A DNA stretch of 54,569 nucleotides, the filler included, from Catajapyx aquilonaris (Eukaryota), in the NCBI GenBank assembly GCA_000934665.2. It is 2 parts of 2 records of this genome, joined end to end, with 100 filler letters (N's around TTAATTAATTAA, not from the genome) between each part and the next. Parts side by side here need not be neighbours in the genome. Positions count along the whole stretch, not along the records: positions 1 to 27,208 come from JYFJ02005090.1; 1 more part is not named here. One strand, 5' to 3'. Position numbers and translations under genes: made by a program. Each line of letters starts with the position of its first letter. The first letter of the stretch is position 1. The notes under the pieces are model-generated. The model was not told the origin of the DNA and searched no databases. It worked only from the letters and a program-made list of their open reading frames with translations. This document shows, one piece after another, positions 1 through 54,569 of this stretch.

Positions 1-14
1 TGATGATTACTTAC

Positions 15-635
15 ACCTTGTTAATTTACAGACGTAGAAAAGCTTATCATTGCAGTCTCGAGGGTACCACAACCTGTTGTGTCGAACTTCTCCGCATTGG
101 TATGTTTCACTTGCTGAAGATGAAGTCCTACCAGCCACCATATCATAATCTTTTTCGGTCCTATCGCTCCATTGCCAGCCATCACCCTCTTCCAAATTGT
201 GATACCCTATCCAAAGCTGCCAAAACATTTTACCTAAATGTGATTTAGAGGTATAATTTGCTGAAATTGTGGATTATACTAAGACTTATACCTGCAACAT
301 ATTTCTGCTCGTTGGTGTCGTGCAAACTAACCAGATCTGCTCTACTGTCCATGTCTTTACATTCTTGTCTTGCTTGTTGCCACGAGACACTCTTTTTCAA
401 TGTGTAGTAGCAGTAACCTTCGTACTTGTCCCAGTCTTTGGGGCAATATTGCTTCATTTCAGGCGAGGACTGTCGTTTTATCCGGGGATATTCAGGTGTC
501 GAGGTCACATTATAAGTGGGTAATGCACCTACTGCAAATATCATGTGCTATAAGACTTACAACTACAGTATAGACAACAAGCAATGTCGACTTACCTGAT
601 ATCCACAAGGTAATTAATATTCCTAAGAAGTTCAT
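15..635 (-). CDS. 5' part of a secreted C-type lectin domain gene (gene 1 of the cluster; continues beyond the left edge). Exons ~635-596, 531-292, 233-15
   Basis: Signal-like exon MNFLGILITLWIS with a gtaag donor, then ...YPRIKR (furin-type site), then CPKDWDKYEGYCYY...SWQQARQEC...ADLVSLH / KMFWQLWIG...WQWSD...C...C...YVC. GT-AG phase-1 introns. Confidence 0.85.
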
Positions 636-932
636 GATGAAGCTGAGTAAATATGGTGTGTAGCTCCATCAGTTGCATGCTGCAGACTAATGATATAAGT
701 TACGGGGGGGAAAAGGTCGCTGAAAACTCATATCAATAACACTGACCCGAACTCACAGCTCTTGGAAAGATCCTCCCAACATGATAGTGCACAATGTAAA
801 TTTATTCGCCCTTATTTATACAAGAGAGATAATGTTTTCGGGTAAAATTATAAGCATAAGTTGCATGCTGAAATATTTATAAATTAAACGAAATAAATGA
901 TGGGTTTTTTTTGGCATAATTCCAACTAACCA

Positions 933-945
933 GGGGAATTTCCCC
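933..945. promoter_or_regulatory. Candidate NF-kB/Rel binding site GGGGAATTTCCCC
   Basis: Matches GGGRNWYYCC and is palindromic about the central base. Lies ~300 bp upstream of the gene 1 ATG. Confidence 0.45.
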
Positions 946-1281
946 GGAGCATTTTATTTTGGCTAATTTCCAAACGGAAAAACCAAAATATCTAAAGGAG
1001 ATGAACCGTATCTGTCTGTTTATCTTAGTCTCCATGGCTGTAATTACGATGTCGCTTTAAACTATTTTTTTTGACTAAATTGTAGCCCCAGCAGAAATAA
1101 GTGCATGCCCGGCCATTTTAATCAAAGAAGAAAAAGATGCATAAAGTATTTTTTTATTATCAGATGCAAGGGCTCAAAAAAGATTTCTGCAAATTTTACA
1201 CTATTGTTATCCAATATTATTATGCAGACACACATAACCTTTGCCTGTAACGGATCTTGAAAATAATATACGCGGTATATG

Positions 1282-4200
1282 CTACTCTTCTTGGTTGGCT
1301 TCTGTCATGACGGCCACTATCCAATCCAGGTAGTCGACAACTCGAGTGAATATTGAGAACTCTCCTTTGGCGCAAGACCTGAAGTCATTAGCCAACATGT
1401 CGTAACTAAACACACCTTCCAGGTACCAACGTCGATCTGCTGCCAGAAACACTAGAGATCCTCCTTCGTTTGGACGACAGAAGTTGGAACCTTAAAAACA
1501 TATACAAGTTAATCAACTTTAAATCCAAGATTTTACACATTGAACATACCAGTTCGATATCCGGCACAAAAGGTCGTGTTGGTCACACCTTCAGAGAGTC
1601 CATAAAAATCTGCGCATTCTTCCTGAGTGGCTACAGGATACAGTTCCAGATACATGTCTGTGTGTATTTTCCTTTTTCGAAAACCCCAGCCTGAAACGAC
1701 TCCGACGTGTCCTGGAAACAACACCGAATACCGCTTGTCTCTTGGGAAACAAACGGGACGCACGTACGAATTAGTCTCGACCTTTTGCTTCAGTACCAGT
1801 ATGGCCAGGTTGTTCACACGTGTTATCGACTGGTATCCGTACTGACGATAGATTTTAGATACCTGTGGAAAAAAATATGTCATATTCATTACTTTTTTTT
1901 TTGAAACGTATATAACTATGCAGATTTTGTACAATGAATAACGTACGTCTCTGTACTGCACATGCTCATTTGGTTTTTGCAGATGTTGTGATGTTTCGCC
2001 CACCATTATTTTTAAGTGCCGGTCCTTTATCAAGGCCTCGTCGTACGAAGAGTTACCGACGCAATGGGCAGCTGTGAATATGAGTCGCATTGTGTCAAAA
2101 AAAAGAGGCTTCGAACAACCAAACTAATAGAGACGAATTTTTTTACAAGCGCAACCGAGTGCGCACCCACACCAGCGCAGCTCCATTGTTCTGACAACAG
2201 CGTAACTCGCCAGTGGCCACATTCACAGCCTCGGAAACGTCGCAAACGTCGGTCAGTTTGTTTCCACAAGTGTAGCGTTAGAAATAAGTGCTAGTAGGGC
2301 CTACACCCACCATCTATTCCCCCTATAATAATAGCCTTATTTTTTCGCCTCTGGAACGCTCCGGAAGGAGAACGGTCCCTGGTGAGTGCTGCCACCTTCT
2401 GATCGCGGCAGAAAGATGGAAGTCCCCCTGGTGAGTGCTGCCACCTTCTGATCACGGCACTAAATCATCAGGCGTTGCCAAATTTTGGCTACGGGTGCGC
2501 TAGTTATTGATAATTCCAACCGTGCACGCTGCGCAAACTGTAGTGCGCACTCGGTTCTGCTCGTATTTTAAAATTCATATAATAATTGTGTAGCTCTTTG
2601 TTCGAAACTTTTTTTTTTTGAGGTTTGATATAAGTAATACACAATCACTTTTCTTTTGTATTGTACCTGTAATGACCAACATGTCGCTTATGAGTGTTCC
2701 TCCGCATGTGTACTCCCACTCGTTATTCTCGTTCATTCGGTACACACCAGCATGCCATGGCCAGTGGCCTTGCTCTGCCTGTACATTTCTGTCAGATGCT
2801 CCTCTCAGCCATGAAGGCAAAATAACGCTCCTTCCACACACTGTGAAAATAATTGGTTCATTGTATTGAAAAAGTACTCACAATTATTTGCGATCGAGTA
2901 CTTACCAGGTAGACACGAGAGTGTCAGTTCCTCGGACCATGTTCCGTTTTCGGTGCATTGTATGACCTGCTGGTTCACAGCTCCTGTGGATTCGTAGTAT
3001 TCTGAGCATTGAAAGTGCATTGTTGTGCCTGCTGGAGAGTGTTCTCCGCACACTTCATCGTCGCCTTCTGTGTTGGTACAATGCACGTGTATTCCTCTCG
3101 TGCGGTACCGTACATGCGGACAGGTGTTCTCTCGAGGGAGATGGACTTCCACGTAGTTTCGTTCTTGTTTTTCTGTCAAACATAATTTTTGTCACATGGA
3201 AAAAATTCTTACATATTTTGAACGTACTTAGTGGAATTTCGCATATGAAGTGCGACTCTTCCTGGCAGTCTTGCTCCTTCCAAGTACCTAGAACTGCAAT
3301 TGCTCCACATGTTCCGTCAATTTCATGAGATTCGTCCCAATTTGAGTAAAGCAAAGGCTGGCCGCTGCTCCACTGCCATTTGCCTTCGACATTTTGAAGC
3401 CCTATCCATGCTTGGGTAACTAGCTTGCCTGCAATATTAAGCAATGTTAATTAACAGATCATAATATTAATTACAAAATGATTTCAGCTTTACTATGAAT
3501 GAAAGTGAGTTCAGCGTCTTGGTCTATTGATGGAAGGTCAGCTCGGCTGTCCATTTGTTTGCAGACTTCTCGAGCAGAGTTCCAACTGGCCTTGAATGTT
3601 GAGAAATAGTAGCATGAACTGTTCCTGTACTTCCAGTTCACCAGGCAAAGCTCTGACACTTCTGAAAACAATTATTTCAAAACCATATTTACGATAAATG
3701 CAGCAATTAGGTTGCAGCCCATATTAAGTATTCAATGATTGTGTCATACGCACATGATAGAAGATTTTGTATCAAAAGCAAAATCAGATTTTTTTTTTCA
3801 TAATCAAATTTTATTGAAAATATTACCTGCTCTGTACTTGCATGCGAAATGGTGCCGTTCTGAACAAGTAGCATTGATCACCTGATCATCCGTTTTACTG
3901 ACCAGCTGGCACTTATCATCTGAACTCATGACCCACATATTTTGTCGAAAATATTCTGGAAGTAATAAAGGATTCTTAGAATTGACCACATGTTATTTTA
4001 AGTGTAGTTTTTTAGTCACAATTATTTTAACTGTCGACGTACTTTCGAGGTTAGAATTTTCCTCTCTGTCGCCAATCATGGCCAAAACAGCATCATCATG
4101 AGTAAGTTTGCAAACATTTTCTGCTTCCTTCCATGTGGCTTGATAGTCTGACAGGTAGAAGCAAGAGTCTTCGTGGTACTGCCAGCCCTCAGGACACGGT

Positions 4201-7174
4201 CCTGTAAAAAAATATTAATATTTTAAATATCATGACTATCGAACATAATTTTAGGTTGAGTAGTAGGCTACATAATTAATGCCAGGGAGTATATACTAGG
4301 CTACATAAGAGGCGCAAACATTCGATTTCCGCGTCTCTCTGTTTGGGGCGTTTCCGAGGATGGCGGCCATCTTGAAGTGTGGGCAACGCCAACGAGGTAT
4401 AAATAGGGCACAGGCAAAAATAGGGTCCGCCATCTTTGATGGTTTTGGCGGCCATGGCAACTACACGGCAAGAACACGCACGAATCAAAGATGGCGGACC
4501 CTATTTTTGCCTGTGCCCTATTTATACCTCGTTGGCGTTCCCCACACTTCAAGATGGCCGCCAGCCTTGGCAACGGCCCCAAACAGAGCGACGCGGAAAT
4601 CAATGGCGCTGACCGAAGTTTGCGTCTCTTATGTAGTATATGCTCCCTGATTATGCAGACACCAAAATTATCTTGCCTGGCTTCAGTTGACAGACGTAGT
4701 TGAGCTCCATGTTGCAATATGTATTTTCCCAGCTACCAAAGTAAGTCAGCTGAGTGCATTGTCTCTTTTCCGTAGCAGATGGCTTGCCCTTCTTCCAGTT
4801 CGTGTAGTCCACATTGCTTCCATCGCTCCAGGTCCAGTTTTTATTTCCAGCCAAATTGCTCAGACCGATCCAATGTTTCCAATACATTTTGTCTTTTAAA
4901 ATATTTCAGTTGTATTCAGACTGTATATTCAGCAGAACATTCAGCTTACCTGTGAAATATTTCTGTTCTTCGTCAGTTGAAAGGCTGACGAGATGAGCTC
5001 TTCTGTCCATCGACTGACACTCTAGTTCAGCTTCACGCCAAGACGCCTTGTACTTTGACATGTGATAGCAAAAGTCTCCAAAAGAATTCCAGTCTGCAGG
5101 ACAGCTCTCGAAACCTATAACAGAAAATACTGGGTTATGATTATGATTATGATTTTAATTAAGGTGCTTGCCTGGATCTAATTTGCACGCGAATTTGAGT
5201 AGTCGCTGGCAATTTCGTGGTCTCCATCTTCCTGTAAGGAACAAGCTGGCACATTTTTCATCCTTTGAGTGAGGCTGGAGTCCAATCTTGTTGAACTCCA
5301 GAGGTGATGTACTGTCTGTCCAATTCCAGTGGTCGGTTTCCTGATCGTAGTTCAGGCCTAGCCACATCTCCCAATGCATTTGTTCTGATCAAAAAGAGGG
5401 CCAAAAAAAATATTATGTGCTCAAAATTGAACAGGGTGAAAATTAATATATACCTTTGAGAAAAGTGTCAAGTGACGAATCGTGCAAACTGATTAAGTCT
5501 GAGTACTCTTCTTTGGATTTGCAAGCTTCTCGAGCTCCACTCCATGTCGCTTTTTGTGGAGAGAAGTAGTAGCAAGTGTCTTCAAACAGTGTCCATCCTT
5601 CAGGGCAAGCATCTGAAAAAAATAATAATGTCAAAGCGAATGAAATGCGAAAAGAAATTGGTTCAAAATTTATACCTATCTGGGACATTTTGCAGGCGAA
5701 TTTAATTGCTTTCGAGCAATTAAGTCGGTTCCAAGTGCCTCTGTGTTCCAACATCGCACATCGGTAATCAACTTCGGGCCAATTATTATTATTATCTTCG
5801 GTCCAGCTGAGGAAGTTTGTGGGTGAAGAATCGCTCCATTCCCATTCATTTTTGTTGTGCAAGTTGCTCAAACCCAACCAAATATTCCATGACAATTTTC
5901 CTGCCAAATTAAAGTAAAACGTATATCAAAAAAATTGACAAACGTAGCAATTAGAACATAATTACCTGACAGGTAGTTATCTACACGTGGGCTATGCACA
6001 CTGGCCAAATCCGCGCCACTGATTAAATTCGCGCAAAATTCGCGAGCCAGATTCCAAGTAGTTTTTGATTCAGAAATGTGATAGCAATTTCCTAAGAACA
6101 ATTCAAAATTGTCTGGACACTCTTCTTCACCTTCTGTAAGAGAGAGTTTAATTTAATTAATTTTTGTTGTGGTAATCATTGAGTAGGCTATACTCACCTG
6201 TTGGTATTTGACACGCATACTGATATTCATTATCGCAATTTTGAGTTGTCCAATCACCAGACTGCATAAGTACAGCGCACTTATTACTATCAATTACATC
6301 TGTATGCCAGTTTCGATAATCAAGAATCGAATCATCGCTCCATGTCCATGACTCATTTGAATCCATCATTAATCCAATCCACACTCCTTGTTCCATCAAT
6401 TCTGCAATAATAATTTAAAAAAAACAATAATGAGAATAACCATAATCATAATCATAATTAGAGACTTGAAATCAGCTGCTGCTCTCTGGAATGATGAAGG
6501 CTGATTAGATCCGCATTCTTGTTCATCTGTTTGCATGTTTGTCTTGCTTCTTGCCAGGACGATTCGGTGTCCGATATGAAGTAGCACTGTCCATCATGCA
6601 TGTACCATGAATCGGGACAGAAAGGCTTCATTGTTGGCTGCTGAGGAGCTTCGGTGGTGGACAATATTAGGAGATGATCGCTCGTGCTTTCCACAGGTCC
6701 TGAATAAATATTTTTCATTCAGTGTTATAGATACAGCCCATGACACTTCCATCGCCTGAAGATCATGCGATTACCCTCTCTTGTACCGTACATGTTTTTT
6801 TTTCCTTTCTTACCGTGTGTTGTGGTGTCTCCAGAAAAGTTGGTTAGTTTGTGGAAGATGGATTTTTGATTAAGGAACAAATTGGAGGCCCGCTTACTCC
6901 GCCATCGTCGAGAAGCATGAAGATGGTGGCATGGCAACGCTGCTTCGTCCGATCCGTCCGGACAGTCCGCTTTACCATCGCAAACCTGTCCCATCTCAAT
7001 GCAGCCATTGTTCGCTTTGCAAGGGTAATCATCATGGCCACATTGTTGCGATAGCACCCCTAATAATTACATTTTTGTATACAGCGGGTTCACTTATTAC
7101 AAAATTATATAGCAATTATTACAAATTAACTTACCGCAAAGTGCTGTCCATAAACAGAATGTAACAAGACGCAT
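1282..7174 (-). CDS. Multi-exon secreted modular serine protease homolog, predicted inactive (gene 2): signal - LDLa - RSKR - 6 C-type lectin domains - 6-Cys Wonton/Sushi-like - protease domain
   Basis: Signal MRLVTFCLWTALC (ATG 7174). LDLa CGHDDYPC...CDGKADCPDGSDE. Six CTL exon pairs at ~6700-3230. CPHVRY...CSEYY...CTENGTWSEELTLSC. Protease motifs GHWPWHAG, CGGTLI, TAAHC, then NNLAIL in place of xDIAIL and CRPNEGG in place of CxGDSGG. Stop at 1282-1284. Confidence 0.88.
2095..2621. mobile_element. Degenerate MITE (family B) in a protease-domain intron of gene 2, with an internal ~34-bp direct repeat
   Basis: Inverted repeat aaccgagtgcgcac (2153-2166) / gtgcgcactcggtt (2543-2556) with imperfect outward extension. 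Internal sequence is similar to 8115-8562. ccctggtgagtgctgccaccttctgatc occurs twice in ~2378-2460. Confidence 0.6.
4283..4649. mobile_element. Palindromic MITE family A, copy 1 (intron of gene 2)
   Basis: CAGGGAG...CTCCCTG termini and ~150-bp inverted arms. Flanks attaatgc / attatgc form an imperfect TSD. Confidence 0.9.
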
Positions 7175-7692
7175 CGGTTTGGTTCAAAGTGTAACTTACT
7201 GTGAGTGATTGGAGATGGTTTTGGTGTAAATGTTACGATGATAGTGTGTGAGTTATTAGTAGTCAAGACCTCGACCACTCTTTTTTTTAAATGGTTCGAA
7301 AGGTCAGCATATCTTGCAACATGGATTTTATATCATTTCAAGTATTGAGATAACGAAATGAGCTTTTAAAAATTATGCATATCTTCATAACATGTAGTTA
7401 TGAGGAAATTCGACTATTTTTACGACTCATACTGTCATACCCAAAAAAATAGTTCAGGTTAAATACTATGCAGCCCATCACGTGAAGATTAGGAAAAATA
7501 GTTCGCAATAAATCACGCATTTACTGATAAAAATTATTATTCCAAGAACAGGGTACACAGGATAGTGGACATCATCCAATTTTTTATTCATTTTAATTTT
7601 CAAGATACAGACCTATTAGCTATAAAAGCAAGTCTTCCAAGATAACATTTTACATCAACGCAATTCAATTTCTCGGAAAGAGCAGATTGTGT

Positions 7693-10600
7693 TCAATAGT
7701 AGTCCTTATCTGCATCCGCCAATGAAGCTGCAATCCACTCCAGATATCTGTTGACCTTTGTGAAGACGCTGTACTCCTGTGTGTCACACGTGATCCCGTC
7801 TTCTATCACCAATCCGTAGCTGACCAGACCTTCCAAGTACCATCTGTTGTCAGACGCTGGGAACACCATCCCTCCACCACTGTCACCATTGCACACTCCA
7901 GTCCCTATATATATTCAAACACATGAAATGATAAGATATGTCCTTCTGTTTGTCCGGGGTGAGTCATAATTTCAGTTCAGCTAGCTCCAATTAGTACCAC
8001 TACCTCACGCAGAGTGGCAGTAATGTGCAAAGAGGGATGATGCGCCATCTATGACCGAAGTAAGGTACTAACGTAGACAGTGTTGCCAAGTTTGGCAAGG
8101 GCTTCACTATACAAATGAATTTTTTACCGAGCGCAACCTAATGCGCACCCGGACTTTTCGCCCCGCCCGTTTCGCCCCCGGACTTTTAGTCCCCGGCATA
8201 TTGGCCCCCGTGACAATTTCGCCCCCGTGACATATTCCACTTTGAAGCATTCGGCTGGGCATTTCTAGAGAAGTGACCTGGCCTTGCGTATAGCCTGCTG
8301 GCAACGCCGGGGGCAAAATTGTCACGGGGGCCAATATGCCGGGGGCTAAATGTCCGAGACCCCGCACCTACACTCGCGCTTTGGCGGAGCTTTGGAAACG
8401 TTGCAAACGTCGGCCATTTTGTTCTCTTCCAAGCGTAGCGTTGGAAATAAGTGCAGTTCTAATAAGGATATACCAATACATCCATACATCATTGTTAATG
8501 CCAACCGTGCATGCTGCGCGAACTGTGATGCGCAATCGGTTGATTTAGTAAAAAAAAATCATCTGAAGTTCTAAATAGTGTTTCTGACATACCGTTTCGA
8601 TACCCTGCGCAGTAGGTGAGTCCCTGCAGGCGACGTGGTATGCCGAATATTCTGTTGCACTCGTTGTCTTGAGCTACTGGATATGTTGCCATGTAAAGGT
8701 CGTTTGGAAGCTCGTTAGCTTCATTTACACCCCATCCGGCCACCTAATGAAACAGCAAAAAAAAATAATGAAAATGTCCATTGGCAGTTACCTGTGACAA
8801 TAACTTACGACTCCAACTTTCCCAGCGGACAAGAGCGAGTGTCGTCTTTCCTTCGGGTAGCAAATGGGTCGGACGTAATTAGTGATGGTGACAGGAGTCT
8901 TCAGAACTAGGATGGCAATGTCGTTTTCAATGGTTCCTGCATTGTATCCGTGATGTCTGTAAATTGCTTGAACCTGTACCGAGCAAAATTATTAAATCCT
9001 AAGTACAAAATTATGATCACCAAACGTATATACCTCACGAGATTGCACCAAGTTGTCATTTTCATCCAGACGTCGATAGTACTTTCCTAAGAACACCTTT
9101 AGACGTCTCTCCTGAAGAACAACGGCAGTGTTGCGATTGCGGACCACGCAATGAGCAGCTGTATTGTTGCGCAATTAGCTCACATATCTGATGTCGAAAT
9201 GTTGGCATTTATGTACCTGTAATGACGTATCTGTTGCCTAAGAGTGAACCTCCACAGTGGTACTGCCAGACATTCTTCTCGTCCTTTTTGTAGAGTCCAG
9301 CATGCCATGGCCACTGACCTCTGACTGCTTTCATTCCTCGATGCATCAGAGTCGTTGCTCTTGGTTTAAGCACACCAGACTTTCCACACACTACAGAGAA
9401 AAAAAGAGTGTCATAACTTCATCCGAAACATGTTTTTTTTGGAACATGCTGTACCTGATACACAGGATATGTCAAGATGAGCTGACCACACACCATTTTC
9501 CAAGCATGTGGCGTTCATTGTATCGACAAATGTTTCAGACTCGTATAATTCGGAGCATTGCAAATTAACTTGGGAGCCAGGAGGCATCCATTCGTTGCAA
9601 TTTATGGCGTCTCCTTCTGGACCGGTCAAGCACATCGATTCTGTGCCCTCCTTCTTCTCAATAGGAGGGCAAAGGTCATCACTTTGGAACGGGAATGATT
9701 CAGGAACAGAGTTGTCCGTTTGATCTGTGAGGAGAATATTTTATTTTGAACAATTGTGACGTCCCATTATATTTAGCTGGATGCTTAATTATTATTACCT
9801 AATGATATCTTGCACACAAAGTTGATCTGTTCAGAACACGGGAAATTGTTCCAGACTCCGTTATGAGATAGTTCAGTGCACATTTCTGAATCCAAATTGT
9901 TCGGTTCTCCTTCGTTCCAGTTCAGAAACGTGAGGCTGGAGCCATCACTCCATTTCCAGGATCTGGAATTGTTTTTGAGGCCTATCCATGCTCGAAGTGT
10001 CATTTTTTCTGTTGAATTTGAAAATTATTATATTAATTTTACAAGGAGGAAAGCTTATAGGGGGAAGATAGGTACTACATGTACCTGCAAATAATTGTTG
10101 TTCTTCCAGTGAATGTATGCTGAGCAGATCCGACGCCTTGTGTTTCTGGCTACATGCTTCCCTGGCCACGCTCCATGTGGCCTCGTAGTCTGACAGGTAG
10201 TAACAAATACCGGTCAAGAAAGTCCAACCTTCATCACACAAATCTGTAGAGAAAAATTTGGCAACAATTAACCTGCGAAATATTATGTACGATTGAATAG
10301 TATACCTCCAGGCATTTTGCATGCAAAATAGTGTTTTTCTGAGCAGGCTAGACTGCTCCATTTGACTGCATCGTTGTCGTCCGTTCCAGTATGGACCAAT
10401 GCTCCACAGGATTCGGGTCTGTCCTGTTCCTCAGGTTCGTTCAAATGCCAGTTGTAAAAAGTAGTTGGTGTCAAGTCACTCCATGTCCAATCTCCTGATG
10501 TTTCCTTTTCCAAACCAATCCAGACAGTTCCTCTCAGCAATTTACCTGTTTAAAAAAAAAAAGAAGTGAACTCTCAGTTATTAAAATTTGTACTGAAAAT

Positions 10601-12157
10601 GTGACTGATAGTCGTGTCAGGGAGCACATACTACATGAGAGACGCAAACTTCGGTCAGCGCCATTGATTTCCGCGTCGCTCTGTTTGGGGCCGTTGCCAA
10701 GGCTGGCGGCCATTTTGAAGTGGGGGCAACGCCAACGAGATATAAATAGGGTACAGGCAAAAATAGCGTCCGCCATCTTTGATGGTTTAAGGGGCAACAC
10801 GGCAAGAACACGCGCGAATCAAAGATGGCGGCCCCTATTTTTGCCTGCACCCTATTTATACCTCGTTGGCGTTTCCCCCACTTCAAAATGGCCGCCAGCC
10901 TTGGCAACGCCACAAACAGAGAGACGCGGAAATCGAATGTTTGCGCCTCTTATGTATAGTACATGCTCCCTGGTCGTGTACTGTACAATATTTCTATTAT
11001 TGCAAACTAACTTACGTGTGATGAATGAATTTTCTTGTGGCTTTCGGAAACTGACAAGATCCGCGTTTTTGTCGCTTTCTTTGCAAATTCTTCTGGCGTC
11101 ATCCCATCCTGCCTTGAATTCTGACAGATAGTAACAAGATCCCAAGAGATACTGCCATCCCAGAGGACACGGATCTGAATAAGTCGCATTATTATAGACG
11201 ACATGCTGCACACTTTAATATTCCTTACTTACCTGACACAACTTTGCACGCGAAATTTAGCTTAGTTTCGCACTTGATGTTGTTCCAGCTTCCGCTAAAA
11301 AGCAATTCAGCGCACTTGTCTTCTGATGACCTATGAGATGACCTTTCCTTCCAGCTGATAAAGTTCGTCGGAGTGTCATCGCTCCAGTCCCACTGACCTT
11401 TCCTCTCGATATCGTTCAGACCTATCCACATCCGCCAGAACATGTGGTCCGTTATATACCGAAGTTCCTGCTTGCTGTGGAGACACACCAGTTCAGACCT
11501 GGACTGAATCTCCTTGCACTTCTTCTTGGCAGTTTCCCAGGTCACTCTCTCCTCAGATATATGGTAGCAAAAGCCTTGTGACAAGCTCCAATCCTCAGGG
11601 CATTTTGGCGTCTCTAATATTTTAAAGCAAAAAATAATAATTTGTTTGATTGTTTATCCTGATGGCAACCTGAACTCACCTGGAGGGAATTTGCAGACGT
11701 ATTTGGCCTTTTTGAGGCAGTCTTGCGCCTGCCATTTTCCTGATTGCAACATGGCGGCACATGATTCTTCTTCACCGTGAGGTTCCACTTCCCATTGGCT
11801 TGTGTTCAATGGAGTTCCGTCTGTCCATACCCACATTTCCTTCTCAGTGTCGTGCTGAAGGCCTATCCAAACTTCCCAGTACATTGTACCTGCAGAGACA
11901 TACACAACAGTTAGGTACATGAATTATTATAATTGCAACAATATTACTTGACCTGTGAGGAATTCCTGCTCAGAAGATCTGTGTATGCTGACTAAGTCAG
12001 ACTTTTTGTCAATGGCTTTGCATGTCTCTCGAGAATCTTCCCATGACAGTTTACTGTCAGATATGTAGTAGCAAGCATCTTCATGGAACTTCCAACCCTC
12101 ATTGCACGGATCTGTAATTGAAAATAATTTCTCTCAATACTTCTGATTGGGGGGGTC

Positions 12158-12246
<89 letters not shown>

Positions 12247-14714
12247 TGTACCTTTTGGTCTCATTTTGCATGCGAATTTTAGCTCCTGGTTGCATCTCAG
12301 GTTCGTCCATTTTTCTGTGTAGCGCAAATCTGCGCATTGGTCTGTCGGAAGTGAGCTTTTCTCTGCCTCGTTCCAGTTGATAAAATTGGTCGGAGTTCCA
12401 TCACTCCATTCCCATAGTGTAGGATGCTCCAAGTTGTTCAGACCGAGCCATATTTGCCAGTACATTTTGCCTCAAATTTATATTTAAAAAAAAAGATGAG
12501 CGTGAATTGCATAAAAATGACATGAAGTGTTTATTTACCAGCGAAATATGATTGTTGTAGTTTTCCATGAATGCTTGCAAGTTCAGCATCTTCATGGAGC
12601 TGCTTGCATCTTTCTCTCGCTGATGTCCAGGACGACTTCTCATTAGACACATAGTAGCAGCTTCCCATATAAAACTCCCAATGTTCAGGGCAGACAGGGC
12701 TTTCTGATAATTATGAACAGTAATATCAGGGAGCATATTACTGCATAAGAGGCGCAAACATTCGATTTCCGCGTCTCTCTGTTTGGGGCGTTGCCAAGGC
12801 TGGCGGCCATTTGGAAGTGTGGGGAACGCCAACGAGATATAAATAGGGTACAGGCAAAAATAGGGTCCGCCATCTTTGATTCGCGCGTGTTCTTGCCGTG
12901 TAGTTGCCATGGCCGCCACAATCATCAAAGATGGCGGACCCTATTATTGCCTGTACCCTATTTATACCTCGCTGGCGTTCCCCACACTTCAAGATGGCCG
13001 CCAGACTTGGCAACGGTCCCAAACAGCGAACATCAAAGGCACCGACAGAAGTTTGCGCCTCTTATGCTCCCTGGTAAATATGCATAGGCAAATTTTGTTA
13101 AGTTTAAAAATATTTATGTAATGCACCTGAAGGTAGTTGGCAGATGTAATTCAGCTTATCCGAGCAATCTCGACTGTTCCATCGTTCAGACTGAACCAGT
13201 TCGACACACTTCTTTTCTTCAGACGATTCATCCCTACCCCAGTTCTCCCAATCCAGTTCAGTCCCATCGCTCCAGAACCAATCACTTTCATTGTCAGATC
13301 TCTCCAGACCGATCCACAGTTGCCAAAACATTTTTTCTGTGACAATTAATTGTATATTATCCTGAAGGCTCATATTAATTGGAGTAATTTCAGTCTATAA
13401 TTACGTGTCAGGTAATCCTGTTCCCTTGAACTTCTAAGGCTGACCAGATCCGCTCCTTTGTCCGTTTGTTTGCAAGCTTGTCTGGCAGTCTGCCACGTGG
13501 CTCTGAAGTCTGATATGTAATAGCAATAATCCTCAAACAGTTCCCAGTCATTAGGACAAGACAATTGTGTCTTGATCACAGGTATTCTTGTAGGCAGGAC
13601 AGTCACAGTTTCGGTATTGTTGTCATAATATTCAGTAGATATATCCGATTCGGTTAAATTAAGAGGAGTTAATTCGGTGACACGTGGAATTAAATCAGGT
13701 GTTTGCGCAGTGGTGGTTTCAGTTCCGATTATTTTAGCAGTGGTGATTTCAGTTCCGATTATTTTAGCAGTGGTGATTTCAGTTCCGATTATTTTAACTG
13801 TGGTGATCACTGTGGTTCTTTCTGGAAATTACATGAAATTATTGCTACACTCTAAGAAATGTCCGGGTTAAATGTATTTATCCCGGAAAAAGATCACTTG
13901 TGTCATGGTTATTTAACCCGGACATTTCTTAGAGTGTATACACTCTAACAAATGTCCGGGTTAATAACCATGACTAAGAAATGTCCGGGTTAAATAACCA
14001 TGACTAAGAAATGTCCGGGTTAAATAACCATGACACAAGTGATCTTTTTTCCGGGATAAATACATTTAACCCGGACATTTCTTAGAGTGTATAGTAATAA
14101 GAAGTACGTACAATAAAACCTTAACTTACTTGTGATTGCAGGCAGTGTAGGCTTGTTAGTGGTTGTTGTTGTGGTTGTTGGACGTGGCTTGATGCAATTG
14201 GGTATCGGAGGATCCCATTCCTTCTTTTTGCACGTGGAGACATGGCTTCCGTCCAATTCGTACCCATACTTGCAATAGAATTCAATCACTAGTCCTTCCA
14301 AAGCGATTCCGATTTTGGACTTGACACAACGCAACTTGACATTATCCGATAGTCTTTTGCAGTCTGGGATGACATAAAATCCATGCCTTGGATCGCTAGG
14401 CAGCATGCAGTGGTCGAATATTGAAATGTCCGGAATCAATCCTCTTTTGGGACGCCTAATATAATAATTGCAGGCTGTCTCGTCTGACAGGTCTGGACAG
14501 TCTGGCTCATGGTCGCAAACCCACTCTGAGGGTATGCAACCCGTCACATTTTGGCACGCGAAATTTGGTCCGCATATTGAGGTGTTGGCAGATGCAAAAT
14601 CTGGAAAAAAAATGTGCAGAAATAATGCAAGGAAACTAATTTTGAACCGCTGCACTTACCAGCAATTACTCCACTAATTATTAGAAGGGCCAAAATGTTC
14701 CATTTGGACATCAT
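7693..14714 (-). CDS. Multi-exon secreted ModSP/HP14-like serine protease (gene 3): signal - LDLa - RPKR - Sushi - Thr-rich stalk - 6 C-type lectin domains - Wonton-like - protease with intact triad
   Basis: Signal [18 protein letters not shown] (ATG 14714). LDLa CGPNFAC...[13 protein letters not shown]. Sushi [10 protein letters not shown]...[10 protein letters not shown]...WDPPIPNC. Six CTLs at ~13560-9800. Zymogen junction RATTL-MHRG. Triad motifs [23 protein letters not shown]. Stop at 7693. Confidence 0.92.
8115..8562. mobile_element. MITE family B copy with a nested GC-rich inverted-repeat element (~8150-8356), in the last intron of gene 3
   Basis: Ends and body resemble 2132-2578 (gaatttttt..gcgcaacc..gcgcaccc; ggaaacgt.gcaaacgtcgg; ccaaccgtgca.gctgcgc). 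Inner ~49-bp inverted repeat at 8179-8227 / 8308-8356. Confidence 0.65.
10618..10972. mobile_element. Palindromic MITE family A, copy 2 (intron of gene 3)
   Basis: CAGGGAG...CTCCCTG termini with a perfect 7-bp TSD gtcgtgt. Confidence 0.92.
12160..12244. repeat. (TA)n microsatellite in an intron of gene 3
   Basis: Uninterrupted TA dinucleotide run of ~85 bp. Confidence 0.98.
12727..13073. mobile_element. Palindromic MITE family A, copy 3 (intron of gene 3)
   Basis: CAGGGAG...CTCCCTG termini. Flanks gtaatat / gtaaatat form a TSD with a 1-nt indel. Confidence 0.9.
13708..13807 (-). repeat. Coding 30-bp tandem repeat (~3.3 units) encoding a ([10 protein letters not shown])n mucin-like stalk in gene 3
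   Basis: cagtggtgatttcagttccgattattttag repeated in frame within an exon. Confidence 0.9.
13848..14089. mobile_element. Two abutting, oppositely oriented tiny MITEs (13848-13936 and 13941-14089) with CACTCTAA...TTAGAGTG termini flanked by TA; CACTA/EnSpm-like
   Basis: TIR cactctaagaaatgtccgggttaaat. TA flanks each copy. The second copy has an internal ~30-bp unit amplified three times. Confidence 0.75.
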
Positions 14715-14922
14715 AACAGAGCAGGCCGTTACAAGCTGAAATACAACGTAGAGTGTGGGGAATATTGGATCATGATCGGTTACTACATGACCCTTGCAGG
14801 AGATGATAACCCGGGCTGTGACCGTGACCTCAAATATTTATCAAGTAATGAAACAGGAAGAAACTTGTTTATTTTTAATATTTCGGGATTTTTTTATAAT
14901 CTGCACATTTCGTGTGTTGTAA

Positions 14923-17900
14923 CTACAACAAATTTGCAGTCGCCTCTGACAGAACACCGTTGATCCAATCCAGATAACTGCTGACTCTTGTAAACACGCT
15001 GTATTCAGTACTCTTGCATGACACCAGGTCATCCAAGACGTCACCAAAGCTGACCAGTCCTTCAAGATACCATCTCCTGTCTGCTGCTGGAAAGACCATT
15101 CCTCCACCGCTGTCTCCATGACAAACACTCGTGCCTGGAGAAGAAAAAAAATATTAGTTTCTCCATACATTACAGTCAGTGATTTTTGGTAAGAAAAAAT
15201 ATACCATTCCGATATCCTGCGCAGTAGGTGGTGTCCTCCATTTCCAAAATGAGTCCAAATGTGTCTATACATTCTTGCTTTGGAGCCACTGGAAAAGTTG
15301 CCATGAACAGGTCGTTTGGTTGCTCGTTTCGTTCATTAGTGCCCCATCCGACAACCTAACAATTAATTTACAAACAATTTAATTGTACTGCTTAATAATA
15401 ATTTCATTAAACAGAAACTATTCATACCACTCCAACTTTTCCAGGAAATACGAGGGAATGGTGAGCTTCTCTTGGGACACATATTGGTCTCACGTAGTTG
15501 GTGATTTCGACTGGTGCTTTCAGGACTATTATGGCTATGTCTGACTCAATAGTCTCGGGGTTGTACCGATAGTGAAGGTAAATTTTCAGTACCTCGCGTT
15601 GTTGAACAAACAGGTCGTTTTCGTCCAGATGTCTATAGTATTTTCCAAGAAACACTTTCATGCGTCTTGTTTCTATAGGTTCAGCAACATTTGGATTCTT
15701 CAGAACGCAATGGGCGGCTGTAAAAGTGCTACAATAAATGTCACATTTTCAGGGCATCATAATGATTATTATGTATACCTGTTATTATAAACCGATTGCC
15801 CAAAAGTGATCCTCCGCAATGATATTCCCATTTCATCTTTTCGTTTCGTCTGTACAAACCAGCATGCCATGGCCATTGGCCTCTTGTGGCCTTGATTCCT
15901 CGATGCATAAGTGTCTGAAGCTTAGGCTTCAGCTGACTTGATGTTCCACACACTGAAGATATATGCAGAAGTATATAAATTATTTTTTTTCATTCATACC
16001 TTGGTTGTTCATACCTGGTTGACATGTAATTTCTGGTTCGCTGGACCAAACACCGTCGTCCAAACATGTCAAATTATGCGTCTGGATACTTCCAACTTCT
16101 TCGTATAGATCTGCGCATTGCAACAGAACCTCTGTTCCTATAGGCAGGAAATTATTATGACACGAAACCTGTTCGTCTGTGTCGTCTCCAGAAGGTGTGA
16201 AACACAATGCTTCGGTTCCAATCATCCGTTTTATTGGAGGACACTGCGGCAGATCATTTGGCGAAAGGAAGCCCAAATCAGGCGCGTTCTTATCCTCTGA
16301 AAATTGTACACAAAATATTATTGGCTACGTACAGGTGTAATTATAGGAAATGTATACCTAGTGAAAGCTTGCATAAAAACGATTTGGTGTCGCTGCATGA
16401 GTCTGTCTTCCATGAAGAATCGGTTAGAGTTGTGAGTGCCGCACATAATTTGGAAGAGTTGCGGTCATACTGTTCTTCCTCCCAGCCTGCAAAGGTCACT
16501 CTTGACCCATCACTCCAGACCCATTTGTCCTGACCTGTCGTGCTAGCTCCAGTCCATATTTCCAGCACAATCGTCTCTGCAATGACATAATAAATTACAT
16601 AGCTCACTTTGTTTTAAAAAACTTTGCAATGAAATTATCCATTACTTGCAATGTAGTTGTGCTCTTCAATGCTCTCTAAACTAATGAGATCCGATCTAGG
16701 TTCCATCTGTTTGCAAAATTCTCTTGCAGATTGCCAAGTCGATTGGAAATCAGAGAGATAGTAACAATGAGACTCGCGGGATTCCCATCCTTCAGGACAA
16801 ATGTTGGAATAATCTGATAATAAATATGTAATATTATAGTTCGTTTAATAACCTTTCAGATCGGAACATTTTTTTAACCTGAGCGAAATTTGCAGGAGAA
16901 ATAATTGAATTGGTCGCATTGCATCGATTGCCATAAGACTGTGTCGTTATTGTCGCTTCTTGAGTGGACCATTGCGGTGCATCTGTGCCTTTTGTCTGTT
17001 ATTGGCTGGTTCATATCCCAATTGATGAAGATCTGTTCAGTTCCATCGCTCCAGCGCCATTCTCCAGGATTGTACAGTTGCTGGAAGCCTATCCATATAC
17101 GTGGACGGAGAAGCTTTCCTTTGAATGAAAAATTGTGCGTTTACACATTCAGATAATAATAACATCAGTAGTACACACAACGCACTTGAGATGTAATCAG
17201 ATTCATCTTTAGAGCTGATGCTAGCCAGATCAGCATCAGATTCCAGATCCTTGCAAAAATTTCGCGATTCCTTCCACGACATCTTAGTAGACGACATTCG
17301 ATAGCACGAGTTTAGCATGAATGTCCAGCCGACAGGACACGGCTCTGGAATATATACGCACAACAATAATATTTGCGCGAAAATTTTGCAAACAATTTTC
17401 ACACCTGGCTGGACTTTGCAGACAAAGTTGATTTCACTGTCGCATTTGATGCTGTTCCAATGTCCGGTTGCGAATAATTCGGCGCATTCTTCAGATTTAC
17501 GATTTGTTGGATGTCCTGCCTTCCAGTTGATGAAGTTTGTTTGTGTATCGTCGCTCCATTCCCATTCACCTTTGCTGACCAGGTCATTCAGGCCTATCCA
17601 CACTCTCCAGTACATTTTCTCTGCAAAAAATTTTAACAAGTCAAAAAGAAAGGTCAGGATTTCTTTGTAAGTACTTACCAGTAAGATATCGCTGTTCTTC
17701 AAAGCTGTGGATGCTGACCAGATCTGCTCTCATGTCCATCTCTGTGCAGGTCTTTCTAGCTACTGACCAACTGACCTTTTCTTGTGACAAAAAGTAGCAG
17801 GCGCCTAGGTACAACTGCCATTGGTCAGGACACTCAGGTAAATCTGTCCCCCCAAAAAATTAGTTAGTCCTGAACGACACTGTTATATACGTTTGCTCAA

Positions 17901-20639
17901 CATACCAGGCTGGAACTTGCAGACAAACTTATGTTCCTCGTGACATTGTTTGGCCTTCCATTTTCCTGACTGAAGAAGCTGGACGCATGTTTGGTCAGAG
18001 TCTCGATCTTCAGTGTCCCATTGGGAAAAGTCTAAATAAGAATCGTCTGACCAAAGCCATTTGTCGCGTTGGCCATCGAATTCCAGGCCTATCCAAATTT
18101 CCCAATACATTTTGTCTGGAAAAAAAATTATGGACGTAAATGAATAAATTCAGGGCAATGATCACAAATTATTAGCAAATTATGTTATTACCAGTAATGA
18201 ATGATTGTTCGGACGCTTTGTGAACACTCATCAAATCAGACTTCTTATCGATGGTTCTGCAGGTCTCGAGAGCTTCCTTCCATGTAGCTTGATAATCGGA
18301 AATGTAATAGCAGCTTCCATCGTGATATTTCCATCCATCTTTGCACGGATCTGTAATATTTCAATCAGGTTTTATTTCTTTGCAAAACTGGGTAAAAATT
18401 CGCGTACCTGTTGGCTTGACTTTGCATGCGAATTTGTACTCTTCGTTGCATTTTCGATTGTTCCATGTCTCAGTGTGGGTCAACTGAGCGCATCTATTTT
18501 CCAGCATGTTTTCAGGATACGATTGTTCCCAGCTGATAAAATTTAGGAGTGATCCGTCGCTCCATTTCCATTCCCGAATTTTCTCCAGATTGTTGAATCC
18601 TATCCACATTTCCCAGAACAGCTTTCCTATACACACATAAAAAATTCCAGGTTAGTTCCGTATTTTTTAAAAACAAAATTAATAAGTGATTTACTCTGTA
18701 AATAGTTCTGCTCTTCCTCGGAGTGAATACTGGCCAAGTTTGAATCCGGATCTAATGATAGACAAGTGCGATGAGCTTTTCGCCAGGAAACTCTGTCGCT
18801 GGAGATGTAGTAGCAGAAATCGCCAAATCTCTCCCAATTGTTGCTGCATGTTGAGTTTTCTGAGGGGGACACATTTTGGCAAAAACACAGCTCACTTTGA
18901 ATTATTTATCAAATAAATTCAGTGCAAATTCTCCAAACGTTTTGGATCGTGTTTATATAATTAATGAAAATCTTTCAAGTGAACGTACCTGAGGGTGATT
19001 TGCAAACGAATCTGTGTTCTTCTGAGCAGTCGTGACTTTTCCACAAGTTTGAATGCAAAAGTTCTCCGCAAAATTCGCTCTCTCCTGCTTGAGTCATTCT
19101 CCACTTGAAATAGTCAACGTTGGTTCCATCGCTCCAGCCCCATTCTCCAGTCTGATTCAAGTCGTGCAGTCCTATCCACAGCTGCCAAAACATTTTGCCT
19201 GGAATTTTGGCACACGTCTAATTTATTATTATTTCTGTCAATTATATATTGGCAAGAAGGTTACACTGACCTGTGACGAATTTCATTTCCTGAGCATCGT
19301 GTATGCTGACCAAATCTGCCCTTTGGTCAGTCTTCCTGCAAAACTGTCTTGCTTCTTGCCAGGTCGAGACTTCGTCTGAAACATAGTAGCACAAGTCCTC
19401 GTGGAATTCCCATCCTTTAGGACAGCTTTTTCGGGTCGAGGGTGGCAATAATGTTGTCGTAGGGGTCGCTTCAGTTGTGTTCCAAATAGTGTCGTTTCCT
19501 TCGTTGATGACGTACGTCGACAATGTTGCGTTTAGAGTGTCCTCATCAGTCGGTGTTGAAATCGTGGGAGATGCTACAAAAATTAGTGGGTATCATACAG
19601 GGTGTTTCGTGTAGGTAAAACTTACTGTTTGTGTCCTCAGGAAATGTACTTGTAGTCGGTAATGTTGTGATTACTTCTATGGTGGGCACTGTAGTTGTTG
19701 TTGTTGTGGTCATCGCTATGGTGGGCACTGTAGTAGTTGTTGTTGTAGTGACAGGTTTGGGATTGTACTTGACACATTTTGGAAGACCAGGTTTCCACTT
19801 TCCTTTCGTACAGGTGACCTTATCGCTTCCTACCAGTGTGTATCCTTCCTTGCAGAAATACTCGATCTCAAGTCCTTCCAGTCCCAACCCTATGTCAATC
19901 TTCCAGCAAGATGGTTTGCTGGCAGCGGTCACCAGTCCCCTGCACATCGGAATCTGGTAGTTTCCATGGTTCGGTTCTTTCGGAAGCTTGCAATAAAGCC
20001 CGATGTCTGGAACTGGAAGGTCTGGAAGGAATCTTCTTTTCCTCTCTTGTCCGCATTGGGTTTCGTCCGATCCATCCGGACAGTCCCAGATTCCGTCGCA
20101 GATTCTAGTGGACGGAATGCAGGCGATTCCAGATTCGGGGCAGGGAAGTTGACCTTTCCATGAGCATATGTCAGCTGGAACTGTTGCAGAATCTGCAATT
20201 CGGTTTCAAAATTGTAATGAAACTGATGATGTATACATAACAATATAAATTCCCATGACGCACAACGTATAACTACTAATCAACAAAGTAAATCGTAAAA
20301 AAATATTCGGTTCAAAAGGTCAAGGATTCATCAATACAGCAACAGTTGCTATTCTAACTCCTTTTGATACAGTCATGTACTACATCACCCACAGGACCCA
20401 ATATTAATTAATATTAATTAACATGTACACATACTTTTCAATTCAATAACAAACAATGCCATGTAGCTCCAAAAATAACATTTGACAGAACCACTCAATA
20501 GATATTTTTCTAAACTCCCCTACGAATATGAGTAATTATTTGCTTTTTTTGTGAGCCTCTGTCAGTCCTAATATCATTACTTACCTACATGGACGGCGAT
20601 GCAAATGACAAGTATCAGGTACGGCTTTGGACGGGACAT
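14923..20639 (-). CDS. Multi-exon secreted ModSP/HP14-like serine protease (gene 4): signal - LDLa - RKRR - Sushi - Thr-rich stalk - 6 C-type lectin domains - Wonton-like - protease with intact triad
   Basis: Signal-like exon MSRPKPYLILVICIAVHV (ATG 20639). LDLa CSWKGQLPC...CDGIWDCPDGSDETQC. Sushi CKLPKEPNHG...FCKEGYTLVG...WKPGLPKC. Six CTL exon pairs at ~19430-16360. Junction KLQTL-MHRG. Triad motifs TAAHC, ESDIAII, GTSVCHGDSGG. Stop at 14923-14925. Confidence 0.92.
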
Positions 20640-21220
20640 GATGCTTACATTTCTCGTCGCTATCTGCACGGAGACTGCCTTTTTCATGTGCAGTCATAGA
20701 GAGAGCCAATCTGGCCCAGTTCCAATTTTTTTTCTCTAAGAACTCTTATCACTGAAGGGAAGTTCAAGATTTTTATTCGAGTGTGGTTTTATAGACTGCG
20801 GTCACCAAGAGAGGATATGAACTGTAATACAAAGCTGATAGCCCATTTCATTGAACATTATTTATTGCATGGACTAAAGTATACAACACAAATTATTGTG
20901 CAAGTAGTAAGTTCACGGCTTATTTAGTAATGCATAATGTCGGAAATATTTTATTTATTAACAGAGTGTGTACACAGTATGCAAATGCAAATATCCAAAA
21001 AATATTCATGTACTTTTTATTGCATTTTTATGTGAGCAAAATAAAACATTAGTTCAGTCAGTGAATTAAATTATAAAGAATACAAATTGATTTCTCTTGT
21101 TGAAATAACAACGGTCTTGAATAATTTTTGCAATCATGACGAGTACATTAATATGCAATTATTTCTCTTGCTCCAGCACCAGTCAATAGAACATATCCCC
21201 CTTTATATCATGGCATTATG

Positions 21221-24154
21221 TTATGGCATAAGAATACTCTGTCGGTGGTAAAACATCATATCTTTTTTGTGCTTCACAGTTTTGTGTCTATTCCGCTGCC
21301 CATACGAAACCTGGAAAAAAATTAATAAAAATATTGGGCAAAAGTTTGAGATAAAATATTTTTTGCATAATATCGTAGCAGTGATTTAATTTCATAAAAA
21401 TCACTATACCAGCAAAAATTCGAGCATCATCATTACAACAGAGGCGATGATTCCGGCTCCCAAAACCACGCAAGGCGTGATGACCTTTTTCACAGGAAAA
21501 GGTTCCAAGTTTTCTTTAACTCCTCCGCACGAACTCACTTTAATCTTATGATAACGTCCCTTAAGTGCATCCAGAACACCTGTTGTCTGCATCTTTAAAA
21601 GGCTGCAAAAATAATACTGATCATATATAAGCAAAAATCAACACAAACTTGAGCAACAACAACGTGTCTTACTGATAATTGAAGATATTGAGATAAGGTG
21701 AGCCCTTCCTCATTCCCATTGCATGATTGTCGGTGAAGTACTCCTCTGCCATTGATGACACCTGGCACGCCAACTCCAATCTCATGTTGATGATTTTGTT
21801 TACTTCCATTTGATTGCCCAACAATGCGTTCTTTCCACTGAATATCATATCAATTCCTTCTGGATAATCATCGAATGGACATTCCGTTCCCTTCTCGTGT
21901 ATCCGACGGTACAGCCCATTGCTCTCATCATCCTGAATAATACAAAACATGGTGATAACTCGTGATGGGTCGAAAAATTAGTGAATTAGTATACAGTGAA
22001 TAGTGAGGTCATCATCCAAGGGTTGGAACACAGCCTCCAGTCCTGTCGATCCAACATGTCTCTCAGACGTTGGAAAGGAAGGGTGAGTTCACTAACAGCC
22101 AAAAACGACGTGAACAATGCTCCATAGCACAAGTATGCCACTAGAAACAAGTAGCTTCCAGACAGCATAATTAGTCGTCCAGTGATATATTCAGGCTGCA
22201 ATTCCGCTTCTGGAAATTTCGGCATAACAAGAAAAGAAATTCTGATTAGTTTACCTTTTTTTTTTCTAATTAGAAATGAATGTCACCTTTCTGGCAAAAA
22301 GTAGCCCACGAGGTCCACAAGTGATCCTTCAGAGGTTTGCTCGACTGTTTATCTGAGCGTATGTATCGTGTGGTTAGGTAAAGAGTGATTGAGATCACAG
22401 GCATGGTGACACCCAGTCCAACCCACAGGTCCCAATTGAAAGGTGACACAGCTGCACGCCACCACTTTCTACTGGTTGTTTCAGTCCACGGAAGATAAAC
22501 ACGAACACTGCAACAATTTAAATTATTAGGGGTTCTCTCATTATTGCGTGATGTTCATGCCAACACCTGCTGTAGGAATAATTAATTGGTGAATTTATGA
22601 GGAACCTATACCTGTCGATGGCGATAGGTGTCGTGTAGTCGATGACCTTCTGACGAGCCATGGTGATAGAGAAAGGACCTACGATCAGGTCATACGATCC
22701 GTTCAGGAGGCCACTCATCATTCCTATCCAGGTCCGCTTGTCCTTTGCCAGCTCACCGTATATTCCTTCCAACTCGCACACCCTCACTACATACCTGACA
22801 GGATAACGAATGTTGTTATGAAGCCCTCACAATACTACATAAGAGGCGCAAACATTCGATTTCCGCGTCTCTCTGTTTGGAGCGTTGCCAAGGCTGGCGG
22901 CCATTTTGAAGTGTGGGCAACGCCAACGAGGTATAAATAGGGTACAGGCAAAAATAGGGTCAGCCATCTTTGATTCGCGCGTGTTCTTGCCGTGTAGTTG
23001 CCATGGCCGCCACAATCATCAAAGATGGCGGACCCTATTTTTGCCTGTACCCTATTTATACCTCGTTGGATTTACCCACACTTCAAAATGGCCGCCATCC
23101 TTGCCAACGGCCCCAAACAGAGAGACGCGAACATCAAAGGTGCCTTTTATGTAGTATATGCTCCCTGATATAATTATAGAGTGACATAGAGCTTACGTAA
23201 TATTTAGTATACTCTTCATTGACTGGAATATGTCCTCATGATATCCTTGTCCTATGTCGACCTCAGTGCTGCTGACATTAACCACAACTATATCTGAACG
23301 CTAGAGTAAGAACCAAAAAGTAATTAGTGGATCGGGCGCCTTGTGAGTCTAATTAGCAACTCACGTCCACCAGAACCCGTAACCTGTGTCCGGCCAAGTC
23401 CTTTCTTTGTATCCACTTCATTGGGAGTGGTATCATGTCGAAATAGCACGATCCGTTTCCTTCGTGTTCATGCCACATACCTACAGTTTCTTCTCGTACG
23501 GGACTCTTCTCGTCGACTCTGTAGATCTCCTCTAGAAGGACCATTCCGTCATCCCGAATCGAGGCGACTGTCACGTTGCTGTCGATGAAAGCCTCTGATT
23601 TTTTCATCGTTTCCTGCTTCAGAATCTTCACGTTGTCTTCTGGCAGGACAATCAGCCATCTGTTGCCTTCTCCAAAAGGTTGCGATTTTTCGATCTCAGC
23701 CTGTTGGAAAAAAGAGACGCAAGAAATTATTATATGAAATATGAGAGTATAGACGACGCTTACTTTGAATGACGAGAGTGTTTCGACGTTTGGTGCCAGA
23801 AGCAATGAAAGAGCCGTCGGATTGAACCTGTCGTTGAGAAGCAGACCTTTGTCTGTCGAGAGAGTTTTGAGCACCTGGATTCTCAGATACAACGCATCCA
23901 AAATGTCGTAAACAATGTCCAGTGGGTCCAGTTGGCTGGCATCTGCTGCCGAGATAAGAGGAAATAATATTCTCTGAGGATCACGCACTTAGGACCTTTC
24001 TTCGTCACCATTTTAATATATTATAGAGTTGGAATGACTTACGATTAGTAGAGTGAGGCACGAGAACTTGCAGGTCACGTACTGCCAACTGTTGGCAGAG
24101 CGAAATGACAAAAGAGCTCCAGTGGGCCACACCAACTGCACTTGAGTTGACCAT
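21221..24154 (-). CDS. Divergent ionotropic receptor (IR / variant iGluR), paralog A, ~10 exons
   Basis: S1 YG...WIGMMSGLLNGSYDLIVGPFSITMARQKVIDYT; M1 SPFNWDLWVGL; pore LWTSWATFCQKG; M3 GRLIML...YGALFTSFLAV; S2 AMGMRKGSPYLNIFN...TGVLDALKGRY; final TM segment. GT-AG exons join in frame. The start codon is less certain. Confidence 0.88.
22832..23167. mobile_element. Palindromic MITE family A, copy 4 (left terminus lost), in an intron of IR paralog A
   Basis: Same internal arms as the other copies; right end tatgctccctg is intact. Confidence 0.88.
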
Positions 24155-24660
24155 GGCCAACACAAAAGACACAAATCATAAGGTGTTTGTACAATGAGCT
24201 TTCATGGCGTGGTCGGGTTGGTTACTGCGACGTTTTCTTATTTGATATTCGTTAGGTATGGATTTACATTTCGTGTGTGGAAGGGTAAACGCATCATGCT
24301 ATACTTTTTTTTGTGTGCTCCAGATTCTCCCTGGCCACTATTGCGAATTAATGGCTTCGGCTACATCAGGGGTCAATATATTGAATAATTGTCCTTAACC
24401 TTGTGAATATGTTAAAGCAAATAATGGGTTACTACACGTATTCATACTTACTTGTTACACCAGTAACGCACGGAATAATAATTACAAAATATCATTTGTA
24501 GTTCAAAAACAGTTTATTGAGATGGTGAGCCTCTTACTGTAATACATTAAATGAACCATATGGAAATAATATTGCCGTATTGTTCATTTAATGGGCGTTT
24601 GTATTACAGTCATTTGTGTGATAACACATTATTTTTTAATTATTGCAACTTCGATCATTA

Positions 24661-27152
24661 TTAAGGACTGAAGGGAGCATCTGACCGAGTGAAAAGAACG
24701 TTTGTGTTTCTCTCATCTTTGGCTGTCTGTTGTCGTCCTTTCCACATCTGGAAAAAGACAGAAAAGCACCAATACACAGGGTGTTCCGAATATCATGCAC
24801 AATTGTAGATTATTATTAGACTCTCGTAATTCCAACAAAATATGGAGGATTTTTTTTACACAAAAACCCCAATTATAATTGTACAGAGCTTATTTGTAAT
24901 ACTAACCGTAAGTAACTCTAGTAGAAGCAATGCGATAGAAGTGACTATTCCGGCTCCAAGAACCACGCAGGGTGCGAGAACTTTCTTCATCGGGAAAGGC
25001 TCCAGTGATTCCTGAACTCCTCCACAGGAAATGGCCCGCACTTCGTTGTAACGACCCTTCAATGCATCCAATATACCCGCAGCCTGCATTTTTAACAGGC
25101 TGAAATAAAGTTTAAAAAAAATAAATAGCCTCTGAACCTACATACTGTACATAAATATGCTGTTCACACATATATGAAGCAAATGCCTCACTGGTAATTG
25201 AAAACGCTGAGGTACGGAGAGCGTTTTCTCATTCCAATTGCGAAATTGTCCGTGAAGTACTCCTCAGATAACGACGATATTTGACAGGACCACTCCAATC
25301 GCTTGTTGAACTCGTCGTTTAACTCCAGCTGATTCCCCAACATGGCACACTTCCCGTTGAACATCATGTCCAATCCGACCTGGTAATCTATGAAATGGCA
25401 TTTCTTTCCTTTCTCATGGATTCGACGGTAAAACACATTCGTTTCTTCTTCCTGGACATTTTGAGGGAAAACATTAGCCTGAAATAAACACCTATGTACA
25501 AAATAATATTTGGAAGTTTTACAGTAAAAAGCGAGGTCATCATCCATGGCTGTGCGCATAGCTTCCAGTCCTCTCTGGCCAGTATTTCTCGTAAGTGTTG
25601 AAATGGTAAGGTCAATTCTCTAACGGTCAAGAAAGATGTAAACAGTGCTCCGTAGCACAAGTAAGCTAATAAGAAGAGATAGCTTCCGGACAGGAGGATC
25701 AGACGCCCAGTCACATTATCCGGTTGCAACTCTGCTTCTGAAAAATTATCAATGTTAAAATATTAAATCAATCCATACTTTTTTATTTATTTTCCAAATG
25801 TACTTTGTTAGTACATGATTTTCAGTGTGACTATATGAAACACTTTTTTGTGTGCAAATTTTTCATACCTTTCTGGCAGAAGCTAGCCCATGATGTCCAC
25901 AGGTGATCCTTCAGGGGTATGTTTGATTGTTTGTCTGAGCGTGCGTATCGTGTGGTTAGGTAAAGGATGATTGAAATGAGTGGCATTGTGACCCCCAGTC
26001 CAACCCACAAATCCCAACGAAAAGGTCCGACAGCTGCACGCCACCACTTGGAATTCCTGCTGCTTGTTTCAGTCCACTGAAGATACACTCGGACACTGCA
26101 AGAAAATAACAGTTCTCATCAGTGGAAGTAAATATGACCGTTGCGATAGATCCACCTGTCTATGGCGATAGGCGCTGAATAATCGATGACTTTCTGTCGA
26201 GCAGATGTGATCGAGAAAGGTCCAATTATCAGATCATACGATCCGTTGAGTAGTCCTCTCATCATTCCTATCCAAGTCTTCTTGTCCTTGTCCAGCTCTC
26301 CGTAAGTGATGTCCAACTCGGACACCCCAACCTTGTACCTGCAAATATAGTGAATCAACAAATTGCGGTGGGTATATCGTATAGCAACAGTCTCACGTGA
26401 AATTCAAAGTCCTCTGTAAGGATCGGAGGATATCTTCGTGAAATCCTCTTCCTAATTCGAGCACCTCATTTGCAAAGCGTGTGTGGCCCTTAACCACGTT
26501 GATATCCCCTTTCTGAAATAATGACAATGATTTATCATCATTTCAAACCATTACGATTTATTGCGAGCAACTCACATCTACTAGTACACGTAGGGTATGT
26601 CCATCGAGCTTTTTTCTGTTTTCCCACATCGCTAGTAGTGGCGACCACGATCCAGTTCCTTCGTCTTCCTGCCACAATCCTACCAAATCCACTTTCATCG
26701 GACTTCTTTCGTCTATTCGGTAAATCTCCTCGAGAAGAACCATTCCATTGTCCTGAATGGACGCCACTGTCACGTTGCTGTCGATGAACGCTTCAGACTT
26801 GTTGAACGTCACTTCCTTCAGATGCTTCAAGTTGTGCTCCGGAAGGACAATCAGCCAGCGATTCCCTTCTCCAAAAGGCTGGACCGTCTCAATTTCAATC
26901 TGTTGCGAAAATAAGCCATTATGATTTCAATGTAAATGTCGAGCATAAAAATAATAATAAGCTCACTTTGAAAGACGAGAGTGCTTCGGTGTTTGGTGCC
27001 AGAAGCAATGAAAGAGCCGTCGGATTGAATCTGTCGTTCAGGAGGAGACCTTTGTCCGTTGAAAGTGTTCTGAGTACTTGTATCCTAAGGTACATGGCAT
27101 CCCAAATGTCGTAAACAATGTCCACAAGGTCCAGTTGGCTGGCATTGGCATA
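24661..27152 (-). CDS. Divergent ionotropic receptor, paralog B (first exon probably lost in the gap)
   Basis: Exon-for-exon similarity to paralog A: WIGMMRGLLNGSYDLIIGPFSITSARQKVIDYS, GPFRWDLW, WASFCQKG, YGALFTSFLTV, FAIGMRKRSPYL. Last exon ends ...DAPFSP* at 24661. Confidence 0.86.
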
Positions 27153-27208
27153 ATCTGTTCAATGCAGAACAGTAAGGAAGTCCACTAGATTATGTCAGTG
27201 GTGTGATA

Positions 27209-27308
27209 NNNNNNNNNNNNNNNNNNNNNNNNNNNNNNNNNNNNNNNNNNNNTTAATTAATTAANNNNNNNNNNNNNNNNNNNNNNNNNNNNNNNNNNNN
27301 NNNNNNNN
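27209..27308. other. Assembly gap with an artificial TTAATTAATTAA linker
   Basis: 100-bp block of Ns surrounding a 12-mer that has stops in all six frames. Confidence 0.92.
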
Positions 27309-27477
27309 GGAATCTTTGCCAACGAGGGAGAAAATTTTGTCATCGATGATAAGACTAGTGACCTCAGCCTGATATGAAAGTTAGCCGCATTTACAAGTTC
27401 ATGCTGCTCTTGTCAAGTTCAATCAGCTCCTCATTGCTAAACTAATCCCTCTTGATTTTGCCCAATCAACAACGTAG

Positions 27478-29317
27478 GTGGAGGATGGAAATCACGTAAT
27501 GCCACTGAGAGACCTTCACCTAGAATTCAATTCTCTGACAGCTTTGGATGGATGTCTCTCGGGACTCACTGGACTGCAATTCCTAAATCTGAGCCACAAC
27601 GCAATTGAAACTTTGACCTCCTCAGACTTCCTGGATCTTGCAATGCTCAGAACATTGGACTTGTCCTTCAACCGCATCTCATCTCTAGGATTTATCTATG
27701 AGGTTGGATAATATTATGCTTTGTAATATTTATGCGAGAATGTACTGAGAAAAAAACACTTCATCACTCTGAGTGGGTTTTTGACAATTTTTCACAATAG
27801 GCAAAATGCAGCAATACCTCGCTTTATGGCACTTTGCAGCTCTTTTCAATTATATTATTTTGTATTATTGTCAGCACTTTCCTTGTTCTTACACCACATG
27901 AACATAATTATGCTCACAAGGGACATTTCCTGGGTGATAATGATGGATCTTGATGAAACTTAACATGCTAATAGAGGACAATATATGATAACCAAAAATG
28001 AAATATTTTGGGCGGAGGCCCATATTTGCAAAAGTTGTGACGTCACTGCCAAAAATAATACATTTTCATACGCAATGGGGTTACATTAGCGACCACATGT
28101 AATGGCACTGAAGTGTGTATAATCAGTTTCTAGACTTTTTCTCATCAGAAAAATGTACTGTAGAACGGCTCTGTCTGTGAACAGGTATCAAGGCCTCAAC
28201 TGCAAGACAACTGGTTTCATATTTGGATTAAGCGTCACCAAAATAGGTTTCATTATCAATTTCTGGTGACCTGCCACTTCCGGTATTCCGGGTTCACTCT
28301 ATCCGCACAAGTCTACTTTATGGGTGGTTTATTGTTGTATTTCGGAATTAATTTCCGTGGACGGACGAACGGACTGAGCTGTTCTATAGGACTTTTTACC
28401 AACAAGAAAAAAAATCTTGAAACTGATTACACACTTCAATGTCATTATATGTGGTTGCTAATGTAATCCCATTGTGTATGAAAATGTATTATTTTTGGCA
28501 CTTGAAGACTTTAGAAAATATGGAACTCCACCCGAAATATTTCATTTTTGGTTATCAATTGTCCTCTATTAGCATGTTGTTTCATCATGATCCGTCATTA
28601 TCACCCAGGAAATGTCCCTAGCATTATATTGAGCATTTTCATTTAAAATTATTATATCATTTTTTTTTTGGCTTACTACAATTTTGCACTTAATATATTA
28701 ACACATGTTTTAAGGGTTTTATATGCACTAGCAAGTGAAAAAATGGGATTCCATTTATGGATACATTCGCCTTATGGCAGTGGTCTGCAACCAAACCCAT
28801 CCTATTGAGGTATTCCTTCAATACCACATGATTATTTTGGTGAATATGTAGAGTATCCCATATCACTTGGTATTCTGACATCTGAACAATAACTTCATTC
28901 CAGGTTCCCTTGCTGCCATCTCTCCTGCAGTTGTCACTTGCAAACAACAGCATTGCAGAAATCATCCCAGATTTCTTTGTAAATCTTCCCTCCATTTGCG
29001 ACGTGAACCTGCAAAGTAATGAAATTTCGTTAGTGGAATGGCCTCTGCATCCATCAAGCAAATGCATCATTACTCTGGATGTCAAAGGTATTCATTTGGT
29101 GAATATTCACACAATTATGTCAAAACACATCCATTTACTCCACCTCTTTGCAGACAACCCTTTGCCCTGCAAGGCAGAGATAATTTCAGAAGTCTTGACA
29201 GAAGAAGGAATTATTGATAAGGAAGTGCAATTGGTTGGAATTGCTAACTGTGTGTCGGAAGAAGAGGAGCAGCAACAACTCAACGAAATGGAAAACCAAC
29301 TGGTCGAAGCGTGCTGA
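27478..29317 (+). CDS. 3' exons of an extracellular-type leucine-rich repeat protein (27478-27702, 28904-29087, 29154-29317); 5' part missing at the gap
   Basis: LxxLxLxxNxI/L repeats (LRDLHLEFNSL, LQFLNLSHNAI, LRTLDLSFNRI, LLQLSLANNSI, ICDVNLQSNEI) and an LRRCT-like DNPLPC...C cap. Splice phases are compatible. No TM segment or TIR domain follows. Confidence 0.82.
27920..28618. mobile_element. ~700-bp foldback/MITE with ~260-bp diverged inverted arms, in an LRR gene intron
   Basis: gggacatttcctgggtgataatga ... tcattatcacccaggaaatgtccc. Arms remain alignable inward to ~28180 / 28365. Confidence 0.85.
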
Positions 29318-31212
29318 ACATAATCAATTCCTAAGTAACAGCTTCACAGCTTCATCCTATACATACATTTTGACTGCTATTTTTTTTGTAAATGCACCTT
29401 TGCAGTCATTGGATGTATTATTTCACAACCTCTCAAGTGGTTGCAAAATGGTATGTCATGCAAAAAAGCACCATTATTCCTTCCTTTCATTCATCTTTTC
29501 TTACCAGATTGCAAAACTGATCCACCTTAGGACAGTGGGAAAAAAAATCACTTGTAATATATAGGATGTTTCAATGTCTGGTCATGTTCCATGTGATTTA
29601 CTTGATTAATTATTTAAAATTATCATATTATGAAATTACATCATGTGTTAGAGAAAAGTTAAATTTTTTATTACGTTATTTACATAATTATCTTCAGTAT
29701 GAATGTGATAACTACATGTCAGATAATTTAGATCAGTAGCGGAGTAGCAATACCCCTGCTTACAGTTCAACTTTGTGCGGTTGCCAAGTGTGGCCTCTGC
29801 CTTGTCCTATGAAGTCCGCTTAAGACCTTCGAGGGCACTGACCAGATGGCAATGATCCACAGGTATAGGGAGATTTGTTCAGCTTAGAACAATATACATT
29901 TCTTTGCACCAGTAGCTTTCATCTTTCAAAACTGCTGTTTATTCCTAATTATACCACAATGAAAATGCTACCAAAATTTTTTCGACTTTTCTCTAGCATA
30001 AACCTTTTTTGTAAACCTGCATATTGAACAAATATAAGTGAGACACTTCAGGGAAAGAAATTCAATTGCAAAGTGGCTGCATCCATAGTATCATTTATCA
30101 CACGACATACTCTCGTTGTGAAAATTCCACATTATCAACTGGGATTGGAAGTCTTATTCGAACAATACTCAGCAATTTATGCAACATGAATTTCCCACAG
30201 GTGAAAAACTTCAATATGCAGCTGTAACCTTCATGTCAAACATTAATTTAGTGCAGGCATTATAATATTATATTAAAACACATCCCATGTGTACAAATAC
30301 ATTGCAGTTTTCGCAATCTACTGAGAACAGGTTGCATTCAATGAGATCTATCTGCATTTACGTATGTATCATAGTTCATTTCAAACCATTAATACCCTCA
30401 CTTTGTGATGACTTTCCTACATACCTCTTAAAGGCATTTTCACTTGATGAACCCAGATTCTCGTGTCCAATACTATACACATGCAACAGCAGGAAGCATG
30501 CCACCTTTGAAGCACCTCCCCTTGTTCTGAAGTTGTGAAAGGTGCAGGCCGTACAGAAGTTTCTACTTCCTGCATTTTCCTAGGCCGCAATCACCCCTAC
30601 TCGCTTTTCCCCTCCATAAATCTATGCTGCACATACATCTCATAGCCTAGTAGACAGACACAAGAGTTGGAAGCACGATTTACAACATCACCTACATTAT
30701 GTGTCCATCACATGTGTCCAAGGAGGGCCAAGGACTTTGCCTAACTGGTGATGCTCAGCTTGATTCAAGAATCTGGACACATCGTCTGAAACATCCTTTA
30801 CATTGCTCCATCACAAAACTACCACAAATCTTGCTCACAAGCCAGTAAATCTCAGGATCCCTTACACACACAACACAATGCAAGTTTCTGCTTCCCTTCT
30901 TGTACATAGTGATAGCTAATATGCATGTTACATTGTTACTGTTATAAGTCACTCCATGTGTACTGTACTGTACATTGATATAATTATGCGAGCATCTTGG
31001 CCAGGTTATCATAACAATGATGGATCAAGTACAAACATTTAGCTGAATAAAACTGCTTCTAACTGTCTTTGAATTTATTCACTGATAAAACAGCAATTGC
31101 ATACATTTCGAAACTAGCAAAGCTTCTCTACTAATTTTCTGGTCACACGTGAGCCGCATGATACTCAGGTCTGGTCACTCCCACCCACTCCCTGCCGGGG
31201 TGTTTTGCAGGA

Positions 31213-31467
31213 GGTGCTCCCCTGAGAGCGCCATGAGACATTTCAGAGCACTGGTATATGGCGATCCCACCGGACTACGCTAACATTATGGGTACAAAAG
31301 GGAAGGGCTACATTGGGGGACCCCAACATGGTCGCCGGCGGCCATGTTGGGCCCGCATGTAGCGCTTTCCCTGCTTCCCAGTCGTACCTATAAAGTTCAG
31401 CGTAGTCCGGTAGGGTCGCCACATACCAGTGCTCTGAAATGTCTCATGGCGCTCTCAGATGAGCACC
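31213..31467. mobile_element. Hairpin MITE (~255 bp)
   Basis: ctgagagcgccatgagacatttcagagcactggtat and its exact reverse complement at ~31423-31458. Near-palindromic core ccaacatggtcgccggcggccatgttgg. Confidence 0.82.
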
Positions 31468-31963
31468 CCATGAGACATTTCACATAAGATCATAATGTAG
31501 TATAAGTGTCCGGGGGCTGCACGTGACTCACCTCTTGAAGAAGATGGTTATGTTTGTTAGCTTGTTTAAACGGGAAAAATCCCAGGCAACTATGGCTATC
31601 TGGCTCTAAGAAGAAACCCGGATGCAAGACAGAGAAATAGAAGAAGAGAAAAGAGATTAGAGGAAAGGCTGGTGTGGGCTGGTGCCTCTTTTTGTTTGTC
31701 TCCTACCTCAAGAAGACTTTCCTGCTTGGGTGACCCTGCCAGGAGACGAAAATGCTGTCGATGTGGCTCCCCAAGTTGTCATTGAATGGCGGTCCCACCA
31801 CAATACAGCAAGATGGAGAACCATTGGTGGGGCAGGTGAATATGAACTCATGAAGCCCTAGGTAGTCAAATTCACTTACCACGGGAACATCAATTTTTAT
31901 GCAATATTTTTTCATGGTGCATTCGAGTAAAATTCAGTATGCATATGCCCAAGCCCAACCTGC

Positions 31964-32026
31964 CAAAAAAAAAAAAAAAAAAAAAAAAAAANNNNNNNAA
32001 AAAAAAAAAAAAAAAAAAAAAAAAAA
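31964..32026. repeat. Poly-A run with unresolved Ns
   Basis: A-tract interrupted by 7 Ns. Confidence 0.9.
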
Positions 32027-33363
32027 CATGCAGGATATCTCAAAAAAATCATGCAGAGCTTAGCTGTAAGAGTAGTTTGTCTACTTTTCGAAAATTAAAC
32101 TTCTACCTTCTGATATGTTCATCAATGCAGATAATCCAGTATTGTCTCAGTGGTCATCATTACAAACTGACAATCGTAAGTCATGCATTATAGCAACGCT
32201 TGCACACAAATTGAGGCCAAGATGATCCACAAAAATTCATATGTAAACAGCTGATACACAAAATGTACAGCAATAGAGCACACAATATTACTGTATTCCA
32301 ATAATTGTTATCACCATTTGCTGATAATGCATTTCCACATAAATCAACATAACCTCATGATAACATACTGGTCTTCAGCTACTTGGTTTTTCTCCTCCAC
32401 ACCCTTTCTATGAAGTTGGGGAAAATGGCAAATACAAATCCAAATTTCTAGATTTGGAGATCTAATTAGGCAAAAAGTGAGTTTCACTTTTTCACCTGAA
32501 ATTATTATTAGCAACAACCCTTGCTAAAAATTATTGCAATGAAATTGACAGAGATCCTGGCAGGAATCCTTTCCTGCACACCTGTTGGATGAATCAGTGG
32601 TGGAAAAAAAGTGAACCAGATAGGAAGTACATAATTTTACCCAACTCCAAATATATACTTATTACAAATTAAGTCATAATAAAATTTAGAGAGCACTCTT
32701 CCCCTGAAAAGTAAAATGACCATGCCTGGTCAGTTAAACCTCAAATTGTTGGGAGATGGTATGTTCCTCCCAACATAAAACTTACATAAAGAATTATTTG
32801 TTCCTCCTTAAAAAATCATCTCCATTCATACAAGTTTGACACCAGGAGAGTATGAAAGGACTTGATCACTTCATTTCGCTGCCATAGTGAGAAGCTGTCA
32901 TCTTATTCAGTCATGTTGATAAATGAATTTCAATAACATTTTTTAGATGTGGATCATCTCCAAGTGCAATTTTTTTTACCAAATATTTGTCCTGGGGAGG
33001 TTTTTCTCATTATGCAGGATTGTACAAAAGGTGCACTCTTCCTTGCGGACCCAGGTTAGACAAGATATGCTCAGACAAAATTTATCTCATTGATTTTATC
33101 ATCATGATAGAGTTATTCGATTTTGAAATCCTAGTAAACTTATTCCAACAAGTACTAAACAACTACTCTCCAGATGTCTTAATAGAATGCTTTTTACATT
33201 TCTCTCGCAATGACAACAACTTCACTTTCACATATGTAATTTCTACAATGACCAGGTCAGTTTCAGAGAAAGAAGAAAGTAAAGAAATCGCACACAAGGA
33301 AACAATGATTGGTTGAGCTTTCTATCGCACACCAGCAGAAAAAGCAGGGAAATTAGTTCCTCT

Positions 33364-36300
33364 CTAATCATCAAACCCAAAGTGATCATACAATTTATCA
33401 GGGTCTTCAACAATATCATCTTCAACTGAGGCCAATCGCTCTAATATTGTATTAGCTTGATTGCCATCAATACCTTCAAACAAATTTAAGCCAGGGTTCC
33501 AAAAGTATGGCAATGAACAAGATCGAAGTTGCTCTTGCACCTGATGCAGTGCCTGGAAGCAAGACCATAGATTTCAGAATTACTTATCCCTGTTACCAAA
33601 GCATTTGATGCCCATTACTTTCCTACTATTACAGCACATTTAAGCACTTAGCAGCCTTAGCTCATAATATTTAGGCATTTGATACCCCAGAAAGATAAAT
33701 GCAGAATGATAATAAACAGATTCAACTACTGCTTCAATTCTCATGAGCTTAACCTCATTGAAGAAGATATGATCTGCTCAAATGGGGCACATGAATGTAG
33801 GAGAACTTTCCCTCAAGTTGCATCAAGAGCTTGGTTGCATTCATCCAGAGGGTCACACTAGGGTCAGTGAAGGTCTAAGACCATGGTGAAAGTGAATGCA
33901 GTTTAGTAGCACTTTCAAAAGTGAACATTCATTCCAACCTTGCAACATAGGCTGTGTGTTGCAGGTGTTGATTGGTACTCGATGAATGAAAATTTTATAA
34001 TTTTGTCAACATACCAGTACAAAAGTCTCAGCCAAGTTGTCTCTCCATATGTTTTCATCAACGTTCTCTCTCATCCACATGAACAGAGTTTTAATAGAGT
34101 AGCTCTTCAATCCATGCAGCTTTAATTTATTGCGTAAACCCTGCATGGAAAAAATTAGATTATGACATTTATTCAACACCTATCCATAACATGTATTTTC
34201 CTCAGCTCCGAAATCTATCAGCAGCATGTTCTACAAGCAGCAGAAATTTGTGTACTCTGAAAAATTCTATGGCATGTGCAACACATATAGCTATACAGTT
34301 GACTCCGGATATAACAGCCTCTGCTGTAACAGACTCGAAAGGCCGGTCCCGGCATGCTTCCATAAGGCCCTGTGCATTTCTCCCCCTGATTTAACAGACT
34401 CATTTTCACCTCACCTCGGCTATAACAGACCATTTCTTGGCCTCTCTGCATGAAAATATGCTGTTTTTGATTATTCTACTTCCTTTCCCATGTGCAGGAA
34501 GGCAGAGAGTACTGGAGGGGGATGATTTACACATCTGTCACTGATCTAAGTTACTCAAATCATACCTTTCTGGTATAGCAACAAGGAGATGGCAGAAGAA
34601 AATTACAGATTCTTTTTAGTCATGCCTAATTTATGGGTGAGCTAATTTTGCATCTTTGTGAATAGTTTCATTTTAAAATGCCGTAATCTGAATTATAAGC
34701 ATATGAATATACTTCATATGGGAAGCAAAAAACTTGTGTATTCATTGAAACAAGGATGATCTGGCTATAACATACTTCTTTCCGAAGTCCCTTGATGCCT
34801 GTTATATCCATAGGAATCAACTGTACTATGCCTACTTCAGTTACAGACAATTAGAAGAGGGAATCAAGTGCTACGCAACTTAGTCTGGATTTAATAACAA
34901 TTAAATACTTGAAAAACACCTGCGATGTTACCAGTGATGCATATTCCAAGTTTTAAATTAGCATTAAGTTTGCTCCCCCCTAAAAGGGAACTGCCTTAAC
35001 ACGGGGCTACGTAAATCAATAAAATAAATTAAGTTTGCTGTTTCACTATGAAACACTCCAGAAATATTCTAACAATTGGATAACACCAACCTTGAACATT
35101 TTCAGGGCATGCTTCAGGCAACCTGTGTCATGCAAGAGGTCTCTCTCAGCACCTGGGAAGCTCAGCCTCCAAGGCAGCTCTGATTCAACATTATTATAGG
35201 AATCCTTAACTGGTTTTGGCACCACAAAAAAACCTGTGGACTGGACAACAAATTTTAAAACCAATTAGGTCAATTACATTGGTAGAAATAAAGCAACATA
35301 TAGTATGCAACTATCAAGACTAGTGGGAATAACAATGCAGTTCAAATGGTACAAAAATCATGTATTATCTGTGAACAAGTCTGTATTACCTTTGTAAATA
35401 TATTTAGAATTTTGGCAGCACAGGTTAAAGGACCAGTTGAGAGTAACTAAAAATAAGTTGGACAAAAGTAGTGACACAGAAATTAAAGGTGCAGTTACAC
35501 TGGCGGGCTGGATGTGCTTAAGATGAGGCTGTCAAAGGTCTAGGCACATCTAAAGCTCAATATTCCCATGATAGTCAAGCACGTGACCATATTTAAACCA
35601 ACCCAACACATAATTAGACGTCAAAACTTACATGTCCTTCCTGGCGTACATCAATGTTTGGTAGGATTTCCTTTTGCAACATAATTGCAGGGACCAAGTC
35701 AATACTTATCTTCTGAACTTCTTTCCCCTTGTACTCCATTTGTAAAGTCATAGCTGGTCCTGTCACACTTCTTGTGATCTGCAAGAAAAATATAATACTT
35801 GTTGAACTACTCCAGCCATTAAACAAATCCATGCAGAAACAATGACTACTGCACCGTATAGGTGTATCCCGGCCCTTGTCGTTTGTAACCTTGGCTCAGG
35901 ACCTGGTCAACAACACTTTGTATCCAACGGTGGAATTTAACCACAGATAAGTACTGGCCACTGCTGTCAGTCATTTCTGCAAGTTCACTGAAACAAATAA
36001 AGGGAGGAAGCGGATTTATTTACCAGCCATTGCAAAACTTGGCAGGTCCCTTTAGTTCAATACAATAATTGAAGGGGATGCATTTGATATTTCTGTGCAT
36101 CTGCTCATACGTAAATCATCCTTATCCTATGCCAGGGCCGTCGCCAGGCTTTGCAGGACCCGGGGCGATCGTGGGGTGCGGGGCCCTCACCGAACGGGAG
36201 GGGGGGGGCTGCGGCGGCGGTGGGCCGGTGGCGGTGGTATTTAAAAACATCTCAAGCAAGCACTGTAGTGGTCTCACCTTGTTAGATAAAATTGACCCGA

Positions 36301-38007
36301 CGTGCTTTGCGGGATGCAAAATCACGAATTATCTCCTCCTTGTCCAGAGTTTTTGCTAATTCCCGTTCGATGGATAACATGGCAGGCCCATTCAGTCTCT
36401 CCTGCTGTGTGGTGCTTCTTAAGTAGTCCTTTATTAACTTCATGATGGAGAAACTTCTTTCCCCTGAGGCTACTGTTACTGGTATGGTCAGGAGAATGCG
36501 ATATGCAACAATCACATTAGGGTAAGAGTCACCGATTGGTACGAGAAACTGCAGAGCCAGGAGAGCGGTTGTCATGTCAGGGGGAACAGCGCACCGGAAC
36601 TGTTTCACTTCCATAAAGAGTTCGACGCCATCCACGTCCTGCTGCTCACCATCTTCCAGCAAGCGTGCGAAGTCCATGCAATGCCTCCCAAGTTCTTTGT
36701 CTGGCAGATCCTTCAGTTTGCTAGGATTGAATAAAAACCCGAAACAGTCCGAGAATGCATGTAATTCTTCGAACTTTGTCTGCATCGACTCCAAGGCGGT
36801 GGCGATGATTGGCAAGAAGTAAGTATCCTTAAAAGCATCTTCTGGAGACTGACAATGTGGTGGCCGTCCTGCCGAGCGGAGGTGTGCTAAGCAATCCCGC
36901 TCAATTTGAATTGGTAGGCTACGGCCAAGTGACGGATGCCGCGGTGTGGGCGATGGCATGAAAACATTCCAGTTTCCTTCCAAGTAGCCAGGCGCGTAAT
37001 ATTCGTCAATTCCTGATGGCGCTTTGCACCAAGATTTACACTCCCCACAGGCACGGCGCGGGGCCCCTCTGGGCATGGGGCCCGGGGCGGGCGCCCCGCT
37101 CGCCCCGCCCTGGCGACGGCCCTGTCCTATGCACAGAGTGCTCCAACCTTTGAAAGCATCACTTCCGCTCCAAGCAAGTATCAAGGCAGAATGAGACCAT
37201 TACTAACCAGTAGGGTGGTTCATCGTTTTCCAAGTCAGTCTTAATTTCCTCTGGCATCCGCAACGAAACAAACCCAGGTTCTTCATCCCATACCTGAAAT
37301 TGGTAGTTTGATGTTAGACATTCATCATTAAATTGGGATCACCAAAGTGTAGTGAATTCTCCATTTTTACATGCAGTACTTGAAGAATTTGTTCAAATTG
37401 TCAAGTACTAAAATCAGTCATGATATCCCTTCTGTGCAGTTCCACAAAACTATATAAAAAGTGCCAGTTTTCTCTAACAAAAATTTATGCATCATCTACT
37501 TCTATGATGTGATTGATTAGGTTCAACTAATGAGCCATGTCCTGAGTGTGATTGCCATATACTGTAATAGGATAGGCCTATCACAATTATCTCATCAGAT
37601 TATCTTTGTGGTGGAATTACCCTGATGAAGTTGAGCTCTACCACCCTAATTGATAACCCATTTTCCCCATTGTGCAATTGAGAATAAAACGTTTTGACAT
37701 TTATTGCATAAGTCTATCTCCTTAATATTGTGCCTTATTAACTTTGACGTAATCATTGTACCTCAAATTCCTCTATATCAGGGATTTTAAGGATGAGGAG
37801 GATGTCAAACTCAAGTGCATCCATGACCCTGAGCCCATCACCAACACTGCCCGAGACGTAGGGCATGTGGAAGAGCTCGTTGAAGAGGTCGTCTGCTTTC
37901 CTCATCTCCGGGATAAAGGTCTTGAAGATCAGCCTGGTCACCAGTTCCCTGTTCCGCTCCATCTCCTCTTCCGGCACTCGAACTTCCTGCACCCAAATGT
38001 CACCCAT
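33364..38007 (-). CDS. cGAS-like receptor (cGLR; Mab-21 nucleotidyltransferase family), ~360 aa. Exons 38007-37762, 37293-37208, 35987-35855, 35778-35632, 35240-35091, 34140-34015, 33552-33364
   Basis: All junctions are GT-AG and in phase. Motifs SGSVGDGLRVMDALEFDILLIL, PGFV, YLSVVKFHRWIQSVVD, GPAMTL, SIDLVPA, VVPKP, WRLSFPGAERDLL, LKSYSIKTLFMW, LPYFWNPGLNLF. The reading frame is open upstream to an acceptor near 38048, so the N-terminus may be longer. Confidence 0.92.
34296..34430. mobile_element. Possible pogo/Tigger-type terminal remnant in a cGLR intron
   Basis: TA-CAGTTGACTCCGGATATAAC followed by repeated (ta/tg)taacag motifs. No second terminus was found. Confidence 0.3.
36133..37124 (-). 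mobile_element. Internally deleted hAT DNA transposon (Tip100/ZMYM1-like) in intron 2 of the cGLR
   Basis: 16-bp TIR CAGGGCCGTCGCCAGG and perfect 8-bp TSD tcctatgc. Retains the transposase C-terminus and dimerization domain (YPNVIVAYRILLTIPVTVASGERSFSIMKLIKDYLRST...FASRKARR). Confidence 0.95.
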
Positions 38008-41000
38008 GACATCTCTCAGGTGGCATCTCGTGTCATCTTCCAGTTCTCTAGAAGAATGCAGGCAGATAATGATGGTTGCAGGTATAACACTAGTGAATAA
38101 GCAGCACTATTATTACTCCTCTCCCTGGTGGCAACTGAAGGGAATGCTCATGGTGTTGTGATGATTTCAGGGTCCAGCAGTTTCTCAGCTCTCTTGCAAG
38201 CTGTGTGTGCAAGATGGCTGTGGTCTCCTGCAGAAGGTTGCCTTTCTCTAATGTCGAGACGAGAGAGACGGTCATCCCAGCAGGATCATGTTGGTGGATC
38301 TCAACTCAATCTGTTTCTGTGGCAGGGGCCCGGGCCCGGCACGTGTGAGCAGGCCGCGTTGCCACATCTCACTCGTGGAGAGGTGGCAACAGCGTATCCA
38401 GCGCGGGACATTTGCACATTATGCAGGTGGAAATGCCCAGTCCAGTTCATCGCTGGACATTCCTTTAACATCTTGGAAGACTACCACAGAAGGCATACTC
38501 AGCAAAGAATCTCCCGCACTGAATGTGACAAGCTCGAGTTGTCGATGTCAGGCCCATTATTGCAGCTGCCATTTCTTTCAGTAGGATATGGTAGTAATGG
38601 TATATACATAAAGTGCACCAATGGTATGGTGCACCAAAGTGACTTCCTAGTAACATGGAACTTGTCAGTAATCATCAATGTTGTATTCCAGATCTACATT
38701 GCAATCCAATGATGAGAATGCCCTCTACAACTGTGACCCCAATTCAGCAAGATTGGCTATTCTCAAAATGAAGCTTGGTGTCACCTGGTTGCTGTACAAT
38801 TAATTTTCATTACTCACTAATCTTTGAAGGTAGTTCTAGTAGGAACCTACTGATGAAGAGTCTAATTTCAACCTGGCGAACGAGTATGCCAATGAATCCC
38901 TTTGTAAAATCACTGCAATCTGCGTGGCTGAAAACATCAATGTTCGTAACTCTTCTTCTCTGGAACTACAAAACCACAATGAAATATCATTCATGTACTT
39001 ACATTTTGGTAATTCACATTTATTTTTTTTATATTCCAAATTACATGACAAACATTTGAAGAATGCAAAGCATATGACGCGAGTCCTGCAAAATGCCTGC
39101 TTTCTATGTTCGCAGCGGATTAATCCAGGCTGAGGCCCCGGATGAGGCGGCGCCGTTGGACTCTCAGGCCAAAAAATAAGGAATAGCAGCGAAAAAAAAT
39201 AATCAAATAAATCAAATTACAATAATGACGAAAGAGAAACACGAGAGAAGGAGGGGGCCAAATCCCCACCTCTCCCCAATCCCTTGCAATATTACACATG
39301 GGGAGTTGCTGAAACATGAAACATAGACACAGGAGCATGCAAGTGGAAAGACACCCCCATGAAATAACACATTTTAAAAAATAATTAAAAAACCCAAATC
39401 TGTGCAAATCCGCCGCCTCATCTGGTTTCTCCTGGTGGAAATATTACCTTATGTATCTTCAAAAATCTTTTTCTACCACCTATAGTCTCACCTCTAGGAT
39501 ATTGTGTATGGTGTACATGTGTGGGTGAACTTTGTTCATTTTTTTTCTTCCTTTTTTGGGGGGGAGGTAGGGGGGGAGGGGAGCCAGGGATTGAAATATG
39601 CAGGAGAAATTACCAATGGATTTACTTCCACTGGTGAGATCACACACACAGAAAAGAGTACAGAAAGAATCAAAAAAAGAAAATCTATGAAAAACCGCAG
39701 GTTGGTTTTCAGCGTTGGCAGCACTACAGTGTGCTATATTATTTTTCTCGTTTGCTCCACAAAACAAAATGATATGCTTTTCTGACAAATTGTTAAAAAG
39801 TAAAAATCAGTATAAATCCATGCTGCGTCAATAGTAGTTATACATACATTTAAAAGCACCCTGCTTGGTATCAAAAGTCCACGTTTGAATCACAAAAATT
39901 GTGTCATGGAGTGTTTGGCTATTGTTTAAAATCTGCAATCTCCCACACTAATTGCAATTCTAACAGGGTCACTAAAATCTATTTCATAGAACATCTGAAA
40001 AGCAGGACATGGACACAAGTAATAATGTCAAGAAAAAAAAACTTTGAAATTTTTTTTTTCACCTCAGCCAGCTCGTTTTTTTTCTCCGTTGCTCATGAAT
40101 CATGATTTTTTTTCTTGTTCTTTGAAAATGGAAAATTGGCAGCAAGTTGTTGTACTGTAATCACACATTTTTCATGCCGACAAATTTTGACAGCAAGAAC
40201 GTGTCCCGTGACATGTCAAATATACCACCATTACTAAATTTGCTCTAAAAAAATAAAAAATTAAAACCAAGATTTTAAAGTATTTTTAAAATGACCTGGG
40301 AATCCACACCAAGCCTCATAGGAGGGAGTCACCGTGCTACCTTCAAACTACCAAAAAAACTTCTTCTTTTTTCACTTTACCAAGATGGCTTTTACAAAAT
40401 GGTAGAAATTTTTCTCTATAAATCCTGCCGACACATGCTCTCTCCTCAGTTACCCTTTCCTTACTGGTTTAAAAAAAAAAAATCTGCCACACTCTCTCTC
40501 TTCCCACAAGCCTTCCTTACACATTATTACTTGGGTCACCTATAAAGTACATCTAACACTTCAGAAAAATGTCCAAAAAGTCCATGTTTTTCCTTAAACA
40601 AATGCAAATAAAAGCACTCGATTGGCTCCTCCACAATCAGAAGCCATTCATCTGAACTCCAACCACAATAATCTCTTCTCTTTGTTCTCTTTTTTTTGTG
40701 CAAAATGCAGAGGAAGGAAAATGCATCTTTGGCTGCGCAACTCATTCCGCCTTGGTCCATCAATCAACTGCAGAGCTTCAATCGTTAGCGGAATGAGCTC
40801 CACAAACTGCTTTAAAAAAAAATTACCCCCTTGCTCCTGAAGACCCATTTAAAACAATGTTAAAAACTGGAATACAAGAGAAAAGTGATGAAAAATTGCA
40901 GCATCTCTACCTCTTCTATGTCCCTTCTTTTTCAATGTTTAAAAAAAAGACCTATCTTTGGCAGACCGCTAACAATATTGAGCCTTCAAGTGTTTTGTTG

Positions 41001-41923
41001 ATTTTCTGGTCGCGAGTTCTGTGGCCTCAGTCTTTTAAGGACACGCCTCAGATCTTGCATTAATCTCGTTTCGTAAAACAATTATCAAAAGCGTTAAAAA
41101 ATGTATCTACGAAGTAGGGGGTCTGTTTTGAGTTTTTGTTTTTTGCCTAAAAGCTACATGTAAAGGTGGGAGTTCTCAAAAGGGACAGGGATGAAAGGTA
41201 TAATACTGGCAAACAACACTCTAGGACTGGATATTTAGGGGAGAGTTTGGATGGGTGGGAAGGATGGTAAAAAAAATTAAAGATCTCGTGTATGGGTGTA
41301 CTCTGTTCCTTCGTCACCCCTTGAAGAGTGCAGGGATTGAATTGTAACTTTCTTCCAGTGACAAGCTAAGGGAAAAAGGGGGAAGGTGAGAGGTTGGCAG
41401 TCTCTGGTGGTTGTGTTCTTGTGATAGGTGATTTTTTTTCCTTTCATTTTTTTTATCGCTTGAAGGGTGGTGACGGTGGTTTGTAATGGGTGGTTCATGG
41501 TGTGCTTTTTTTCAAATTTTCAAATTTTTCCGTACTTCCCAGGTGGTCCTTGGCAAGTCCTCGGCGTGGTGACACACACACAAGCAGAGCGCACGACACA
41601 CAGGCACACAATCAGAGGCAGAAAGAGCATGGATTAATTTTTCTTTTTTTTCTTCTTCCCCGTCTTCCATCAGTAGAGTGGTTCTTCCAGGTTGTGTATA
41701 TATTTTTTCCCTCTTTGCTAACTGTTGGGCCAAGTTCATATTTCTTACTTTCCCTCTCTTTTCTCTTTCTCTCCCTTCTTCACTCTCTCTTGCTCTTTTG
41801 CTCCCACTTTTACTCCCTCTCTCATTCCATCTTGCTCACAAAATTTTTTCCCATCTTTAATATTTTAGGGTGTTTTCCACGTGTTTCCACCACTGTCACA
41901 TTGCTGCTACATATACTTGATGA

Positions 41924-44900
41924 TTACTTTTCTTTCTCCTGATTGCCATCCTTGTTTTCCTTCTCGCCTTCTCCATCCTTCTTCTCATCACCTTCAATCT
42001 TCTCTCCTTCCTTCTCCTTCTCATCTTCACCCTGGAAATGACCAAACAAAGGACGTCATGCCCAGAAATTCAGCATTTCAACATCTTACAACCCATGTTC
42101 CCAGGTGAACCCAAATGGCAGGCAGGTTCCCATTCAAATCTAACTCTGGTTTATGTGCAAAGTGTTCAGTAAAGTTGTCAGATAAATAATAATATAATAA
42201 TAATAATAATAATAATAATGGATACCCCGTGATAGGCCCCTTGGGCCTCTTAGGGGATCATCTTTTGAATAACCGATTTTAATCATTTGCCTTTGCTGTG
42301 ATGGATTTTGATAGTGGGAGGAAACGGGAGAACCCCGAGAAAACCCACGCGAACACAGAGAGAACCCATCGAAACTCTATCCACATAAGTATCCTCCGTC
42401 CGACCCGGGGATCGAACTCGGGACCTTAGAGGTGGAAGTCTGCGGCGCTAACCCCTCGGCCACCGTGTCGCCCTGTTGTCAATATATAATATATGTCAAT
42501 AAATATGGACTCCTCCACACTGTGTCACAGGACAGATGAAAATTGAGACAAACATGAAGACATCATTATTTTGATGGGAAGGCCATTATTACTAAAGTCC
42601 TCGGAAGTTGGGCTTTGAACCCCACCAACCCTCGCCCGAGCCAATCGGAATGAGTGCCAATTGATGGCCCTTGAAATGGAATTGTAGAATTCGAATTCAC
42701 TATTTAATTTAAGAAATGGATATAAGCACATTGATTGCGTAGTCAGGGAGCATATACTACATAAGAGGCGCAAACATTCGATTTTTGCGTCTCTCTGTTT
42801 ATAGGGCGTTGCCAAGGCTGGCGGCCATTTTGAAGTGTGTGGTACGCCAACGAGGTATAAATAGGGTACATGCAGGCCGTCAAGGTCCGCGGGGGTCCGC
42901 CATCTTTGATGGTTTTGGCTGCCATGGCAATACACGGCAATAACAATTTACTTACCCATTCCAATATCGAATTCAAATTCGCGCGTGTTCTTGCCGTGTA
43001 GTTGCCATGGCAGCCAAAACCATCAAAGATGGTGGACCCTATTTTTTGCCTAACCCCTATTTATACCTCGTTGGCGTACCACACACTTCAAAATGGCCGC
43101 CAGCCTTGGCAACGCCCTATAAACAGAGACGCGAACATCAAAGGCGCCGACAGAAGTTTGCGCCTCTTATGTAGTAGATGCTCCCTGGCGTAGTATTGTG
43201 AAGGTCTACAAATGTATCATCTTTAATTCAAATCCATCTGTTAATTATCTCTGGCCATACTTCGGAAGAGAGATTGTTCCATGCTTCTGGCCAGAAGCAT
43301 GGAACATTATTTCTTCCGAATTATAGCCAGAGATAATTAACGGATGGATTTTAATTGAAGATGATACATTTACACACCTTCATAGTACTGTGCAATCAAA
43401 ATTATTATAACCATTTCTTAAAATAAATAGCGAATTCGAATTCTACAATTCCATTTCATTTGGCCAACTGTGGCCAACAATATTGGCACTCATTCTGATT
43501 GGCTATTCAAAGTGAGAAGTCCAAAGACTTTAGAATCATGCAAAAGTGGTATTTTGAATGTATTTGAGAGAAGAATTTATCTGGTAAGAACTTGCTCCAT
43601 GACCAACATAACTTTTCACATATTCAATCCAAATTCCAGGCTTATACAACACATACCTTTTCCTTCTCGCTCTCCTTTCCCTTCTCCTCGTCCTTCTTTT
43701 CCTCAGGAGGAGGCTTTGGCAGATGTGTGTTGAGATCAAGAGTAGCACTCATTTCATCCCAATCGGGGAAACACCTGGAATATGGAATGGGGATAAGTCA
43801 AGTTTGTCCCAAAAAATAAAACTGATCTCATACCGACCTCTCCTTCATGCGGTTGATGTGTCCAATCAAGTTGCTGCAATTCTCCTCCATCCAGTCCCTC
43901 AGGTTGTATGAAACCTCCTTGTCCACGAAATGGATTTGAGCCAGATTGGCAAACGCCACCACATCCAACTGAAAAAACACAATCACTGCCATCAATCTCC
44001 ATTCACTTGTTGGTAATGGCACAGGAAAGCAGACAGCTTTGCAATAATAGTGGATGGCTTCTTCTTGAGATAACAAATAAAAGTTCTACAAAAATACAGG
44101 GTGTTCCAAGTATTTGGGTCACTTCTTGATATCTGATATCGCCCCCAATAGCAATTATTTTTTTGTAGCTTGTTGCGCCCCTAACCATGTGCTCCATTCT
44201 ATAACTAAGTACTGCTGTATTCGACACACTGGGGTCGAATGTAGCAGGTGCTATAGAATGGAGCCCATGGTTAGAGGCACAACAAGCTACAAAAAATAAC
44301 TGCTATCGCCAATATCAGTTATCAAGAAGTGACCCAAATACTTGGAACAGCCTGTATATTCGTTGCAGGCAGGTCATGGTTAAAGGGATGAAAATTTCTC
44401 TTGTAAAATTAATGCTTCTGGTCATATTCCCTGCTGCCCTTTTCTAAATGGCACCTTTACTCTCTTGTCAATTCAACATTAGCTCAGGACTCTAGTTCCA
44501 GGGAAAACCTAATTCTCCCTTTACTCAAAGGATTAGCCACTTCTGCCACACTGCAGTTAAAGTTTCCAAGTTCAGCAAAAGTCTCATTGCAAGAGCAATA
44601 CTCACAGTTGCAGGTTCATCTCCAAAGAAGAAGGGCTTGTCAGCAAGAATGTCGCTCAAGACTTGCAAATCACGCTGACCGAACTCAAAGATCTCTTCTG
44701 GTTTGTGAACCCCGAGGCCATGGGCCTTCACTTTCTTGGCACCCTGCAAAGTAATGTGCACATAAAAATAATATCCCAAACGCCTCCTCTCACAGAAAGG
44801 AGAGCCTTGAACTCACCCTTCGACTGTAGGTAAACTTGAAAACAATGCTTAGCAAACTGCTGGGAAACTTAGAGTTGAGCACGTGTTGCAGGTTCATCTT

Positions 44901-47900
44901 GTATCCCTTCACCATGCTGTCGGGAAACTTGGACCTCCACCACACATACACCCTGTTGACAAAAACACACTTAAGTCAGATCCAATGTCAGATGCTACTG
45001 AACACCAACAACCATTCTCAAAATTAGGTCATATAATCCTAACAGACTGGTTGGCAGGGCATTTTGTCACATTCACACATTAAATCTCTGTGACGCAGAG
45101 ATGATGTTGCTGTGTTACATTGTCACATGTTTGTGTATGTGTTAACTTGCACTTTTACTTTTGGTACAACATTGTCAGGGCATTACAAGAGCCTGGGACA
45201 ACACACACTATACTTATGTCACGTCCTCACACTTGTACTTTGTACTTGTACCTGCACTTGTACAGTATTGTACTAGTGAAAGCTAACTAAAAAGTTGTAC
45301 TGCATGGTATGCAATGTACATATTACATGTTACATGTACTCTAATATTAGACTTGCTACAGGCTCCATGTACTGTAATGTGGCTAATTAATTAATTAATA
45401 ATTAATGTGCACTGTACTTGTGTAGGTAATGGAATTATGCACTGGTGGCTTCCTGTCAATGGTACATTAAACACCCTGCAATTATTTCGAAAATGTACCC
45501 AAAAATGCCATTAACATGCTCCTTCTGCTGCTTACACTGAAAATATACAAGAGCATGTTAGAAAATGCCTCAGGTTGAAAGAATATATCCAAATTGACAA
45601 TATGACTAGATGCTTTTACTACAGAGCTGCAGTGACACATTGGCACCCTGGTACTGCCCCCCCCCCCCTCCCCCATTATTCAGATGTGGTGAACACTTCA
45701 CGAGCATTGCCATGACCAAGATCAAAACAGACAAACACTCCACTTGATCCTTTTGAGCACTGGAGGGTATTTACGAAGCAAGCGTAACACTCCTCCATCC
45801 TCCATGAAATAAGCCACGATTCATTAGGCTAATGAGGTTTGAGGCTGAAAGGCAGTGGCGAGGAAGAGGACAGGCCACCATCCTCGCGGCCAAAGTCACC
45901 CTACCCCTCTCTCCCATCGTCCCCTTGCCCCTCCATCCAAACTACCGTTATTCTCATTTTTAGACCGAGGAGGAGCCAACAGACTTTCCACCCAGACAAC
46001 ACTGGAATCTACAAAGTCCAGGCACGCCACAGCTTTTTCGTGTGCGTGTGTCCAAAAGACCGGTTGGAAAACGCCGCCTGTCCGCTAAGCAATCTAGTTT
46101 CGCAACAATTAGCGGCCGTGAACCGAGGTCAATCTTCATATGCACTGTACAGTACATCCCAGATATAAATAGAAGAACCTAGAAAGTGTGTGGGCCAGTC
46201 CCGCATGAATAATTCATAATTGGCCTAGATTGCGACTGAATCCCTAAAAATATGTCTGGACTCCTTGCCGCCGCCGCTAGCAATTGGCCAAAGACACGCT
46301 CCAGATTCGCCAGGTCAGGTGACGCAGTGTGACCGCAACCTGCATCTTCCCCTTGAAAAGACCCAGACAGAGCGTCACCCCAGCTGGGTCACAAACGCGG
46401 GCTGGGGGAGGCCAAAACCGAGGCCAGTGGCCAGCACTCCCCTCCCCTCCCCTCCAACCAATCGATCGTCGGCCGACGCCGCCGACGCTGCCGACAACCC
46501 AGCGTTGCCACATCTGACGGCGACACACCCTTCAAGCAAATCGATGCCATTCATGCCGGGGGTTTGACCCGGGTTCAAAATGTGGCCCACAACGTCTGCT
46601 CGAAAATCAATCCGTAGCGTGCTGTCATGCAACCCTCAATTTTCTATGGGGGAGCAGTACCGGCGACCAGGCGCCACATACGACGCGCCTAATTGTCCTG
46701 CAAAAGTCTGCGAACAACAACCGGCCCATGCAAGAACTCAACGCGGCGTGTCCCCTGACGGCTATCTGGGCCATGCGAGAATCACCAAATGCTCTTCCCT
46801 TAAAAACGGGGCTTGCCATGCATAATGAAGAGGGAAACTGCCAGGCATTAAGAATCAATCGTGAATTTTCGCGTGGGAGAGCTAGAGAGAGTGGAGGGTA
46901 AAATCCAGTCCCCCCNCCCCCCCCCCCCCCCCCCTGGAGGCAGTTTCCTTCCACGCATGCACCTCGTCCAGCATCCCATTCGATGGATCAATGCGACGGA
47001 TGTGCAGCACCAGCCCGGGCCTGCTGGAAAATCCAGCCTCTCTCTCTCTCTCTCTTCCCCAAGACATATGCTCAACAAAAAACAGAGATCCGTATCTGCA
47101 CAGTGTTGATCGACACAGAGCATTGTAAATCAAGCCAACTATTTTTGGGGTCCGACTTACGGGAAATGAAGCGTAACCTGCATATCGTTACGACGAGTAT
47201 TTTTAAAGCGCGTGCCTGCGAGTCTGCGGGGGGAGACCTGTGCGAGAAGCGTCAATCCCCGTGCCCTGCCTGTTTATTAGCCTTCACGCCCCTGCTGATT
47301 GCTTACATTTGTAGTATTCCTGCTGACTAGTGTAAATAGGCCTACCCACACCGGCCACCTCCTGGCTCTTGCGTCATCTGGCCGCACGCACAATGCGCTT
47401 GCACCGTGACAAACGACATGCTAACAGGACACATCCACCAACCAACAGGTATAATAACAAAAGTTTTTTCTAAAAATAAATCGCATAGTGGCCCCAAGTC
47501 AGCAGCCTGAAGAAATGTCCTATAAACACAATTTTCGTCGGCAGTGTCCCTTTGTTGTGGACCTACCCGATATTAGCTTCCTATTAATCATGCAGGGCTG
47601 ATGATCCTCAAGTATCCGAACGCAGAAACGCCCCCAAATGGCATTGTCAGAAACGGCTGACGTATCCCCCACCGTACCTTGCCGGAAAAGGGCAATAAAA
47701 CAGCGGTAATTACAAAACGTGTCTGGGTGGGAGTGTACATGTAAATAATTAATAAAGCAGCATTGTGGCCCCGTTCATCAGCATTCATCGCGCGGACGAG
47801 CCAACGCGATGACGACATCTGTTAGCCACTGTGACCTCCGCAGTCTTCCATGATGCGATGCAAAACCATTTTGAAAGCAAACGGGCCATGTGACACCTTC

Positions 47901-50900
47901 ACCGGGTCATGGACCTCTTTCCGCGAATTTCTCCGCCGGTATCTCTGGCAGGATGGGGGTGCGCGTGTATACGTCGCGTCGGTGCGTGCGAGCGCGTGCG
48001 TCGCCCCTTCTTTGTCCACACTTTATCACCAGGCCGTTTGTCACCAGCCTGCAGTCATTCATTTCGCGACTTCCTTTTCGCAACTCATCGTCCTATAAGC
48101 TAAGCTTAGTCACGCGCGTAGATTGTGTCATAACCACAGCAATCAGTTACATTCGTGCAACTTGACATTATCACCACGAGTTTCCGGGGCGGGTGAGAAA
48201 CAATTCGTGTAGAAATTACGCAATATTGGCTCCATGGGACCATCAATTCTGCATGAAACTAGATTTTCACCAAGGATTTATGATTCAGATTGACGCACAC
48301 GTGTTCAGTACAGTACTGTACTACAGTATATCGCTCAAAAAGATGAGACGATTTTGCATTGAAACCAAATGCACAATCGCCTCAATTTTTTGAGCCATAT
48401 AGCCTATACGGTACACCAGTTTTCCCAATGACTCGAGAGAAACTTATCCTGGGAAGCATTCCCCAACGCTCACGACTGATTACCTTGTTGCATACCTGGT
48501 TAGGATAAGCAAAGGTTACGAGCTGCAAAGTGGATGGCACACCTTCACAAGTGTTTACAACCTATTTTCGCCCAGGCCTGCACAATCGGTCGTCTCGTAA
48601 TCTCATAACGGTTTGTGTCTTTGGGTTCTTCCGGTGCCAAGAAGCCAGGGGTCAAGGGGGAACGGGCATAAACTTGACAGAATGTGACGTTATCATCCAT
48701 TAAGCCTGGAGCTGCCGAGACTTCTGCACTAATCAAGGTCGCCAGGACGTTTTTAAGACCGGCAATAAAAGGCAGCCAGCGAGACCAGAGTTGGACAAAA
48801 TTCCCGATAAATCAGCCGCGTTCCCACGCATCGTGTCCATCTCGGGTGTCCTTGGAGGCAGTTGGGGACCTGCTCGGATGATGTGAGAAGGGCAAGAGGG
48901 CATCGGATCGACACACAGGTGGTAATGAGACAGGAAGCCAGCAAGGGCACTCCCAGCTCCAGGAAACAATCTGCCTCAGTGGACTTCCGTAAAGGTGTGA
49001 GTCCTTGTCCTTGGTTCCGCTGGCTTACGGGCACGCAACATTATCAAAAAACAAAGTTTTTTTTTTTAAACCAACACATGGACAACTTACGTGGTATCCC
49101 CACCCCATGCCCGAAATTCCTCTGGAGCGCGTGAGGGAGGAAGATGGCAGTGTAACCTTGGTCAACATTAACCCTGCCTTATTAAAGGATGGGGTGCGGG
49201 GTCGAGGGTCGGGGACATCTCCAACCCCACCCCAGGGGCCTCTCCCTGCACTGTAAATAGTCCTATATTAATGACCACATGTCCCCTAAGCCCTCCCAAG
49301 TACCGGGTGTGCCACAATGACCGTGCCAAAGTACAGTTAGTTTCGCAGCTGCAGCATAGATCATGTACAGTGTCAATGAGAGCGGCTCAGGTGTCACCTT
49401 CACGGCCACCCAGCAGGCATGTGGGAAGGAGGCCCACCCTGTAAATCGGTCACTAACCCTCAATGATATTCGCATACTACTGTGGATCGATTAACGAACA
49501 TACATTTCCTCTTTAACTCAAGTTGTAACAAGTGGCAATGATTTTGTATTCTTAAATAATGCGGTCATTTTTAACAGTCACACATACTCGCAGGAATTTT
49601 ATCATTTTCCAAATGAAGCCCGAATGTGTTGTTCACCGCATATGGCATCCATATTTCAATCATTTCAAACATTAGTGGGTTCAGCTATTTCCCTCTGAGA
49701 CCATTAATGCACTAGTATTTCAGGCCGAACAACATAAAGCCAACAAAGACGCCCACACAATGTCCCACTTGCCCCGTAGCAATTTAATTTCATTAAAAGG
49801 CAAGTTCCGAGAGTCTGCTTCACAAGCGGCTGATCTCTCACGATTACTTACACTTTCTCACCACATCCAAGTTCAAGCAGCGTAAGCAGCTCAAAAGTAA
49901 ACAAAAGAGGGTGAGAATACTGGAACACCTTCATCATGGCACGTAAATCCACTTGGAGAACGCCAATTAAAGCTTGACATATACATTTTCCAGTAGTGTG
50001 CTGTAATGTGCTTCTGGTGATCACGACGGAATCGAGTCTTCCTGTATACTATAGCGCCAATCTATTTATCCAAGTAACTAGTGCACTGGCCTAGATCCGA
50101 TGTAGAGCCACTTCGTTAGTCCAAAATTTCACAATAAATCATACGTTTCACCCTTTTGTGACGGCTTCATTTCCCTTTTATCCCCTTGGTATAGAGACCG
50201 GTAGCTCTGACCCAGTTTCTTGCCCGTACATTCCGCTAATTTTATAGACGTTCACAGGTACCGCACAGCCCCTCGGGTGACCCTAATATTTAAAACCCTG
50301 ATTACTTCCTCGCCACGTTGAGATATCTCCAGTGGATACAAAATTTAATTTAACCTCCGTTCCTGGAAGTGCAACTTCCTCACTTTGGGGCATGACGCAT
50401 ACATTCCAGCGGATAAAACCTCCCTCGCGCATACAACCTATATCTGCTGTGTCCTCAGTGCATTTGAGTCAACCTTTCAAACAAACGCAGCTGAATATCT
50501 AAGCAGGCGAATCTGTGCCAAGCATCAGGCGGAGTCCAAGGTTTCTCCAGCCACATGTCACCTAAATCATTTTATTTACTCCTTTTATTTACCTGCCACA
50601 TCATCCAAGGCAAGCTTGCACAACCCAAGCCATGCATTGCTCTGGTCCAAATCGCGACCACTGCGGAAACGACCCAGTTAAATAAAATGGCCACTTGGAT
50701 GGAGAGATGGTGTAATGAGTAAATTCTAGCCCCGGGCCTGCCCTTGAAATCCCTGCGGTGGGATTTTGCATCCGCTGCGCCGGATATGAGAAAATTACTC
50801 CTACTCACCCGCCAAATGACTGACTGCTCAACCCCAACACTACTAAGCATGACTCCTCAATTACATGCCAGCGTTCATCCGCTCCAATGGAATGTCGGAC

Positions 50901-51934
50901 ACGGCTTTTGCAAATTTTTTCTACCCTCCACCCATCACAACCGTTATTCACTTGTTCCGTACCCGTCTCAGAATAGAGAGAGAGAAAAAATTTCCGCCGA
51001 CCATAAAATCGAAACATCCTCTTTAGATATTCCTGGCATTCACCGCAACCCATTGCAGTCATGGGAAGTACATTATAATTTCCTGCAAGGATCAATCGGG
51101 CTGAAGAAATAAGTTTTTTCCCCTCCTTGAAATTTATGGGGTGAGCATCCAATCTTGATCAGTCTCCCGGCGCACAAAATAGCCCGTGAAAAGTCGCGTT
51201 TCATTACGTCTTGTTGGCACAACCGGCCAACAATTTCCCTCCCATTGATCAAAGTGACCCTTGCACGACCGCGTACTGACAAACTCCCTAATCTTGCAGG
51301 AACCAAATGGGAAGAACCAGTTGAGTCAACAGCCCAGATGTGGATCCAGCTATCTCTCCTGGCCCTTTTTATCCCCCACACTTCCTGTGACCTTTGAGCG
51401 ACGCCTTTCGTGTCACACCCCGTCAAATGTACTCCTAGTAACCCGTCAACATATCAATCCATTTCAACGCTCTGTTTTCTCGACTAAAGATGCTTCATGC
51501 ACCAGATTCTTCCCACGTGCTAATTATTGGGAATGTTCACCGCCCGATTATTATCATTCGTGAGAAATGGATACTCTGAGACGAAGATCGTGCTTGGACA
51601 TATTCTTTCAGCATAACCCATTTTCTAAATGACAAGCAATGTGAAAGCTGCACAAGGAATGCGAAAAATGCTGTATTTATTATTTCAGGCCAGTTCATTT
51701 GCAAAGTGCTAATTCTATCCCGCGGACTCACCAGCAAAGGTGGTTCTCGATCATGGTGATCATGGCATGGGAGACGTTCTTCTGGTCGTCGGTGAGTGAA
51801 GCATCAAGGTCAATTGCGTGGCGTTGTCCGAGTTCCCTCAGGATGAAGGTGCTGTCCGCAATCTCCTCTCCGTTGAGCTCCACGAAGGGCAACTGGCCCT
51901 TCTTGGACCGAAACTTCATTTTGTGGTCCACATT
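41924..51934 (-). CDS. fax: Failed axon connections homolog (metaxin/GST-fold), last six exons: 51934-51732, 44952-44817, 44743-44606, 43968-43838, 43774-43657, 42031-41924. Upstream exons lie beyond the right edge
   Basis: NVDHKMKFRSKKGQLPFVELNGEEIADS, HAMITMIENHL, KVKAHGLGVHKPEEI, LADKPFFFGDEPATLDVVAFANLAQ, CFPDWDEM...LDLNTHLPKP and an E/K-rich tail. Phases are consistent. Confidence 0.95.
42183..42473 (-). mobile_element. tRNA-derived SINE with a V-domain-like core and (TTA)n tail
   Basis: Minus strand reads GGGCGACACGG-TGGCCGAGGGG (A box)...GAGTTCGATCCC (B box), then GTTCTCTCTGTGTTCGCGTGGGTTTTCTCGGGGTTCTCCCGTTTCCTCCCAC. Flanks share gttgtca. Confidence 0.88.
42584..43540. mobile_element. 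Long palindromic foldback element interrupted by MITE A copy 5, in the last fax intron
   Basis: Perfect palindromic centre gttccatgcttctggccagaagcatggaac (~43276-43305). Arms match outward (agccaatcggaatgagtgccaat / attggcactcattctgattggct; ctaaagtc / gactttag). Confidence 0.85.
42744..43187. mobile_element. Palindromic MITE family A, copy 5 (longer variant)
   Basis: CAGGGAG...CTCCCTG termini with a perfect 7-bp TSD gcgtagt. Confidence 0.92.
44097..44354. mobile_element. Tc1/mariner-type MITE in a fax intron
   Basis: TA-CAGGGTGTTCCAAGTATTTGGGTCACTTCTTGATA ... TATCAAGAAGTGACCCAAATACTTGGAACAGCCTG-TA, with ~110-bp inverted arms. Confidence 0.88.
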
Positions 51935-54569
51935 CTGCAAGGAAGAAAACATTGCCAGGACCTTTTTTTTAACTCATTCTATTGACAATTACAGGGTGAG
52001 TCAGAGCAGACATTTGGAGGTTTTCTCCCCATTTCCCACACTGCAGGATTGCTCCCGTCCTGTTTTCCCCTCTCTAGAACCAACCAACGTCGGAGCAAAT
52101 GAAACCCAGAAATCAATACGGTAGATAGGGCTACAGTATGCCGGCTGCTTCCAAAGGTCTTTGGCCTCCTAAGCTGCTTAACCAACCACCAATCTCTCGT
52201 CAGAATTAATTTTATGCCGCAGCTGATAAAATTTATTATATTTCTGCTACTGGAGTGGGACCACAGGATTGCATCACCGTTGGGTGCAAGGGTTGATGTG
52301 TCACCCAACTCTTGAAACCCAATCTGGTCTGTCCCATGGCCTTCGACAGGGCAGATATGTACATTGCCATACGTTGGTCAAAGGTCGGCCACCACCGGTC
52401 AAGCAGGGCGTGTGAAGACTACCGTTGGAATCGACCCACGACTTCAACGGACCAGATAAGGCAGAAAGTTGAGCCTCTGGGTTGCATGGGGTGATTTCGC
52501 AATTTTAGATTCACTTGGTCATCCGACGCTAATAATGGTTTAAAGACCGAGAAACGCTGCCCTACTTATGGAGTCTGCCATATATACTTGCACTGCAATT
52601 CTGAACATGCGAAACTCAAATTAGGAGGATGATCTAGTGCTGCATGCTGGTGATGGTCTGAAGGTCACGTTTGTAATAACTTGTAATATTAAACAACTCA
52701 GCCTTAAAGTTAGCCGTATCAATCTTATGTACTCTTGCCTCAGTTCACCAAAACTAGTGCAGTATTATGCATTACACGCAGAGATACCGGTATATCCAAA
52801 CTTTCAGGAGTTGCTGTAATCCCCATTCTCCCCCACAGCATATTCAAGAAATACATTGTAGGTGTTATTTCCACAAACTTTAGTCGGGTTTTTCGTTCCG
52901 GCTGTTAGGTTACTGGTAGCAGCGTGCTTGTTAGCAGGATTCGTTCCATTGCACAAATCCCGGTGGCAGAAGGCCGAAAAGTCCACCCCTATAGCCCTTT
53001 AAAGGGGGCACCGAAATCGATTGACCCAAAATCATTAGTTGAAGCTACCAGTCAAATACCCAGCTGTAAAAATCAGAACAGCGCCTACATTATTATTCCT
53101 CTTTGGTTGACAGTCGCGGCTAGATCTCAAACACATTCCCATGCCTGACATTAACTAGTGCATCCTCCCCCTGCAGTTCCCCTCAATCAATCCCCTTGTC
53201 AAAAAAAAATGAAGCCACTTTTTTTTTTTGTCCCTTCACTAATACAAGACACCCCCTCGCCTCGACTTCCTCCTGGATGCTTATCATACACGTGCAGGCA
53301 GCCAGAAATGGCGGTCTCGAGTTATTTGCACACATCCCATATAACCACCGGTGATTCATCGATCCGGGAGACCTTTCACACAAATGTCCCCTGAATCACT
53401 CAGTGGATTGACGACGACCGAGAGTGTACAAGCTCGCGAGAAGCCAATTCGTCCGCTCGAATTCGCGAGATTGTGAGGATGTGAGCACACCTTTATAGGA
53501 ATTACAAGTCTGGCAGGAAACCTTGTGGGGGTCTGACAGGCTCGTATGGGATGCGACGTTCCTATGTACGGGAATGCGAATCCCAATTCTTCGCATCTAC
53601 TCTTGCGTGAAGCGTGAAGGACCTACTCCACCACCACCATTACCATAAAACCCAGCCTTTTCCCGCAGACTGGGCATTATTCCGCTGTGCTTCCTGCTCG
53701 CCAATAATAACAATAAAAGAAATCTTCGGGATTTTTTTTGGCGAGGCAAGCCTGTCATGGAGATGGCGACCGATGTTTGTCCGAGTGTGTCAAACTTTGC
53801 GGTTGATTCCTTCAGAGATTCATCACGCAGACCTTATGCAACAGTGGGTGTGTATCGAAAGAAATACGAATATGTTACGCATACCATCATTCAAGGTGAC
53901 AGCACAGGAGCTGCAATGCTTTTGGGCTTATGCTAATAGCTTCATTCGCGAGAGATTTTTTTTAAAGGGGGGGGGATGTTATGCTCTGCAGGTTTCCCCG
54001 ACCTTCTCCAACCCGCCAAGCACCTATCCATCACTTTTTGCATGGTGTCTGGTTTCCGATTTCGGGTTATTCACACACGTGCTCCATGACTGGAATGTAG
54101 GTCTGAGGAGTCGGGAACAAAATTCAGGTAGCCTTTACAAATAAAATAAAATGCATATACTGTATATCTGGTACGTACACGTAACGTTCGTATTAAAAAA
54201 GTTACAATAGATGATGCCAGAGTTTTTTCCAGATTTCTTATAACTTTGGCACAGTATCAAAATTACAAGACTTTCTTTAAAGTTGCTGTCATTCCGCGTC
54301 ATGGTATTGGCCCAAGCTATACAGCCCATCATAGGGTCTTTTAAAAATTGATCGATCATACATCATAAAAGCTAACACATGAAATGGCTGGTATAGCATC
54401 AGTGGTGATTGATCGTGATCCGTAACAGTTTAGAAAACTGGGTATATACCAAGTGTTCGAGTGAAGAGTTAATACACTCAAAAAAAGGATATGGCTGTGA
54501 CAGCAAATAATTTTTAGCAACCGCATTTTAGCTGTCCCAGATGCAAGTTCAGCTGGAGCAGGCATGTAG

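Follow-up and report, generated by a model that had tools for sequence, protein, structure and literature searches.

Positions 15 to 20,639 of the window (the whole stretch of DNA analysed, 54,569 nucleotides of Catajapyx aquilonaris, GenBank assembly GCA_000934665.2) carry on the minus strand a tandem set of three complete 19-exon genes (A, B and C) and one partial gene (D). We read them as a family of secreted modular proteins in which an array of C-type-lectin-like domains (CTLDs) was inserted into a gene of the ModSP type, where A and B would encode zymogens triggered through the array and C, judging by its residues, is catalytically dead; we put the probability of this reading at roughly 0.55.

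Exon models were obtained by chaining frame-consistent GT-AG junctions. The three complete genes each hold an uninterrupted reading frame across 19 exons, the first of which encodes a signal peptide (Table 1); gene C has two GC-AG introns, starting at 5171 and 4676, and the donor of its LDLa exon lies at either 6814 or 6775. The original prediction had given A and B an LDLa, a Sushi, a stalk, six CTLDs, a 6-Cys domain and a protease behind the signal, C the same plan without the Sushi, and D a direct start with a CTL. All of these plans were recovered: the open 19-exon models and Pfam matches yield signal-LDLa-Sushi-stalk-6 CTLD-6-Cys Sushi-protease for A and B, the LDLa exon of C matches Ldl_recept_a only, and in D the signal exon leads through a short stalk to one CTLD. 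Inside the window gene D shows no protease; after base 15, at a GTAAGT donor of phase 1, it continues beyond the edge.

Pfam was run on the 51 stop-to-stop ORFs of the minus strand between positions 1 and 20205 (cut-off E≤0.01) and matched Lectin_C on 30, Trypsin on eight, Sushi on five and Ldl_recept_a on three; one ORF matched UL45 (C-type-lectin-like) alone and six matched no family. CUB, EGF, LCCL and GD_N domains were found on none of these ORFs, and neither the remaining window nor the plus strand gave an extra CTLD or protease exon at E better than 0.1. The Pfam E-values (to 2e-19), together with the position-by-position similarity of the arrays, exclude chance. The stalk is Thr-rich in the family (99 aa, 37% Thr in gene A), and introns are of phase 1 at 17 of 18 sites in A, 17 of 18 in C and 16 of 18 in B, including all those that bound modules. 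We propose that, by way of phase-1 exon modules, the mucin-like stalk and the six-CTLD array became inserted between the N-terminal Sushi and its 6-Cys counterpart in a ModSP-type gene with the plan LDLa-Sushi-6-Cys Sushi-S1 protease, and that gene duplication would have followed. The best BLASTP relative, a 569-aa Sushi and trypsin protein of Allacma fusca (CAG7819457.1, P0055; 40.7% over 364 aa), aligns to the N-terminal Sushi and to the 6-Cys Sushi plus protease of gene A.

Table 1. Positions of the genes and their modules in the window (X5, sequencing run described in the text).
Feature	Position	Strand	Remarks
Gene A coding region	14926..20639	-	19 exons, 1387 aa; X5 contig extends to 14883
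Gene A exon 1, signal peptide, then phase-1 GTAAGT donor	20585..20639	-	X5 depth 0
Gene A exon 2, LDLa, Sushi and stalk start	19626..20192	-	Pfam Ldl_recept_a 7e-7, Sushi 6e-8
Gene A remaining stalk and six CTLDs	16358..19573	-	two exons per CTLD, introns all phase 1
Gene A 6-Cys Sushi variant (Wonton-like) exon	16015..16296	-	Pfam Sushi 2e-6; exact exon in X5 contig
Gene A S1 protease	14926..15952	-	4 exons; His57, Asp102, Ser195 intact
Gene B coding region	7696..14714	-	19 exons, 1383 aa; X5 contig extends to 7636
Gene B LDLa-Sushi-stalk exon	14130..14600	-	Pfam Ldl_recept_a 5e-10, Sushi 6e-5
Gene B stalk and six CTLDs	9799..13821	-	
Gene B CTLD4	11233-11613	-	one exon
Gene B CTLD6	9799-10243	-	sole EPN-bearing domain of 19
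Gene B 6-Cys Sushi variant exon	9455..9724	-	Pfam Sushi E 3e-3
Gene B S1 protease	7696..9390	-	5 exons; triad intact; predicted Leu|Met activation site
Gene C coding region	1285..7174	-	19 exons, 1204 aa; X5 contig extends to 787
Gene C LDLa exon	6814..7059	-	Sushi absent after LDLa; Pfam Ldl_recept_a 2e-9 alone
Gene C six CTLDs	3228..6699	-	
Gene C CTLD5	3827-4201	-	truncated, 97 aa
Gene C 6-Cys Sushi variant exon	2906..3172	-	Pfam Sushi 1.4e-5; exact exon in X5 contig
Gene C protease-like domain	1285..2840	-	S1 fold, triad incomplete
Gene D, partial	15..635	-	runs past window start; ATG at 635
Gene D signal exon	596-635	-	
Gene D stalk and CTLD half	292-531	-	
Gene D second CTLD half	15-233	-	

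The arrays hold 19 CTLDs in total (six each in A, B and C, one in D), with the fold signature of the six-Cys long form (Pfam PF00059), as supported by the Lectin_C matches, by an alignment of the 19 domains and by matches in a PDB sequence search with one CTLD (DEC-205, 2.8e-56 summed over domains; MRC1, 1.2e-35). The predicted number of lectin domains thus holds as a count of CTLDs, although the word lectin promises more than the residues do. EPN or QPD together with WND are the motifs of Ca-dependent carbohydrate-binding C-type lectins, and in our alignment EPN occurs in one of the 19 domains, CTLD6 of gene B, where it is paired with WNN; QPD and WND occur in none, and no domain combines the two kinds of motif. 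With 18 of 19 domains devoid of EPN or QPD and none carrying WND, classical sugar binding appears unlikely for most of them, and we can only infer recognition of the lectin kind. The CTLDs resemble each other most at equal positions in the array, which implies that the six-domain array is older than the duplication that separated A from B, and the A/B pairs are 40-51% identical compared to 65% for the two proteases.

The proteases of A and B combine P1 Leu with Ser/Gly189, Val190, Gly216 and Ser226, a predicted non-trypsin, chymoelastase-like pocket, and the putative activation site of A reads Leu|Met-His-Arg-Gly. The pattern of P1 Leu with Ser/Gly189 and Val190 is common to A, B, ModSP-named, gd-type and springtail proteases, whereas Met at P1' recurs in only one (P0071) of the other 60 alignment rows. 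Directly before the protease lies a Sushi variant with six cysteines (Atlas Sushi score 0.95 in gene A), which we take to be the module called Wonton in modular serine proteases; its Cys spacing is that of the Carabus and odonate proteins named ModSP and not that of factor C. According to PMC7215089, modular serine proteases carry LDLa, Sushi and Wonton domains, with four or five LDLa in SP41-43 and HP14-type proteins. Each complete gene here encodes one LDLa, compared to the four or five of ModSP/HP14, and in all three it keeps the acidic Ca-cage motif.

In a tree of the 'quick' kind, ModSPs were represented by proxies (the Carabus 'modular serine protease' GLV43967.1, P0022, and the odonate 'modular serine protease-like' P0186 and P0189), Drosophila ModSP, Manduca HP14 and MASP sequences not being part of it. 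The main split (SH-aLRT 100) sets the window proteases and 32 'Leu-type' rows against 28 factor C or trypsin-like rows, and places A and B on the ModSP/gd/springtail side, opposite factor C; the position of the window clade within its side is weak (SH-aLRT 83). An exclusive clade with the four ModSP-named rows, a group defined after the tree had been seen, was rejected (AU p=0.0045), contrary to the expectation that the protease would fall inside the ModSP clade. The ModSP-like label is partly borne out for A and B, by the presence of an LDLa, the 6-Cys spacing, the predicted Leu site and the non-Asp189 pocket, and not by the number of LDLa or the AU test. A factor C type was rejected on residues (P1 Phe, Asp189 and Trp215 in the factor C group), on its place across the split and on the missing LCCL, and a MASP/C1r/C1s type, with its CUB-EGF-CUB-CCP-CCP-SP plan, on the lack of CUB and EGF matches on the 51 ORFs. 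A PDB search with the protease exon returned thrombin first (1.6e-9), which is uninformative on family.

Gene C departs from its neighbours in the catalytic domain. The alignment shows Asp102Asn, Asp194Asn and Ser195Glu substitutions, with His57 kept and the activation site missing, so that C also lacks the Leu site typical of ModSP; since Asp102, Asp194, Ser195 and the activation site are all lost, we class its product as a pseudoprotease (serine protease homologue), catalytically dead as judged from these residues and hence unable to be an initiator protease. The proposal that the whole family consists of initiator proteases is thus confined to A and B, whose triads are intact. Arthropod serine-protease homologues act as non-enzymatic binders, cofactors or decoys, and by analogy C, with its binding modules kept, probably does the same.

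As to mechanism, binding followed by mutual cleavage and by the cutting of a downstream zymogen is what we infer to be most likely. The CTLD array, possibly with the LDLa, would attach to a repetitive surface or partner outside the cell, and the zymogens A and B gathered there would cleave one another at the Leu-Met bond, which would fit their own predicted specificity. The freed protease would stay disulfide-linked to its sensor chain and would cut a downstream zymogen at Leu, like ModSP/HP14. PMC10732536 describes ModSP as chymoelastase-like with a preference for P1 Leu, autoactivating with PGRP-SA/GNBP1 or GNBP3. Whether all of this amounts to a single-chain 'lectin pathway', in which a six-CTLD sensor triggers its own ModSP-type protease at Leu-Met while dead C tunes or blocks the response and the family diversifies by tandem duplication in this lineage, is a more tentative matter, which we regard as possible and somewhat doubtful.

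The same architecture could also do a non-immune job, as an extracellular protease active in development, in the egg, in cuticle or moult, or in the clotting of haemolymph, with the CTLDs tethering it to glycoproteins or matrix in the manner of gd-type or ovochymase-like proteases. P1 Leu and Ser189/Val190 recur in the gd-type proteases, which group on this side of the tree; sugar-binding motifs are missing from most CTLDs; and the solved CTLDs closest in sequence belong to mannose-receptor-family arrays (DEC-205, MRC1, PLA2R), which are mostly protein binders. We nevertheless hold this to be rather unlikely, as tandem duplication, CTLDs that diverge faster than the protease and the presence of a dead paralogue are features met more typically in families of immune recognition, and the GD_N domain is missing from the ORFs searched. 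Less probable still is that the CTLDs are no trigger at all, the LDLa/Sushi end docking on separate GNBP/PGRP-type receptors, as in ModSP, and the array only spacing, multimerising or localising the protein. Retention of the Ca-cage LDLa in all three genes and the near absence of canonical lectin motifs are consistent with such docking, as is the binding of HP14 LDLa domains to betaGRP2 (PMC7215089), but six position-conserved CTLDs were retained in three paralogues, the dead one included, and gene D has a CTLD and no LDLa.

That lectin and protease modules are joined in one mRNA, as originally proposed, is supported by run X5, whose type is unrecorded and which we treat as RNA-derived because its contigs lack introns. 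Its spliced contigs agree with these models and link exons of the CTLDs, the Sushi and the protease, and exon-length sums reproduce the X5 coordinates (A, record 11, exon 15 at 868-1149; B, record 10, exon 14 at 885-1154; C, record 9, exon 15 at 2008-2274; then exons 18 and 19). The contigs of 3591, 2015 and 1891 nt extend 2007, 861 and 742 nt, respectively, beyond the 5' end of the Sushi exon, which is compatible with the lengths of the CTLD exons, and exons 4-14 of gene C total exactly 2007 bases, equal to the contig part 5' of its Sushi exon; continuity over the CTLD exons is thus read from length arithmetic, and X5 depth is 0-2 on the 5' exons of gene A, with no cover at 19376-20699. It is very improbable that the long genes are a modelling artefact hiding separate lectin and protease genes set head to tail, for although X5 barely covers the 5' half of A and contigs could in principle chimerise among paralogues, there is no stop or frame break over 19 exons in three genes and no signal exon or ATG start ahead of the Sushi-protease part, and the contigs run on 5' of the Sushi exon as described.

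Taken together, the six-CTLD ModSP-type layout is new among 269 fetched relatives, none of which has more than one CTLD, while lectin-protease chains as such are already known; the architecture taken as unfamiliar in the original prediction is novel to that extent. A literature search covering texts other than supplements found no multi-CTLD protease described. Searches of a protein collection (169-2000 aa) were weak, the LDLa-Sushi exon giving one unrelated LDLa match and the protease exon 30 candidates, none scored, and all they indicate is the absence of the window's own proteins from the collection in that size range. Immune cascades of arthropods are thought to start with the recruitment of a modular protease by separate receptors, and a chain equipped with a multi-domain binding array of its own would offer a natural experiment on sensor-initiator fusion, comparable to factor C and yet built on a ModSP-type scaffold. 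Active A and B beside dead C would make a testable system for the triggering and restraint of a cascade, and the phase-1 module structure a clear case of exon shuffling producing a new receptor-enzyme. The weight of these points is limited by the earlier lectin-protease fusions and by the predicted nature of the function.

Among known systems, insect ModSP, HP14 and Tenebrio MSP share with the family the N-terminal LDLa and Sushi and the 6-Cys Sushi variant of the same Cys spacing right before the protease, and the ModSP proxies share the P1 Leu site, the Ser/Gly189 and Val190 pocket and the side of the main split; the family differs in its one LDLa, in the inserted mucin stalk and six CTLDs, in P1' Met and in not nesting with the named ModSPs. 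The springtail LDLa/Sushi proteases auto-named 'Limulus clotting factor C' (P0055; Folsomia candida P0146; Orchesella cincta ODM97244.1, P0044) are the best BLASTP relatives (35-41% over 6-Cys Sushi and protease), with Leu at the aligned P1 position in P0055 and P0146 and His in P0044, but have 540-913 aa and no CTLD. Factor C itself (Tachypleus P0114, Centruroides P0100) likewise unites sensor and protease in one chain, with CTLD and Sushi before the S1 protease, and differs in its single CTLD (confirmed, as predicted, in the fetched sequence), LCCL, five Sushi, P1 Phe, Asp189, Trp215 and side of the split. Aedes aegypti CLSP2, as described in PMC4461313, is a secreted elastase-like protease with one C-type lectin domain that binds fungal glucan; it too places protease and lectin on one secreted chain, with the protease N-terminal, one C-terminal QPD lectin and no LDLa, Sushi or array, and acts as a negative modulator. 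Proteins of the mannose-receptor family (DEC-205, MRC1, PLA2R) similarly carry tandem CTLDs mostly without sugar sites, but no protease. In the vertebrate lectin pathway (MBL/ficolin and MASP), lectin and protease are separate chains with CUB/EGF modules that are missing here, yet the logic, autoactivation of a protease triggered by a lectin, would be the same.

Genes A to D lie in tandem on the minus strand, in animal DNA with short introns (median length 65–68 bases in genes A–C). Pfam at E ≤ 0.01, run on translations of the 51 stop-to-stop open reading frames of positions 1–20205, reported Lectin_C in 30, Trypsin in 8, Sushi in 5 and Ldl_recept_a in 3, with no family in 6. Models of genes A–C, assembled from frame-consistent splice sites, contain GT-AG junctions throughout except for two GC-AG introns in C, where the paralogues have GT, and the introns separating modules are all phase 1. 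The products of A and B begin with a signal peptide, a single LDLa and a single Sushi, followed by a Thr-rich stalk (99 aa and 37% Thr in A; 109 aa and 30% Thr in B), six C-type lectin-like domains (CTLDs), each normally encoded by two exons, and then a six-cysteine (6-Cys) Sushi variant ahead of an S1 protease. This is the plan that the original prediction had given for these two genes, and gene C bears out its further claim of the same plan lacking the first Sushi, with a stalk shorter than in A and B. The prediction also had gene D opening with a lectin domain: one CTLD is indeed present, but it is preceded by a signal exon of the same build as in A–C and by a short stalk. The window ends inside gene D, and no protease exon lies in the part of D that it covers. 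Outside these genes, including the whole plus strand, a six-frame scan of the window with our own CTLD and protease profiles had no hit with E below 0.1. The transcript contig of gene C ends at position 787, only ∼150 bases upstream of the gene D start codon, and the tandem genes are thus very tightly packed.

Coordinates of genes and other features in the window
Feature	Position	Strand	Description
Gene A	20639-14926	-	19 exons, open frame, 1387 aa
Gene B	14714-7696	-	19 exons, open frame, 1383 aa
Gene C	7174-1285	-	19 exons, open frame, 1204 aa
Gene D, partial	starts 635, exits window after base 15	-	phase-1 GTAAGT donor at exit
GC-AG introns of gene C	5171 and 4676	-	donors CAG/GCAAG, otherwise strong consensus
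Gene B stalk, with repeat	13600-13830		10-residue Thr-rich unit, three in tandem ([14 protein letters not shown])
B-CTLD4	11233-11613		single exon
Microsatellite in a gene B intron	12149-12252		long (TA/ATATAT)n; contigs of both runs break there
High-copy repeat	4279-4732, 8107-8558, 10499-10949, 12404-13087 (two inverted copies), 22843-23154, 42525-43060		~330-450 bases
Ionotropic-glutamate-receptor-like genes, two in tandem	21669-23988, 24856-26926	-	Pfam Lig_chan-Glu_bd 2e-11, 3e-12; Lig_chan 2.5e-4
Open frame with a hAT transposase C-terminal dimerisation domain	36285-37199	-	305-aa open frame; Pfam 3.8e-12

The short repeat, found in long introns of B and C and elsewhere, is of very high copy number (DNA-run word depth of 1,000–35,000 in its bins vs ∼35 elsewhere) and had no Pfam match.

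Support for the joined exons came from X5, a sequencing run of unrecorded kind that held 35% of the sampled words. Its contigs align to the window minus the introns, indicating that X5 is RNA-derived, and the pieces listed end exactly at exon borders (e.g. 16015–16296, 9455–9724 and 2906–3172). The Sushi exons of genes A, B and C occupy record positions 868–1149 of a 1891-nt contig, 885–1154 of a 2015-nt contig and 2008–2274 of a 3591-nt contig, respectively, in each case matching the modelled exon lengths. The contigs extend a further 742 nt (A), 861 nt (B) and 2007 nt (C) upstream, and exons 4–14 of gene C total exactly 2007 nt. By this fit, one assembled transcript spans CTLD, Sushi and protease exons, the upstream CTLD part being assigned by length arithmetic on contigs that are not single molecules; separate mRNAs for lectin and protease, the outcome named beforehand as fatal to the prediction, are not what X5 displays. 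X5 depth is only 0–2 over the 5′ exons of gene A and steadiest over gene C, depth being no basis for ranking the genes; with the contigs joined as described, an artefact of gene modelling is an unlikely source of the long genes.

All 19 CTLDs, the minimum expected within ∼20 kb, could be counted and aligned, and their six cysteines, as in the long form of the domain, are conserved. Identity is 40–51% between domains of equal position in A and B (A1–B1 to A6–B6) and mostly 30–40% for other pairs, a position-by-position similarity that makes the six-domain array older than the A/B duplication. The array has diverged more than the protease between these genes; B-CTLD4 has lost the intron dividing every other CTLD, and C-CTLD5 has lost its central WIGL...WSD part. 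EPN, QPD and WND are motif names of CTLDs. EPN occurs in B-CTLD6 only (1 of 19), alongside WNN, while QPD and WND are found in none of the 19. Among sequences with solved structures, the CTLD arrays of DEC-205, the macrophage mannose receptor, PLA2R and Endo180 come closest. 'Lectin' here therefore denotes a fold.

The proteases of A and B are 65% identical (48% overall) and retain His57, Asp102, Asp194 and Ser195. Their new N-terminus, placed by its distance from the conserved Gly-x-x-Pro-Trp, is predicted to be Met-His-Arg-Gly after Leu, and the pocket comprises Ser or Gly189, Val190, Gly216 and Ser226. Gene C (42–46% identical to A/B in the protease domain, 38% overall) carries Asp102Asn, Asp194Asn and Ser195Glu and has no activation site comparable to that of A/B, and its product is therefore a pseudoprotease.

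With the 96-aa protease exon of A as query, a full HMMER search over 1.84 billion representatives returned 845 matches at E ≤ 1e-3, the best 150 of the 845 being at most 48% identical. Pfam on 30 matches, together with source names for 10, distinguished factor C-type proteins with Sushi, LCCL and one CTLD; Sushi-array proteases; and LDLa/Sushi proteases, among them a 'modular serine protease' of Carabus and springtail proteins that bear the automatic name 'Limulus clotting factor C'. The top BLASTP relative, Allacma fusca CAG7819457.1 (P0055; 569 aa, without CTLD), is 40.7% identical to gene A across 6-Cys Sushi and protease, and its Sushi can also be aligned to the N-terminal Sushi of A. A search from P0055 gave Pfam Lectin_C in none of the matches listed (120 of 321), and our CTLD profile detected a single CTLD in 7 of 269 fetched relatives and at least two in none.

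A protease phylogeny of the kind called for by the original prediction (63 rows, quick IQ-TREE, SH-aLRT support only) united A, B and C in one clade (support 100). A branch with support 100 split A–C and 32 ModSP-named, gd-type and springtail rows from the 28 others (factor C, Sushi-array and ordinary trypsin-like), the position of A–C within their side being weak (83). An exclusive clade of A–C with four ModSP-named rows, a group defined after inspection of the tree, was rejected (AU p = 0.0045). Residue patterns are consistent with the split: the factor C group has P1 Phe, Asp189 and Trp215, and the ModSP/gd/springtail side, with A and B, has P1 Leu, Ser, Gly or Asn at 189, and Val190. PMC10732536 describes ModSP itself as chymoelastase-like, with Leu favoured at P1, and as autoactivating with PGRP-SA/GNBP1 or GNBP3. 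The 6-Cys module, called Sushi by Atlas (score 0.95), has a cysteine spacing common to A–C, springtail proteins, odonate and Carabus ModSP-named proteins and an LDLa-rich protease. Residues, spacing, tree and AU test together indicate that A and B are ModSP-type by sequence and predicted to resemble such enzymes in mode of working, yet are not ModSP orthologues. Each also has one LDLa instead of the four or five of ModSP. The 'ModSP-like initiator proteases' of the original prediction thus survive in residue pattern, cysteine spacing and side of the tree, but not as relatives exclusive to named ModSPs, nor in LDLa number, nor for the catalytically dead C.

From this anatomy and the ModSP literature, we favour a sensor-protease role for A and B. 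The CTLD array, perhaps with the LDLa, would bind a repetitive surface and thereby cluster zymogens, which could cleave one another at Leu-Met; the activated protease would then act on a downstream zymogen, with the gene C product as a non-catalytic binder or decoy. Alternatively, activation might proceed by LDLa docking, the CTLDs being accessory modules: passages of PMC7215089 list LDLa, Sushi and Wonton as initiating-protease modules and describe binding of betaGRP2 by HP14 LDLa domains. An extracellular role outside immunity is a further rival to the sensor-protease reading.

Proteins with lectin and protease on one chain are already known. Aedes CLSP2, as described in excerpts of PMC4461313, has an elastase-like protease at the N-terminus and one QPD lectin at the C-terminus. 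Excerpts of the Orchesella cincta genome paper (PMC4987106) mention only lineage-specific C-type lectin clusters, and no description of a multi-CTLD protease was found in the literature searched. Factor C likewise joins lectin and protease, but with one CTLD where A–C have six, and with a plain Sushi before the protease where A–C have the 6-Cys module.
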